Shown: positions 1 to 64,000, counted from the first letter of the stretch. The stretch: DNA of 64,000 nucleotides from an uncultured virus (IMG/VR IMGVR_UViG_3300002140_000088) (IMGVR_UViG_3300002140_000088); one strand, 5' to 3'. The notes: a model not told the origin generated them from the letters alone. Made by a program: numbers and translations.

Positions 1-2
1 AA

Positions 3-186
3 GATGGAGATGATGCTCAGTTATACGATAGCGGCTATCAGGACGGTATTAATGAATGTATTAGAATACTTAAGGAAGTTGCTAAACAACCACAGATAAA
101 TAGAATGCCATCTGGATTTGCTGTGTCAGTGGTTATTGCTACACTAGAAGAAACAATGAGAAAGGGAGAGTATGTCGGAACTTAGT
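3..186 (+). CDS. hypothetical protein, 5'-truncated
   Basis: Open frame from the window edge (DGDDAQLYDSGYQDGINECIRILKE...) to TAG at 184-186. Confidence 0.5.
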
Positions 187-306
187 ACTTATTATTGGGA
201 GGGTGTATTAGATACCTGCCAATATTTCAAAGATGAATTAGGTATTGAAGATGCAATGGAAACGTCCTTAGCAGAGGAGGCGATGGCCTATCTCTCAGAG
301 CGATGA
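172..306 (+). CDS. small hypothetical protein (44 aa)
   Basis: ATG preceded by aagggagag; MSELSTYYWEGVLDTCQYF...; overlaps the upstream stop. Confidence 0.45.
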   Translation: MSELSTYYWEGVLDTCQYFKDELGIEDAMETSLAEEAMAYLSER

Positions 307-390
307 ATATGCAGCGGTATTGTTTGAAGTCCTAGTATCAAGTGGATTCGATCCACGCTCAGTGTCAGTGGTAGATGATAAGGTAGAACT

Positions 391-507
391 ATGAATGAAT
401 TCGATAAAGCAATGGAAGATGTACTCGACTATGGTATGAAAGCCATAGATAACCTTACCGCCGAGGATTTGGCAAAAATTCAAATAATGTTCGAAGGAGC
501 AGAATAA
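391..507 (+). CDS. small acidic hypothetical protein (38 aa)
   Basis: MNEFDKAMEDVLDYGMKAIDNLTAEDLAKIQIMFEGAE; TAATG coupling to the next gene. Confidence 0.5.
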   Translation: MNEFDKAMEDVLDYGMKAIDNLTAEDLAKIQIMFEGAE

Positions 508-914
508 TGGGAGACAGAGCTAACGTTGGAATCAAGACAAGCAATGGCAACACTATCTTTATTTATTTACATTGGGGTGGAATGGATAGGCATGAGATTG
601 TTGCTAAGGCTATTTCACATGCAATGCTTAGAGAAAATGACGAGTCATACTTTACACGTATCTTTGTTTCAAGAGTGATTGACACTGATTGGGATAAAGA
701 AACTGGAGTAGGCGTGGCCATCAATGAATTGCCTAGTAGTGGCGACGGGTATGATGTTCCAGTCTATGACTACACTAATAAAACTATTAGTATCCATCAA
801 GAGGATTGGACAGCTGTTGGTGCTGGTGGACTTGCGCATTACATCTCAGAGGTGTATGATAGAGATGAGTACCTTGCCAAATACGCAGTCAGGAGCACTG
901 GAGCATATGTCTGA
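507..914 (+). CDS. phage hypothetical protein (MGDRAN...YLHWGG type)
   Basis: 135-aa ORF with SD aaggag; N-terminal motif typical of actinophage early genes. Confidence 0.75.
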   Translation: MGDRANVGIKTSNGNTIFIYLHWGGMDRHEIVAKAISHAMLRENDESYFTRIFVSRVIDTDWDKETGVGVAINELPSSGDGYDVPVYDYTNKTISIHQEDWTAVGAGGLAHYISEVYDRDEYLAKYAVRSTGAYV

Positions 915-1287
915 AACAATTAGTCTAAACAATAGTATAGTTACTGATAACTACGACCTAAACATTTGGGATAGGCGTGGGTATGAAACTGAATATGCTG
1001 AAGAAGGGTGGGCTATTGACATTTATGCCTATAAGCATGTTCAAGACCCCTATGGTAGCGGTAGGCACATGAAAGACCATACCATCACTCTTACACCAAT
1101 AGAGACTAAAAGGTTGACACTAGGTTGGGACACTGACCTAGGAGGTGACTACACACCAGACGCTGATTTCTGGATAGACAAAGCAACATTCTTCCAGACC
1201 TATACTGACATCCCCGAGCGGGTAGCTAACCTGTTGTGGGCCCTGCCTGAGTATGAGCAGATTGACGCATTCAGGGAAGTAGGGTAG
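907..1287 (+). CDS. hypothetical protein
   Basis: Start moved to ATG 907 (MSETISL), preceded by ggag and overlapping the upstream stop. Confidence 0.7.
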   Translation: MSETISLNNSIVTDNYDLNIWDRRGYETEYAEEGWAIDIYAYKHVQDPYGSGRHMKDHTITLTPIETKRLTLGWDTDLGGDYTPDADFWIDKATFFQTYTDIPERVANLLWALPEYEQIDAFREVG

Positions 1288-1290
1288 AAT
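1262..1290 (+). promoter_or_regulatory. sigma70/SigA-type promoter
   Basis: TTGACG-17 bp-TAGAAT just upstream of ORF 1299. Confidence 0.6.
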
Positions 1291-1298
1291 AGGAGTAT

Positions 1299-1787
1299 AT
1301 GAAAAACAAAGAGGAAATTGTAGCCTCTAAACTATACGACTTACTTGCTGATATTAGAACAGACCCAACACTTGTCGGAAGATACTTTGCCCAAACAGCG
1401 AGGGCAGAAGTATATGAAAGATTTGATGAGATGACAAGTTCTGCTAGACAAGAAAAGCAAAATAGAATAGACTGGATAAAAGACATAATCATAGGAGAGA
1501 AAAAAATGACAACATCATTCGACAATAAGGTAATTATTCTATCCCAATTCTTCACTAGCTATGGACAAGAAGGAGACTTTGTAGACTTTATTCTTGAGAG
1601 AAATCTTGGCTTCCCTATGGCTATGGCTTATCACTTTGACTTCATAATTGGTTTTACTGATGAAGGTGCTGAGCTGATTGAGCAAACATTTGATGACCTT
1701 TTAGAATTACTTGAGCTAGAAGATGAAGGTTGGGAAGATGTCTATGAGCTTGAGAAATCCGCTGGTCTTGAGGGAGCTATCCAATAA
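1299..1787 (+). CDS. hypothetical protein, probable in-frame fusion of two small genes
   Basis: Internal SD aggagag and in-frame ATG at 1506; C-terminal half resembles the protein at 18504-18785. Confidence 0.7.
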   Translation: MKNKEEIVASKLYDLLADIRTDPTLVGRYFAQTARAEVYERFDEMTSSARQEKQNRIDWIKDIIIGEKKMTTSFDNKVIILSQFFTSYGQEGDFVDFILERNLGFPMAMAYHFDFIIGFTDEGAELIEQTFDDLLELLELEDEGWEDVYELEKSAGLEGAIQ

Positions 1788-1800
1788 GCTATCCCTAGTT

Positions 1801-1829
1801 ACCTGCCCCATCGATCTGGTGGGGCAGGT
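1801..1829 (+). terminator. GC-rich hairpin after the plus-strand gene run
   Basis: acctgcccca-N9-tggggcaggt 10-bp inverted repeat; no U-tract. Confidence 0.5.
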
Positions 1830-2242
1830 GGGCCGGACCTTCATATACCTAACAATACTATTAAAAATCTTTACGAAGGTATTGATTTTTTCCCCAAAGT
1901 ATGATAAGATCCAATAGGAGTGTGGTATGAATACTATAGTATGTACTATAATGATTATCTTTATTATAGTTACATTAGTTGTATTGGTCAATGATTGATA
2001 CCGGCTGCGTCTTATAAGATAATATAAACAAACAATACATTACGAAGGGATCAAAAAAATCCCAAAAAGTTTGAGGGTATATGTTAGACCCAGTATCAAT
2101 ACCTACCATAGAGTATATAACACTGTTAGTATTCTCTTCTATTATGATAGGTATATGGATATATATAAAAGGAAAAGAATGATGGATTTTTAATCCATTT
2201 CCCCCAGTTTTTATATGTTTTTAATTAGTTTTGAAAAGGATC

Positions 2243-2271
2243 TTGACAAAAACATTGTTTTGCTGTAATAT
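2243..2271 (+). promoter_or_regulatory. sigma70-type promoter
   Basis: TTGACA-17 bp-TAATAT. Confidence 0.5.
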
Positions 2272-2278
2272 TATGTAT

Positions 2279-2590
2279 ATGAAGAATAAAAAAGATAAAG
2301 CATTCATTCCAGTATTAGGCCTTGTAGGTCTTGGAGTTGTAGCGTTCGTCGCTACCCTCGGGGCCCAACAGATCGTCGGGTATCAGACTGATGACCCTTT
2401 CTCAATCATTACCCACCACGAAGGTGTATATACTGTCACCCAGACAGTTGAATCTAATTGCCTGGTAGTAGAAAGCACTAGGACTATCAACTCCGATGGT
2501 ACCCTTAGCCTCCTAGGCCATAAGGCTACTATATCTGATAGCGAGAATTGCATTGATGTAAGGTTTGATGAAAGTGGAGATGATGAGTAA
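2279..2590 (+). CDS. membrane-anchored or secreted hypothetical protein
   Basis: Basic N-terminus MKNKKDK followed by hydrophobic AFIPVLGLVGLGVVAFVATLGA. Confidence 0.65.
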   Translation: MKNKKDKAFIPVLGLVGLGVVAFVATLGAQQIVGYQTDDPFSIITHHEGVYTVTQTVESNCLVVESTRTINSDGTLSLLGHKATISDSENCIDVRFDESGDDE

Positions 2591-2720
2591 GCGTGATAGA
2601 ACACATCTGTTGGTATATCCCCCTATACCAACACATATCATGCTAAATGTTATTATGAAGGAGTGTAAAAAGTCGCTGGAAGATATTAAGTTGTTTAATT
2701 AGATGTGCACTAATACCCAT

Positions 2721-2806
2721 TAACCACTTTCATCCACTTATAACCACTCTACTCCACTTATTCAGTAAGATAAACTGTTGATAACATGTTAATAACCTGT
2801 GGATAA
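2721..2806. repeat. phased repeats: 4x CCACT (10-bp period) and 3 DnaA-box-like 9-mers (11-bp period)
   Basis: taaccacttt catccactta taaccactct actccactta; TGTTGATAA, TGTTAATAA, TGTGGATAA. Confidence 0.7.
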
Positions 2807-2956
2807 CTTCGAGGGTATTGAGATATCCGCATACAAACTGTACACACATAATGTTATCTGTTCATGTCCTACCAAGAGTACACTTGATTGATATGTCCTC
2901 TTAGAATGACAACTATAATGTCTAACATACTATACATTAGGGCTATATGTGTAGCT

Positions 2957-3006
2957 AATGTCGGCGATCACTGACATTACGTTATGTGTCGGCGAACGCT
3001 GACATT
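2957..3006. repeat. twin direct-repeat hairpins
   Basis: tgtcggcga-tca-ctgacatt and tgtcggcga-acg-ctgacatt, 28 bp apart; each is self-complementary. Confidence 0.65.
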
Positions 3007-3193
3007 GCTCAATGTGGAGTATCTCCTACATTGCACGATGTGGGGATATGAGCTATAATATCTATATGCAGTCATTCTTCTTTGGTTCTTTAATCTTTAG
3101 CCTATTTGTCTTCTTGTCTGTGGCTTATGCTCTTATAGAGAAGCATATAGAGTTGTTATCTAACTAGGGGTTATTGTTATATAGGGGATGATG

Positions 3194-3406
3194 TTATTCT
3201 TTATGCCCCGAAAGTTTTGCTAGATCAATTTCTAGCTTACCAATACGCTTATGGAGTATATCCCTGGTAGTCTTCAATGACTCAATCCTGTCTTGGGCAT
3301 CCGAATATCTAAACAATAGTCCTCCAGAATACTCATCAAATCCATAGATCATATGCCATAGTTCATTATAGGAGTGTTTCATCCTACGTTTAAAGTATTT
3401 AATCAT
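3194..3406 (-). CDS. hypothetical protein with C-terminal coiled coil
   Basis: 70-aa ORF coupled to the upstream gene. Confidence 0.6.
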   Translation of the reverse strand: MIKYFKRRMKHSYNELWHMIYGFDEYSGGLLFRYSDAQDRIESLKTTRDILHKRIGKLEIDLAKLSGHKE

Positions 3407-3776
3407 TACCCCACGACTTTCCAGAATTACTACCAGTTCTCATTAAATAGTTGGCAGCCTTCTTTAGCATATTAACATCATCATTAAAACGACCCAAAGC
3501 AGTATTACATCCAGTGCATAGCCAACCCCTAAACTCATCTGTCTTCCAGTCATGATCCAAATGATATGTATCATAACTCATTTCACAAATATTACAGACA
3601 TGATCAGCACTAGGCTTGGGAGTTATCTTCCTCAAATATGTAGTAGTCTTGGTCAAATGAGCATCACAAATCTTACACACATTCTTATACCAAATCTTTC
3701 CAGTATTACGACCAACATTACTAATTCCCATATCACCCAATGGTTTTGTCTTATCACACAGTTTACAGGTTTTCAT
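3399..3776 (-). CDS. endonuclease VII-family (HNH-like) nuclease
   Basis: CxxC pairs; HLDHDW...FRGWLCTGCNTALGRFNDD motif. Confidence 0.85.
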   Translation of the reverse strand: MKTCKLCDKTKPLGDMGISNVGRNTGKIWYKNVCKICDAHLTKTTTYLRKITPKPSADHVCNICEMSYDTYHLDHDWKTDEFRGWLCTGCNTALGRFNDDVNMLKKAANYLMRTGSNSGKSWGND

Positions 3777-4078
3777 TAAAAGTCTTCCAGATCTAGTTCT
3801 TCCCTGGCTTTTACAGGGTCATAAACAAAAGCCAAAAGCTCAGCAATATCACGATACATTTTAGCTTTAGTACCACTACCACTTAGCATCTCTTGTTCAG
3901 ACATCATATTAAGAACACGCTGAACTCTTTCTCTTTCATCAGTGTTGCCCTCATTATATCCTTCACGATAGCCTTCGTTATAATACTCTGCACGATCAAA
4001 CGTACCTTCATCATAACCATTGCTATGTGCTTTATCACCATACCGCTTAATTTCTTTGATAATCTTTTTCATTCCCAT
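3776..4078 (-). CDS. hypothetical protein (GYxxG repeats, ERER helix)
   Basis: 100-aa ORF directly downstream of a consensus promoter. Confidence 0.7.
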   Translation of the reverse strand: MGMKKIIKEIKRYGDKAHSNGYDEGTFDRAEYYNEGYREGYNEGNTDERERVQRVLNMMSEQEMLSGSGTKAKMYRDIAELLAFVYDPVKAREELDLEDF

Positions 4079-4084
4079 AATATT

Positions 4085-4113
4085 ATTCTACTCTACTATT
4101 CCTTTTGTGTCAA
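4085..4113 (-). promoter_or_regulatory. sigma70-type promoter, probably leaderless
   Basis: TTGACA-17 bp-TAGAAT, 6 nt, then ATG. Confidence 0.7.
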
Positions 4114-4212
4114 GCATGAACACCCATTGTCTAGACATGTCCTGCAAATAGATTTAGATAATGCACTATAAGAAAATACCCAGCAGGTACAGTTGTCTAT
4201 AGAGTGGATCAT
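4096..4212 (-). CDS. small Cys-rich peptide (38 aa)
   Basis: MIHSIDNCTCWVFSYSALSKSICRTCLDNGCSCLTQKE; ATGA overlap with the HNH stop. Confidence 0.35.
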   Translation of the reverse strand: MIHSIDNCTCWVFSYSALSKSICRTCLDNGCSCLTQKE

Positions 4213-4742
4213 CTCTTATTCACCGCCGAACTCATATCCGCCGAGCTTTTAAAATCTTTTGCTCCCTTAATAATATTACATAATGCATGAGAAGGTCTAA
4301 CATTATCTAAGCTATCTCTACCACCTCTCGCAATAGCAATAAGATGATCAATGTGTAGACCATTTTCCCAGTTTCCAAAACCAACTCTTCTAGAAGCAAA
4401 CATGTCTATTTCAAATCCACAGATATGACATATCGTACCGTATTTTTCAATTACTTCCTGCTCTACATATTTCTCAAAACCATTTTTGGCTATCGTGGCT
4501 CGCTTCCTACGTTTCTTGCTTCTATCTATTTGTCTTCCTTTTTCAGAATTAGAATAAGCCCGTTGAACAGCACGAACAGTCTCTGGGTCATCAGCACGTC
4601 TCTTACGTTGTTTTCGATTTATCTCATCACAGTGCTTGGAATGTCTTTCTCGTTGCCTTTCGGCATCACAAGGTTTACAGTAAGACTTACTCTTGCTGTT
4701 CATTTCATTCACTTTGCATCTAATACAAATCTTATTCATCAC
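4209..4742 (-). CDS. HNH endonuclease
   Basis: CHICG...HIDHLIAIARGGRDSLDNVRPSHALCN. Confidence 0.9.
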   Translation of the reverse strand: MMNKICIRCKVNEMNSKSKSYCKPCDAERQRERHSKHCDEINRKQRKRRADDPETVRAVQRAYSNSEKGRQIDRSKKRRKRATIAKNGFEKYVEQEVIEKYGTICHICGFEIDMFASRRVGFGNWENGLHIDHLIAIARGGRDSLDNVRPSHALCNIIKGAKDFKSSADMSSAVNKR

Positions 4743-5233
4743 TTAACTTTAATCTTTCGAGCTTTAGCAATCACATCATCCAAAGCAATTGGCGTATAGT
4801 TTATTTGTTCTACACTCACATTAATGTACCAATTATCTTTAATTAGTTTATCATGTAGGTGACCGTGAACATTAGCTTTGTACCTACTAGACTGTTGCTT
4901 GTTCACTGGTATGTGTGTGAGTAGCATTTCAGCAATACTGTGGCTGCCCCGAATATCTTTAAAGTGAGGGAGGTATTCCTTGATGGGGAAGATATCGTGA
5001 TTGCCTTTAATTAAAATCTTTGTACCATTAAGATGATCCATTATCCACAAGTGTTTAGGGTTCATGGTTAGATCCCCAAGGTGGTACACCTTATCATTAG
5101 GTCCGACAACACTATTCCAATTCTTAATCAAAGCGCTGTCCATTTCATCCACATTTTCATAAGGTCTATTGCAATATTTAATAATATTATTATGACCAAA
5201 GTGTGTGTCACTAATAAGAAATACTTCTGCCAT
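4739..5233 (-). CDS. calcineurin-like metallophosphoesterase
   Basis: SDTHFGH, HLGD, GNHD, THIP and HGHLH motifs. Confidence 0.9.
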   Translation of the reverse strand: MAEVFLISDTHFGHNNIIKYCNRPYENVDEMDSALIKNWNSVVGPNDKVYHLGDLTMNPKHLWIMDHLNGTKILIKGNHDIFPIKEYLPHFKDIRGSHSIAEMLLTHIPVNKQQSSRYKANVHGHLHDKLIKDNWYINVSVEQINYTPIALDDVIAKARKIKVK

Positions 5234-5513
5234 CAACTTCCCACCCATCTAGATCTGCTTGTGACCAATCGTCAACCTTAACCATAAAGTTCTTTTGGTC
5301 GTCTTTTTCTATTTCCTTAAACACACTTTCTGGGACATGTTGTCCTAGCATCCTATGTGTGTTTAAATGATCTATCATCTCTACCGTGCTGAATGCATGA
5401 AAAGATCCCCACTGATCTTCATCATCTGTAATGTTACACGCACAACAATTAAGAAAGCCACCAGTGTCCATAAATACATAGACATCAGCTTCCATAAATC
5501 TACAGTAGCTCAA
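5211..5513 (-). CDS. hypothetical protein, possibly Zn-binding
   Basis: MSYCRF...DVYVF...CCAC...H..H pattern. Confidence 0.7.
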   Translation of the reverse strand: MSYCRFMEADVYVFMDTGGFLNCCACNITDDEDQWGSFHAFSTVEMIDHLNTHRMLGQHVPESVFKEIEKDDQKNFMVKVDDWSQADLDGWEVDGRSISY

Positions 5514-5718
5514 TCATCTCTCCTTTAATTTTTGAAACAAGTCTAAGTCCCTCTTCACCTTTTACTTTGCAATCACATTCCCCATCATGGGAAAGCCACT
5601 CAGAAGCTTCTAGCTCCAGCAGCCGAACAATGCGATCATGCTCAGCCTTGACGCCCTGGTTGTAGCCAAGCTGGTAATCCCAGGTTGTATTGTCTGCCGG
5701 TACAGGTGTATCACTCAT
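5500..5718 (-). CDS. hypothetical protein
   Basis: 72-aa ORF containing GYNQGVKAEHDRIVRLLE. Confidence 0.65.
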   Translation of the reverse strand: MSDTPVPADNTTWDYQLGYNQGVKAEHDRIVRLLELEASEWLSHDGECDCKVKGEEGLRLVSKIKGEMIELL

Positions 5719-5966
5719 TAGTTCTCCCCATGTCTGGCTTTGTAGGCCGCAAAAGTTTCTCGGTCATTGTCGCTCGCCTGGTGTCGGCTAAGCATTTCCT
5801 CCAAGAGGTCTTCCAAAGATTCCACTGCGTCCTCATAGGCAAACCTAGAGACCTCCTCGTTAGTCAGCCACGAATCGGCCCCAGCCGAAGCATCTCGCTC
5901 CTGGGACGCTCGCTCATTCAAGTACTCCAAAACATCAACCAACATTTCAGGGTATGTATCACTCAT
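5718..5966 (-). CDS. acidic hypothetical protein
   Basis: 82-aa ORF with coupled start/stop. Confidence 0.65.
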   Translation of the reverse strand: MSDTYPEMLVDVLEYLNERASQERDASAGADSWLTNEEVSRFAYEDAVESLEDLLEEMLSRHQASDNDRETFAAYKARHGEN

Positions 5967-6112
5967 CAGTTCTCTTCCCCTACACTCTTAAAGTCAATCA
6001 TCTCATAATCTTTCCAAAGAAAAGCACAGTCAGTATTCATGCACCAAGCAAGGCCACCCGTCCCACCTAAGCTTTGTATTCCACAGTTAGGACATGCTAT
6101 AACGTTACTCAT
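5966..6112 (-). CDS. small Zn-ribbon-like protein (48 aa)
   Basis: MSNVIACPNCG...WCMNTDC; fills the gap with coupled ends. Confidence 0.55.
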   Translation of the reverse strand: MSNVIACPNCGIQSLGGTGGLAWCMNTDCAFLWKDYEMIDFKSVGEEN

Positions 6113-6114
6113 AT

Positions 6115-6330
6115 TTACCTTTGCTTATCGCTAAATGTTTTAAATACAAGGACACTTCTCCCAAGGAAGATATCTAAAGTCCAACCCTTAAAATTAGTAA
6201 GAGAAAATCCATAGTTTGAAACATACCAGGTTTGTGGAAGGTAGTGTATGATATGGATAGTCCTACCATAAAAGGTAATGACTTTATCTTTACGAGTCAC
6301 TTCTCTCTTAGTACTTAGTTGTTCGCTCAT
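6115..6330 (-). CDS. hypothetical protein
   Basis: 71-aa ORF downstream of a consensus promoter. Confidence 0.6.
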   Translation of the reverse strand: MSEQLSTKREVTRKDKVITFYGRTIHIIHYLPQTWYVSNYGFSLTNFKGWTLDIFLGRSVLVFKTFSDKQR

Positions 6331-6336
6331 ATACCT

Positions 6337-6365
6337 ATTCTACACGATTATGATAGTGGTGTCAA
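6337..6365 (-). promoter_or_regulatory. sigma70-type promoter, probably leaderless
   Basis: TTGACA-17 bp-TAGAAT, 6 nt, then ATG. Confidence 0.7.
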
Positions 6366-6384
6366 TACATGATATACTAAATTT

Positions 6385-6498
6385 ATGGATAATGCTATTG
6401 AAGAATTAGAGTTTGAAATTATAATGTGTCAGAAGACTGGCAAGGTTGATCTTATCCCTGGCCTTGAGCGTGCAATTAGAATCATCTCAGAACTATAA
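6385..6498 (+). CDS. small hypothetical protein (37 aa), probably leaderless
   Basis: TGA-TATACT, 6 nt, then ATG; MDNAIEELEFEIIMCQKTGKVDLIPGLERAIRIISEL. Confidence 0.55.
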   Translation: MDNAIEELEFEIIMCQKTGKVDLIPGLERAIRIISEL

Positions 6499-6499
6499 C

Positions 6500-6528
6500 T
6501 TGACACTCTCTTAGTGTTGTGAGACAAT
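6500..6528 (+). promoter_or_regulatory. sigma70-type promoter
   Basis: TTGACA-17 bp-GACAAT with TG extension, upstream of SD aaggagg. Confidence 0.5.
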
Positions 6529-6555
6529 TAACTTACAATCAATTAAGGAGGAATC

Positions 6556-6756
6556 ATGTTTAATTTTGATGAGACAAAAGTGCCAAAAGTTGAGTTCCTA
6601 AAGTCTTGGAAACTTGAAGACGGAACAGACAATGATATATATCAAGCTGGCAATTGGTCATTTGAAGCTGACGATAAAGATTTAGACTATGCAGAAGAAG
6701 CAATCTATGCTTGGACTGCCTGGTATAACTTTATTAAAGAGCAACAAAGCAAATAA
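6556..6756 (+). CDS. hypothetical protein
   Basis: 66-aa ORF with strong SD aaggagga. Confidence 0.7.
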   Translation: MFNFDETKVPKVEFLKSWKLEDGTDNDIYQAGNWSFEADDKDLDYAEEAIYAWTAWYNFIKEQQSK

Positions 6757-6808
6757 TATTGTGTATACTAGTAGTAGTTGTTTATGCAACTATACCGAAA
6801 GGCTTTGA

Positions 6809-7009
6809 ATGAAAAACGGAGAACTTACAATCATCGTCAGTAAAATTGCTGAAGGAGACGGCATTGGATATTGGTCTGGCGAACTCTTGTATAATGATGA
6901 CAGTGTATGTCAGGTAACAAGTCCTGACTTTTATGGTGCTGTAGATGAGCTTCTTGCTTATGCACAAACAGAAAATAATGTTATCGATCAAGAGTGGTTT
7001 AATAACTAA
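6809..7009 (+). CDS. hypothetical protein
   Basis: 66-aa acidic ORF. Confidence 0.6.
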   Translation: MKNGELTIIVSKIAEGDGIGYWSGELLYNDDSVCQVTSPDFYGAVDELLAYAQTENNVIDQEWFNN

Positions 7010-7288
7010 ATGAATGCTAGCTCAAAAAGCAGCAGGGAAAAAATTAGACATCGTAATCGTGAATATGTTAGAAAGATTAAAGAGTCTAGTTCCTGTGCTG
7101 ATTGTGGCAAAGCATACCATTACTATCAGATGGACTTTGATCATCTGGGAGATAAGAAACAAACAATTGCTAGACTTGCTAACTCAGAAGCTAGTATTAA
7201 AACAATTAAACAAGAAATCGCTAAGTGCGAACTAGTATGTTCTAATTGTCACAGATTAAGAACTTGGAATAGATTACAGGAGTCATAA
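7010..7288 (+). CDS. HNH-family endonuclease
   Basis: CADCG...MDFDH...EIAKCELVCSNCHRLRT. Confidence 0.85.
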   Translation: MNASSKSSREKIRHRNREYVRKIKESSSCADCGKAYHYYQMDFDHLGDKKQTIARLANSEASIKTIKQEIAKCELVCSNCHRLRTWNRLQES

Positions 7289-7911
7289 TGGCAACACAAA
7301 ATAAAATTAGTACCAACATGAACTACAACACCAATACGCCACAGCAGGCTAAAAGAAAAACTGCTGTTAGAAAAACATCTACTGGTATTAGTAATCGTGC
7401 TGCTACTAGGGATCGCAAGGTCAAGCACGAACGTTATGTCCTTCAAGAATCAAAGAGGGCATCAAAAATTCAGGTAGATCAAAACGTAGTATTAGTAGCA
7501 TGGATCATTGGTATTGGGATTGCATTCCTTTCATCCGCAGTAGTATCATTTAATGGTATTACTTCTGTAGCAGTCTTTGTAGGACTTGCTCAGGCATGGA
7601 TGGCTGGGCTATTCTTCTTCTTTGTTGAGATCATGTACCTATTGTTCTTGGTAGCCTACCTTGTATTAGCATCTAGGCTTGATGAAGATGAGCAGCAGGA
7701 GCGTACCAATGGTGCTCTATGGGGAATGATTTCCTTTGGTGGTATTGCTGTATTGGCTAATGCCTTTCATACCTTCAACTATTGGCAGTGGGCATGGGCA
7801 GAGCCTCAGATGTGGGCTGGTATTGTTCTAAGCATTTCAGCACCCATTGCTATCATTTCAGCAAGTAAGATGGCTTCGAGGGTAGTATTTGCTAAAGCTA
7901 TTAGTCTTTAA
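7288..7911 (+). CDS. integral membrane protein (about 4 TM)
   Basis: Basic N-terminus followed by four hydrophobic segments. Confidence 0.75.
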   Translation: MATQNKISTNMNYNTNTPQQAKRKTAVRKTSTGISNRAATRDRKVKHERYVLQESKRASKIQVDQNVVLVAWIIGIGIAFLSSAVVSFNGITSVAVFVGLAQAWMAGLFFFFVEIMYLLFLVAYLVLASRLDEDEQQERTNGALWGMISFGGIAVLANAFHTFNYWQWAWAEPQMWAGIVLSISAPIAIISASKMASRVVFAKAISL

Positions 7912-8626
7912 GTTCCCAACCATATTCATTAACCAAGGTTCTTAAGAAGTCTGCTTTATCTGGCGTACCACTATTTGCTTTGTCTTTCATTATTTTTTTA
8001 GACAGGGCATTAGGATCTGAGCCACCAATATGGATATTGCTTAATGGCACATACTTTAGTTTCCAGCCTTTAACATGCTGAGCAAAATAGGACAGCCAAA
8101 GATCTTCCATCAAATAAACCTCTTCTGGATGATTAAAAAGATTATCATCTAAGAAAATTGAAGCATCAACTATAGAGGCTGCTGTACCACAATAATGGAT
8201 TGTCTTTAAGTTATCAGAGGCTTTCTTCCTATGTCTGTAATAATCCTGACCGTTGTTTGAGAATCTCCAGGCATAGGCCGAGCAGTAGCTGTTTGGCTCA
8301 TATGTATCCAGTATCTCCTGGACATACTTCTCTGATATAGTTATATCATCATCAATAAATAATACTATTTCGGTACCGCTTTTGGCTAGGTCTCTAGCTA
8401 TAGTTAGTCTTCTATAGGCATAGTGCTCATTACTATCATGTGAAAGAGTTATGCTTAGTTTATCGGAAAAGTATTTGGCATACTGCTCTGCTGCCGCAGC
8501 ACTCCTCTCGCTTGAGTTGCTGACATACACGTCAAAGTCCCTATACGTCTGATTAGACAGAGTAAGTAGGGTTCTTTTTAAGGATGCGATCCTTTGCCAG
8601 GTTAGCAACACAATTGTAATTTTCAT
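7901..8626 (-). CDS. glycosyltransferase, GT2-like (GT-A fold)
   Basis: ITIVLLTWQR N-terminus, FIDDD DxD motif, MEDLWLS. Confidence 0.85.
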   Translation of the reverse strand: MKITIVLLTWQRIASLKRTLLTLSNQTYRDFDVYVSNSSERSAAAAEQYAKYFSDKLSITLSHDSNEHYAYRRLTIARDLAKSGTEIVLFIDDDITISEKYVQEILDTYEPNSYCSAYAWRFSNNGQDYYRHRKKASDNLKTIHYCGTAASIVDASIFLDDNLFNHPEEVYLMEDLWLSYFAQHVKGWKLKYVPLSNIHIGGSDPNALSKKIMKDKANSGTPDKADFLRTLVNEYGWELKD

Positions 8627-8640
8627 AAGCTATCTATATA

Positions 8641-8660
8641 ATATTACCATATGGTATTAT
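8641..8660. promoter_or_regulatory. back-to-back extended -10 promoters
   Basis: Palindrome taccatatggta gives TGGTATTAT on plus and TGGTAATAT on minus between divergent GT genes. Confidence 0.5.
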
Positions 8661-8686
8661 ATAAGTAAGGAAGGGGTCTGCGTCAA

Positions 8687-9631
8687 TTGGCAAACATTGT
8701 ATTTTTAGGTAACTTTAAAGTTAATTTTAGCTCTGAATCACACCACGCTAAAAGCTTAAAGTCTTTAGGGCACAAGGTCACAAAGCTACAAGAGCAACAC
8801 CATACAAGCCAGGACATACTTAGAGCAGCTTTATCTTCAGATCTTTTTATTTGGGTGCATACTCATGGCTGGAAAACTCCTGGAAATCTTGGAATGGATA
8901 TCGTTCTTACCGAGCTAAAGCAAAAAGGCATCCCCACAATGACATACCATTTAGATTTGTGGCTTGGACTAGAAAGAGAAAAAGATTTAGAGACAGACCC
9001 CATCTACAAAAGCATAGGACACTTCTTTACCGTAGATGAGCAAATGGCCAAATGGTTTAATAAAAACACATTGGTCAAGGGGCACTACATCCCTGCTGGA
9101 GTATACGATCAGGAGTGCTACTATCAAGCTACGGCTAAGAAGTTTGATGTTATCTTTGTTGGCAGTAAGGGCTACCATCATGAGTGGCCCTACCGCCCAA
9201 AACTTATTGAATGGTTAACCAACACATACCAAAGACGGTTCAGGCACTACGGGGGTGATGGACTTGGGGCAATGCGGGGAGAGCCTCTCAATACTTTATA
9301 TGCTAGAACAAAGGTTGTTGTTGGAGATACCCTATGCCCTGACTTTACTTACCCTAGCTATTGGTCTGATAGGGTATACGAAACCCTTGGTCGTGGTGGA
9401 TTTATTATTCACCCTTATATCAAAGGTATGGAAAAAGAATTTACTGATAAAGAACACTTAGTCTTTTATGAATATAATAATTTTAAACAATTAAAAGAGT
9501 TAATTGACTACTACCTGGAGAACGACGAAGAGCGTGAAAAGATCCGTCTTGCTGGTCATAACTTAGTTAAAAATAATTATACCTATAGGCATAGATGGGA
9601 AACAATTCTTAAGGAACTTAATATTGGATAA
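8687..9631 (+). CDS. glycosyltransferase, GT-B fold (CgeB/Glyco_trans_1_2-like)
   Basis: DVIFVGS, SDRVYETLGRGGF, IDYYLENDEEREKIRLAG...YTYRHRW; TTG start with SD. Confidence 0.85.
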   Translation: MANIVFLGNFKVNFSSESHHAKSLKSLGHKVTKLQEQHHTSQDILRAALSSDLFIWVHTHGWKTPGNLGMDIVLTELKQKGIPTMTYHLDLWLGLEREKDLETDPIYKSIGHFFTVDEQMAKWFNKNTLVKGHYIPAGVYDQECYYQATAKKFDVIFVGSKGYHHEWPYRPKLIEWLTNTYQRRFRHYGGDGLGAMRGEPLNTLYARTKVVVGDTLCPDFTYPSYWSDRVYETLGRGGFIIHPYIKGMEKEFTDKEHLVFYEYNNFKQLKELIDYYLENDEEREKIRLAGHNLVKNNYTYRHRWETILKELNIG

Positions 9632-10481
9632 GCCCAAAGCGTTTCTTCTTAGCTTTGAAGGACTATGTTTTGCTAATGACAAAGATGACTTCGGATTTGT
9701 TGAAGAGGCTTTTAATAAAAACAATATAAAGATTTTAAAGGTTTTTTCTTTGCCCAAGATAGATAGAGCATTTGTTGTATTGTCTGGATCCGATTTGGCA
9801 GGGATGGAGAAACTTGTTTCTAATGAGCTTCTGTCTATTAATAAAATAGTATTATTTATTACGTCTGATGAGCGTGGTGATTTTGATGTTGAAAGAATTC
9901 ATCACCCCAACATTATAATTTGGAAACAGTACCCATACAAGAGGCATAGGAAATATTTTAAGATGCCAATTGGTGCCCCAATGACAATGAAAAAGGATAT
10001 TCCAGAATATACAAGCAAGACAAACGAAGTATTCTTTGCTGGACAAATAACCCACAGTAGAAGGCGACAGTTAGCAAAAGCTATAAAAAATTTGAAAATA
10101 GATAATTATTTAGCGACTCCTGGTTTTATGCAAGGGGATCCAAGAAGCATTTACTATTCTAAAATGATAGCCTCAATGGTTGTTCCAGCCCCTGCTGGGA
10201 TAGCTTCAGTAGATTCTTTTAGATTCTATGAGGCATTAGAGATGTTAGCCCTTCCTATTGGAGACACAAAAACATCCAGAGGAAAACATTTTGACTTCTG
10301 GGAATTTCTTTTTGATGGCAAGGCCCCTACACCAAAGACAGATGACTGGAACAATCTAGGTGATATACTGTCTAGTATACAAAGTAACTACCCTGACAAC
10401 ATGCATCAAGCTGTATCCTGGTGGATTAAGTATAAGAGAGATTTTTCTAATAAGATTATGGAGCAAATAAATGAAGACTAA
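9624..10481 (+). CDS. glycosyltransferase, exostosin/GT47-like
   Basis: FFAGQITHSRR...Y...PAPAG...DSFRFYEALE.LALPI. Confidence 0.7.
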   Translation: MDKPKAFLLSFEGLCFANDKDDFGFVEEAFNKNNIKILKVFSLPKIDRAFVVLSGSDLAGMEKLVSNELLSINKIVLFITSDERGDFDVERIHHPNIIIWKQYPYKRHRKYFKMPIGAPMTMKKDIPEYTSKTNEVFFAGQITHSRRRQLAKAIKNLKIDNYLATPGFMQGDPRSIYYSKMIASMVVPAPAGIASVDSFRFYEALEMLALPIGDTKTSRGKHFDFWEFLFDGKAPTPKTDDWNNLGDILSSIQSNYPDNMHQAVSWWIKYKRDFSNKIMEQINED

Positions 10482-11229
10482 AGATATCACATTTATTGTA
10501 CCAACCTCTGTTCTAGTTACCCATCCAGATACTGCAATTATAGACCAAGTAATAGGATCCATCAGAAAGTACTTTCCAGATAATGAAATTATTTTACAGG
10601 TAGATGGTCTTAGAGAAGAGCAGCTACACCGTAAAGAACAATATGACGAATACAAGAATAGAATTCTGTGGAAATCGTTACATGAATATAAAAACGTTTT
10701 GCCCATTATACTTCCTGAGCATTGTCATCAGTCCACAATGATGGAAAGAACTATTGACATGATCGATACTCCGCTTATGTTTTATGTTGAGGGAGACATT
10801 GCATTCAAAGATAATTTAGATATTGACTGGGATGAGTTAGTCGCCATGCTCGCCTCGGAGAAGGCCTATACAGTTAGATTCTATACATTCAATAAGAGTA
10901 TTGAGAAGTCACACAAACGCCTAATGCTTGAGCAAGATGGAAACTTTATTAAGACATTCCAGTGGAGCCAGCAGCCACACCTTTCTTATGTATCTTATTA
11001 TAGAGATGTGGTACTTCCTAACACTACCCCGAAACTTTTTATTGAAGATAAGTTTTATGGTAAAGTTTTTTCTGACTGCCACGAAACAAAAGAGAGGTGG
11101 GACGAGCATCGACTCTGGCTCTATAACCCTCCCAAAAAAGACATAAGAATCGTTGACGACTTGAATGGTAGGAAGAATCTTAGAAAATTTACTTCCGATG
11201 ATGAAGCATGGGGGCTAACAGAAGCATGA
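10471..11229 (+). CDS. putative glycosyltransferase (GT-A fold)
   Basis: ITFIVPTS...SIRKYFP...FYVEGD; lies within the GT operon. Confidence 0.65.
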   Translation: MKTKDITFIVPTSVLVTHPDTAIIDQVIGSIRKYFPDNEIILQVDGLREEQLHRKEQYDEYKNRILWKSLHEYKNVLPIILPEHCHQSTMMERTIDMIDTPLMFYVEGDIAFKDNLDIDWDELVAMLASEKAYTVRFYTFNKSIEKSHKRLMLEQDGNFIKTFQWSQQPHLSYVSYYRDVVLPNTTPKLFIEDKFYGKVFSDCHETKERWDEHRLWLYNPPKKDIRIVDDLNGRKNLRKFTSDDEAWGLTEA

Positions 11230-12266
11230 GACTAGGAATCATTGCAAGATCAGATAAGACTGGGCTGGGGAATCAAACCTATGAGCTTACAAAAATGCTT
11301 AATCCAGACAAGGTGCTACTAATTAATTCTTTTTATTTTAATAAGAATGAACAGTTTCCAAAACTTTATAAGGGATATAATGTTACAGAAAGCTCACGTG
11401 GATTTATAACAGATGAAGAGGCTAGGAATTTTCTAGAGGGTCTTGATGCAGTATTAAGTTGCGAGACATTCTATAATAGAAACTTTATTAATATTGCTAA
11501 AAAAATGGGCGTAAAGACATTATTACAGTATAACTTTGAGTTTTTAGATAATCTAAGAGATCCAAACCTTCCTGTACCAGATGTGTTTATTGCTCCTAGC
11601 ATGTGGAACTTTGATGTAGTACTTAATAGTTTTGGCAAGAAAGCAAAGGTAGTCCATCTCCCACCACCAACATCTTTAGAAAAGTTTTCTTCTGCTAGGA
11701 AGTCAAACATAACAGACAAGCCACACAATAAGATTCTTCATATTGCTGGCAAAATAGCTGATGCTGACCGCAATGGTACTAACACAGTTATGGAGATGCT
11801 TAAACACTCTACCGCAGACTATGAGCTTGTGATCAAGGTACAGAACCCACAGAAGCTAGAGAGACCTCCAGCAGACTCTAGGTTACGCATAGACAGTAGT
11901 AACCCAGATAACAGTGCAGATCTTTACGTGGGTTTTGATGCAATGGTTTTGCCAAGAAGATATGCTGGGTTATGCCTGCCAATGAATGAAGCATTGTTGA
12001 GTGGCCTACCAGTCTTTATGACTAACATTTCCCCAAATAGTTTTGTGCTGCCAAAAGAATGGCTGGTAGAGTCTAAGCAGATTGACAAAATAAAAACAAG
12101 AACAGTCTTACCAGTCTATGCAGCAGACCCAATTGCTCTAGCCGCTATGGTTGATAACTTTGTTTCTAACCAGAATAGAGAAAACCAAAGAGCTTTTGAT
12201 CTTGGCAAAGAGTTGTTCTCTCCAGAGTCATTAAAAGAAAAGTATATTAGTCTTATTAGTCAGTAG
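11226..12266 (+). CDS. glycosyltransferase, GT4-like
   Basis: DAMVLPRRYAGLCLPMNEALLSGLPVFMT (variant of the GT4 EGFG...EA motif). Confidence 0.85.
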   Translation: MRLGIIARSDKTGLGNQTYELTKMLNPDKVLLINSFYFNKNEQFPKLYKGYNVTESSRGFITDEEARNFLEGLDAVLSCETFYNRNFINIAKKMGVKTLLQYNFEFLDNLRDPNLPVPDVFIAPSMWNFDVVLNSFGKKAKVVHLPPPTSLEKFSSARKSNITDKPHNKILHIAGKIADADRNGTNTVMEMLKHSTADYELVIKVQNPQKLERPPADSRLRIDSSNPDNSADLYVGFDAMVLPRRYAGLCLPMNEALLSGLPVFMTNISPNSFVLPKEWLVESKQIDKIKTRTVLPVYAADPIALAAMVDNFVSNQNRENQRAFDLGKELFSPESLKEKYISLISQ

Positions 12267-12357
12267 TTAAATTTAAGGGTATACACTAGTACCCCTAGTT
12301 TTGTCTAAAGCTCTCTAAGAGGCTCTCAGGGTCTTACCCTTGTATGGCAAAAGGAAA

Positions 12358-12440
12358 TGTCCCGTACAAGGAAATTCAGGCACGAAGGCCCGATCTAATA
12401 AATGGGTAACTAAACCATCACTAAGGTCCTGTACGGGACA
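12358..12440 (-). ncRNA. candidate structured small RNA (three-way junction)
   Basis: 11-bp perfect terminal inverted repeat enclosing two hairpins; extended -10 TGGTATAAT just upstream; U-rich run downstream. Confidence 0.6.
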
Positions 12441-12445
12441 GTTTA

Positions 12446-12454
12446 ATTATACCA
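12446..12454 (-). promoter_or_regulatory. extended -10 promoter
   Basis: TGGTATAAT between the terminator and the candidate RNA. Confidence 0.65.
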
Positions 12455-12465
12455 CGATAGCAAAT

Positions 12466-12498
12466 AGAAAACCCCAGGCTGCCGTGGCGAACCTGGGG
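12466..12498 (-). terminator. intrinsic terminator
   Basis: CCCCAGG-N13-CCTGGGG followed by TTTTCT. Confidence 0.7.
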
Positions 12499-12515
12499 AT
12501 TGCTATGATATTATC

Positions 12516-12653
12516 CTACTTCTTGAACCAATCGGTTGTAGAAATACCAATTAAGTATTTTGCTCCAACAGTAATTCCAAAGATGGAACCAACAACTACA
12601 GCAGCTGACAAACTAATTGCAGCTGCCCATTCAAACACTAACCATGGACTCAT
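12516..12653 (-). CDS. small membrane protein (45 aa)
   Basis: SD aaggagag; MSPWLVFEWAAAISLSAAVVVGSIFGITVGAKYLIGISTTDWFKK. Confidence 0.65.
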   Translation of the reverse strand: MSPWLVFEWAAAISLSAAVVVGSIFGITVGAKYLIGISTTDWFKK

Positions 12654-12717
12654 TTTCTCTCCTTGTTTTTTGGTCTTCATTTTTCAAAGACAATTCTAGT
12701 ATACACCATTTCCCCAA

Positions 12718-13104
12718 TTAATCTGGTAGGTTTTTAAGAACACCATCAATAATATCCAAAGCCCTCTTACGATCTGCTGCTTTAACATTAGTATTATTAA
12801 TTAATACCTTAGCTTCATCAAGCGACTTGATAGAGTCCTGCACACTTTCAATGTACTGGAATGCCCAATCCCTTGATTCAGATACAAACTTTAAGAATCC
12901 ATCAGTCTGCTCAACCCGCTTAGTTTCTTTGTTGACCAGCTGTTCTGCAAGCTTCTTCTTAAAGTATTCTTTTTCAATCTGATTAGCTGCATAACCAGCT
13001 AAGAGTTTACGATACTTTATTCTTGAATCCAAGTATAAAAATGTTATTGAAAATAAAAATAAAATAAAGAAAATAAATACAAATAGCTGCAACACATTAA
13101 TCAT
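12718..13104 (-). CDS. membrane-anchored coiled-coil protein
   Basis: N-terminal TM; FLKFVSESRDWAFQYIE. Confidence 0.75.
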   Translation of the reverse strand: MINVLQLFVFIFFILFLFSITFLYLDSRIKYRKLLAGYAANQIEKEYFKKKLAEQLVNKETKRVEQTDGFLKFVSESRDWAFQYIESVQDSIKSLDEAKVLINNTNVKAADRKRALDIIDGVLKNLPD

Positions 13105-13352
13105 TATTCTTCTCCGCCTTCTCTTACAATCAGTACGATTGCCCCATTGTCTTCAAGAGCTTTCTTAGCCCTAACCATATACTCTACAGCCCTACGCTTA
13201 TCTGCATCTAAGAGCCTCATAAACTGCTTCTCTCCAGCCTTAAGAGTAATGAAGTTATCATTATCTATTACGTCTAAGCCAAAGCCTTTAGGACAGTAGT
13301 GTGCTACTGAACGAAAAGCTCTTGCCATCTCTTGTGTATACATATTAGTCAT
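13104..13352 (-). CDS. hypothetical protein
   Basis: 82-aa ORF coupled to whiB; start may be the second Met. Confidence 0.7.
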   Translation of the reverse strand: MTNMYTQEMARAFRSVAHYCPKGFGLDVIDNDNFITLKAGEKQFMRLLDADKRRAVEYMVRAKKALEDNGAIVLIVREGGEE

Positions 13353-13629
13353 CCATTGTTAGTTTACGCCAGGTTTTTTCCCAATCTGGCTTTGATTTAT
13401 GATTGTTAAATTCCTTTGAAATTGTACCATTCTCTAGGTACACACCACCCCATACTCCCCACTCTTTCTGGGATACACCAATGGCGAAGCATTCCTTCCT
13501 CACTGGACAGGTAGAGCAAAGTTTATCAATTGCTGGTCGTAGATTTTCATCTTCTTCGTACTTATCAAAGAAGAAATTAGTGTCATACCCATAACACGAG
13601 GCATCATTTTTCCAGGAATGCTTATCCAT
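13345..13629 (-). CDS. whiB: WhiB-family Fe-S transcription factor
   Basis: W...ASC...FF...CSTCPVRKEC...WGVWGG. Confidence 0.93.
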   Translation of the reverse strand: MDKHSWKNDASCYGYDTNFFFDKYEEDENLRPAIDKLCSTCPVRKECFAIGVSQKEWGVWGGVYLENGTISKEFNNHKSKPDWEKTWRKLTMDD

Positions 13630-13632
13630 ACA

Positions 13633-13842
13633 TTACCTCATTATCTTATTAGGGATTTCCCACCCTTTTTCGGTGATCACAAAACGCTTCACCATGCACC
13701 ACTTATCATTAACAAGTGCCCCAAATTTTGATGTGCGAGCCTTATCTGAAGGGTAGAAGTGTACGACATCCCAGCCATCCCACTCAAGCTCTTTATTTTT
13801 AGTAACAATTTTTTCCATGTTATCGATAGATGAAATTAGCAC
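13633..13842 (-). CDS. hypothetical protein
   Basis: LEWDGWDVV motif; GTG start. Confidence 0.7.
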   Translation of the reverse strand: MLISSIDNMEKIVTKNKELEWDGWDVVHFYPSDKARTSKFGALVNDKWCMVKRFVITEKGWEIPNKIMR

Positions 13843-13874
13843 TGTCTTCGCTTTCTACGTCTTTTACCTTTTAA

Positions 13875-13901
13875 TGCTATTCCTAATTGCTAGGAATAGC
13901 A
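13875..13901. repeat. 11-bp perfect inverted repeat in an intergenic gap
   Basis: tgctattccta-attgc-taggaatagca. Confidence 0.7.
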
Positions 13902-13977
13902 ATGTTTCTATTTTTCAATCTTTGCCCATTGACTCTCGCAATAGATAAGAATGAGTTTTTATTACCGCTGAGTTTTA

Positions 13978-14328
13978 TCAGTACCTATAGATCTCTACAG
14001 TTACTTCTTTGGCTTCAGCAGAATCTACGATAGAGGGGATTGGCTCTTTTGGCAAGGCAAAGTATGCAAAGTAATCAATGTCAGAAAAATACTCTAGGAT
14101 CCAGGTCTGAGGAACCTTACGAACCTGGATCTTAATCCCACGAGCCTTGAGGCCACGCTCAGACACATTAGAGAACTCCGTAGCCATTTCATTCACACGT
14201 CTTGGACCAGCGGTATATAGGAAGATAGCCCTATCTTCTTCATCCATACGATTCATTGCTGTGCCCATAGCATTTAAAAAAATAGAATAATCATTAAACT
14301 TATTGCTACCATTAACTACGATTATCAT
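13978..14328 (-). CDS. hypothetical protein, possibly SLOG/YspA-like
   Basis: MIIVVNGSNKFNDYSIF resembles the SLOG N-terminal 'iiv.GsR.f.dy' motif. Confidence 0.6.
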   Translation of the reverse strand: MIIVVNGSNKFNDYSIFLNAMGTAMNRMDEEDRAIFLYTAGPRRVNEMATEFSNVSERGLKARGIKIQVRKVPQTWILEYFSDIDYFAYFALPKEPIPSIVDSAEAKEVTVEIYRY

Positions 14329-14716
14329 TGCCGTTTCCTTCCGTTAGTTTTTCTACTACAAACATTGTATGTTTTAATTCTACAGCATCCATACCCATTG
14401 TGTCAACTTGCTTTGCCGTTTCTTCTATAACACCGTTTCTGTTATATTCTGCAACATAAAGCTGGTTCTCTTTAATCCAATAAGCTTTCTTCTCTACAAT
14501 CATTATCTTAAGATGTGTCTTATGCATATAGTCAGAAGACTGTGTAGATTTATTTTCTTTTTCTATTGCAACATAGCTAATTTCAGAAAGAATTTTATAT
14601 AATTGGCTTTGGCTATTGCTAATCTTTATTGCTTTAACTGGTAAACGCTTAAACATAAGCTTATTAAGAACTAAGACACAAGCAAGCGTTACAAAAGAAC
14701 CCACAAGATATTCCAT
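14312..14716 (-). CDS. membrane-anchored hypothetical protein
   Basis: N-terminal hydrophobic segment. Confidence 0.7.
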   Translation of the reverse strand: MEYLVGSFVTLACVLVLNKLMFKRLPVKAIKISNSQSQLYKILSEISYVAIEKENKSTQSSDYMHKTHLKIMIVEKKAYWIKENQLYVAEYNRNGVIEETAKQVDTMGMDAVELKHTMFVVEKLTEGNGNDNRS

Positions 14717-15112
14717 TTAGATTTCTCCGTTACTCCTCATAGCGTCCATAATAATAGTAAGAGTTACATTTTCTTTGTAGCTTAACTGGCTAACACTTTC
14801 TTTATCAAATGCAAGATCTGTTAAGTTTACTTTTGGATTGGGATGAGTCCTATCCATAGAAACAAAGCCTTTAACCCAGAGATCATCTAAAGTTTCTAAA
14901 AACATTTTCTCTATCTCCTCTTGAATATCTGGTACAGCCTCTGTTAGTTTGGAAGAAACGGTATACAAGAATTCTCCTGTATCTGAATCAATAGACTCTA
15001 CTTCAACCAATCCATTTAAAATAAGATTATCTATGGCTTTTTCTACTTCTTCTCTAAAGTCCTTGTCGTTGTCCACTGATACTATCGCTTTCATTGATTG
15101 TTTCATATGCAA
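14717..15112 (-). CDS. hypothetical protein (start uncertain)
   Basis: Acidic ORF, possibly winged-helix-like. Confidence 0.65.
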   Translation of the reverse strand: MHMKQSMKAIVSVDNDKDFREEVEKAIDNLILNGLVEVESIDSDTGEFLYTVSSKLTEAVPDIQEEIEKMFLETLDDLWVKGFVSMDRTHPNPKVNLTDLAFDKESVSQLSYKENVTLTIIMDAMRSNGEI

Positions 15113-15284
15113 AATTATCCATAGCTGCCCTGCCAGATTCTGTGTTCATAATCTTATTATAGTGGTGTGCACAAAACGTAAGTTCACCAGTAAAACCAGT
15201 AACCTTTACGTATGCCTGTGACCCACAAGAATCACAACGATCATGGACATTTAAAACTTGTTCTTTTACATCAGCAATAGTCAT
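15054..15284 (-). CDS. Zn-finger hypothetical protein
   Basis: DRCDSCGSQAYV...LTFCAHH, a motif common in actinobacteria and their phages. Confidence 0.75.
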   Translation of the reverse strand: MTIADVKEQVLNVHDRCDSCGSQAYVKVTGFTGELTFCAHHYNKIMNTESGRAAMDNFAYETINESDSISGQRQGL

Positions 15285-15286
15285 GT

Positions 15287-15472
15287 CTATCCCTTTCGGT
15301 TATCAGTTTTATAAAATCCGTTACCGTTAAAAGTAACTCCTATATTAGAGTATACCCGCTTTAGTTTAATATTGCAAGCTTTACAGAAAAGATCAGGGGC
15401 ACTATCTTTAATGCCCCTGACCACATCTGTTTCTAAGCCGCAATCAGTACAACTATACTGATATGTTGGCAT
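15287..15472 (-). CDS. FmdB-family zinc-ribbon protein
   Basis: MPTYQYSCTDCG...CKAC...FNGNGFYKTD. Confidence 0.85.
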   Translation of the reverse strand: MPTYQYSCTDCGLETDVVRGIKDSAPDLFCKACNIKLKRVYSNIGVTFNGNGFYKTDNRKG

Positions 15473-15474
15473 AC

Positions 15475-15750
15475 TTACTTCTTTGCAGCCTTCTTAGCAG
15501 GAGCCGCAGTGGCTGCCTGAGCTGCTTGAGTCTGTGCACGCACAGATGCTTTAGTTTCTGCTGCAGGCAATGCAACAGAGGTTAGAAGTGACAGAATACC
15601 AGCTAGGAGAGAAACCCCAGCAATATCTGCCCAATCTACATTCAATACCGAAACCAGCTGACTGGTTCCTAAAAGGGCTAGGGCAGTCTGAGCAACTGTT
15701 TTAATTGCACGTTCTCCTGCCGAAGCCCAAAAGGCTGTACTTGTTAACAT
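15475..15750 (-). CDS. holin (r1t-like)
   Basis: FWASAGERAIKTVAQT...DW...SLLTSVA; downstream of the endolysin. Confidence 0.85.
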   Translation of the reverse strand: MLTSTAFWASAGERAIKTVAQTALALLGTSQLVSVLNVDWADIAGVSLLAGILSLLTSVALPAAETKASVRAQTQAAQAATAAPAKKAAKK

Positions 15751-15787
15751 ATGTTGTTTCCTTTCTTTTAGATTACAACATTCTTAA

Positions 15788-16150
15788 TTATAGACCATCA
15801 GGGTTACCGTTGTCAAGTTCATCTGGCACTGATTCTCCAAACCTAATTCTTTGTGCTGGTGGATTCCATAGACGTACATCTTCATAAGTAGCTGATGTAG
15901 TATATGCAGTTATGATGATCGCTAACAATGATACCCCGCCGATGACCATCTCTACACCAATTTGACTGGTAGTAAAAATAGTAACCGCACCAAAGATAAT
16001 CATAAGCATGGCAACAATGTATGCACCATAGATTAATCTACGGCGATGTCTCCATGATGGACCTTGTGCAAGGGCGGCATCAGATGCAGCGATCTTATCC
16101 TTACGATTAGTGCTTAATCTATTAAACACTTCAATCAAAGTGGAGAACAT
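15788..16150 (-). CDS. 2-TM membrane protein in the lysis cassette
   Basis: WRHRRRL followed by two TM helices; between endolysin and holin. Confidence 0.7.
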   Translation of the reverse strand: MFSTLIEVFNRLSTNRKDKIAASDAALAQGPSWRHRRRLIYGAYIVAMLMIIFGAVTIFTTSQIGVEMVIGGVSLLAIIITAYTTSATYEDVRLWNPPAQRIRFGESVPDELDNGNPDGL

Positions 16151-16893
16151 TATTTTATGTCTCCAGCATTAAGGGCTCTCTGCAGGGCACTGACGGTCAG
16201 CCTACCCCAATTACCATCAGGCCTCACCCCAAGCTTTGATTGCACTGCTTTACGAGTATTAGGCCCAAAGACCCCATCGGCCTTTACACCAGCCCAGGCT
16301 TGGACTGCCTTATGGGTCATTGTCCCTGGCCTACCATCTGGAATTCCTGTGTAGTGTCCAGCACTCTTAAGTGCTTGCTGGAATGCTTTCCATGTGGCAC
16401 TTGTTAGTCTTCCGTCAACCTTCAGTGGCTGTGGCTTTACGTCTACTGGTGCAGATGGTGCAGCATTTAGATATGGCACTGGATCTACTTGACCACCAGA
16501 CTTGCTGGTACGAACTTCAAAGTGTAGGTGGGCACCTGTGGATCTGCCAGTGCTTCCTGAAGTATAAATAAAATCTCCAGCTTTTACACGATCTCCAACA
16601 TTAAGCCTAGATCTTTCTGCACCATGGTAGTATGCAGTAAATAGATTGTTTTCATGCTGAATAACTACAACGTTACCGCCAGACTGTCTAATCTTTTGCT
16701 TAGGAGTCAGGTTACGCCATTCATTAGCAACGTGAACAACCTTGCCATCTCCAGCAGCTGTTACTGGGAATGTGCCACCAACATCAATTCCTCTGTGGTA
16801 AGACCTCTTTTTTGTAAATGGATCTGTTCGCCATCCAAAGGGACTTCCTGTGTTGATAGTTTTGCCTTTAGGCCATGGGCTAATAAGTGTCAC
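16150..16893 (-). CDS. endolysin: M23 peptidase with peptidoglycan-binding repeats
   Basis: HRGID, TGRSTGAHLHFEVR; C-terminal DGxxGxxTxxAxQ repeats. Confidence 0.9.
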   Translation of the reverse strand: MTLISPWPKGKTINTGSPFGWRTDPFTKKRSYHRGIDVGGTFPVTAAGDGKVVHVANEWRNLTPKQKIRQSGGNVVVIQHENNLFTAYYHGAERSRLNVGDRVKAGDFIYTSGSTGRSTGAHLHFEVRTSKSGGQVDPVPYLNAAPSAPVDVKPQPLKVDGRLTSATWKAFQQALKSAGHYTGIPDGRPGTMTHKAVQAWAGVKADGVFGPNTRKAVQSKLGVRPDGNWGRLTVSALQRALNAGDIK

Positions 16894-16947
16894 GATTCTC
16901 CAATCAGTATCTATATCATTATACCATTAGAAACAAAAACAAGTAAC

Positions 16948-17172
16948 CTAAGCAGCTAAAGCTGTAATCTTATCGGGCTGAAATCCAGCAAAAGAAGTGC
17001 CGTCTGGTGCGATAACAACAGGAGCAGCACGATAACCTAATTCAATTAGCCTGTCTAGTTCTTCAGGATTCTGGGTAATGTTAATTGTTTCATACTCTAC
17101 CCCGATCTTATCCATAAGTCTCTTAGTCATATCGCACTGGACACAATTATCCTTAGTATAAACAGTCGTCAT
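16948..17172 (-). CDS. nrdH: glutaredoxin-like NrdH
   Basis: TVYTKDNCVQC...GYRAAPVV...GFQPDKI. Confidence 0.92.
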   Translation of the reverse strand: MTTVYTKDNCVQCDMTKRLMDKIGVEYETINITQNPEELDRLIELGYRAAPVVIAPDGTSFAGFQPDKITALAA

Positions 17173-17212
17173 GTTGCTCTCCTTTGTAGTTGAATAGATC
17201 TATTATACATGC

Positions 17213-17911
17213 TTATTTACCGCCATGCTTCCATGCGTGCATACTTACTGGAAACTTTTGATTTGTTAAAGTGGATACCGCTGAGGCATACTCCTGGATC
17301 TCCCACTGAGCATCATGCCCTAGCCTTTGATCAAGGAATGTTATAACACCCTGTAGTGATACAGTCCAACGCCACCGTACATACATTGCATATGCTGGAA
17401 GGAATAGTCTAGCAAGCTCTGGAGCTACTCCAGCTTCCATTGCCTCTTGGTATTGGGATACTCCATCTTTTATAATTCTATTAAGAGCTTCGGTATAATA
17501 CTTTCCTTCAGAAGCTGGGATAGGGTCTCCGCTACCCTGCTTGCTATTCGTTGGCTTACTTCTCCACTGTTTTGCTTTTGGAAGATAAAACTCTTCAGAC
17601 TCTGTAACATACCTACGAGAAGATTCGTTCCAACCATTCTGATCATCAATATGGGTAGATGCCACAGCGTACTTCCACCACTGCCTAGCAACCAACAGTG
17701 GGGCATATACCTCGAACGTTAAAGCAGCATGTCTAAATGGTGAGGTATGATTTTCTCTAAGCAAGAAATCAATTAGTTTAATATCTTTGCTTTCCATAAC
17801 ATCTGATTCTTTATCATAGGATACCCTGGCTGCATTAACAACAGACAGATCACCGCCTAACACATCTACTAATCTTACGTAGCCTTTATCTAATACCTTT
17901 ATTTTTTCCAT
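17213..17911 (-). CDS. thyX: flavin-dependent thymidylate synthase
   Basis: VNAARVS, HTSPFRH, NESSRRY, AQWEIQEYA; start set at ATG 17911 because the longer ORF runs into the tRNA. Confidence 0.92.
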   Translation of the reverse strand: MEKIKVLDKGYVRLVDVLGGDLSVVNAARVSYDKESDVMESKDIKLIDFLLRENHTSPFRHAALTFEVYAPLLVARQWWKYAVASTHIDDQNGWNESSRRYVTESEEFYLPKAKQWRSKPTNSKQGSGDPIPASEGKYYTEALNRIIKDGVSQYQEAMEAGVAPELARLFLPAYAMYVRWRWTVSLQGVITFLDQRLGHDAQWEIQEYASAVSTLTNQKFPVSMHAWKHGGK

Positions 17912-17925
17912 TGTTACCCTTTCCG

Positions 17926-17999
17926 TACCCTCTGTGGGACTTGAACCCACGACTACCGAATTATGAGTTCGGGGCTCTAACCAGCTGAGCTAAGAGGGC
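17926..17999 (-). tRNA. tRNA with CAT anticodon (Ile2 or elongator Met)
   Basis: GCCCTCTTAGCTCAG...CCGAA-CTCATAA-TTCGG...GTTCAAGTCC...AGAGGGTA cloverleaf; no encoded CCA. Confidence 0.9.
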
Positions 18000-18013
18000 A
18001 TATTAAGTTATAG

Positions 18014-18091
18014 TCCCACGTCGAAGAATCGAACTTCGCTAGCCAATCGGCATCGGATTTACAGTCCAATTTCTGTCCCAGCAGCCATGGG
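18014..18091 (-). tRNA. atypical tRNA-Tyr(GTA)
   Basis: CTGTAAA loop, variable arm GCC-GATT-GGC, T arm CGAAG-TTCGATT-CTTCG; shortened D arm; C1-G72. Confidence 0.65.
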
Positions 18092-18108
18092 TTATATTAA
18101 GTTATTCG

Positions 18109-18182
18109 AGCCTTCTATCGGATTCGAACCGATGACCTACGCATTACAAGTGCGTTGCTCTGGCCAACTGAGCTAAGAAGGC
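18109..18182 (-). tRNA. tRNA-Thr(TGT)
   Basis: GCCTTCT...ACGCA-CTTGTAA-TGCGT...AGAAGGC cloverleaf. Confidence 0.92.
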
Positions 18183-18196
18183 AATGCTATGTTAGA

Positions 18197-18225
18197 AGTA
18201 TACCCCTTAAGATTATCTATGTCAA
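18197..18225 (-). promoter_or_regulatory. sigma70-type promoter inside the tRNA array
   Basis: TTGACA-17 bp-TATACT upstream of tRNA-Thr. Confidence 0.75.
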
Positions 18226-18275
18226 ATCTGATGCCGTACTAAGACATTTGTATTTGTTTGTGTACGACTACATTG

Positions 18276-18348
18276 CGACCCTGACCAGACTTGAACTGGC
18301 GACTTCCTCCGTGACAGGGAGGCACTCTAACCACTGAGCTACAGGGCC
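18276..18348 (-). tRNA. tRNA-Asp(GTC)
   Basis: GGCCCTG...CCTCC-CTGTCAC-GGAGG...CAGGGTCG cloverleaf. Confidence 0.92.
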
Positions 18349-18349
18349 G

Positions 18350-18420
18350 AGCAAATAGCAGGAATCGAACCAGCATCGTAACCTTGGCAAGGTTAAGTTT
18401 TACCACTAAACTATATTTGC
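18350..18420 (-). tRNA. tRNA-Gly(GCC)
   Basis: GCAAATA...AACC-TTGCCAA-GGTT...TATTTGCT cloverleaf. Confidence 0.88.
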
Positions 18421-18421
18421 G

Positions 18422-18493
18422 CTGGGATGGCAAGATTCGAACTTGCAACCTCGAAATTAACAGTTTCTTGCGCTACCATTGCGCCACATCCCA
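18422..18493 (-). tRNA. tRNA-Asn(GTT)
   Basis: TGGGATG...GAAA-CTGTTAA-TTTC...CATCCCAG cloverleaf. Confidence 0.88.
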
Positions 18494-18503
18494 ATCATTA
18501 ACT

Positions 18504-18785
18504 CTATTCTATACCAAGACCTAGTATTTCGTCAAGTTCTTCAAAGCCCTCATCATCCATTTCTACCGCTTTAAGGAATAACATAAACGTTTCTTCTATA
18601 AAACTTTCAATGGCAGAATTCTTTTCAGAAATAATGTTCTCATCTAATAGAAATGCCAGAGGCAAACTAATATCGTTATAGTTAAAGAAGTCCTCTAGGG
18701 TTTCTTCATTACGATATCTAATCCAGAGATCACTAAGAATTTTACACTTTGCACTAAATGTTGTAGATTTTTGATCACCCATCAC
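18504..18785 (-). CDS. acidic hypothetical protein
   Basis: Resembles the C-terminal half of ORF 1299-1787. Confidence 0.7.
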   Translation of the reverse strand: MMGDQKSTTFSAKCKILSDLWIRYRNEETLEDFFNYNDISLPLAFLLDENIISEKNSAIESFIEETFMLFLKAVEMDDEGFEELDEILGLGIE

Positions 18786-19554
18786 GCAACAGTCTCCTTA
18801 AAAATAGTCCACTTATATTGTTCTTTTTCTTAAACGATGGCTTCTTTGTTTTAATAGGTACGCAGGCTTCTCCATCTACTGATAATAGTTTAGATAGATC
18901 TGTAGCTCTTATGTATGCAGAACCGTTGATCCCATAGTCATTACCCCAAGAATTTCTCCACCGAAAAACTTCAACGGTTTCAGAACCAATTTTCATTGCT
19001 GGATCATAACCAGTTATGACTAGGCAATGACCACCAACTAGGTTACCACTAACAGAGACAATTCCGGCATTGTTAGTGCTATACATACCACTTCTCCATG
19101 GCACACCAATTACGACTGGACCAGTAGTGATTATAGAAGTCCTAACATCATCAATGCCAAAGCACCAGCGGTAGCTATCAATTAATCCTTCTTCAAGGAT
19201 TATCTTTGCACCAGCCAGTACAGAAGTGCCTTCGTAGTCTTCCCCAGGCCATTGATCAATCTTTTTTGCACGCTTGTAGTATCCTCTTGCAATACTATTG
19301 GCCTGAGCCACTTGCGGCTGAGGCAGTGGAGCATTTGGATTGGATAAAATATTTCCCATCCAACCAAACCCCACACAGGCTCCTTCTGAACCCTGATCAA
19401 GGACAATGCCTTCTTCCCAGAAGACTTTTCTCTTCACCACTCTCTTATTATTTAAATAAGATTGAATAGAATATTGTTTTGATTTTTCATCATGCCTTGA
19501 CTTCCAGTCTAGATTGACTTGCTTGTTATCCATAGCATCCTTATCTGTACTCAT
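18775..19554 (-). CDS. papain-like cysteine peptidase (C1A)
   Basis: DQGSEGACVGF, GGHC and RNSWG catalytic motifs. Confidence 0.88.
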   Translation of the reverse strand: MSTDKDAMDNKQVNLDWKSRHDEKSKQYSIQSYLNNKRVVKRKVFWEEGIVLDQGSEGACVGFGWMGNILSNPNAPLPQPQVAQANSIARGYYKRAKKIDQWPGEDYEGTSVLAGAKIILEEGLIDSYRWCFGIDDVRTSIITTGPVVIGVPWRSGMYSTNNAGIVSVSGNLVGGHCLVITGYDPAMKIGSETVEVFRWRNSWGNDYGINGSAYIRATDLSKLLSVDGEACVPIKTKKPSFKKKNNISGLFLRRLLRDG

Positions 19555-19573
19555 ACATACATTGTATCAGAGC

Positions 19574-22627
<3,054 letters not shown>

Positions 22628-22635
<8 letters not shown>

Positions 22636-23035
22636 AAAGCAGCTTTAACCTTTCGTTTATTTTATTAACATCATCATCTGTGCCAAATATTTCTACCCTT
22701 GCAATGACTGGCACACCTGTCTTTGCACTTATTAAGTCTGCGGCTTTACAGTAATTCTCACCGAAGTTTGTGTTTCCTAAACCTACCACTCCCATTAATA
22801 GTTTACGATTTTCTTTAACATTTAAAAAATATCGTACTTGTCTGGGGATTGCTGTTCTTTCTTCGCCCCCACCATAAGTAGGTACAAAGATAACGTACCT
22901 ACGATCAAATACAGGAACGCTGTCCCTAGTAGTACTAATAGGAATCCTAAAACTATCTTCATTGAACTTCTCCACAAATCTTTTAGTATTCCCAGAGTAA
23001 TTAGAAAAATATACTATGTCAATAGGTATATTCAA
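22628..23035 (-). CDS. nrdI: flavodoxin NrdI
   Basis: [29 protein letters not shown]. Confidence 0.95.
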
Positions 23036-23089
23036 TTGTACTCTCCTTTATAAAAAAAATAATAATACAAGCTTAAAGGTTGCCTAGAG

Positions 23090-24865
23090 TTATAACATGT
23101 TCATGTTATCTAGATACTCTCTAATGTCTTCTGGGACAGGTTTATATTGTATCACGTTAGCTGGTAGATCTTCAAGTCGAGGCTTAGACCTATCCCTGAA
23201 GGTATGTATCTCAACCTCCTGGTTAAGATTTTTAGGTGTATGAGATATGGCACCAAAGATTGCACCGCATACAGCATCTGCTAAGTCTTTAGAACTTTTA
23301 CGAGGGTGGTCTACACGATTGCCCTTGACAATTTTAAGCTCAGTAAGCTCTTCAAATAAAAGATCAATTGATGGCATTGCTAGTCTTTCTTCATAAACAA
23401 GCATAGCCATATCCTCATAGTGCTTCTTGGCTACAGATACTGTCTCTGTTTTTATGCCTACCTGCTTTAATTCATTTTGAATATCAAATGATTGCCAACG
23501 GTCAAAGCTAACCATGCCAAGATTGAATCCTAGCCTTCTTAGGTTTTGAATCCACTTCTTTACTTCGGATAGGTCAACTGGCCCCTCAACTTTTGGCTCC
23601 CACCATGCCACAGCATCAACCACAACTACTGGAGCAACCTGCTCATAGTCTTTGATAACCTGAATGTTAACCCATCTATCTACGTGTGCAATTGCTACAG
23701 CACACTTGTCATGGCGTTGTGCAAGGTCGGCATGGACAAAGTAAACCTTATCTGGGTCTGGCTTAAACGTTGGATCGAACCTTCTAAAGGTATCTAAAGG
23801 ATTCCTAGTTGACATAGCATTAGAAACCTTTTCACGCTGCTTAAAGAATGCGTCAGAAGAATAGGTTGGCACACAAAGGAAACGCATCATAGCATCACCG
23901 AGATCCGTGTAAAATGCTAGCTTAAAGTCATCGATCTTCCTTGTTGGATTTACTTCCCAAGTAGGGCGTTTCAAAGCAAATACATTAGGATACTTATATG
24001 CAATAATATTATCTTCATCCCAGCTTATGTCAAGAGTATTGCCAGTCAGATCTTCTGGCAGATCTGGATTCATAATAAATGTATGAGTTCTTTCAATAGT
24101 TTCTTTTTCCATGATAGAGTCTTCATACTTGCTAGAAATAAAGTCTCCAGGGTATCTTGGAAATGATAGTAGTGCTACCTTGCCAAGATCGGGGAAGCGA
24201 GAGTCTACTGTACCACGGAATGCTTTATAGATATTATCTGCCGTTTTGCCCTGCTCATTGCCAGTTCCAACATCATTAGCAAAACCAGAAATCTCATCGA
24301 GAATAGCAACCAATAGATTAAGACCCTCATGAGATTCTCTCTCAGAGTGTCCAGAGTATACAGTGATAGTTTTATCAAACTCAATGGAATCCATCTTGGC
24401 ATAGTACTTACCAGCAAACCACGGTGATTTTTCAATCTTGGTTTTAAAACCTTTAAAGAAAACATTCTTAGCCTGTTGTGCGTTGATAGCAATGTTAATA
24501 ATATCAATAGCGTCACCAGAAGGCTTACCGTAATATCTTGCTGGATCTTTAAGGCATAGAAGCTTATACACAATATATGCTACAGCTACTGTGGACACAA
24601 AGTCTTTTCCACTACCTTTGCCGAGCTGAAGAATTACCTCATTCTTTGTATATTTCTTATAAAACTTTGTGCCCTCATCATTACCCATGAGGCGTTGAAG
24701 CTCTTCTTTCTTGTAGATTTGACTCATAGCAAGAACAATATCGTACTGAATATCAGATAGTTGTGGCTGGCCAAGGTAGTGCTCACCCTCTACAAAGGTC
24801 TTGACATCAACTGGCTCTTCTTCAAATGGGTTATCCTGCAGAACCTCAAGGAAATCATCAAACAT
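23090..24865 (-). CDS. terminase large subunit
   Basis: GKGSGKD Walker A, ILDEISGF Walker B, nuclease motifs HADLA and DHP...KDLADA. Confidence 0.9.
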   Translation of the reverse strand: MFDDFLEVLQDNPFEEEPVDVKTFVEGEHYLGQPQLSDIQYDIVLAMSQIYKKEELQRLMGNDEGTKFYKKYTKNEVILQLGKGSGKDFVSTVAVAYIVYKLLCLKDPARYYGKPSGDAIDIINIAINAQQAKNVFFKGFKTKIEKSPWFAGKYYAKMDSIEFDKTITVYSGHSERESHEGLNLLVAILDEISGFANDVGTGNEQGKTADNIYKAFRGTVDSRFPDLGKVALLSFPRYPGDFISSKYEDSIMEKETIERTHTFIMNPDLPEDLTGNTLDISWDEDNIIAYKYPNVFALKRPTWEVNPTRKIDDFKLAFYTDLGDAMMRFLCVPTYSSDAFFKQREKVSNAMSTRNPLDTFRRFDPTFKPDPDKVYFVHADLAQRHDKCAVAIAHVDRWVNIQVIKDYEQVAPVVVVDAVAWWEPKVEGPVDLSEVKKWIQNLRRLGFNLGMVSFDRWQSFDIQNELKQVGIKTETVSVAKKHYEDMAMLVYEERLAMPSIDLLFEELTELKIVKGNRVDHPRKSSKDLADAVCGAIFGAISHTPKNLNQEVEIHTFRDRSKPRLEDLPANVIQYKPVPEDIREYLDNMNML

Positions 24866-25394
24866 TTTGGATTATTGTCACTGTCTCATTAATATTTCTA
24901 GATACTTCTGATAGTCTACGCATAACTTTATCCCTAATCTCTGGGTGCTCAGCAGCAATGTCTTTAAGAATATTCATCAAGATTCCCTGCCTACGCTCAA
25001 TCTCCATCATCTCTTCTGCAAGCTCTTTATTTTCTAATAGACCAGCTTTTTGTAGCATCTCAATACGCCTTGACTCAATATCCATGACTAATTTAATCCC
25101 AGCAGTCTTAGCACTTAGATTAGCTGTAGTTGTAGCTTCATCAATTACCTCATATGTATGAGTAATTAGTCTACTATAATGTTCATCTGCAGCAGCCAGA
25201 GCTTCTTTAGCCCTTGCACGAATAGCACTATTGTCAGAGGCCATGATCTGCCACTCTTTAATATGTTTTACTACTGTTGTCCTAGGTATAGACAACTCTT
25301 TAGAAATTTTAGTAGGGTCGCTACCCTTTAGATATTCTCCAACAACCTTATTTACTTCATCAAGGTGTTGTACTAGCTGTTCCTCGTTTTGCAT
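24858..25394 (-). CDS. HTH protein, probable terminase small subunit
   Basis: N-terminal HTH (PTKISKELSIPRTTV), helical; coupled directly upstream of TerL. Confidence 0.6.
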   Translation of the reverse strand: MQNEEQLVQHLDEVNKVVGEYLKGSDPTKISKELSIPRTTVVKHIKEWQIMASDNSAIRARAKEALAAADEHYSRLITHTYEVIDEATTTANLSAKTAGIKLVMDIESRRIEMLQKAGLLENKELAEEMMEIERRQGILMNILKDIAAEHPEIRDKVMRRLSEVSRNINETVTIIQNV

Positions 25395-25671
25395 TACGCC
25401 TAGCCCTTCTCTTGGGAATTCTCTTTACTCTATCTATCTTAAAGGATCTTAGTACACCTGTACGCATTTTATAGACCTCAAAGCAGTCTACCCATTGGGC
25501 ACCAGTCTCAGTATTAGTAACAAGACTATCAAACTTAAATCTCATACCCCACTCGTCTTTGATCTTGACGATCTCTCCTTTTTCAATAAGAAATCCATCT
25601 ACCGTGATTTCTGGGAAACGAAAGAACTTAGTGGGAGCATCTCCTGAGCCTGTCTTACGACCACGAACCAT
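25360..25671 (-). CDS. hypothetical protein (small beta-rich, basic tail)
   Basis: 103-aa ORF in the operon. Confidence 0.7.
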   Translation of the reverse strand: MVRGRKTGSGDAPTKFFRFPEITVDGFLIEKGEIVKIKDEWGMRFKFDSLVTNTETGAQWVDCFEVYKMRTGVLRSFKIDRVKRIPKRRARRNAKRGTASTTP

Positions 25672-25673
25672 TT

Positions 25674-26702
25674 TTATTCCTTTGCGTGAGGTTTAGTTTC
25701 ATTTAGCGAACTGCTTGATACTCTATTATACATGCTCTCAGCATAGAAGTCAATAAGGTTATGAACACCAGTATAAGACAGAGCACTTCTGAGACCTGCA
25801 GTAAAGTCATCAACAACATCTTTAACAGTCCCAGTATAAGGAATAGTGGTCGTAATACCCTCTACCCCAGAGACAGAGCCTCTGCCTTCCTCCTGTGCCT
25901 CCCTAGATGCCATCCCACGGAAGACCTTACGACCATCCACAACTTCTCCTGGAGATTCTTTTGTTCCAGCAAGGATTCTTCCAAGCATAACTGCGTTAGC
26001 TCCAGCTGCTAATGCTTTAGCAGCGTCACCAGAGTTTCTGATTCCACCATCAGCAATTAGGCTAGGGCCAGTACCATATGGGATACGATTTCGAATATCA
26101 AGAATAGATGCAAGGGTAGGAACTCCGTGAGCACTCACTACTCTAGTAGTACAGGCAGATCCTCCACCAATACCAACACGAATAGAATCTGCACCAGCAT
26201 CTGCAAGTCTTGCATATCCTCCCCACGTGGCTACATTGCCAGCCATAATGTGTAGGTGTGCACCAAACATTGAACGAAGATCTTGAACTGCTTTGATGGC
26301 ATATTCGCTGTGACCATTGGCTACATCAACCAATACAAGAGATGCTCCTGCTTCTACTATACGGAGGGCATCATCTAAAAAGTCTCCCCTGGCACCAATA
26401 GACCCACCAGACTTTGCCCGATGAGCTTTAGCCATTCTGATCTGTTCTGCCTGACGACCAATCGGCATATACCTATGGAATATACCAATACCACCTTCAT
26501 TGCGAAGAGCAATAGCCATATCCTGTTCGCAAACAGTATCCATAGGTGCTGCAATAATTGGTACACTAAGATTAATGCTTGTTGATCCAATACCAATCTT
26601 TGTATTTAAACTAACATCACTACGAGAACTGACCTCGGAATGTTGTGGAACTAGCAAGATGTCATCAAACGACAGCTGCTCTATATTGCTATACTCTCTC
26701 AT
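25674..26702 (-). CDS. guaB: IMP dehydrogenase/GMP reductase family, no CBS domains
   Basis: [38 protein letters not shown]. Confidence 0.85.
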
Positions 26703-26741
26703 TTTTCTCCTTTGCAATAAGTAATAATACTAACTCTTTGC

Positions 26742-26897
26742 TCACCGTCTAGATTTTCTTAATCCGAATTTAGCCAAATAAACATAGATTGTTTCTACAG
26801 TTACTCCGCATTCTTTAGCGATATCTTCTGGGGTTTTTCTATCCAGATGAAATCTTTTACGCAACCACATCTCGCTCTGATATAGTTTAGCAGCCAT
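26742..26897 (-). CDS. small HTH DNA-binding protein (51 aa)
   Basis: SD aaggagggg; MAAKLYQSEMWLRKRFHLDRKTPEDIAKECGVTVETIYVYLAKFGL. Confidence 0.75.
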   Translation of the reverse strand: MAAKLYQSEMWLRKRFHLDRKTPEDIAKECGVTVETIYVYLAKFGLRKSRR

Positions 26898-26909
26898 ATC
26901 CCCTCCTTG

Positions 26910-27485
26910 TCAAGCCAGCTTTTGCCAATTGTGTAATGCATAATGTCCTACGCCAACGGCATCAGCTATGTCGTTATCACTTATGGTTCGACCATACTTT
27001 TCGTTTACCAAGCTAATAGTCCTAAGCTTTCTAAACTCACGCTCTTTATTTTTATACCAAGCTATACTTCTACCTGGTGTTTCATATCTAATTAAATCTT
27101 TTTCTTCTTTGTTTAATCTATTATTACCTAGGAATGTTTGCCAAGCAATAGGATTAATAGACTTAATGACTTTTACGCCATTCAAAGATATACCGCCAAG
27201 CATTGCACCCTGAACTAGTGCAAGATCAGCTGCAGTTTTTGCACTATTTAAATAAATTGTGTGTTCTATGACAATCGCATCAAGATCTTTGTGGTGTGCA
27301 AAGAATGCTTTAGATTTTCTTACAGAGTCAGATACTTTGCGGTAAGTATTTGATCCACTAAAGTTAATCTTACCAATCTCAACCAAGGTGCCAGAATGAA
27401 ATACTGCAAAGGCTAGGTTATTAGTACTAGCATCAATTGAGCATATCTTCTTTGGCACTGGGTTTAGGGTATTAAGACTTACCAT
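26910..27485 (-). CDS. RuvC-like Holliday junction resolvase
   Basis: SIDAST, VIEH, DIADAVGVG acidic motifs. Confidence 0.8.
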   Translation of the reverse strand: MVSLNTLNPVPKKICSIDASTNNLAFAVFHSGTLVEIGKINFSGSNTYRKVSDSVRKSKAFFAHHKDLDAIVIEHTIYLNSAKTAADLALVQGAMLGGISLNGVKVIKSINPIAWQTFLGNNRLNKEEKDLIRYETPGRSIAWYKNKEREFRKLRTISLVNEKYGRTISDNDIADAVGVGHYALHNWQKLA

Positions 27486-27756
27486 CAGCAATATCCTTAA
27501 GCTGCTTCAAAGCCTTGATAACATCTTTTGGATTAACATTACAGGCATGACATATGCTTTCATCATTGTATGCCGAAAGTGGTGCATTGCATGACTTACA
27601 AAATCTTTTTTTGTTCATCATTTTAGCTCTGCGTCTTTGTGCATATTTTTGAGCTATCTTATCTTTTGTTGCTTCTTCCCTACACGCAGGAGAGCAATAG
27701 ATCTTATAGGATATTTTAGTCTCAAAGGGTGCGTCACACCATTGACAGTTCTTCAT
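27472..27756 (-). CDS. Zn-finger hypothetical protein
   Basis: Multiple CxxC motifs, YCSPAC. Confidence 0.75.
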   Translation of the reverse strand: MKNCQWCDAPFETKISYKIYCSPACREEATKDKIAQKYAQRRRAKMMNKKRFCKSCNAPLSAYNDESICHACNVNPKDVIKALKQLKDIADGKS

Positions 27757-28534
27757 TTATTGGCTCCAGAGAGTTAAGTTTAACGTCTCCCGTACCAGCA
27801 TCTGCACAAACCTTGGCCAGTGGACAAGTCTTGCAAATCTTTGAATTGGACCTATAGTTCTTGCTTGGAAGAGTTTTATCTTCCCAAGCCTTACGAACCG
27901 TTCTCATCCATTCAAATGCCTGGTCTACCCATTTAATGTAATAGTCATTTACTACAACAGGAATAGCCAACAGCTCGTGGTTATTCTTATTCTCGTATAC
28001 TAGTACACCCCTTGCTTTCTTTAGGATTTTCATATAAATAAGAAGCTGAATAAGGTGACCGCTCTTCGCCTTACGTGTCTTCTTGCGATACTCAAATCCT
28101 TCAGCCATAGCTGTTTTGATTTCTAGAAGAAGCTCTTCGCCTTTCCAGTTAACCATAACATCGCCATAGCCAAAGATTGGTGGATCGTTATAAGTAATCT
28201 TAAATTCTGAATCAACTACAATCCCAGCATCTGCCATTGCTTGCTGAATACGTTCGTGAGACTTAGTACCATTAGTCATATTGGCACCTGCAAATGGATC
28301 TGCATAGTCTTCAAATGTACCGCCCTCAAAAGCTAAATACCAATACCGTGCACATTCACCATGCCCATAGGCAATGGTAGATGGGGCAAAGGTTTTCTTT
28401 TGCTGATGCTTTGGGCCACGTTTAGCAATATATCCAGAGTTAATCTTTTCAATTAACTCTCCCATCTCTTGTCTTGCAGATGTGCTATCGCTGTCACTAG
28501 TTACCATAATTTGTTGCAATAAACTTTTAGTCAT
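27734..28534 (-). CDS. Cas4-like PD-(D/E)XK exonuclease
   Basis: PS...CAR, GTKSHERIQ, GYGD...EIKT, QLLIY, C-terminal CKTCPLAKVC. Confidence 0.85.
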   Translation of the reverse strand: MTKSLLQQIMVTSDSDSTSARQEMGELIEKINSGYIAKRGPKHQQKKTFAPSTIAYGHGECARYWYLAFEGGTFEDYADPFAGANMTNGTKSHERIQQAMADAGIVVDSEFKITYNDPPIFGYGDVMVNWKGEELLLEIKTAMAEGFEYRKKTRKAKSGHLIQLLIYMKILKKARGVLVYENKNNHELLAIPVVVNDYYIKWVDQAFEWMRTVRKAWEDKTLPSKNYRSNSKICKTCPLAKVCADAGTGDVKLNSLEPINEELSMV

Positions 28535-28538
28535 AATT

Positions 28539-28850
28539 TTATCGGGTAATATATTTAAGAGCTGCTACAAGATCATTAATTGCTGAAGCAGCTGTAAAAT
28601 ATATATTCTTTTTAGCCCTATCTCCCTTATCTACGTTGGCCATCCATGTTGCCTTAAAAGACATTTTGGCTGCAATAGCTTGCAGTCGTACAATTTCTAA
28701 TGTAGCCACACTGATTGGAATATCTGGCTTTAGTATCAGCTTAGCCACCATAGTGAGGGCCTGTGTAAGATCCTCATCCCCCATGAATTCTGCTATATCT
28801 GATAAACTGTTAACCATATCAATTGTTGTTTTATTTTCTGTTGTCACCAT
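28539..28850 (-). CDS. hypothetical protein
   Basis: Start at ATG 28850 or GTG 28847, downstream of TGGTACAAT. Confidence 0.7.
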   Translation of the reverse strand: MVTTENKTTIDMVNSLSDIAEFMGDEDLTQALTMVAKLILKPDIPISVATLEIVRLQAIAAKMSFKATWMANVDKGDRAKKNIYFTAASAINDLVAALKYITR

Positions 28851-28851
28851 A

Positions 28852-29463
28852 CTATTGTACCATCTTCTCCTGCTCAGAAATTTCTTGTCTTTCCTTAATA
28901 CTAACACTTGATGATCCAGGTAGCCAAGGGAGCAGTACTCGGTAAAGTTCTTCTAGAAGTACGACATCCTGAATCTGGTACTTCTTCATCTCACTCCATG
29001 CTTTATTATCTCCAGCCATACAGTTAATCCAAAGATCAAAACCAGAATGCTTGACCTTTGCACCAACACCAAGTGCCTGTGCAACATAGTCAAGCTTATT
29101 GGATGGAAACTTAAAGTTGGCTTTTACAATGCTCATAAGGTCCAAGTCTTTAACGATTGACGGAGGAGCCATTCCATTTTCAAGGAACTCCCTCTTGATG
29201 TGTTTGTGGTCAAAGGCAGCGGAATTCCAACCAACAAGGGCATCTGCTTCTTCCATCATGCTGTGAAGCTCTTCTAGCATAGCCTTCTTGCCATCGTGAT
29301 GGACTGACTTAAAGGTAACTGATTTCTTACCCTGCCATTTTGCACCGAAGCACATCATCTCCGTAGATTTGATGATTTGATTGATCCCAATGTTCTGGTC
29401 CCAAAGTCCCCAGGTATATACTTGCATTGGTGTAGTTTCTATATCCAGCATTAATATTTTCAT
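28852..29463 (-). CDS. DEDD 3'-5' exonuclease (DnaQ/RNase_H_2-like)
   Basis: LDIET, WNSAAFD, YQIQDV. Confidence 0.85.
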   Translation of the reverse strand: MKILMLDIETTPMQVYTWGLWDQNIGINQIIKSTEMMCFGAKWQGKKSVTFKSVHHDGKKAMLEELHSMMEEADALVGWNSAAFDHKHIKREFLENGMAPPSIVKDLDLMSIVKANFKFPSNKLDYVAQALGVGAKVKHSGFDLWINCMAGDNKAWSEMKKYQIQDVVLLEELYRVLLPWLPGSSSVSIKERQEISEQEKMVQ

Positions 29464-29750
29464 TGTTCTCTCTCTTCTAGCAATTGTTCTAGCAATGCCA
29501 TCTCAATGACTGCTAGCCTTGTCTTTATACCCTCGCTACCCATAACTACAACTATAGCAGGGTCTTTGTTAGATTTCAAGGCATCAGTCGTAGCCTTTGC
29601 CCATACATCTTTATTTAAAGTAAAGCTCTTACCAACTTCTTTGAAGTCAATAACAAAGTTATACCAGCTTGCATCACCCTTCTTGGTATTTCGTCCAGAG
29701 TTTTTATGTAGCTTAGCTCCAATTCTTTTACCCTCAGATCTTTCGCTCAT
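29460..29750 (-). CDS. small PD-(D/E)XK nuclease (Hjc-like resolvase)
   Basis: SE...NSGR...KGDA...IDFKE. Confidence 0.65.
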   Translation of the reverse strand: MSERSEGKRIGAKLHKNSGRNTKKGDASWYNFVIDFKEVGKSFTLNKDVWAKATTDALKSNKDPAIVVVMGSEGIKTRLAVIEMALLEQLLEEREQ

Positions 29751-29916
29751 AATGATCTCTTTTCTTTTTACTTAAAAGAGAAACAACAGAAAGATGTTTA
29801 TCTTTGCACATCCAAGTCAACTCTTTTTTATCTTCATATAGCCTAAGACTACTTACTGGTTGCTTACAATCATGACAATTAAAAACACCGTTATAAACTG
29901 TGTATCTAGCCATCAA
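29734..29916 (-). CDS. small Zn-binding protein
   Basis: CHDC...WMCKDKH. Confidence 0.65.
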   Translation of the reverse strand: MMARYTVYNGVFNCHDCKQPVSSLRLYEDKKELTWMCKDKHLSVVSLLSKKKRDHYERKI

Positions 29917-30913
29917 TGCTTGCCCTCAACTTTTCTTGTAAAGACTTGTCTTCTTTTACTTTCTCGATAAAAGCTTCACGACCCTGAACCTTAGTGCCAT
30001 CATCAAGCTGATACCAAGCACCAGTCCTAGAAACATGACCAAGCATTTCTGCAGTGTCTACAAGGTCTCCTATAGCATCAATTCCTATCTGCTCACCACG
30101 GAAATAGAAGTCATACTCCCCAGACTCTCCTGGAGCAGATGTCTTTGAGTTTTGGACTTCCCATCGAACCTTACGACCAACCTTTTGCTCAATTAACTTG
30201 TCTCCAGACTTAATCTTATTTTTGATAGCCTGATTGTCTGATGACGATGAGAACAGTTTGATAATTGTAGATGAGAAGAACTGTGTTGCATTCCCACCAG
30301 TAGGAACAGACTGGGTATACATTGGGGTAATGTTATTCCTAGCTTGAGAGATAGCAAGAATTAATGATGGCTTCTCATGGTTGTTTGCATAGTTAATCAT
30401 CATCCAAGCATGTTTTAGATCTTTGGACTCAGCACCAATCTGTTTAGTCTGATCAAGCTGCTTTAGCTCGGTAGAATCTTTCTCAAAGTAAACCGCTGGT
30501 AGTAATGAGCTAATGCTATCAATAACAATTAAATCTACTCCAGCGTGCAGCATTGCTACAGTTACATCTACCATATCATTTATGCTACGAGCTTCTGAGT
30601 ATAATAGTTGTGAGGTATCTACCCCTAGCTTTTGTGCCCAAGTTTCATCATAAGACATTTCTGCATCTACCCAAGCACAAAGCTTACCTTCTTTTTGTGC
30701 TAATCCAATAGTCTGCATACATAGCGATGATTTTGCACTAGCTTTACTTCCCCAAAGTAGAACTTGCCTACCATAAGGAAGTCCTCCACCCAATGCTCTA
30801 TTTAGCCCTGGGCTAGGAGTGGGCTGAAACTCTGTTTTAATACCCACTGCTGGGCCTAATCGCTTCCTAATCTTTGGATCTAGTTGTGCTAATGCTTCCT
30901 CTATAGTTGTCAT
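29906..30913 (-). CDS. recA: RecA/UvsX-like recombinase
   Basis: LNRALGGGLPYGR, WGSKASAKS, WVDAE, VIDSISSL, TGAWY. Confidence 0.9.
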   Translation of the reverse strand: MTTIEEALAQLDPKIRKRLGPAVGIKTEFQPTPSPGLNRALGGGLPYGRQVLLWGSKASAKSSLCMQTIGLAQKEGKLCAWVDAEMSYDETWAQKLGVDTSQLLYSEARSINDMVDVTVAMLHAGVDLIVIDSISSLLPAVYFEKDSTELKQLDQTKQIGAESKDLKHAWMMINYANNHEKPSLILAISQARNNITPMYTQSVPTGGNATQFFSSTIIKLFSSSSDNQAIKNKIKSGDKLIEQKVGRKVRWEVQNSKTSAPGESGEYDFYFRGEQIGIDAIGDLVDTAEMLGHVSRTGAWYQLDDGTKVQGREAFIEKVKEDKSLQEKLRASIDG

Positions 30914-31236
30914 TAAAAACGTACACCGTGCCTTTCTGGCCTTGTTTTATTAAAGTTAAGTTTGTTATCTAAGGCATCATCTAAAGATATGTCTGTATAA
31001 CCATTCTCCACCAAACCAGCATATAAGTCAAGTGTCCTAATGATAATGTCTGCCATCTCATCAGCAACCTCTTGTTTACCTTTGTCTTTACGGATTGCTT
31101 CCATAACCTCTACGGCTTCTGAAACAACCATCATGAGCTGTTTGGTAATGAAGATATCGTCTACCTTGTCTGGCCAAAAGCCTTTTTCTGTTGCAACCTG
31201 GTGCAGGTGTTCTGCCATCTCATCCAAGTATTTCAT
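30913..31236 (-). CDS. MazG-like nucleotide pyrophosphohydrolase
   Basis: SEAVEVMEA...EVADEMADIIIRTLDL...KLNFNKTRP. Confidence 0.85.
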   Translation of the reverse strand: MKYLDEMAEHLHQVATEKGFWPDKVDDIFITKQLMMVVSEAVEVMEAIRKDKGKQEVADEMADIIIRTLDLYAGLVENGYTDISLDDALDNKLNFNKTRPERHGVRF

Positions 31237-34200
31237 TTAATATCACTGTCCCATCTTTTGTTTTACCTAGTTTAAAGCGGTAAGCATTACCAGCTTTAAT
31301 TTTCATATATGCATCAGCGAACTGTGTTGGAAACACTGTCACTGGGTGCAAATCTCTTGACAAATCAGCTAACGTCATGCTAGCCATCTTCTTACCAGCC
31401 TTCGTTACTCTTGGTTTAAAAGATACAACATAAAGCTCATCACCACTGTACGGCAACATCTTATAGTTTAAGAACTTAATCAATGGATTAGATTGGTCTG
31501 TTATTTCATCTGCAGGAATTGCCTCAATAATTCTATTATTAGAAGCTAAGAATATATATGTCTTACCCGTCTCAATAGTTGTCTGTTCATCATCAAAGAT
31601 TCCAATAGCACCAGTCTTATCCAATACCTCTACCCTCGACCAACCTGGGCCTCTCTTGATGCTCCTAGCCATTCCCATTAGGATGAATGATCCAGCTTCA
31701 TCAAAATCTTCTATTTGACTAATCCAGGCTAAATAGTGTGGAGGAACATGGAGATTAAACTCTGGTAGGTTTAGGTATTCGTATAGGTTAAGCTTTATGT
31801 CATCATCGCTTCTTGGATTATCGCCAAATGCTGCTGCTCCTACAAGATTCATTGCATTCAGGGCTCTTGTATTTACACCATTACCTTTTGTCAAAGTAAA
31901 TTTCTCAAGCTCGCCATAGGAAGTAAATGGCCTAGCAGCAATATACTTATTTGCAATAACATCAGAGATATACTTGATGCCAGATAGTCCAAAGCGAATA
32001 GCCTTACCCTCGATCTTAAAGTCATTGTCAGACTCATTGATATGTGGTAGTCTAATTGAAATACCCATACGCTTGGCTTCAATCAAATACTCTGTACGCA
32101 CATCTTTATCTTTTTCATTATTAAGAATGCAGAAGATAAATTCTAGTGGGTAGTAATACTTTAGCCATGCTGTCCAATAAGATACTGTAGAATATGCCAC
32201 AGCGTGAGACTTATTGAATGAGTACCCTGCGTGAGCCTCAAAGTCATGCCACATCTCCTCAGCCTTATTTGGAGAAAGGTATTGTGATGCACCTTTAACA
32301 AACTGATCTTTGAACTGATCAAACTCTTTGGCATCTTTCTTCTTACCAATAATCTTACGAACCTTATCGGCTTCTGCCATTGTCATACCGCCAAGCTCAG
32401 TACAGGCTTGCATGACCTGCTCCTGATACAAGATACAACCATAGGTATCTTGTGTAAATGGCTTCATAATTTGATGAGAGAATGATATACTCTGGCGACC
32501 ATGCTTACGAGCAACGTAGTCTTTACCAATTGTGTTCATTGCACCAGGTCTAACCAAAGCGTTAGAAGCTGCTAGCTCATCAAAGTTTTTTACTACCATC
32601 TTTACAAGCAAGTTTGTGTATGGAGTAGCCTCACACTGAAAGACACCCTTGGTATGTCCAGCAGAAAGCATTTCATATATGTTAGAATCCTGTAGGTCAA
32701 TCTCTAATAGATTAATCTTTTGTCCAGTTCTATCTTTGATGATATCTAAGGTATCCCTAATCACACTTAAAGTCTTAAGACCCAGAGCATCGATCTTAAT
32801 AAGACCAATCCGTTCTGCTTCTTCCATGTCTACAGCTACTACTGGAATACGCTCACCACTGCCTGGTGAATTACGAGTCTCCATTGGAGCATGGCGAAAG
32901 ATAGGCTCCTTGCTTGTTACAACACCAGCAGCGTGGATGCCTGTCCCACGAATACGACCACGAAGAAGCTCTCCATATTGTTCAATCTCTGGATACTTCT
33001 CCCTGAACCATTTGGTATTTTTAGACGTAACGTATTCATCCCAGCTATCAACCATCTTCAATACTTTGTTCACGTCAGTTAGTGGTATGTATAATACCCT
33101 AGCGATGTCTCTTACGATACCCTTGCCACGGAACTGTAGGAAGGTTGCAATAGAAGCAACATGGCGATACTGTCTAACTAAATAATCTTTAACTTCTTCA
33201 CGCCTTGTGTCCTGTATATCTGTATCAATATCTGGGAAGTCATTACGCTCTGGATTAATAAAACGGAAGAACAGTAACCCATACTTAATAGGATCAATGT
33301 CTGTGATACCAAGAGAATAGCATAGCAATGAACCAGCAGCAGAACCACGTCCTGGCCCTACCATGATTCCCTCTTTCTTTGCCCAGTTAATCATGTTACG
33401 CACAACTAAGAAGTATGGTCCAAAGTTCTTGTTATTAATAATCTCTAGCTCTTCGTCAAGCCTTTTAATATAATCTTCATTGTCTGCCAGACCACGCTCT
33501 GAGAGGCCCTGTACGGCCAGCTCACGGAGTTCTTTGCTAGGGTTCTGGTATTGAGCTGGTAGCAAATCAAGATGATCATTAATAATATAATCTTGTACTT
33601 TGTTTGCAATCTCTTGTGTACTTATGTACATATCTTCTCTATCAATGCCCTGCTTTTTCATAGCATTATGCATCTCTTCATCAGAAAGAAGATGAATATC
33701 AAAACTGCTAAACGATATTCCACGATCTGCCCCATATAGATAGTCAAGCCTGTCCATCACATTTTCATGTGCCTTAGACTTTTCATATGTAGCATCTTTT
33801 TGAACCTTGTTGCTATAAGTATTTAGGATAAGTTTAAGTTCCTGGATTTCTTTCTGGCCTGTGTGTGCGTGGTGGCAGTCAGGTGTGACTACTGGCTTTA
33901 CCCCAAACTCATCCGCTAAAGCTAGAAGTTGTAGATTAATCTCAGCTGGGTTATGTGGCATAATCTCAATGTAGTAGTCATCCCCAAACACATTCTTGTG
34001 CCACTCAATCTGTCGCTTAGCTTCTGCTAGCTCTCCAGCTTCAATAGCTTTTGCAACAGTGCCACTAAGGCAACCAGAAGTTACTATAAGGCCTTCCTTG
34101 TACTTCTCAAGTACTTCATAATCAATTCTTGGCTTCTTGTAGAAACCTTCTGTCCATGCAATCTCATTAAGCTTATTAAGATTTTCTAGTCCCTTTTGGT

Positions 34201-34495
34201 TCTTAGCTAAAATAACTATGTGATTGTAGACCAAGTCCAATGGCTCAGACCTATCTTTTGAATCACGCTGATCAAATCTATCTTGTGTAATATATCCTTC
34301 AACACCAAGGATTGGCTTGAGGCCTTTTTCTTTTGCGGCACGGTAGAATTCTCTGTGTCCTGAAAGAGAACCGTGATCAGTAATTGCAATGGCAGACATG
34401 CCAATTTCGGAAGCACGCTCAACATATTCTGCTGGTGTAGCAATACCATCAAACAAGCTGTAGTGCGTGTGAACGTGAAGACCGTTGTAAGACAT
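31220..34495 (-). CDS. dnaE: DNA polymerase III alpha subunit
   Basis: PHP motif HVHTHYSLFDG, GPGRGSAAGSL, PDIDTD, HAAGVV, YSFNKSHA. Confidence 0.96.
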   Translation of the reverse strand: MSYNGLHVHTHYSLFDGIATPAEYVERASEIGMSAIAITDHGSLSGHREFYRAAKEKGLKPILGVEGYITQDRFDQRDSKDRSEPLDLVYNHIVILAKNQKGLENLNKLNEIAWTEGFYKKPRIDYEVLEKYKEGLIVTSGCLSGTVAKAIEAGELAEAKRQIEWHKNVFGDDYYIEIMPHNPAEINLQLLALADEFGVKPVVTPDCHHAHTGQKEIQELKLILNTYSNKVQKDATYEKSKAHENVMDRLDYLYGADRGISFSSFDIHLLSDEEMHNAMKKQGIDREDMYISTQEIANKVQDYIINDHLDLLPAQYQNPSKELRELAVQGLSERGLADNEDYIKRLDEELEIINNKNFGPYFLVVRNMINWAKKEGIMVGPGRGSAAGSLLCYSLGITDIDPIKYGLLFFRFINPERNDFPDIDTDIQDTRREEVKDYLVRQYRHVASIATFLQFRGKGIVRDIARVLYIPLTDVNKVLKMVDSWDEYVTSKNTKWFREKYPEIEQYGELLRGRIRGTGIHAAGVVTSKEPIFRHAPMETRNSPGSGERIPVVAVDMEEAERIGLIKIDALGLKTLSVIRDTLDIIKDRTGQKINLLEIDLQDSNIYEMLSAGHTKGVFQCEATPYTNLLVKMVVKNFDELAASNALVRPGAMNTIGKDYVARKHGRQSISFSHQIMKPFTQDTYGCILYQEQVMQACTELGGMTMAEADKVRKIIGKKKDAKEFDQFKDQFVKGASQYLSPNKAEEMWHDFEAHAGYSFNKSHAVAYSTVSYWTAWLKYYYPLEFIFCILNNEKDKDVRTEYLIEAKRMGISIRLPHINESDNDFKIEGKAIRFGLSGIKYISDVIANKYIAARPFTSYGELEKFTLTKGNGVNTRALNAMNLVGAAAFGDNPRSDDDIKLNLYEYLNLPEFNLHVPPHYLAWISQIEDFDEAGSFILMGMARSIKRGPGWSRVEVLDKTGAIGIFDDEQTTIETGKTYIFLASNNRIIEAIPADEITDQSNPLIKFLNYKMLPYSGDELYVVSFKPRVTKAGKKMASMTLADLSRDLHPVTVFPTQFADAYMKIKAGNAYRFKLGKTKDGTVILNEILG

Positions 34496-34524
34496 ATACC
34501 CTTTTCCGTCTAGAATTTATTAGT

Positions 34525-34554
34525 AAAGTGGGGGACAGTTTCCTGCCCCCCACT
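34525..34554 (-). terminator. intrinsic terminator or attenuator between ssb and dnaE
   Basis: GC-rich stem (AGTGGGGG...CCCCCACT) with GAAA loop, followed by a short T run. Confidence 0.6.
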
Positions 34555-34567
34555 AATTTGAATTAGA

Positions 34568-35221
34568 TTACCACTCAACGTTAGAAGATGATGTGGATGA
34601 CGCTGAGTCAAACCCCATGTAAAATGCTTCCTGCTCTGCATATGGAACCTGGCGAAGAGCCATCTCCAAAGGATATGGCGTAACAGAAGACCAGTCAAAT
34701 GGTTCTGCATCTGGCAAAGATGGCAACAAGGTATAGTTTGTTTCCATTCCCTGACCATTTCGCTTGAGTTTCCATGTTAGATTGGAAATGCTTCCAGTCT
34801 CCAGAGCATACTCACGGATAGTGTTAAAGACTGTCATCTTGCTAACACCAACAGACCAAATTGCTGCATAGGGATCTTCGATTGAATCGTCAACTAATAC
34901 GTTGCAATAGAAACGAAGCTTACCTTTCCAGCCAGACTTTGGATCTTTACGGTGCTGTTCTTCAGCCCAGTCACGTCCCTCAGAATCCATCGTATCTACT
35001 GCACGACGCTTGAAGTCCCTTGGATTAACATGTTCCTTAACTACAAGAGATAGTCCTCGCTCAACATTATAGTTGGGCGACTCTTCGTCAAGCTCTTCAA
35101 TAAAACGAAGCTTGACAGATTGTCCGTCAGACAGCTTAAGCCAACGTACTTTTGGCCCATCCCCACCTCGTGGCTTATCAACCAGTGCGTTGATATTTGC
35201 TAGTCCCGTAATGATTGTCAT
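34568..35221 (-). CDS. single-stranded DNA-binding protein (gp32-like)
   Basis: WLKLSDGQSVKLRF, WKLKRNGQGMETNYTL, Ser-rich tail ending EW; between primase and polymerase. Confidence 0.7.
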   Translation of the reverse strand: MTIITGLANINALVDKPRGGDGPKVRWLKLSDGQSVKLRFIEELDEESPNYNVERGLSLVVKEHVNPRDFKRRAVDTMDSEGRDWAEEQHRKDPKSGWKGKLRFYCNVLVDDSIEDPYAAIWSVGVSKMTVFNTIREYALETGSISNLTWKLKRNGQGMETNYTLLPSLPDAEPFDWSSVTPYPLEMALRQVPYAEQEAFYMGFDSASSTSSSNVEW

Positions 35222-35255
35222 TTGTGTTTCTCCTTTTTCTTTCTGTTTGTTATTT

Positions 35256-36200
35256 TTATTGTAACATTGCTGCTATTGATTTGTCAAACCCATAATTTAA
35301 ACTCTTTATTGATTCATCATCCATATCACCAATATCCTTGTATTTTTTGTCTAGCCTTATTACTGAAACACGACCAGTTAGTCTTTCAACTATCCTGTTA
35401 GCCATGCCTCCTCCTGCTTCATCATTATCTGCAATGACAAAAATTTCATTGAAGTGTTGACGAAGAAGATCTATTTGTTTATTTGATACGTTGGCACCAA
35501 GGGTAGCCACAGCTGGCAATCCTACCTGGTCTAAACGTATTGCGTCAAAAGACGACTCTACCACATAAACCTCACGAGATGTTTTTACTCTATGAAGATT
35601 AAACAATGTCTTGCTCTTAGATAGTCCATTAGTATTTTTAAACTCTTTACCCTCGACAGATCTACCAACAAAGCCAATCATCATACCATCAGGTGCGGTA
35701 ACTGGAATTGTTACCATATCATTTTTATCTGAATAACCTAAAGAAAACTTCCTTACAGAATCTTCCGTTATGCTTCTTCCAGAGTAATACCTCATAGCCC
35801 TAGGAGAATCTAGTGCTTGATTGTTTAATCTTTTAATCATCACATCATCAAATTGGATAAAGTCTGGCTTAAAGTTTAGCTTAGAGGCTATGTCTGATTC
35901 AAAATTAACAGCTACATTCTTAGTCTCAATAAATCTAACAGACTCAAAGTATGTTCTTTTTGTAACATACATTACAAGCTCAATAAGATCTGATGTGTGT
36001 TGACAGGAAAAGCAAAAGAATAATCCGCTTTCTTTGTTTACCTCACCAGCTGGTGTTCTAAAGTTCCCATGAAATGGGCAGAAGATAATAAAGTCATTAT
36101 CAAGATCTCTCTCAATATCTATACCACTTCCGATGAGAACTCGTTTGACCTGCTGCTCAGAATAGGAACCACCACCGTTCCGTCTACTCCCAAAATCCAT
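35256..36200 (-). CDS. dnaG: DNA primase (CHC2 + TOPRIM)
   Basis: CPFH...CFSC, VVESSFDA, ADNDEAG, KDIGD. Confidence 0.9.
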   Translation of the reverse strand: MDFGSRRNGGGSYSEQQVKRVLIGSGIDIERDLDNDFIIFCPFHGNFRTPAGEVNKESGLFFCFSCQHTSDLIELVMYVTKRTYFESVRFIETKNVAVNFESDIASKLNFKPDFIQFDDVMIKRLNNQALDSPRAMRYYSGRSITEDSVRKFSLGYSDKNDMVTIPVTAPDGMMIGFVGRSVEGKEFKNTNGLSKSKTLFNLHRVKTSREVYVVESSFDAIRLDQVGLPAVATLGANVSNKQIDLLRQHFNEIFVIADNDEAGGGMANRIVERLTGRVSVIRLDKKYKDIGDMDDESIKSLNYGFDKSIAAMLQ

Positions 36201-36445
36201 TTTACCTTCTTCTTTCCTACGAATATTCCATACATTGATAGTTCAAATTCAAAATAATCTTTGTCTCTATTATACTCTACTGTGAAGTCTGGGTCAATAT
36301 CTAGCCTTGGCACATACCCCAAAATATTCATATTACTTTTAATTAAATTAATATACTCATCCCTAATCCTCATGATTATAGAATCACTATGGATCATTCC
36401 ATCTATATTAAACATCTTTAATGGTTTATGATGGATGGTTATCAT
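36119..36445 (-). CDS. hypothetical protein
   Basis: GYVPRLDIDPDFT; leaderless-type start. Confidence 0.7.
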   Translation of the reverse strand: MITIHHKPLKMFNIDGMIHSDSIIMRIRDEYINLIKSNMNILGYVPRLDIDPDFTVEYNRDKDYFEFELSMYGIFVGKKKVKWILGVDGTVVVPILSSRSNEFSSEVV

Positions 36446-36458
36446 GTATTAATTATAA

Positions 36459-37679
36459 CTACATATCTTGAAAATCCTTGTACTTAAACCATCCCTTATT
36501 GAAATCTACTTGAATATAGAAGTCTGTCATCATACCATTACGGTTCTTTCTCCAAGCAACTTCCATGACATCGCTATTTGTAGCACGCCCCATGGCAATT
36601 ACCCAGTCGGCATCATAAGCAATCTGACGTGACCAAGCGGTCTGACCAAGGGTTGGCACAGTATCTAACTTTGTTACATCGTCTGGTGTGGCAGATGAGA
36701 TAGCAATAATAGGAACATTCTCTGAGTTTGACATTAGCTTAAGCTCACGAGAAAGATTTTTCATGCGAACAGTTTCATTATCTGACTTCTGGTTTGGACT
36801 CATAAGCTGTAGATAATCAACAACCACAAAGTCTGGCTTATATTGATCAATTTTTCCACGAAGTACTGATGGTGTAATTTCTCCACCAGAATCATTAGAT
36901 ACAATATAGAATGGTGGCTTACCCTCAATATTTTTATCGTACCATCTTTGTAAATCATCTGGGTCTACTTCTCCAGCACTTAGTTTGCGATGTGACCAGA
37001 CACCCTCACCCATAATAGTATATACACGATTACGAACTTCTGTTTCTGTCATCTCAAGACTAACTATAAGTGGAACCTTGCCTTGCTTCCAAGCCTGTAC
37101 TGCAAAGTATAACGACAGCCAGGACTTACCAATACCAGGGTAGGCAAGGAATACACCGAGCTGCCCTGGAAGGATACCAGACGGCAGATAGTCATCAAAT
37201 CCTGGAAGACCAGTCTTTACCCCTCTAGACCCAAGTGCTTCCCTCTTACGAACATCATCAAAATATGCAATAGCAGCCTTAATATCTGTGGCATCAAGGT
37301 CACGAATAGAAGCGGTATTCTTCTTAAGCTCTGATGTTTTTTGAATTATGTCCTCTAAGACTTTGTTCCCAGAGTTATTCTGAATATCTGCAGCTGTGGT
37401 TCTAATAATTTCTTTTAAGCTATCTGTCAGGTATTCAGTCTGAAGCTCATCAAGATGATGCTTAGTAGTTCCAATGTTTTGGGCTGGCTCAAAGTCTCTA
37501 AACTTTTCTACGACTAGCTCTGTTGGTGGAACTGAGCTATTCTGTTCTGCATAATTTCTAATAAACTCCCAAATATCTTTATGCGTACGCAAAAGATTAT
37601 CTACATTTGCTTGTAGCAAAACATGGATCTGCTTATCCTGAAGTACAGCAGAAATTACTTTTGACTCAATGTCACTCAT
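36459..37679 (-). CDS. dnaB: replicative DnaB-like helicase
   Basis: AYPGIGKS, SLEM, VVDYLQLM, SRELK, YDAD, KNRNG. Confidence 0.93.
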   Translation of the reverse strand: MSDIESKVISAVLQDKQIHVLLQANVDNLLRTHKDIWEFIRNYAEQNSSVPPTELVVEKFRDFEPAQNIGTTKHHLDELQTEYLTDSLKEIIRTTAADIQNNSGNKVLEDIIQKTSELKKNTASIRDLDATDIKAAIAYFDDVRKREALGSRGVKTGLPGFDDYLPSGILPGQLGVFLAYPGIGKSWLSLYFAVQAWKQGKVPLIVSLEMTETEVRNRVYTIMGEGVWSHRKLSAGEVDPDDLQRWYDKNIEGKPPFYIVSNDSGGEITPSVLRGKIDQYKPDFVVVDYLQLMSPNQKSDNETVRMKNLSRELKLMSNSENVPIIAISSATPDDVTKLDTVPTLGQTAWSRQIAYDADWVIAMGRATNSDVMEVAWRKNRNGMMTDFYIQVDFNKGWFKYKDFQDM

Positions 37680-37980
37680 TAATCCACTCCCTAGCCCGTT
37701 TGCGCATTACTGCACGCTCTTGTTTATCTCTCTCAATATTGTTTATAGAGTACAGCACCTTATCTGCATAGTTTGCAAAAAACTTCCAACTAGGAGATGG
37801 TGATGCCTCAAAGTAATAGTCAAGCATATCGTAGCACTCTGCAAGACCATAAGACTCAATGAGCATGTCTGCTGCCCACTGTTCCGTATTTAGATTAAGC
37901 GATGGCCGTTCGCCATAGCGAGTATTGTGTAACTTGCCATATCTACTCAGAAGGGCCATGCGCAATTTGCGCTCTGCCAT
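37672..37980 (-). CDS. hypothetical protein next to the helicase
   Basis: 102-aa ORF with coupled ends. Confidence 0.7.
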   Translation of the reverse strand: MAERKLRMALLSRYGKLHNTRYGERPSLNLNTEQWAADMLIESYGLAECYDMLDYYFEASPSPSWKFFANYADKVLYSINNIERDKQERAVMRKRAREWINE

Positions 37981-38186
37981 TACTCGTTAATTTCAGACTT
38001 TGCTTCTTGGACCTTAGACCCAAGCTGCTGTTCAACAAATCCATACACTCGATCAAAGCCTTCTTGCACTGTCTCATCTGCACGAAGCTGATCTTCAATT
38101 CCAATATCAATACGCAATGATTGGAAGTTACCTAGATTCATTGTATATCCAAGTGAGATATTTACTTTTGTTCCGCTGTTTTCCAT
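37980..38186 (-). CDS. hypothetical protein
   Basis: LGYTMNLGNFQSLRIDIG motif. Confidence 0.75.
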   Translation of the reverse strand: MENSGTKVNISLGYTMNLGNFQSLRIDIGIEDQLRADETVQEGFDRVYGFVEQQLGSKVQEAKSEINE

Positions 38187-38198
38187 TTCATACCCTTT

Positions 38199-38720
38199 CT
38201 ATAAGGTTTCATTCCAAATTGGAACGAACCGTCCGTCTTCTGTCTTTGTATAAGTCAGTATACCATCTCCCATCCTACGATTCAACTCTTGAAATGTAGG
38301 TAGTGAGTTGTTGGTAATAAGCCCGTCTTTTCTCTTAGAACCTTTACTGTACGTTGCAAGTATATCACGGATTTCTTTGACTTGAGACGCTGAGTAATAT
38401 GCTCTTACTTGCCATTCACGTACCCCATCTTTTTGTGAACCAGTTGGTAGTGGAATAATTTGTTTTTTCATTAAAGTTGGTAAATATTTTTTATGCCTGT
38501 TTACAAGAATAGCTGTTTCTTTTATTGTGTAAGCTTTTTCTCTATTCTTTTTAAAATCACTAAGGAGACAACTTTCTATTCTATCTTTAATAATATTAAA
38601 AACAGATAGTATTCCACCAGCTCTATTTAGGTGATAGATTCTAACAAGATCACCATTTAAAAACCAAACCTTTTTGCTACCAGTAATAACTGGGGCAGAG
38701 TTATATGCCTCTCTATCCAT
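38199..38720 (-). CDS. MerR-like HTH DNA-binding protein
   Basis: AYTIKETAILVNRH...RAYYSASQVKEIRD. Confidence 0.65.
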   Translation of the reverse strand: MDREAYNSAPVITGSKKVWFLNGDLVRIYHLNRAGGILSVFNIIKDRIESCLLSDFKKNREKAYTIKETAILVNRHKKYLPTLMKKQIIPLPTGSQKDGVREWQVRAYYSASQVKEIRDILATYSKGSKRKDGLITNNSLPTFQELNRRMGDGILTYTKTEDGRFVPIWNETL

Positions 38721-38725
38721 GATAG

Positions 38726-39163
38726 CTATGATGTACTAGATGGAATTCCTACAGCCATAATACTTACACTACTTGAGTTATTCTGTGATGTTGGGAATTT
38801 TACAAGTACCGTGGCAGAACCAGAAGTAATATTCTTTAAGCTTACGTTCGCTTCGGTATCTGATGGGTTTACTAGTGTAGCTACTACAATTGGCGGTGAA
38901 GCAAAATTATATGGGCTAAAGCTTACATTTTGTTCTAGGGTATCTGATGTGCCAGCAACAAAGATGATTTCTTGTGCCATGATCTGTGCACCATAAAGCT
39001 TGTATGATGATGGGGTGTCGTTCAGCCTACCCTTTAAAATAAAATTATTACCCTGGGCCAATACAGCACCTTCTTCAGAAAGCTGATTGACTGCAGTTGC
39101 AAGCGTAGAAATGTATGCCAAATCTAGTGGTTGACCTTGCTGTGGTACTGGAACTCTAGCCAT
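38726..39163 (-). CDS. minor tail protein, H-type-lectin-like
   Basis: VSF...FASPPIVVAT...ITSGSAT...VSIMAVG. Confidence 0.6.
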   Translation of the reverse strand: MARVPVPQQGQPLDLAYISTLATAVNQLSEEGAVLAQGNNFILKGRLNDTPSSYKLYGAQIMAQEIIFVAGTSDTLEQNVSFSPYNFASPPIVVATLVNPSDTEANVSLKNITSGSATVLVKFPTSQNNSSSVSIMAVGIPSSTS

Positions 39164-39191
39164 AATTCTCCTTTATAGTATTGTATCAGAT

Positions 39192-39677
39192 TTAAGATCC
39201 TGTGTCAATGGGGTTGTCAGAGTCATAAATGATAAAGCTTGGTTTAATTAATTTTTTGTTTGATGCTGGTTGTACAATAATCCTATTAGATACAACATTA
39301 TCACGCTGAACAAAAGAATAGTTATGTGTCTTAGACGTTCCATGATAATGAAACATGTCAGAGTCATATGCAAAGGCATCATCTGGATCATTACCCCGAT
39401 AAGAAACGAATATGTCGTATGCTGGTCTGTTAAATACATCATCCCAGACCACGGTTATAATATATTTTTCCATATCTGTGTCACTAACAGATTCATAAAA
39501 TTGCCCTTCGACATCAGCAAAATCTGCTACTGGAATAACATATGTTGGAGACCAGTGAGAATTTATATTTTTGCTTTCCGAAACAATTCTATATCTTATT
39601 AGATATCCACCAGTTTCCCAATCAAGCTCTACAAGAAGACTATCTGGTACAGTTATCTTTTTAATTACTTCTGCCAA
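39192..39677 (-). CDS. putative minor tail protein (Ig/FN3-like)
   Basis: YLIRYRIVS..NSHWSP; in the tail module. Confidence 0.6.
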   Translation of the reverse strand: MAEVIKKITVPDSLLVELDWETGGYLIRYRIVSESKNINSHWSPTYVIPVADFADVEGQFYESVSDTDMEKYIITVVWDDVFNRPAYDIFVSYRGNDPDDAFAYDSDMFHYHGTSKTHNYSFVQRDNVVSNRIIVQPASNKKLIKPSFIIYDSDNPIDTGS

Positions 39678-39679
39678 TT

Positions 39680-40888
39680 TTAACTTCCTGACGCATACAC
39701 ATATTGGTTTAGCTCAAAACCAAATCTAAACTCTGCAAAGCTACTTGAATTCTTGCCCTTAATGATTGGAGTACCTTCACTGTTTTTTACAACAGAATAC
39801 CCCGTCAATCCATAGAGCGGGTGAGTGTCAGTTTTATTTTCTACCCTAAGACCATCATAAGCAATATAGTACTGGTCAGAAGGAACTAGGTCTACCCCAA
39901 CAAGAACAGATGCATAAACTTTTACTAGCGTAACTTGGTCCCAAGAAAAACCAATTGTTTTCCGCAATTCTTGAAGCTGTTTAGTTATAACGAAGTATCT
40001 ATTTCCTGCAAAATCAACACCATCTTCTCCGTTAACAAGCTTAATATCAAGAATGGCAGACTGCACATCTCCTGCTTCTGCTGATGCAAACTCTAGGACT
40101 ATCCTTACTTCTTCTGGATCATCCAAAAGAACATCTTCTCCTACAGGTTGTCCAACCCTATTTATTAGTGAGAACGCAAATTTAAGCTCATCTGTGGGGG
40201 CATTCTGATCTAGTGTTAAAGATACACCAGTTAAATGTATGTGTGAAGAAGTTGTATCATTAGGGATCAAGCTTTGATCACCACTGTTAATTGCTATATT
40301 TGCTTGATCTCCACGAATAATAATTGAGGTGTCTAAAAATCTTGGCACCTCATACCGCTGAATTCTGTCAGAATAAAGAAATGTTGGGTTATCCGAACTA
40401 GCAGTAAATGCTACATACCCAGTCTCTGCCCCCTCTACATCAAGTGGAAATATTTCATTTGTACCGTCATCTAAAGATTCTGTTACTTTTGTTATAGCAG
40501 AAGCGGCAGATGAATTATGATATTCCCAACCCTCTAAATCAGAAAATGATTGTATCAGTTTGCTATTTGCAATCCCTGCCTCTGGGTTAGAACCAGCAGA
40601 ATAGATTCCAACCTCAGTCATACCATATCTTTCGGTGGTAGGAAGTTCTGCAGTTAATACAACGTAAGTGTTTCCATCTTCTTTTACGTATCCCCTAGAA
40701 GTAATAGGCACACGGAACATCTCAAAGTCAAGATTTTCTTTAACCTCATAAATGCTAGCATAGTCTTCTGGAAAATCTGTTTGATTTAATGGAACTGATC
40801 CACAGCCAATAGCGATATGGGAAGCATAGCTGCCTGTATGCCCAAGCAGGTATTTTGCAATAATGTTTTTGCCAGTGTTAGTTATCAT
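39680..40888 (-). CDS. minor tail or baseplate protein
   Basis: MITNTGKNII...HIAIGCG...L.FE..R...TEVGIY, typical of phage tail/baseplate proteins. Confidence 0.7.
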   Translation of the reverse strand: MITNTGKNIIAKYLLGHTGSYASHIAIGCGSVPLNQTDFPEDYASIYEVKENLDFEMFRVPITSRGYVKEDGNTYVVLTAELPTTERYGMTEVGIYSAGSNPEAGIANSKLIQSFSDLEGWEYHNSSAASAITKVTESLDDGTNEIFPLDVEGAETGYVAFTASSDNPTFLYSDRIQRYEVPRFLDTSIIIRGDQANIAINSGDQSLIPNDTTSSHIHLTGVSLTLDQNAPTDELKFAFSLINRVGQPVGEDVLLDDPEEVRIVLEFASAEAGDVQSAILDIKLVNGEDGVDFAGNRYFVITKQLQELRKTIGFSWDQVTLVKVYASVLVGVDLVPSDQYYIAYDGLRVENKTDTHPLYGLTGYSVVKNSEGTPIIKGKNSSSFAEFRFGFELNQYVYASGS

Positions 40889-40900
40889 CCTTTTACCTTC

Positions 40901-41398
40901 TTAGTATATTGTATCACGCAGAAGCTCCTCTGACGCAATAGACTGTACCTCTACCTCATAAGAATCTTTTATGTTGGAAACATATATAGTTATATCGTTA
41001 TTTGCATTAATTGTAATTGGGTTGCTTAGATTTGGATCAACAGTTTGCAGAGCATCTTCTGATGGCAGGTATTTTTCAAACTTAATACCGAAATTATTAA
41101 AATAAAATGGGGAAGAGTTTTCTATTGATATAATGCTTCTTGGATTATATTCAGAATCAAGTTTTTGTAAGTCTGCAATAATTTGATAACTAATTCTTTT
41201 ACCACTTACTAAATCTCTTCTGGCTAAAGAAATTATTTCATGCCCACCAATGTTTTGCCAGAGCGTGTTCTGCATCTCTTCGACATTTGCTGCTGGATCT
41301 GTAGAAACAATATATTGTGGGTCAGCTATCTTAAACCTATCCAGCTTAAACGTATTTTCGTTTAATGAATTAGGTTGATTAGCTACTGCATCTACCAT
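40901..41398 (-). CDS. putative minor tail protein
   Basis: Position in the tail module. Confidence 0.6.
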   Translation of the reverse strand: MVDAVANQPNSLNENTFKLDRFKIADPQYIVSTDPAANVEEMQNTLWQNIGGHEIISLARRDLVSGKRISYQIIADLQKLDSEYNPRSIISIENSSPFYFNNFGIKFEKYLPSEDALQTVDPNLSNPITINANNDITIYVSNIKDSYEVEVQSIASEELLRDTIY

Positions 41399-41399
41399 T

Positions 41400-44300
41400 T
41401 TACAATACCTCGCTTAAAAATATATTCATAGAAGGACCTTTTGAATTTCTAGAATATTCTATATTATATACTACAAATCTAGAATCATTGGAAGATATTT
41501 GTTCAATAGAATCATTTGATTGATAGTCTATTGATACAATGTCTCCAAGCTGTATTGTTGGCATAGCAAAAATTTTAATTCCAACAGATTTTCTTGGCTT
41601 CATTATTTTTGAAATCATCCATGCCATTAAGTTATTTGCTTCATCCTGACTCTGAATATAAGAAGAAGAAATGTTAAACTCTTTTTTACCATAAGTTAGT
41701 CTACTATTTTTGATATCTAGGTAGTCCTGCTTTGCCCTAACTGGCGATACGATTAGACCATCTTCAGTTATGTCTGGATCTGAAAAATTACTAACTCTAT
41801 CAAAATAATCATCAACTGTAAGCTCTTTGTCTGTTGACTGAGTAAATGTTACACCCTGAATTCTTAGATAGTTCCCAGATGTTTCGTCTAGATTAAGAGC
41901 GGTATCAGTATTATTAAAGATTAAGAACTCTGCTCCATAAGCACTTGGGATAAATCCAGAAACTGTATACCCCTTCATTTTGTTAAATGTTTCAGACATG
42001 GCTGCATAAAGAGCTGGATATGCTTTATCATATTTAACATTGAAGTATGAACATTCTCGCATTATTGTTCCAAATTCTTCAAAATATATTCTGTACTTTG
42101 AAGGATCATTTGTTCCTATTCCAGAAAGATAGGTAGATTGAACAGAACCGCTAAGGGCATACTTTCTAAATGACTGAGAAACATCTAAGGAATCCGTCCC
42201 AAAGACACTATTGACTGGTGCATCTAGCTCAAAGATGGTGTTCTGGCTATAGTTATTTGCAATAGCATATATATTTTCAAACATTGCCCTGGTGCTTCCC
42301 CTGACAAATAATGCCATGTTATTATAAACTGGCAATGGGTCTGAATCATTAACAACAGCAATAATTTTATTATTAATCATTAGATAAAATTTTCTATTGT
42401 TGGTGTCAATGTCTTCGTATTCTACAGAAATATCATATACACTTGGGTTAGACTCATTAGCCATTCTGAATTGTCCAACCATTGTTCCATCATCAACAGT
42501 GATGTTGGTTACGCCCTGCCAAAGTTTAATTGGAATTGCCCTAGTGCTATCTGTTACTGGCTCATCACTTTCTAAGGCAACTTTTCTAACAATTTTATAA
42601 AAAACAACATTAAATAATCCAGAGCTATCCCCGTACTTTGATAAGTCATCTTGTGATAATGCCATTATTTCAAAGTAATACCCAACATTTGTTTCAGGAT
42701 TTACCATCATTCCAATTCCCGCAGATCCACCATAAATGGAGAATTGTTCGTCTAAAGAGTATTCTGGATTTAAGAAATAATTTAGACTATTGTAAATTAT
42801 TTGTTCATTTTCTTCTTGAGTGATTTTACCAATAATTCTCATTCTTGTTCCAAAGTGAGAAAATTTATTATCTAGTGGTTTATACGCATAAGAAATAAAA
42901 TCTATTGCCTCTCTGGCATTGTCTCCAGACTCAAACTCAAAAGATGGACCATCAAAAATTAAAGCAGACGACTGTATTGTTCCAGTCTGTGTTGATAAAA
43001 ATTTGTTAATATCTGTTTCACTGAATGATGATTTAGTTAAATAATTTTTAACAATACCATTTCTAGAAGAAGATTTTGCCAAGGAGTTATTGCTTTGGCC
43101 ATATCCAGCCTTGTCCAAAGCTGTGACCTCAAGCTCTTCAATAATTGATAAAATATTTTTATAGGATACATTATCGTAGTAGTACTGTATTTCTGTTTCA
43201 CCATCTTCTTGATCAACAAGGATTTCTTCTTGAGAAACATTGTACTGTGGGATAGTTTCTCCAACTTCTCTATTCAAAATAATCTTATTTGTATCATTAA
43301 AAGATTTTATAAATGAGTGAGTGCCGGATTGCTCTCTATAGGCTAATGCCAGTGTATGATTTCCTGTCCCAGCAGAAGTAAAAGTAACAACTGATCCATT
43401 AGCCTTTAGACTTAAATAGATATTGTTGGCATCAACTATTTTTACATAATATATAGTCGTTGTGTTTAGACCAGTAGGCAGTACACCATCAGTAAAAAGT
43501 TTTACTGTATCATTTTTAACTAATCCATGATCGTTTATGGGTATTTGATTTGGCTTATTTACTATGTCTATACTCGATATTTCTTTAGTTGCTGTATCTG
43601 GAACGACTTCAGATGAGGTTATAATTTCTTCTAGATCTTCAGAAAGCAAGCTAAAAGAATTATCATTTATTTTTTGCACATAATATTTTGTATTAAGATC
43701 AATACCAAATGGTAATGTACCTGTGCTCGAAAAAGTGATCTCGTCCATATCAAATAGTCCGTGGTTTGTAACAGAAATAATTGCTGGACTGGCTATTGTA
43801 ATTGAGTTTATTGTTTTTGTTATTTCTGTAGCTGGTCTAGTTGTAGCAACTCTGGTTGGAGAAACTAGTTGTCCAGAACCCTCAGAAATTTCAAGAAGGT
43901 TTCCTGCCTTAAGGCTAATATTGTCTGGAGATATTAGTGTGGTATTAAGTATTTCATCAATTAAATTAAGGATTACACAAAAACTTTCTCCATCACTAAG
44001 AGTTATGTCTTGGTCATTATGAGCTACTGGTGTTCCAGACAGGGTGCTTGAAACCAAAAACTCTGTGGCACTAATTACTGTGTGAACATAGAATGATGCA
44101 TACCTAGTTAGTCCACCAGATATTTGTTTTTCTATAAACCCTCCATCAGAGATTACTCCAAAGAAAACTCTTTCTCCAACATAAAAATTTTGAGATGAGG
44201 CTAGAGTCACTAAGACATAACCACTACCATCCTGAGTGATAGATTGTATCTCCAGTGTATCTGGAACTGTATCCAAAGATACTTTATGGGTTCCAGCTTG

Positions 44301-47300
44301 TGCTCCAGAAGATTGAATGGTTACGGCATTGCGAGAGTTAATCCTAGAATTTGCAATAGTAAAAGAATATTTGCTAATATTTTTGGGAGTAACAAAGTAT
44401 TGATCATCAACACTTAGATCTTGTGGTAAATTATCAGTTGTAACAAAAGAAATTGTATCGAATGGAGTAAAGTTATGGGGAATATCTGTTGTGAACTTTA
44501 GCTCTCCAACATTTTCTTGTGATGTGTCTGTCCAAGTTATTCCGTCATCAGATGTAGATACCTGCAGCTTATTACCAATGGCTAGCCAGTTGTTAGCATA
44601 ATTTATTTCATTAATTGTGCTAGTGCCAAATTTTGGCTTTACAGTTTTCCACTTTGTAATGTTCGTTGACCTGGACATTTCTCCATTATCTCCAGCGACA
44701 ATCCATTGACTATTGGCATATCTGACTGCCTTAATTGAATTTTTTAGTTTAGTATCTAGCTTGCTCCATGAAACTAAATTAGTAGATCTTGCTGTTTTTC
44801 CAGATGCACCAGAAATTATCCAGGTATTAGAACCGAAGTCTAGGTCAAATATATTACCAGTTTTAAATCCAGCATCTACAGCAACCCAGTCATCTGTATC
44901 AGAGGAATAGGATATGCATCCATTGTTTCCAACAACTACCCAATTAGCATTTCCATACGCTACTGAGTTTAGGTTAGTGTTTACAAATCTTTCTACCTTA
45001 TGAGAGGAGGGTGATTGAGAACTAACAAAATCTATTGGGATATAATCAGGCAAAGATAGTAAGTGTATGCTATCTTTATTCACTGCACGAACAGCATATT
45101 TTGTACTTGAAGAAACTCCTGATGGTAATGATCCAACATCTACTATTCTAACTTGTTCGTTATCAGAAAAGCCGTGTCGTTTTACTGTAAATGTTGCAGC
45201 AAGTTTGTTGTACCTATGAGTTCCAGCCCCAGAAGATGTAGTATTGATTGCAAGACCATTACTAGTTAATTTAAGTGCAAAGGTATCATTGCTCCTGTAG
45301 ATAACATAGTAGTCTGTTGAAGTGTCGAGTCCTGTTGGTAAAGATCCGCTAGTTGTTAGCCTAATCCTATCATTTTCTTTTAACCCATGACTTTTCTTTG
45401 TTAGTATCCCTGGCGTACCTTGAGTAATTGTAGATATTTGAATTCCACTTTCTTGGAAGGTAGCAGAAAGAACCTTCGACTGCTTATCATTAAATACTGT
45501 ATAGTCTAGCCTAGAAGTCTTGATATCCCACGTATCGCCGTCAGTAGAGGTAGCTATTAGTCCACTATTGCCAACTACCACCCATTTATTATTTTCATAA
45601 ATAATTTTATTAAGTTTTATGCTACCCAGCCCAGAAGCAATCTCTGTCCAAGACTCCCCGTCTTCAGAGTAGGCCATAGCAGAGGTGGTGGAACTTCCAT
45701 CTATTTCATATCCAACAGCTATCCACCTGCTAGTCGATGATGGGCCATCTCCGTAAGCTACAGAGTTAAAAGAAAAGTTATCAACAAAGTCTATGTCTGT
45801 TCCTACTACCCAGCTTTCTCCATCAACAGAAACTCTAAACTTTCCATCGTCACCAACACCAACCCATTGACCATCTCCATATGCCGCAGATGTTATTGCT
45901 CCAGCTTCTTCAATATCTATTAATACATTCATTTCAATTTTAGATTGATTATATACGCCTTTGGCTATACCATCATCAAACGTAGAGAATAAGTATTCTG
46001 AGTCCATGTGAATACCCCGTACTGGAGCATTCGTAGTTGTATCTGACCAATATTGTGGTAGGCCAGCATTATGATATGCAATAGCAGTTCCAAACTGTTC
46101 CCTACCGTGCTTACGAACTGAACCAGATTTCATTAAGGTGATTCCACTTATTTCTTCGTAGAAGGGCTCTGTGTAGATCCTGACACGTCCTGTAGGGTAA
46201 ATCTTGCCACCAAACTGTATTTTAGAGAAATAATTCTGGTACTCCCTAAGACTACTAACCCAAACATTACCTATACCAGATACGCTATATTCAATAGCAT
46301 CATACTTAATGATCTCTCCATTAGCATAGAAGTATCCATTGTATCTCGCTACCCAATATGCACCCTCGCCAAAATCAATAACATTGTTGACTATTTGGCT
46401 ATTTGCTACATATGGCTTTACATCAGATAGGTCAGAGTTTAGAGGAACTGCGGCAAGAGTATAAGAAGAAGAGCTTTGCTGTTCACCCTCAATTGACCTA
46501 AGAGGTGTTGTCCCAGCTACCTCCCAAAGTAATGCTGGTTGATATATCCAGTTTTGATCTTGATTAACATAGCTTGCTTCTTTTAAAGAGCCGTAGGTCT
46601 TAGCAATATATTTTTCCTGAAAAGTAATTTTTCCATCATTAAAAACTTCTTGATTCTTAGAAGATAGCTCTACGATGTTTGAAAGCTTTTGATTAACACT
46701 GTTATTCTCAACAACCCCTAATTTATTTTGATCAAGAGAACCAAGCAGCTCTAGATCTGTATCTCTCTCTCCAATGGTTGGCATCATATAATCTTTTGAC
46801 ATCAATGTTAGATTATTGTACTCATCAAAGAACATTGCAGTCTGTGTTGCTACAGCTAAATCTTGCAATACCTGAGCAACTGAGGTTTCTGGCTTTACGA
46901 AGAAATACGGAATAATAGGATCATCTTCTCCATCAATTCTTTTAAAGGTATAGTTAGAAAAACCAACAGAGTCAAGCAAGAATGATACTGCGTAGCTCAA
47001 GGATGCACTTTCTACTAATAGCTGTGGTGCATTCAACGATTCAAAGTAAAAGAAAAGGTCTCTTAGGGGTAGGGTTATTTTTCTACTATTACTCGATGAC
47101 TCTGGGAAACCGTCAGCATATAAAGTTTTTAAAGGTACGTGATAAGACGCTATTGAGTCTGAAAGGTTATAAATAATTTCAAATAGTTTAACTTGAAGAT
47201 TATTTGAAGTAAAGGTAGATAGAATGCTATCTGAATTATTTTTATTAAAAGAATCATCAAAGTCAAATATTTCCATTGATCCATTAGATGCTAATAATTG

Positions 47301-48608
47301 GCCAACTGGCATACCACTCATACCCAGGTCGGAAGCACTTTTATTAAAGTTAAAAGATACAATTCTATCTGTAATATTTGTAGTTAGCCTAGGAGAAAGT
47401 TCTAGCAAATCAAAAGTAGATCCAAACTTGTTCATTGTATCTACAACCACTCTTATACCACCGATGTACTCAAACTCTTTGTACTTTGTTTCTCCAGTAG
47501 AAGAATCAAGAAAGTATTCTGGATTAATGAAATTAGTTACAAAATTTGTTTCTTCAGATATGGCTTCCTCGCCAAGAGACCAGCCATAAGATGGTGTGAA
47601 TGTTTGATATTCCGCCCCATCCCATACATAGATAGAGCCAAGGTCGTTATCATTTTCCTGCACAAAGTATGCACTATTAATTGCTGGGCTTACCGGCAGC
47701 AGACTTTCAAATGGATATTTGCCATCAAAGTAAATGCTTCCCTTATATTCATCTGGAATAATTAGTCCGTATGAAATCTCTACATAGCCATCGGAGCTAA
47801 TTACTGCTAAACCATTAGACCTTGTTGACAGTGGATTAAATGATATAGCATCAGACCAGTTATTATTTTTTAATACCTGGATTTTCCAGTTAGTCGGTGT
47901 AGTCTGATTTACGGTGCCATAAAATGGATCATTGAATTCTAATCCTCCGCCCACGAATGGCCCAAGATCTACTTCGCCAACATTGGTTTGCATCTTGACA
48001 ACAATTTTATTAGTTGGAATATCTGATTTATATTTTATGAATGGGGCAGCATCATCAATATAGAATAATGCTCCAGCAGGATGATTTGCAATACCACGAT
48101 CAATACCATTTTCTTTACGGTATGATGTCCAATACTTAAAGGAGTCTTTACGACTAGCCATATAATACCGTGGCCTATTGGCTAAATCTGTATTAACAAA
48201 GTGCGTATAGTTATCTTCAAAATATCTAAGCTTATTAATCCCAGACCTTGGACGGAATCTCCTAAAGCAATCTTCTAAGGAATAAAGAAGTCTTTCTTTT
48301 TCATTTGGCTGGGTAAAAGCAATTGGAGAATCATCGTTCTCTAGCCCACCATCAATTACAATGTCTGCATCCGTAGCACCAGTATAAAACTTTACTTGAT
48401 TATTTGCATCATTTATATCAAATGACCCAGCTATTGTGGAGTATACTCCATCATCAGATGTTGGGCTTGCGGTTGGACGGTATCGATAGTTTCCAATAGT
48501 AGAAATGTTTTCAGCAACATTCATATTCCATTCAGCAATAGCCAGCGGTTTGCTATTAATACTTGATGAGGTTTCTAGATATTGTTGTAATTCTTCATTA
48601 ACAAACAT
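41400..48608 (-). CDS. large tail tip or central fibre protein (2402 aa)
   Basis: Downstream of TMP and Dit-like gene; internal beta-propeller blades and six HG-LP-YYV repeats; C-terminal IQLGDIV. Confidence 0.8.
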   Translation of the reverse strand: MFVNEELQQYLETSSSINSKPLAIAEWNMNVAENISTIGNYRYRPTASPTSDDGVYSTIAGSFDINDANNQVKFYTGATDADIVIDGGLENDDSPIAFTQPNEKERLLYSLEDCFRRFRPRSGINKLRYFEDNYTHFVNTDLANRPRYYMASRKDSFKYWTSYRKENGIDRGIANHPAGALFYIDDAAPFIKYKSDIPTNKIVVKMQTNVGEVDLGPFVGGGLEFNDPFYGTVNQTTPTNWKIQVLKNNNWSDAISFNPLSTRSNGLAVISSDGYVEISYGLIIPDEYKGSIYFDGKYPFESLLPVSPAINSAYFVQENDNDLGSIYVWDGAEYQTFTPSYGWSLGEEAISEETNFVTNFINPEYFLDSSTGETKYKEFEYIGGIRVVVDTMNKFGSTFDLLELSPRLTTNITDRIVSFNFNKSASDLGMSGMPVGQLLASNGSMEIFDFDDSFNKNNSDSILSTFTSNNLQVKLFEIIYNLSDSIASYHVPLKTLYADGFPESSSNSRKITLPLRDLFFYFESLNAPQLLVESASLSYAVSFLLDSVGFSNYTFKRIDGEDDPIIPYFFVKPETSVAQVLQDLAVATQTAMFFDEYNNLTLMSKDYMMPTIGERDTDLELLGSLDQNKLGVVENNSVNQKLSNIVELSSKNQEVFNDGKITFQEKYIAKTYGSLKEASYVNQDQNWIYQPALLWEVAGTTPLRSIEGEQQSSSSYTLAAVPLNSDLSDVKPYVANSQIVNNVIDFGEGAYWVARYNGYFYANGEIIKYDAIEYSVSGIGNVWVSSLREYQNYFSKIQFGGKIYPTGRVRIYTEPFYEEISGITLMKSGSVRKHGREQFGTAIAYHNAGLPQYWSDTTTNAPVRGIHMDSEYLFSTFDDGIAKGVYNQSKIEMNVLIDIEEAGAITSAAYGDGQWVGVGDDGKFRVSVDGESWVVGTDIDFVDNFSFNSVAYGDGPSSTSRWIAVGYEIDGSSTTSAMAYSEDGESWTEIASGLGSIKLNKIIYENNKWVVVGNSGLIATSTDGDTWDIKTSRLDYTVFNDKQSKVLSATFQESGIQISTITQGTPGILTKKSHGLKENDRIRLTTSGSLPTGLDTSTDYYVIYRSNDTFALKLTSNGLAINTTSSGAGTHRYNKLAATFTVKRHGFSDNEQVRIVDVGSLPSGVSSSTKYAVRAVNKDSIHLLSLPDYIPIDFVSSQSPSSHKVERFVNTNLNSVAYGNANWVVVGNNGCISYSSDTDDWVAVDAGFKTGNIFDLDFGSNTWIISGASGKTARSTNLVSWSKLDTKLKNSIKAVRYANSQWIVAGDNGEMSRSTNITKWKTVKPKFGTSTINEINYANNWLAIGNKLQVSTSDDGITWTDTSQENVGELKFTTDIPHNFTPFDTISFVTTDNLPQDLSVDDQYFVTPKNISKYSFTIANSRINSRNAVTIQSSGAQAGTHKVSLDTVPDTLEIQSITQDGSGYVLVTLASSQNFYVGERVFFGVISDGGFIEKQISGGLTRYASFYVHTVISATEFLVSSTLSGTPVAHNDQDITLSDGESFCVILNLIDEILNTTLISPDNISLKAGNLLEISEGSGQLVSPTRVATTRPATEITKTINSITIASPAIISVTNHGLFDMDEITFSSTGTLPFGIDLNTKYYVQKINDNSFSLLSEDLEEIITSSEVVPDTATKEISSIDIVNKPNQIPINDHGLVKNDTVKLFTDGVLPTGLNTTTIYYVKIVDANNIYLSLKANGSVVTFTSAGTGNHTLALAYREQSGTHSFIKSFNDTNKIILNREVGETIPQYNVSQEEILVDQEDGETEIQYYYDNVSYKNILSIIEELEVTALDKAGYGQSNNSLAKSSSRNGIVKNYLTKSSFSETDINKFLSTQTGTIQSSALIFDGPSFEFESGDNAREAIDFISYAYKPLDNKFSHFGTRMRIIGKITQEENEQIIYNSLNYFLNPEYSLDEQFSIYGGSAGIGMMVNPETNVGYYFEIMALSQDDLSKYGDSSGLFNVVFYKIVRKVALESDEPVTDSTRAIPIKLWQGVTNITVDDGTMVGQFRMANESNPSVYDISVEYEDIDTNNRKFYLMINNKIIAVVNDSDPLPVYNNMALFVRGSTRAMFENIYAIANNYSQNTIFELDAPVNSVFGTDSLDVSQSFRKYALSGSVQSTYLSGIGTNDPSKYRIYFEEFGTIMRECSYFNVKYDKAYPALYAAMSETFNKMKGYTVSGFIPSAYGAEFLIFNNTDTALNLDETSGNYLRIQGVTFTQSTDKELTVDDYFDRVSNFSDPDITEDGLIVSPVRAKQDYLDIKNSRLTYGKKEFNISSSYIQSQDEANNLMAWMISKIMKPRKSVGIKIFAMPTIQLGDIVSIDYQSNDSIEQISSNDSRFVVYNIEYSRNSKGPSMNIFLSEVL

Positions 48609-49265
48609 CTATACCTCTTCCAAATCTACGCTTACATTCCAAAAGTCAAAGCTTGTGTTACCTCGCTTTACAACATTATAACTAAAAGTATTAAAGAATA
48701 CCTCAATGACTTGGCTATACTTGTTTAAGTTGTTGTATTCAGCATCAGCATCAGCTAAATCTTTAAAGTTGGTGTGCTTATCATATGACAGATATAGCCA
48801 GAATGATCCAGTATATCTTTCATACCAGTCTAGCATATCTACCCCGCCAGCACCGCCATCAACGGTAAACTCTTCATTACTTGTTTTATTATATGGTGAT
48901 AAACCATTAGAATTAAAGTCTGGGAAAAGGTGGTATGCCCTAGAAGGAATCATATCCCAACTAGTCGATACTGAAAGCTTATCGGCAACATGATATGAAC
49001 GCATCCTGCCATTTGCCATTCTTTCTTTTGTTTCAATTCTTTCAATAGAAAAATCAATATCTTGACGGTTATGGTCAGAAAGAATTAAGAATTCATGTTC
49101 ATCAGTTGTTGAATATGCAGCTGATCCAATCTCATTACCAAGCGGCACATGGTAAATACTATCGGTATCAGGATCTTGAACGGTAGTACCAGAGTTATTA
49201 GCCCAGAGCATGGCTTGCGGTCTGCCATATTTTTTTCTACCCTGCATATAAGATAAGCTAGCCAT
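48609..49265 (-). CDS. distal tail (Dit)-like protein
   Basis: Directly after TMP; ERMANGRMRSY and C-terminal WNVSVDLEEV. Confidence 0.7.
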   Translation of the reverse strand: MASLSYMQGRKKYGRPQAMLWANNSGTTVQDPDTDSIYHVPLGNEIGSAAYSTTDEHEFLILSDHNRQDIDFSIERIETKERMANGRMRSYHVADKLSVSTSWDMIPSRAYHLFPDFNSNGLSPYNKTSNEEFTVDGGAGGVDMLDWYERYTGSFWLYLSYDKHTNFKDLADADAEYNNLNKYSQVIEVFFNTFSYNVVKRGNTSFDFWNVSVDLEEV

Positions 49266-52200
49266 TATAGTTGATTCCCTCTAATTCTACGTCCCTCTAC
49301 TTGTTTAATGCTTCTCATTACAGTGTTTGCAATTTCGTTTGGATTAGCATCAGACTTGACATTTACGTTCAAGTTATAATTATACACTGAATCGCTATCG
49401 TATGTTCCACGATTAATGTCTTCAAGATTCTTTACCCCGAAACCATTGACAGCTGGACGACGAACAACAAACTCTCCTGGAGTAAGCATTGCTGGGATTG
49501 TGTCAGAACCCATAGAGTATCCACCAGTTGCATACTTCATGACTTTTCCACCCATGTTATAACGTTTAATCATTCCGCCCATAGCATAACCATTGACCAC
49601 ACCACCCATTGATCTAATTATTGTAGGAACTCCAGCTGGTGGTATATAAGCTGGAGTTGGTCTTGGTCTTTGTGAATTAGCATAATCTGTAATACCTCCA
49701 GCTATTGTGGGTGGAACCCTGTCCGCAACAACTGGAGGTATGTATGATGTTCCTGATGTTCCTGTTGATGTTCCTGATGTTCCTGTTGATGTTCCTGGTG
49801 TTCCTGTTGGTGTTGGTGGTGTTGGTGTTGGTGTTGGGGTAGCTGCAGAAGATCCTCCTCCGCCGCCAGATGATTTTTTAGCTGTGGCTTTAGCTGGTTT
49901 TGGTTTATTCAAATATCCACTAATAAGTGTTTCAACAATGTTTAAAGCTTCTCTCATTGCATCAGCAAACTTATACCCATTAGCCTGAGCCAAATCAACG
50001 CTGTTAGCAATAGCATCCCATGCATCACGAGTTTTACCAAGCACCTCAAGGCCATCAATTGCTTGCTGTTTTGCTAGCTCAGCAAGCCTAATTCTTTCTT
50101 GTGCTGGCTCTAACGTATTTTCTTCAATAGCAAATCTATCTTTTTCTAGCTGTAAAATCTTAGCTTCAAGTTCTTCTCTAGTTAAACCACTAGTAGATCT
50201 TGCCATTGCTATTTGAGCACTTTGTGCAGACTCCATCATTCGTCTTTGTGTGGCTAGGGCATCTTCTTGTTGCTGTGCCCGCATGTCCTGAGCTGCCTTA
50301 GCGGCAGCAGCAATGTCACCACGGGATAGGGCATCAGCAAGGTCTAGCTGCTTAGCTTGTGATGCTGCAATCTGATCATTAGCTTCAGCAATCTTATCTA
50401 GTGCTTCAAATCTCTTTTCATAAGAATCATTGATTTCTTTTTCTGCCCAGTCAATTTCCTGTAAAGCTGCCTGGTAGTCATCAAGCTGAAACTCAATTTT
50501 AGAAATTTGTTCTTGTGCACTACTTATTAAAGAAGAATCATCTGCTATTTTAATTTTAAAATTAAGCTCAATCTGTTGTTCTCTAGCACCAAACTGCGAC
50601 ATTGCAGCCTGTAGTCCAGTCCGAAATACATCAGATTGTCCACCAACAGTTAGCTTCTTAATACTTAATTCAAGGTTAGCTTGTTGTTCAGCATTAGCTA
50701 AAGCCTTTGCCAATGCACCTTTATCAATTTTTGGTTCTAGAACAAGATCACGCAAGTTTTTATCACTCATAATTGCACTAATCTGTTCATTAGTATACTG
50801 GCTTCTATTTTTATTTAAATATTCAATTATTTTTCTTTGTTTTTCAAATTCTTTATTTGTTTTTTTAATTGCATCACGAATAGCATTTCTTCTTTGCTCT
50901 TCTTTTTTTATGTCTTCTAGTTCTTTTTGTGCTTTTAAAGCTTCCGTTGCCGCTTGAGCTGCTGCAGCAATATCTGCAGAACTCTTAGTTGTTGCAATTG
51001 CAGAAGCTAAAGCCTTATCCTGTACCATATCATAAGCATCTCCAGCGGCCATCCCAGCACCAACCAGCTTGTGGTATGCAGACACCTGGTCACCAATAGA
51101 TGCCGTTAAACCTTTTTGTCCGCTAACATAGTTTCCAATTGTTGTGGTAGCCATGGCTTGCTTAACTGCTTCTCCAGCTGCATTAAGACTTGTAATTGCA
51201 CCATTTTCATCAAGATTAAATAGTTCTCCCTTACGCTTTTCCCATTCATCTGCGTCCATGCCCAGGATTTTTTTAATCATGGTTTCAGGGACTTTCATGC
51301 TTCTTAGCTTTCCTGATAATCCACCTAATGCAGCAACACCTCCCTTAGAGAAATTCTTGATGGCTGCCAAAGAGTCATCCCATCCAGCAGTTATTTGTTG
51401 ACCTAAATCAAGATTATCTCTTTGGGACTGAACAATTGGATCAAGCCAAGATGAATCAGTGCCCCCACTACTAGAATCATCAGTAGGCTTTACCTCAGCA
51501 CCAGTACCATTGAATCCACCAGCATTTTGTTTTAAAAAGTATGCAGTGGCAACTTCTTTTGCATTAGATGATTGGGCAAATTGTTCTGCACCCTTACCAC
51601 TTAATCCCTTTGCTGCAACATATGCTCCTATTAGATCTGCATCACCTTGCATCAAAGTCATAAATGTAATTATCATGTTTTTATTTACATCAGTTGCTGA
51701 TCCCATGATTTCATCCCATTGGGAAAGGAATGTAGCAGCAACCGTATTTCCATTTTCTGCTCCCTCGATTAACATATCTTTTGATATGACATCTGGATAA
51801 CTATCAAGCTTGTCAACAGCTTCATTAACTGCTGTTATTTTTGCAGCACCCTCTTCTCCAGAAACATCAATATCAAATCCATACAATTCTGGTATTGTTC
51901 CCAGATACGCTAGTGCGTCTAGGTTATCTTTCCACTCATCAGGATTTTTACTTAAGAAATCCATAGTGTAAGCATATTTTTCTGGCTGAACCCCAGCCTG
52001 GTCAAGCAAAGCTACAGCCTGATTTGTTTCTGCAAGGCCAACTTCATCAACCATAAAGTTGTATGCTATCGCTATCTCATCATCTGTTTCTGCAAGATCA
52101 AGTAATTTTTCAACAGTAGTAAAATCAATTTGCCCAGCCCCAAGAGCTGCCTCAAGAGATACCCTAAAATTTGTTTCTGTTGTTTGCTGATCAGCAGTTT

Positions 52201-55200
52201 TAGAATTAAATCCAGAAAAAAGATTTCCAAAAAATCCTTGGTCTCCAGTTTTAGACAGTCTTTTACTTGTAGCCCCAGCCAGTGCTTCTAGCCCAGTTCC
52301 TTCATACCTTGCAGCTACCATATCCTTGCTAATTTTGCTAAACTCTTTTCCACCAATAATTTCTGCTTGAGATCTAAGATTATTTAAAATTTCATCATTA
52401 CCAGAAAGTATGTCGGCCTTACTATCTGAAGCTTTTTTCTCTAATATTGCAATATTCCCAGCAATTGTTTGTCTTTCTTCTTCAGTTGTTGCTAAGTCTT
52501 TTGCAAGCGTTAATTCTGCTAACCTTTGATTGTATTGTTGGTCAATAATATCAAGTTGTTGTTGACTTAAATCAAGTGCATTAAACCCAATTGCAATAGT
52601 TTCTCCAGCAGCTTTGGCTTGAGCTTTATCAATTTCGTTTTGATCCAGTATTCCACTAGTTCCTGCGCCAGCGGCAAGTCCAAGGGCTGCTCCAGGAGCT
52701 GCACCAATACCACCAGCGAATGCTCCGACAATGCCTCCAACAGCAGTAGAAATACCAGTGATCAGCATATTTCTTCCCATATTTTTATCAGTAACATCTT
52801 GGGCAATATTATTCTGAACATTAATTAATCTATCAAAAGCTTCAGTTTGTTGATTTATAGCATTTTCTTGTAATTTAGTAGAAACGGTAAATGGATCATT
52901 CTGAACATTAATGCCTCCTACACCAACAATCTGATTCAACTCAGCATTAATTTTCATTGGAATAGAGTAATCGTCAAGCTGTTGACCAATAGCCATGACA
53001 ATACTTCTTGCTTGGTCATTAGTTAATACCCCTTGCAACATGGCATTGGTTAGTTGATTTGATAAAGCAGAAGTCATATCGTTAACAGTCATGCCAGCCT
53101 CTTGCATGTTCTTAACGCTATCCATCAAGTTTTTCCCAGCATCAGACTCAATAAATGATTGTCCAAATTTTGGATCTGCTACTGGGGCTATACCCTGGAT
53201 TCTAGTATCACGTTGTGCCTGAGTTAACTCGGTAGCACCAACAGTACCTGTAAATTCACTTATTGATTTAATTTTTTCAGATGTAGAAGACATTGAGTTT
53301 GCAAGCTCAATACCAGCATCTCTAGCTTTATTTACACTATCTATATATTTATAAATTCCATAGCCTAAACCTCCAATGGCAGCAACCGCCAAGGCTATAG
53401 GTCCTGGTAGCATAGAGAGCAACATTCCAATACCCATCAATGGTCCGGCTATTTGAGAACCAACCTCTCCAGCTTTTCCTGGTAACATTGAAGCTACCAT
53501 TCCGCCAGCCATCATTCCCATTCCTACTTTGCCCATACTCATACCGCCTCTAGCAGCAGGAGCACCATTGCCTGCGGCAGGGGCAGGGATTCTTCTTCCA
53601 CCCTGCGAATAATAAGTTCTTCCATCTTTACCAACAGTTGATGTTATTGGTCCAGTTGGTGCAGGTTTTACTGGTGGTACTACTGTAGCTGATTTTTTTG
53701 CAGCTTTTGCAGCTTGAGTAGTAGTCTTTGTAACTTTTTTGACAGCAGCAGTATTTTTCTTTTTTTCTGTAGTAGCTTGTTGTGTAGTCTTTGTATTTTG
53801 TTCATTAGCATTGGTTGATTTTTTAAGCGAAGCAACATGGCGATCTGCTGCCTTTTTTTGAGCAGGAGTCCAATCACTTTGCGGCAGTTTGTCTGCGGCT
53901 AGTTGACCAACTCCTACTGCCCTAGCGTATTTCCCAAATGTTGCCGACATTGCCTTTTTAGGAATTTTGCCAGCAGACCAATCTTTGCCAATTGCTCTTA
54001 GTGCTTTGCCCTGTATAGAAGCTTCTCTATTGCTTAATGCAATACCTTTTTGAGTTTTATCCATAATAGACCTGATGTCTTTAGAGCTGGCATTAGTCTT
54101 TTTTAAATATTCAGATAAAACTTTTTGATTATTTGGAGATTTTCTAACAGTATCTCCAATTAAATTATTTTCTCCACCAGTTCTTGGATTCCACATACCT
54201 GGCTTATCCCATAGCGATATGTCCTTTTTATTAAGTCCAGTAAGATCTACTCTATGAGATCTATTTATTGTCTTTGCTGATTCAATCTCACTATTAGTTA
54301 TTGCGGTGCCCTCTTTGCGCATCTTTAGCAATTCTTTTTCTGTGGCTGCTGCTGCGGCATTAGCCTTAGCTAGCTCTATCGGATTAGCTTCTGAGATTGG
54401 TTTTGACCCAGGGTACGAATATCCAGACCTAAACCCTGGAACATTGTCAGCTATCATTGACTTAATAAAGCCACCATACTTTTGTGCCTGTTTTGCTGGA
54501 ATAACCGCTTCTCCAGGAGAAAGCATTGCTGGGACTACATCACCAGCACCTTTTGGTCCAGGAACAGAAAAAATACCATTAGCATATTTTGGGATTACTC
54601 CACCAGAACTCATTCCTCTCGCTCTACCTCCACGAACTGGAACGCCTAGAAGTAGTCTTTGAGCTGCCACTTGCTCCTGGTAGGCTGCGGTTAGGACTCT
54701 TACAGCAGCTGTTTCAGAACTAAATGTTTGTTTTAGATTAGTGTGTGTTTGATTTAGTGCAGCAGCAACTGCTTGAGCTTCAAGCTGCTGTTGGGTCATG
54801 TATTCTGTTTGAGTGCCAAGATCTCTAACTCCAGCACTACCCTTACCGATTTGAGAAATTGCTGCAAAGAATTTAATAATATTAGCAACACCGTTAGCAA
54901 AAAGACCAACAATCATCAAAACTGATGGGGCAATAACACCTAGCGTAGCTACGAGGCCTATAACAACTTGTTTTCCGCCATCGCTAAGATCATTAAACTT
55001 ATTTAATATTTTAGTACCAAACTCCATAATTGGAGTAACAGCTTTAAGAAATGCTTCACCAACTGGTGCTAACGCAACGGTTAGGTCTTCCCAAGCTTTT
55101 CTAAATTTAAACAATGGAGAATCTTCAATACGCTGAAGCTCTCTCTGTGAAAGAATTGCAAGTTCTTCAGTACTAGAGGCCGTAAGCTTTAAAACTCTAC

Positions 55201-56593
55201 TAGCCTGATTACCCTCAGCTACAACATTTTGGAATAGTGTTGAAAGTCTAGAGAATTGAAATTTTCCAAATAATTGCTCAATAGCTCTTGCCCTGTTCAG
55301 TGGGTCTAGAGTATCTAAGGCTTTAGCAAACTCTATAACCGTACCTTTTATATCTCCAGCATTAGCTTCTACAATACCATTGATATTAATACCAAAACCA
55401 GCAAGCATTTCAGATGCTTTTGCTGATGGGTTAATCAAAGAGGCTAGACCAGATTTTAGTGCGTTAGCACCTTCAGAAGCATTAATGCCACCTTCTTTCA
55501 TAGCGGTAAGGAAGAACGCAAGATCTTCTACATCTCCACCAAGCTGTTTGACTACTGGACCAGCTTTTGGAATTGCTGTAGTTAGGTCTTCAATGCTAAC
55601 AACAGTTTGGTTTTCAACGGCATTGAGGAAGTCAATTTTTTCAGATAATTTATCTGCAGCAATTCCAAACGTATTCGTTAATGATATAGTTGTATCTAAG
55701 GCTTCTTGTTGTCCTACCCCACCCAACACAGCTAGTCTAGATGCTTGACTTACTTGTGCAAGAAGATCAGCCCCCATCTTACCCATTGCAGCTGCATCAG
55801 CAGCCATAGCCATGGTATCTTTTAGGGCAACTCCATATTTTGTAAACTCACTACCAAGCTCTTTAAGGCTTGCAAGCATTTTATCGGTCTCTGCTTGAGA
55901 AGTAAAAAGTTCTCCATAAACACGTTTAAATCTAATAGCCTGCTCTTCAAGATCCATAAAGGCTTTTGAGGCTACAGTTCCAAAAATAGTCAAAGGAATT
56001 GTAAAACCAACCATAAGCTGACGACCAGCCCACTGAGTATTTTTACCCCAGTTCAACATGTTAGTTGAACCCTGTCTAATTAACTGATTAAACAGTGCTT
56101 GCTTTTGGGAGGCTATGGCAGTCTTTGTTGCAAGGCTTTCCATATCCAAAGCTAATGGTCTTATGGCAATTGCTTTTAATGAACCGCTGGCATCACGACC
56201 CATTTTGATATATTGGGTTTGAAGAGTTTTAACTCTTTCTCTAGCAACCTTGTTTACAGTATCTAGTTCTGTACGAAACAGCTTAGAAAAGTTTTTTGAG
56301 GATGCTCCAGCATAACGAAAATACTGCCCCATGGACAGCTTATTTTTTTCTAAAGCATTTGTGAATGACTCTGTACTACTTGCAATTGTAGTCATTCTTG
56401 CAGAGAATTGACCAGTAGAATTAATGCTATTTAGCAGATTTCTCTGCATACCCACGGCTTGAGCATTAGCGTTAGCATTAAGCTTTGTCATTTTTTGCTG
56501 AAATAATGAAATTTCAGCTTGCAAAGAACGAAGCGTTGCTAAAGCTTGTGACGCATTAAGATTTATATCTATATTGGCTTGTGCATCAGCCAT
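49265..56593 (-). CDS. tape measure protein
   Basis: Ala-rich helical protein of about 2440 aa with a TP901-type core (AGPVVKQLGGD...EGANALKS...IEQLFGK), after the tail chaperones. Confidence 0.93.
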   Translation of the reverse strand: MADAQANIDINLNASQALATLRSLQAEISLFQQKMTKLNANANAQAVGMQRNLLNSINSTGQFSARMTTIASSTESFTNALEKNKLSMGQYFRYAGASSKNFSKLFRTELDTVNKVARERVKTLQTQYIKMGRDASGSLKAIAIRPLALDMESLATKTAIASQKQALFNQLIRQGSTNMLNWGKNTQWAGRQLMVGFTIPLTIFGTVASKAFMDLEEQAIRFKRVYGELFTSQAETDKMLASLKELGSEFTKYGVALKDTMAMAADAAAMGKMGADLLAQVSQASRLAVLGGVGQQEALDTTISLTNTFGIAADKLSEKIDFLNAVENQTVVSIEDLTTAIPKAGPVVKQLGGDVEDLAFFLTAMKEGGINASEGANALKSGLASLINPSAKASEMLAGFGININGIVEANAGDIKGTVIEFAKALDTLDPLNRARAIEQLFGKFQFSRLSTLFQNVVAEGNQASRVLKLTASSTEELAILSQRELQRIEDSPLFKFRKAWEDLTVALAPVGEAFLKAVTPIMEFGTKILNKFNDLSDGGKQVVIGLVATLGVIAPSVLMIVGLFANGVANIIKFFAAISQIGKGSAGVRDLGTQTEYMTQQQLEAQAVAAALNQTHTNLKQTFSSETAAVRVLTAAYQEQVAAQRLLLGVPVRGGRARGMSSGGVIPKYANGIFSVPGPKGAGDVVPAMLSPGEAVIPAKQAQKYGGFIKSMIADNVPGFRSGYSYPGSKPISEANPIELAKANAAAAATEKELLKMRKEGTAITNSEIESAKTINRSHRVDLTGLNKKDISLWDKPGMWNPRTGGENNLIGDTVRKSPNNQKVLSEYLKKTNASSKDIRSIMDKTQKGIALSNREASIQGKALRAIGKDWSAGKIPKKAMSATFGKYARAVGVGQLAADKLPQSDWTPAQKKAADRHVASLKKSTNANEQNTKTTQQATTEKKKNTAAVKKVTKTTTQAAKAAKKSATVVPPVKPAPTGPITSTVGKDGRTYYSQGGRRIPAPAAGNGAPAARGGMSMGKVGMGMMAGGMVASMLPGKAGEVGSQIAGPLMGIGMLLSMLPGPIALAVAAIGGLGYGIYKYIDSVNKARDAGIELANSMSSTSEKIKSISEFTGTVGATELTQAQRDTRIQGIAPVADPKFGQSFIESDAGKNLMDSVKNMQEAGMTVNDMTSALSNQLTNAMLQGVLTNDQARSIVMAIGQQLDDYSIPMKINAELNQIVGVGGINVQNDPFTVSTKLQENAINQQTEAFDRLINVQNNIAQDVTDKNMGRNMLITGISTAVGGIVGAFAGGIGAAPGAALGLAAGAGTSGILDQNEIDKAQAKAAGETIAIGFNALDLSQQQLDIIDQQYNQRLAELTLAKDLATTEEERQTIAGNIAILEKKASDSKADILSGNDEILNNLRSQAEIIGGKEFSKISKDMVAARYEGTGLEALAGATSKRLSKTGDQGFFGNLFSGFNSKTADQQTTETNFRVSLEAALGAGQIDFTTVEKLLDLAETDDEIAIAYNFMVDEVGLAETNQAVALLDQAGVQPEKYAYTMDFLSKNPDEWKDNLDALAYLGTIPELYGFDIDVSGEEGAAKITAVNEAVDKLDSYPDVISKDMLIEGAENGNTVAATFLSQWDEIMGSATDVNKNMIITFMTLMQGDADLIGAYVAAKGLSGKGAEQFAQSSNAKEVATAYFLKQNAGGFNGTGAEVKPTDDSSSGGTDSSWLDPIVQSQRDNLDLGQQITAGWDDSLAAIKNFSKGGVAALGGLSGKLRSMKVPETMIKKILGMDADEWEKRKGELFNLDENGAITSLNAAGEAVKQAMATTTIGNYVSGQKGLTASIGDQVSAYHKLVGAGMAAGDAYDMVQDKALASAIATTKSSADIAAAAQAATEALKAQKELEDIKKEEQRRNAIRDAIKKTNKEFEKQRKIIEYLNKNRSQYTNEQISAIMSDKNLRDLVLEPKIDKGALAKALANAEQQANLELSIKKLTVGGQSDVFRTGLQAAMSQFGAREQQIELNFKIKIADDSSLISSAQEQISKIEFQLDDYQAALQEIDWAEKEINDSYEKRFEALDKIAEANDQIAASQAKQLDLADALSRGDIAAAAKAAQDMRAQQQEDALATQRRMMESAQSAQIAMARSTSGLTREELEAKILQLEKDRFAIEENTLEPAQERIRLAELAKQQAIDGLEVLGKTRDAWDAIANSVDLAQANGYKFADAMREALNIVETLISGYLNKPKPAKATAKKSSGGGGGSSAATPTPTPTPPTPTGTPGTSTGTSGTSTGTSGTSYIPPVVADRVPPTIAGGITDYANSQRPRPTPAYIPPAGVPTIIRSMGGVVNGYAMGGMIKRYNMGGKVMKYATGGYSMGSDTIPAMLTPGEFVVRRPAVNGFGVKNLEDINRGTYDSDSVYNYNLNVNVKSDANPNEIANTVMRSIKQVEGRRIRGNQL
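49746..49840 (-). repeat. low-complexity tandem repeat in TMP (PT/TSG linker)
   Basis: gatgttcct/gttggt units encoding TPTPTPTPPTPTGTPGTSTGTSGTSTGTSGTS. Confidence 0.8.
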
Positions 56594-56610
56594 GAACAAT
56601 TACTCCCTTA

Positions 56611-56922
56611 TTACATATTAATAAGAGAATCTGTTAGTCTCGCCCCAGATGCCTCTTCTACAATTCGATATACTGTTGGTAAATCGAGTAGTTCTTCAAG
56701 CTTCTCTAGATCTTCTGCTAGTTCTGGCTTGTACTGCTTCATAGCAATTTGTACACACTCCATGAGGATATTCATAGACTTATCGTTATCTGCTGCTACT
56801 TCTTGAATTTGTTCAAACTTTTTCATAAAACTTCTAAGAAGTGAAATCTTTAGTGGTCTTACAGTAATCTTTGAACCATCAACCAAAGTTAATTCTTTTT
56901 CTTCATTTACATTTGTTGCCAT
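56611..56922 (-). CDS. tail assembly chaperone, short G-like form
   Basis: Between major tail gene and TMP; paralog of the N-terminus of 56967-57662. Confidence 0.8.
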   Translation of the reverse strand: MATNVNEEKELTLVDGSKITVRPLKISLLRSFMKKFEQIQEVAADNDKSMNILMECVQIAMKQYKPELAEDLEKLEELLDLPTVYRIVEEASGARLTDSLINM

Positions 56923-56952
56923 TATTGTCTTTCTCCTGTTCTCGGCTATTCT

Positions 56953-56961
56953 ATTATAACA
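56953..56961 (-). promoter_or_regulatory. extended -10 promoter for the G-like chaperone and TMP
   Basis: TGTTATAAT, then SD AGGAGA at 56932-56937. Confidence 0.6.
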
Positions 56962-56966
56962 CAGAG

Positions 56967-57662
56967 CTAATCTTTTTTACGTTCAATCTTTTCATACCCC
57001 AGCCCCATGCCGATACCAAATCCAGCCTTTTGTGCATTGATACCTTGTAAAGCAGTAATATCATTTGGATTACTAGTTGCTCCACCGCTAAATACACGGG
57101 CTTTCATTTCTTCCCACTTATTACTTTTACCACTTTGTTCATCTAAGTCAACACCTTGCATTGCAGCTAAGAATTTTTTTTCATTGTAGTCTAGGTCTCT
57201 AATTTTTTCAATAATAATAAGCAACTCAGACATTGAAACAGATCTTTCTAAATGATCAAAATTTTGCCAAGATCCAATAATAAATATTTCTGCTTCTAGT
57301 GAAGCTAGGTCTAAATTATTCCAAGTGCTCTTATCGCTCTCGTCTTTTGCTTGTTTTTCAATATCTTCTTTTTCACCATTAATTTTAATGCCAGCACAAA
57401 TATCAAGCATTTCATATATTGTGGGGAGATCAACCAAGTCTTCTAGCTGTTCCCTATTCTCTATAACTGGATAATGTTGTTTCATACAGATTGTTGCACA
57501 TTCAGATAATATCATTATAGACTGTTCATCATTAGTAGCAAATTTAATTAAATCAAAGATATCCATAAATTCTTTTAAGAATTTAATTTTTAATGGACTC
57601 ATAAGAATTTCTGTACCATCGATTAGATTGATAGTTTTTGATTCGTAAACATTCTTAGCCAT
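56967..57662 (-). CDS. tail assembly chaperone, long GT-like form
   Basis: G-like N-terminus plus C-terminal W..LDL..LE...W..F..LE...EL domain in a single frame. Confidence 0.75.
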   Translation of the reverse strand: MAKNVYESKTINLIDGTEILMSPLKIKFLKEFMDIFDLIKFATNDEQSIMILSECATICMKQHYPVIENREQLEDLVDLPTIYEMLDICAGIKINGEKEDIEKQAKDESDKSTWNNLDLASLEAEIFIIGSWQNFDHLERSVSMSELLIIIEKIRDLDYNEKKFLAAMQGVDLDEQSGKSNKWEEMKARVFSGGATSNPNDITALQGINAQKAGFGIGMGLGYEKIERKKD

Positions 57663-57668
57663 TACTCT

Positions 57669-57677
57669 ATTGTAGCA
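57669..57677 (-). promoter_or_regulatory. extended -10 promoter, probably leaderless
   Basis: TGCTACAAT, 6 nt, then ATG; no SD. Confidence 0.65.
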
Positions 57678-57681
57678 AAAT

Positions 57682-57709
57682 AAAACTGCCCAGGTTTTAT
57701 CCTGGGCAG
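57682..57709 (-). terminator. intrinsic terminator after the major tail gene
   Basis: CTGCCCAGG-ATAAAA-CCTGGGCAG-TTTT. Confidence 0.8.
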
Positions 57710-57730
57710 CTCTATTACTTTACAGCTTTA

Positions 57731-58384
57731 TTAGGAAACTAGGGAAAGTGTACGGTCAACGATCTTACCATATGACGCAGCGTCATTGGGAAGAAGGCGG
57801 AACGAAACTTCAAACATAGTTGCCTCATCACGCTTAGCTGATACTGTAACGCTCTCAATAGAGAGTGCACGGTATGCAACGTAAATGCGTTCGATGGTTT
57901 CAGAAGCAGCACAGTCACCTGTACCTGGTCCAATTGCAACGAGACCACGCTCTACAGGACATTCTCCGATGTCACCAGCAGAAAGGTTCATTACCTGGTT
58001 TCCAACCCACTTCTCGTTTCCAGTGTCGTCACCAGTTGGGTCGATGTCTTCGTCCCGTCCAGCAACTGCGTAAAGAAGGTTCTCAAGTGTTGCTTCAGCA
58101 AAAGCAGTATTCAGGTTAACCTGCATACCCTGCTTGTAAAGCTTAGCAACGTCTAGAACCTGGTCTACCTGTACTTCACCGAAGTCAGGCTGGAAAACAA
58201 TTTCCAGACCATTCATAGTGTATCCAACATTACGGAAGTCAACGTCGTCGGTCAAAGTATTTTTGAAAGACGTGTCCTCGACTAGGCTAGGTAGATCGGT
58301 ATCAGCCAATGTACCAGCTTCGTATGTGAATAGTGCAGCAGCACCCACAATAATTTGTGAGCTATTACCACGAGTATATGCCAT
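57731..58384 (-). CDS. major tail protein
   Basis: IIVGAA, VGYTMNG, VDQ, EATLENL; position and downstream terminator. Confidence 0.85.
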   Translation of the reverse strand: MAYTRGNSSQIIVGAAALFTYEAGTLADTDLPSLVEDTSFKNTLTDDVDFRNVGYTMNGLEIVFQPDFGEVQVDQVLDVAKLYKQGMQVNLNTAFAEATLENLLYAVAGRDEDIDPTGDDTGNEKWVGNQVMNLSAGDIGECPVERGLVAIGPGTGDCAASETIERIYVAYRALSIESVTVSAKRDEATMFEVSFRLLPNDAASYGKIVDRTLSLVS

Positions 58385-58450
58385 AATTTTTCACCTCATT
58401 TTCTATAATGAAATATGGGCGTGTTTCCTCAATATAATTATACATGCCTT

Positions 58451-58999
58451 TTATGAATAATTTTGAACATGGTAGTCATAGCTAATTATAATCTTGGTTG
58501 CAGAATAAGTTCTAGCTGTTTGTTGGGCAACTATATCTCTTGCTTCCTCCAAAGAGTACATGTTAAGCTCATGAAAAAATACTGGTTTAAATATTCTTTT
58601 TTGTCTTCCAGTCCCAAGGGCAACTAGCTTAGAGCTATTTACTTTTGTAGATATCCAGGCATTGATTTCTTGAGCAGACTCATCTTTACGATCAAGAAGA
58701 TCAGAGATTACCTGTACTGTTTCAATTAAGGCTTCTGGATCACTATTCATTTTATAAAGGTATAGCATTATCTGCTCACACTTAATGTGTGGGAATGGTT
58801 TCCTATTTAGTTTAAACATTCTATCATATACCCCAAAAACATCATTAGCATTGGCTGGATAGCTTTTCATCAAAGAGTTGATATCTGTTGGAAGGGTAGG
58901 GAAGAATCTAAACTCACCCTTGAAACGGCCTGGTAGCCTCTCTGGGACCTTTTCGGCAAGGTATTCGTTAATTAGTACAGGTGGATATGTAATAGCCAT
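58451..58999 (-). CDS. tail terminator or completion protein (putative)
   Basis: Position upstream of the major tail gene. Confidence 0.55.
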   Translation of the reverse strand: MAITYPPVLINEYLAEKVPERLPGRFKGEFRFFPTLPTDINSLMKSYPANANDVFGVYDRMFKLNRKPFPHIKCEQIMLYLYKMNSDPEALIETVQVISDLLDRKDESAQEINAWISTKVNSSKLVALGTGRQKRIFKPVFFHELNMYSLEEARDIVAQQTARTYSATKIIISYDYHVQNYS

Positions 59000-59679
59000 T
59001 ATGCTCCTATTCCAAGACTTGTTATCCATCTAAGTCCAGCTGGTATTCCAGCAGATTTTCCAGCCTTAAGTCCTGATTGTAAATTTTTCTTATATGTATT
59101 CATATTTCCAAATTTTTTAGTAATCCCAGCAATTTGCAAAAATGCTTGAGATAAATAGCTATTTATAAATAAATCAAAACTATTCTCAAAGCTTCCTTGA
59201 ACAAATTGACCACCAGGATTATCTACTGAAATAGGATTTCTAGTAAATACAGTTTCTCCATTATCCTCAAACACAAGAACCTCAGAGTTTCTTGGTCTAA
59301 TAGTTACAGAAATTCCATTCTCCATCATATTTGCCTTATCATAAAATGGAATATTAGAACCATTTTTAATTGATGATGATTGTCTAAACGTTGATCTTAA
59401 AGATAACCCAAGATTACTGACAGTATAATTTATATCAAAAAGTCTAGCATTTGGACTTCCGGTCTGATTCCATTCATAAACATGATGAAGCATTTCTGGA
59501 TTTTGTCTACTCATGGAGTCAATAAAAAAACTAAGAGCTTCTGTAGCTTTTTCTCCAACTGTAGCAAAAAATATCTTTTTGCCTGCATTAGCACCTTCCA
59601 CAAATCCAAAAGAATACTGAACAAGATTATTCATCTCTCTCGCAAAACTTTTATCTAGATCAAACCTTGTACTTATCAT
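58999..59679 (-). CDS. neck or tail completion protein (putative)
   Basis: LHHVYEW...RLF; position. Confidence 0.55.
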   Translation of the reverse strand: MISTRFDLDKSFAREMNNLVQYSFGFVEGANAGKKIFFATVGEKATEALSFFIDSMSRQNPEMLHHVYEWNQTGSPNARLFDINYTVSNLGLSLRSTFRQSSSIKNGSNIPFYDKANMMENGISVTIRPRNSEVLVFEDNGETVFTRNPISVDNPGGQFVQGSFENSFDLFINSYLSQAFLQIAGITKKFGNMNTYKKNLQSGLKAGKSAGIPAGLRWITSLGIGA

Positions 59680-60122
59680 ACGTCAAACTCCTGATTCTCT
59701 GACTTTCTCAGGATAAGCTTATAGTAATCTACTGTGCCAAATGGATTTATGAATGGCTCTTGTGTAGCTATTTCAAATAATGTAGATTGTCCATTTCTTG
59801 GACCACTTGTTTCTGTATAAATTTCGTTACACTGTCTATCTCTAATGTTGGTCACAACAATATTTGTTAGTGCAAAGTTTTCTTCAAATGATCCATGCCT
59901 GATATCTTCCCTGACTCTTCCAGACAAAATAATATCTTCTACAATAACTATGTTTATTTTAACTTCTTCTTTTGTTGCAGTGCCAGCATAAACAAAGTTG
60001 CCAGCAATGGTTCTATCATAAGTCCACATCTTAGAGATATTGCCATAAGCACTCTGTTCTATGATTGGATAAAAAATATCCGCTTGCATTGGGAAACGAA
60101 AATCTTTAGTATCGCAACTCAT
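59676..60122 (-). CDS. head-tail stopper (putative)
   Basis: Beta-rich 148 aa following the adaptor. Confidence 0.55.
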   Translation of the reverse strand: MSCDTKDFRFPMQADIFYPIIEQSAYGNISKMWTYDRTIAGNFVYAGTATKEEVKINIVIVEDIILSGRVREDIRHGSFEENFALTNIVVTNIRDRQCNEIYTETSGPRNGQSTLFEIATQEPFINPFGTVDYYKLILRKSENQEFDV

Positions 60123-61000
60123 TACAATACTCCTGGAGTTCCGTAATACCTCGCATAGTTAGAAAGAATCTTATCAACAATAAGATTGCCTGTGCCAGAC
60201 AATGCCTGCTGTGCCATCTGCACCTTAAACTGATCTGTATTGTAACTAGTAATATATCTTTGGTAGTAGTCCATTTTTCCGCAAGAAATATCGTCTACCA
60301 AAAGCTCAGTGGCTTTAACAATATTTGATGGAATGCTAGTATATCCGTGTGTTACTAAAATTTTATAGTCAAATGTTTTTGGGAAGCCACGATAGGAGTA
60401 TTTAGTATCCATAATATCAGAAGCAGAAGCTGGAAAGACATTCAGGGCACCCTCTAACCTATTAATCATTCCTGTGCTATTCTCCATAATGGCTGTCTTA
60501 TCGCTTGTCAAAGAATATGACGTTACGTAGTCTTCTGGGTTAGCGGCATCATAAAGAAGAACATTGTTTTCGTATAACTTTAAAACTTTGTTTACCCTCT
60601 GCCATACTGGAATATAATCAGCACCAAGACCGATAGTTTCAATAAACCTTTTACGGTAATAGAATCCTTCGGATATTACAGAATCAATCATAGCTCTTGC
60701 AAGCTCTTCATACCCCTTGTACTCTTCAATATCAGATGCAGTACTAGCCTTAGTCGTTGGATCAACGTATGGCCTAACAACTGTGAAGTAGTGTTCATCA
60801 CCATCAACGGTAACAGTATAAGAGCTGTCATATTCTGAAGGCAGTGTAATAAGTAATTTACCTGCAGATGTTGAGGTAGCTGTACCTTCGGTCACCGAAT
60901 GATCTACATCATCAAGAATACTGTAGTCATATTCTGTAGATGCTGCAAGACCAGTGATGGAAGCAGTTGTTGCTAGTGAAGGTACTCTTAGGATATCCAT
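60122..61000 (-). CDS. head-tail adaptor with N-terminal extra domain
   Basis: ARAMIDS...GY..IP..IVKAT..L...GTGNLIVDKILSNY. Confidence 0.7.
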   Translation of the reverse strand: MDILRVPSLATTASITGLAASTEYDYSILDDVDHSVTEGTATSTSAGKLLITLPSEYDSSYTVTVDGDEHYFTVVRPYVDPTTKASTASDIEEYKGYEELARAMIDSVISEGFYYRKRFIETIGLGADYIPVWQRVNKVLKLYENNVLLYDAANPEDYVTSYSLTSDKTAIMENSTGMINRLEGALNVFPASASDIMDTKYSYRGFPKTFDYKILVTHGYTSIPSNIVKATELLVDDISCGKMDYYQRYITSYNTDQFKVQMAQQALSGTGNLIVDKILSNYARYYGTPGVL

Positions 61001-61001
61001 G

Positions 61002-61325
61002 CTATAGACCAAACTCCTCGGCTATTTCTTGTGGTGTAGCTTCTCTTACATGATCACGTTCTAACCACTTGTCTAAAGTATTCTTTGGAATAATGTTATA
61101 TCCTTTAGATACCTTTCCAACTCCTGGTAAAGATACGCTTTTGCTGGAGAATATTGCTACCTTCTCATACTCTGCTTTAACCTTTACTTCTTTTTCTGTA
61201 TTATTTTTTATATTTTTTTGAGCAATAGTTCCTGTTCCTATTACTCCATTTTTTACATCAGCAATAGCTTTTGTATTATTTTGAAAGTTTTTTGGAACTG
61301 GATTTTTAATTACGTTGTCTGTCAT
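61002..61325 (-). CDS. hypothetical virion-associated protein
   Basis: KGYNII...W...VREATPQEIA; follows the MCP terminator with its own TGATATAAT and SD. Confidence 0.65.
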   Translation of the reverse strand: MTDNVIKNPVPKNFQNNTKAIADVKNGVIGTGTIAQKNIKNNTEKEVKVKAEYEKVAIFSSKSVSLPGVGKVSKGYNIIPKNTLDKWLERDHVREATPQEIAEEFGL

Positions 61326-61358
61326 TTTTCCTCCTAACTAATTATATCAGCAAATTAG

Positions 61359-61389
61359 AAAAGGGGGCAGAGGTTTCCCCCTGCCCCCT
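61359..61389 (-). terminator. intrinsic terminator after the major capsid gene
   Basis: AGGGGGCAG...CTGCCCCCT-TTT. Confidence 0.8.
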
Positions 61390-61410
61390 AATCGGGTTAT
61401 TTAGTTAGAA

Positions 61411-62493
61411 TTAGCTGTCAGCTGGTGCATCAACCCATGCAACGGCGTCTTCCTCTTCCCACTGAATACCAAAACGTACGAATACGGTGTACTCAATGGT
61501 GTCTTTCTTGGCAACATATTCACGGTTAACCGTGATGTCACGCTGGAAGCCCCAAATACGGTTAGATGGGAATGTAAGGTCTACATAGCCATCTGGGTAG
61601 TAAGGAACCTCCATGACGGGGATGCCAAGGATACGAGTGGTACGTGCTTCACCAATAACTTGGTCAGTACCAGCAAGGTAGGTGTTACGGTAGTTTTCAG
61701 TCCAGATGTTGGAGCTGTCCGTTCCGTTAGCCTTTACGATGCCTGCAAACGTGTCAGTTCCTGCATAGAACTTAAGACCAGTCTTCAAGGCACGGTACTT
61801 GCGTGGCAAAGAGCTAATTACACCCTGCATAATTTCAGGGGTAAATGCGTTACCAGATACTGTAGCAACATACTCGTGAGCATCGCCATTGGTTGTGGTC
61901 TGGTTAACAAAACCCTCCATGATGGAGAGGAATGAACCAGTTGAACCGTCACCATTAATGGCGAGGTCTTCGATGTCATTTGCAAAAGCATTTGTCATCA
62001 ATCGGACCAAGTGATCCTCTAGACCAGCACCTTCGACGTTGTCTTCAAGTGCTTCTGCTGAGACCTCCCAGTCAAGACGGATCTTCTTTGTAGTAAGCTC
62101 CACCTTGCTGAATGTAGCTCCAGCGTTTGTGTATGTTGCATCAGCTTGATTGGCTGCACGAATTACTCGCTCACCAACATTGACTTTTTCGAGTTCCATG
62201 GTGTTTGCACGCATGGTAACACGACGACCATCTTTAGCGAGAACAGTCCCGTCCCAGACGTAGTCGATAAAACGACGTGCCTGTTCAGGACGTAGGATTC
62301 CACTGCCTGCGTCACCTGAAGGGTTTACGGCATTAGGACCAGTTGTCAAGCCAAATTCGGCTGTAGCAATGTTTCCCAAGGTGCTTGCACCAGGACTAGA
62401 AACATCACCAATGCCTCCAGATGCGAATGCGCCTTCGCCGTTTGTTTCGTTAGCGCCAGCTCCTGGATAGTTTTTGATAATCTCTTCCGACAT
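61411..62493 (-). CDS. major capsid protein (HK97 fold)
   Basis: GILRPEQARRFI, EALEDNVEG, ANDIEDLAINGDG; strong SD and terminator. Confidence 0.92.
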   Translation of the reverse strand: MSEEIIKNYPGAGANETNGEGAFASGGIGDVSSPGASTLGNIATAEFGLTTGPNAVNPSGDAGSGILRPEQARRFIDYVWDGTVLAKDGRRVTMRANTMELEKVNVGERVIRAANQADATYTNAGATFSKVELTTKKIRLDWEVSAEALEDNVEGAGLEDHLVRLMTNAFANDIEDLAINGDGSTGSFLSIMEGFVNQTTTNGDAHEYVATVSGNAFTPEIMQGVISSLPRKYRALKTGLKFYAGTDTFAGIVKANGTDSSNIWTENYRNTYLAGTDQVIGEARTTRILGIPVMEVPYYPDGYVDLTFPSNRIWGFQRDITVNREYVAKKDTIEYTVFVRFGIQWEEEDAVAWVDAPADS

Positions 62494-62517
62494 TTTGTCA
62501 CCTCCTAAGTGATTTTT

Positions 62518-63810
62518 TTATTTAAATAGATCGGCAGTTTTGAGGAAACGTCCGCCCCATAGGGATTTTTGAACCATCTCTGGCTCATCCTGTACGATCT
62601 CGCCTAGATCGCCAGACTTGCGGAAAGCGGTATCTGCCTCAACAGCATCAACCCTCTTTCCAAACTCTTCTTTTGTCTCAGCAACTTGTGCTTTGACTGA
62701 GTCGAGTGATTTATTTAGTTCTGAAACCTGCTCGTGTAGAGACTTTACGGTTTCTGCTAGATCGCTAAAGGCTGATGTGATAGTATTCTTAATTTCAGAA
62801 ACAACATTATCTGTAGTGTCTGACTTAGATACCTCGTCAACTTCTACAGCCTCTTCGACTGCTTCAGCATCAACTGGGGTAGCCTCTTCGGCTACCTCTT
62901 CAACGTTGTCAGACTTTTCGACATCGACTTCTACCCCAGTCTCTTCTGTTCCAACAACCTCTTCAGTTTCGGCATCTGCCTCTGGAGCGACCTCTACTTC
63001 TTCAACAACCTCATCAGATTTCTCTACAAGGTCTTTCGTTGCGTTAGTCATAGGACTTACCTCCTTTGTTATCTTAACTGTATTAATGCCTTTAGCACTA
63101 TCAATTAAGAACTTTATCATGTCTGCTTTTTCTTTATCTGATTTTTCAACAAATCCAATGTTTTCCATTACATCACCAGATACTGGGCTAACCTCTGATT
63201 CGTTCTCTGAAAGAACCACTAGGTCAGAAGCTGCATCCCAAAATACATTTTCTAAAACTGTATCTGAATCGATACCAGTAATAACATCAACGCCATCAAT
63301 CTTTTCGACAGAAAGAATGCTTGCAAACTGATTTGCTGGGGAATCAACCAAAGATAGTTCAATCAGATCGTACTGCTTGATAACACGAATCTCGTGCTCC
63401 ATCTTCTCATCATATGCGTCATCCCACTTTAGCATTTTACCACCAATAGAGAATCCTGTATATGTTCCGTCAATAACCTTTTCCCATGCATCCTGTGCAC
63501 CCTTGGAAACATATGCAGATACATATACACCACGGTAGAATTTCTTTGTTTCTGGATCAAAGTATTTATCTTCTTTGAAATCTACCATTTTGCCAATAGC
63601 TGTTGGCTGGTGCATTTCACGAATATTACCACGGAATTTTGTAAAAGCTTCCATGCTGGCTTCTGCCGTAACAATATCATTTTGCTTATCCACGTTATCC
63701 AAGGTGGCAAAGCCAGAGACGATACGCCTCTCTTGATCAACTTTTGTGAATGGCATAGACAGGCGAACGGTATCGCCTTCAGTATCCCAGTGTGCTTTAA
63801 AAATAGTCAT
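62518..63810 (-). CDS. prohead protease with C-terminal scaffold region
   Basis: IVSGFAT...REMH...TGFSIGG...ELSLVDSPAN, then an acidic coiled coil. Confidence 0.9.
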   Translation of the reverse strand: MTIFKAHWDTEGDTVRLSMPFTKVDQERRIVSGFATLDNVDKQNDIVTAEASMEAFTKFRGNIREMHQPTAIGKMVDFKEDKYFDPETKKFYRGVYVSAYVSKGAQDAWEKVIDGTYTGFSIGGKMLKWDDAYDEKMEHEIRVIKQYDLIELSLVDSPANQFASILSVEKIDGVDVITGIDSDTVLENVFWDAASDLVVLSENESEVSPVSGDVMENIGFVEKSDKEKADMIKFLIDSAKGINTVKITKEVSPMTNATKDLVEKSDEVVEEVEVAPEADAETEEVVGTEETGVEVDVEKSDNVEEVAEEATPVDAEAVEEAVEVDEVSKSDTTDNVVSEIKNTITSAFSDLAETVKSLHEQVSELNKSLDSVKAQVAETKEEFGKRVDAVEADTAFRKSGDLGEIVQDEPEMVQKSLWGGRFLKTADLFK

Positions 63811-63857
63811 ACTCCCTCAATTATACAACCTTTTTTGAATAATGTTAATTATTCAAA

Positions 63858-64000
63858 CTATCGTGTTGCTTGTCCTTCACCTTGTGCATTTCTGCCGTCA
63901 ATTGTTGCAGGACTGTCTGCCTGGTTATTTGATCTTTCGGCATCTCTCTGCCTATTTCTATCAGTATTAGCTCTCATGTCTGTAGCTTGACGTGAAGACA
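63858..64000 (-). CDS. C-terminal fragment of a probable portal protein (truncated by the window)
   Basis: Open frame ...RDAERSNNQADSPATIDGRNAQGEGQATR* upstream of the protease; assigned by synteny only. Confidence 0.55.
   Translation of the reverse strand, partial: SSRQATDMRANTDRNRQRDAERSNNQADSPATIDGRNAQGEGQATR

Follow-up and report, generated by a model that had tools for sequence, protein, structure and literature searches.

The minus strand at positions 12349-12454 of the window (the whole stretch of uncultured-virus DNA that was analysed, 64,000 nucleotides) very probably carries a real RNA gene, a self-contained unit for a small non-coding RNA of an uncatalogued family. The best explanation overall, to which we give about an even chance, is that this is a separately promoted RNA scaffold which displays an invariant element in trans, with a protein as the most likely partner. 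The features on which the argument rests are the following.

12462..12498, minus strand: intrinsic-terminator-like hairpin CCCCAGG...CCTGGGG with T-run, read from the sequence
12446..12454, minus strand: extended -10 element TGGTATAAT of the RNA gene, from the motif and comparative counts
12349..12439, minus strand: predicted transcript, from +1 at G12439 to the U-rich tail, its ends placed by -10 spacing and anatomy
12428..12440, minus strand: 5' strand of the closing helix P1, UGUCCCGUACAGG, pairing with 12358-12370
12401..12427, minus strand: J1 ACCUUAGU and hairpin 1 GAUGG-UUUAGUUAC-CCAUU, with the conserved family core CUURG-GAUGG-N(U)UAGUUACC
12394..12400, minus strand: J2 UAUUAGA, variable in the family, which may pair with J1
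12376..12393, minus strand: hairpin 2 UCGGGC-CUUCGU-GCCUGA, its place kept and its sequence varying
Minus strand, between hairpin 2 and the 3' strand of P1: J3 AUUUC
12358..12370, minus strand: 3' strand of P1, CUUGUACGGGACA, from covariation and minimum-energy (MFE) folds
12349-12357, minus strand: U-rich tail UUUCCUUUU, 3' of P1
7010..7288, plus strand: small HNH endonuclease gene, 92 aa (tblastn 50% identity, E 6e-22; phrog_2255)

A sequence-only reading of this DNA had described a terminator, then TGGTATAAT, then an 83-nt fold with paired ends on the minus strand, and this order is borne out by the sequence, in which UGUCCCGUACAGG begins five bases past TGGTATAAT. The upstream hairpin (12472-12498) has 7 bp, is G+C-rich, is followed by the T-run and lies 3' of the stop of a 54-aa ORF at 12516-12680; the whole terminator-like element closes a long minus-strand gene array. 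It is absent from the list of a simple terminator scan, probably because its 13-nt loop exceeds the limit of that scan. The window element has an MFE of -34.4 kcal/mol (z -5.45), and none of 200 shuffled sequences was as stable; for the 83-nt core the fold z is -5.03. A covariance-model search finds one copy of the RNA gene in the window. Among 20 runs from 8 studies there was a single RNA run, and the match of its contigs to the window ends at 12332, outside the element. The transcript itself is inferred from comparative anatomy.

Relatives of the RNA were collected by several routes. A search of 50,697 deposited phage records with two queries gave no similar sequence and no cultured relative. 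The nearest viral record, G001, has an identical copy of the RNA. Anchoring on flanking proteins yielded 42 viral loci, and in four of them (L024-L027) the RNA was detected by sensitive BLAST and a single-sequence covariance model, R1. A scan with a P1 14-mer added L051 and L099 (60 loci in all, mostly chance), a hairpin-2 16-mer added L114, and when metagenomes were scanned with a 19-mer of hairpin 2, the RNA was present in 26 of the 35 loci obtained. A hairpin-1 pattern was found in at least 119 viral contigs, and of 78 loci from this pattern that were searched with the family model R2, 76 gave a full-length copy. An exact-stem search found nothing. Anchoring on F0, a protein encoded downstream, was used against ascertainment by RNA sequence; the best 80 of 599 relatives were kept, 79 loci were searched with R2, and 18 of them had the RNA, which mostly ends 20-25 nt before the F0 start. 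Altogether 86 copies, 84 of them distinct, were aligned from viral and metagenome contigs. It should be noted here that most copies were found by patterns taken from the RNA itself and that two alignments were fitted to our structure model, so that support for the structure as drawn is favoured.

Between phages with about 45% identity in the flanking protein, the RNA retains about 90% identity. Exactly one copy is carried by every one of five long records, of which three are rated complete (110-117 kb). In phages that have F1 or F11, proteins encoded in the flanks, and lack the RNA, a model search found no divergent copy, and most of these phages have no gap after F1. Two loci with a distant F1 homolog and no RNA (L041/L042:3405-3545) have a 121-nt gap after F1 with another stem, AAGGATC...GATCCTT, unrelated to the RNA by model. 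Habitat labels of the runs containing the stretch are those of aquatic or marine metagenomes. A literature search covering titles and the openings of abstracts found no published mention of the RNA or its motif.

A hexamer that matches TATAAT in at least five of six positions occurs at the expected place in all 84 distinct copies. When a control window shifted 22 nt upstream was scored in the same manner, 5/84 copies had such a hexamer. The hexamer at the expected place is TATAAT in 49 copies, TACAAT in 24, TATACT in 8 and TAAAAT in 3. The hexamer is separated from the first paired base by 5-6 nt in 75/84, this base is a purine in 74/84 and TGN precedes the hexamer in 33/84. In the window the word TGNTATAAT occurs 5 times where 5.8 are expected, that is, without enrichment, and the promoter call is therefore based on the comparative evidence and not on the motif alone. 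The sequences before the box are unrelated from lineage to lineage: some are ends of coding regions, some have a stop codon that overlaps the box, and some are terminators; several relatives have a terminator hairpin immediately 5' of the box. The fixed place of the box and its conserved spacing agree with the earlier proposals of an independent, promoter-driven RNA and of a start at the base of the helix.

At the other end of the gene, at least four T are present among the 8 nt after P1 in 74/84 copies, and TTT within 6 nt of P1 in only 41/84, so that termination may be leaky. This bears on the proposal that the element works in cis, as a leader, insulator, terminator or put-like antitermination signal for the genes downstream. 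Most relatives have a co-directional gene within 10-30 nt of the RNA, and read-through is plausible since the U-tail is weak in about half of the copies. However, the genes that follow differ by lineage (F0, F4, GT-like, HNH, Dps-like) and have their own -10 box with the ATG close after it; the window has no co-directional gene after the RNA, which faces the 3' end of a convergent operon; and a perfect closing helix of 12-15 bp makes a poor switch. A role in cis is thus improbable. At many loci (for example L051:2590-2615 and L114:2540-2570) the ATG lies 5-7 nt past a TGNTA(G/T)AAT box without a Shine-Dalgarno sequence. Judged from this anatomy, the downstream genes look like leaderless transcripts, which matches what the sequence-only reading had supposed for this phage group.

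The core of the RNA is a three-way junction made of P1 and two hairpins, with a fourth helix in some lineages. At the level of comparative sequence, P1 is proven by covariation. In the first alignment (A4) 7 of 13 pairs show compensatory change, which none of 500 shuffles equalled and for which slid controls gave 0-1. RNAalifold, run on the MAFFT alignment of 86 sequences, retains 10 pairs, and compensatory changes are seen in 9 of them (one pair, for example, is AU in 56 sequences, GC in 19, CG in 7 and UA in 3); from this plain alignment it recovers P1 only. A helix of at least 11 bp forms in each of the 84 individual MFE folds. The P1 cells of the 86 sequences include 33 G.U and no A.C, and the reverse strand scores 20 bits against 118.5 bits with the model, from which it follows that the fold belongs to the minus strand as RNA. 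The check in relatives that had been suggested with the original reading has returned both conservation and P1 covariation in viral and metagenome copies.

In all 84 copies folding predicts hairpin 2 at one and the same position, with 14 types of innermost helix (GGC/GCU in 37 and GGC/GCC in 28, followed by GGC/GUC, UGC/GCA and others) and 25 loop sequences including GCAA; the basis here is per-sequence folding and not a column-wise count. Hairpin 1 behaves differently, as the sequence of its 5' strand and loop is kept and its 3' strand drifts (CCAUU, CUAUU, CCAAA, CCUGA, CUUG). With the 5' strand fixed and the 3' strand diverging in several lineages, hairpin 1 may not form in the way drawn. 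A two-arm interior appears in only 46/84 MFE folds, and by folding the interior is not robust.

The sequence-only reading had laid stress on three unpaired UUAG motifs, two in junctions and one in a loop, and only part of this stands. UUAG does occur three times in the window RNA. In the family the J1 motif is UUAG in 72/84 and UURG in 83/84, and the loop has UUAG in 75/84 and UAGUUA in every copy; some lineages have CUAG. The J2 motif, on the other hand, is present in 8/84, all in the window's subgroup, and in 0/16 of the unbiased set. Nor does the word unpaired hold generally. The MFE fold of the window RNA pairs the UUAG of J1 with that of J2, and UAGUUA is wholly unpaired in 45/84 MFE folds. 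In several lineages J2 has UAAG/UUAAG, the complement of CUUAG/CUUGG in J1, and in L114 the two form a continuous 10-bp helix; the four J1-J2 pairs of the first alignment are paired in 78% of cells and show no compensatory change. J1 and J2 may pair with each other. On the comparative counts, the emphasis on three UUAG motifs is replaced by one invariant loop motif and a conserved UURG in J1.

The conserved heart of the family is about 20 nt long, CUU(A/G)G-GAUGG-N(U)UAGUUACC. In the F0-anchored set, which was chosen without reference to the RNA, UAGUUACC is invariant (16/16), the preceding CUURG-GAUGGA is nearly so, and conservation collapses directly past ACC. J2 and J3 are variable across the family. 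An insertion of 10-25 nt in J1 of L194/L308 and L235 can form an extra small hairpin, which gives a four-way junction.

This pattern can be compared with that of a stand-alone aptamer, a riboswitch-like three-way junction which would sense or sequester a small molecule. Purine riboswitches are three-way-junction aptamers of similar architecture, and the window RNA shares with such elements P1 and two hairpins, conserved nucleotides near the junction and a size of about 70-85 nt. In aptamers, however, the junctions are usually the best conserved part, whereas J2 and J3 vary here and some lineages insert the extra J1 hairpin; there is no expression platform, and no Rfam riboswitch matches up to E 10. 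An aptamer is a very improbable reading.

Identity tests point away from the catalogued families. Rfam 15 at the gathering score found only five tRNAs in the whole window. Between 12150 and 12750, with E up to 10, there were three chance matches, none of them on the RNA, and eight diverse members of the family searched with E up to 1 gave on the RNA only PK-repZ, whose 22.7 bits (E 0.61) fall short of the cut-off of 44. That the family was unfamiliar, as had been said, agrees with the lack of an Rfam match in this covariance-model search, and the statement that it is not a tRNA likewise agrees with ARAGORN and RF00005, neither of which matches at 12358-12440. A tRNA or tmRNA was rejected also on anatomy, the closing helix having 13 bp and not 7; the six tRNAs of ARAGORN lie at 17925-18493. 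Mimicry of the GTPase-associated centre of 23S rRNA (H42-H44), of the kind seen in L10/L11 leaders, was considered and dropped: R2, with filters off, has no match there in three 23S rRNAs, and alignments of the interior to 23S were no better than shuffles in 42 tests. A host-derived RNA was rejected as well. The hairpin-2 19-mer had 14 hits in species-representative genomes, all partial chance matches, and among 401 sampled Actinomycetes genomes the core, with at most one mismatch allowed, was present in 7; none of these matches was exact, and a reversed control was found at least as often.

The window is a part of a tailed phage genome with 38-40% G+C. Its minus-strand array encodes a head protease, capsid, tape measure (2444 aa), tail proteins, helicase, primase, DNA polymerase and recombinase, and continues with ribonucleotide reductase, six tRNAs, endolysin, holin, a WhiB-like regulator and three small ORFs. 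The RNA gene is the last unit of this array and sits after the lysis-WhiB-F2-F1 block. The tail module, with its long tape measure, is of siphovirus type. The WhiB-like gene, together with the aquatic or marine habitat labels, suggests an actinobacterial host, and the WhiB gene makes the actinophage origin that had been supposed plausible.

Some other genes of the window may be recorded here. ORFs 41400-48608 and 49265-56599 (minus strand) encode 2402 and 2444 aa, a minor-tail-like protein and the tape measure, which has an embedded peptidase-type region. A gene for a Cas4-domain exonuclease-like protein (27734-28534, minus strand; phrog_1706) lies amid the replication genes. The minus-strand tRNA genes at 17925-18493 are Asn, Gly, Asp, Thr, Tyr and Met by ARAGORN; the one missing from the five Rfam calls is the 79-nt tRNA-Tyr at 18013-18091.

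On the other side, the glycosyltransferase block of the plus strand (7010-12266) converges with its 3' end on the RNA gene; its genes of glycosyltransferase type are assigned to phrog_28745 and phrog_2170, and PF00535 is on the opposite-strand ORF 7901-8626. A terminator-like hairpin of this convergent operon is present at 12277-12294 (plus strand), 64 nt past the RNA 3' end. Together with the upstream hairpin it brackets the RNA gene between the terminators of both converging units.

In the relatives the neighbourhood is of another composition. A gene for Hsp20 lies directly upstream in 48/86 loci at a median of 13 nt (PF00011, E 9.6e-18; phrog_432), and at these loci, L216:1050-1466 and 47 others, the 3' end of this gene adjoins or runs into the RNA -10 box. 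The vicinity of the RNA also includes GroES and a Dps/ferritin-like gene. F0 follows the RNA in 42 of the 86 loci. tRNA genes are present in the fetched flanks of 17/60 loci, usually upstream on the same strand; Asn-Gly(-Glu/Asp) arrays are a recurrent form, at about 0.5 kb from the RNA on its upstream side. The accessory genes at the adjacent spot include F4, a GT2-like gene, Dps-like, CHAP/PG-binding and Hsp20; F0, F4, the GT2-like gene and Hsp20 are all absent from the window. Since relatives carry different genes there, the spot beside the RNA is a variable accessory island. In G404, a complete genome, downstream of the RNA come Dps-like, F0-like and glycosyltransferase genes, a reversed HNH gene, sugar-nucleotide enzymes, GroES and thymidylate synthase. 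By gene content, the RNA neighbourhood of G404 is an accessory island and not a packaging module.

This location bears on a possible role as packaging RNA of the phi29 pRNA kind. In common with phi29 pRNA (RF00044) the window RNA is a phage small RNA with a three-way junction and its own promoter, and F0 shares a domain with proteins encoded beside portal or head genes in other phages. The pRNA, however, is 120-174 nt long, forms multimers through complementary kissing loops and belongs to phi29-like podoviruses, whereas the window RNA has an 83-nt fold in a genome of siphovirus type and its family has 25 loop sequences in hairpin 2, loops that are not complementary, and no Rfam hit; as the hairpin-2 loop varies freely, there are no conserved complementary multimerisation loops. 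The tail module does not fit a phi29-like layout, the RNA of G404 stands beside accessory and not packaging genes, and the window lacks F0. A packaging role is hardly credible.

Another companion of the RNA is the small HNH gene. By neighbour clustering it stands directly downstream on the same strand, at a median distance of 26 nt; tblastn finds it in the fetched flanks of 49/86 loci, on the RNA's strand in 38 and on the opposite strand in 11. For ten of the 37 HNH-negative loci, all on contigs of at least 40 kb, the longer contig was tested, and a homolog was found in 10/10 (one copy in nine, two copies in one), always on the downstream side of the RNA and 1.4-8.5 kb away. The open frames in relatives have 81-153 aa. 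In the window the HNH gene (phrog_2255, E 9.7e-22) is the first gene of the reversed glycosyltransferase block, 5 kb from the RNA and on the opposite strand. The homolog at G408:C1:70125-70349 has an in-frame TAG inside the match and is possibly a decaying copy. In cos phages, packaging-associated HNH genes stand beside terminase and portal genes. This arrangement was rejected here, as HNH lies among glycosyltransferase and sugar-nucleotide genes in G404 and heads the glycosyltransferase block in the window.

The borders of the element are sharp. In DNA contigs from other samples the segment 12359-12452, which is the box and the RNA, is kept as an island and the flanks are replaced; one DNA contig has 1519 unrelated letters inserted directly past the RNA 3' end, and assembly breaks cluster at the borders of the element. 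The conserved unit therefore runs from the promoter through the closing helix. Replaced flanks, contig breaks and an HNH gene at so many loci are also what would be expected of a feature of the DNA itself, a homing or recombination site or a cassette boundary, with the RNA fold incidental. But such a site gives no account of a helix with G.U and no A.C, of a fixed -10 box, or of a hairpin 2 that keeps its place while its sequence varies, and we consider it a very remote explanation. The DNA-level reading is more fitting as something that follows secondarily from the gene being conserved, these RNA features being left unexplained by a DNA site. It could be possible that the RNA gene, because its DNA is so conserved, serves as the edge at which cassettes are exchanged; it would then be a fixed border and recombination anchor for the accessory island. 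Homing nucleases persist beside conserved genes, and the RNA gene is probably the homing neighbourhood of the small free-standing HNH.

Among known systems, the closest description is that of the small stable RNAs of the T4 tRNA region, species 1 and 2 (rnaC/rnaD), with the SegB homing endonuclease; a relation by sequence or model is not to be expected. By description, both are structured phage RNAs of about 80-140 nt which are not tRNAs and have no known role, near tRNA genes (here in 17/60 loci) and a free-standing homing nuclease (here the small HNH). The T4 species, however, are cut from a tRNA precursor and sit in the tRNA region, whereas the window RNA has its own promoter and terminator, lies 5.5 kb from the tRNA array and belongs to another host clade. 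The bacterial and phage Y RNA-like RNAs (YrlA) and other protein-sequestering RNAs such as 6S also have a long, protective end-closing helix and a conserved module shown to a protein partner, as is proposed here; the window RNA does not match the Y_RNA, YrlA or 6S models, and no Ro/Rsr gene was seen in its surroundings. HEARO, the omega-RNA of IscB, is likewise a structured RNA linked to an HNH-domain protein. It is several times longer and has a large RuvC-HNH nuclease directly downstream, whereas the HNH of this family has 81-153 aa, belongs to phrog_2255 and may lie kilobases away or on the other strand, and the RNA has no Rfam hit. Taken at the level of sequence, this is a new RNA family within a known general kind, the stable small RNAs encoded by phages.

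The mechanism which we propose begins with a host-type RNA polymerase, which would start from TGGTATAAT so that the first transcribed base, G12439, is the base of the closing helix. The 13-bp closing helix and the U-rich tail would end the transcript, and the product would be about 85-90 nt long, its two ends held in a helix. As both ends are base-paired the RNA would be long-lived and abundant, and as its promoter is of host type this abundance would hold from early infection. P1 and the variable hairpin 2 would be the scaffold for the near-invariant CUURG-GAUGG-N(U)UAGUUACC, and CUURG-GAUGG-NUUAGUUACC would be recognised in trans by a protein of host or phage, the RNA acting as sponge, decoy or cofactor. 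Judged from the conservation pattern, action in trans through the hairpin-1 motif is somewhat favoured; that the partner is a protein is a tentative assignment, a little short of an even chance.

The main competitor for the invariant loop is antisense pairing, in which the loop and its flank, UUAGUUACC, on hairpin 1 would seed pairing with a host or phage mRNA and alter its translation or stability. An invariant loop of 8-9 nt on a stable scaffold does resemble loop-seeded antisense RNAs, and UUAG, as well as the CUAG of some lineages, would fit the YUNR U-turn loop motif of such RNAs. The search for targets went the other way. The 20-nt core, allowing up to three mismatches, has no complementary site in the 64-kb window, the best short matches are at chance level, and no target turned up in the neighbouring genes either. 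The loop complement GTAACTA occurs in 10/86 loci, fewer than 7 of 8 composition-matched controls and without a consistent position, and no conserved complementary 16-mer was found on either strand of 401 Actinomycetes genomes. Seeds of 6-8 nt in the host may still exist. Antisense action is unlikely on this evidence, and a protein partner is favoured over it, with modest confidence, because the sequence and not the pairing is conserved and no complementary RNA was found.

A narrower form of the protein-partner reading is a decoy for takeover or anti-defence, in which the stable RNA, made at once from its host-type promoter, would flood the cell with the invariant CUURG-GAUGG-NUUAGUUACC module and titrate a conserved RNA-binding factor of aquatic Actinomycetota. 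The target might be, for example, an RNA-targeting defence nuclease or a factor of translation or RNA decay. This is a rather unlikely version. In a bolder variant of it, compatible with the genome-wide co-occurrence, the RNA may act with the small HNH nuclease, for instance by tethering or directing it.

To our knowledge, phage structured RNAs with proven roles are few, and pRNA, RNA anti-CRISPRs and tRNA-based counter-defence have each opened a mechanism. The present RNA family is an abundant one: it is known from at least 119 viral contigs, and phages of about 110 kb have it once in each genome. It is conserved far above its protein-coding surroundings, in phages whose hosts would be dominant, hard-to-culture aquatic bacteria. 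The model supplied here, with exact gene borders, a covarying scaffold and an invariant display element of 8-20 nt, makes the function testable. In addition, the RNA can be used as a marker for the phage group and as a landmark for the movement of accessory cassettes and HNH genes.
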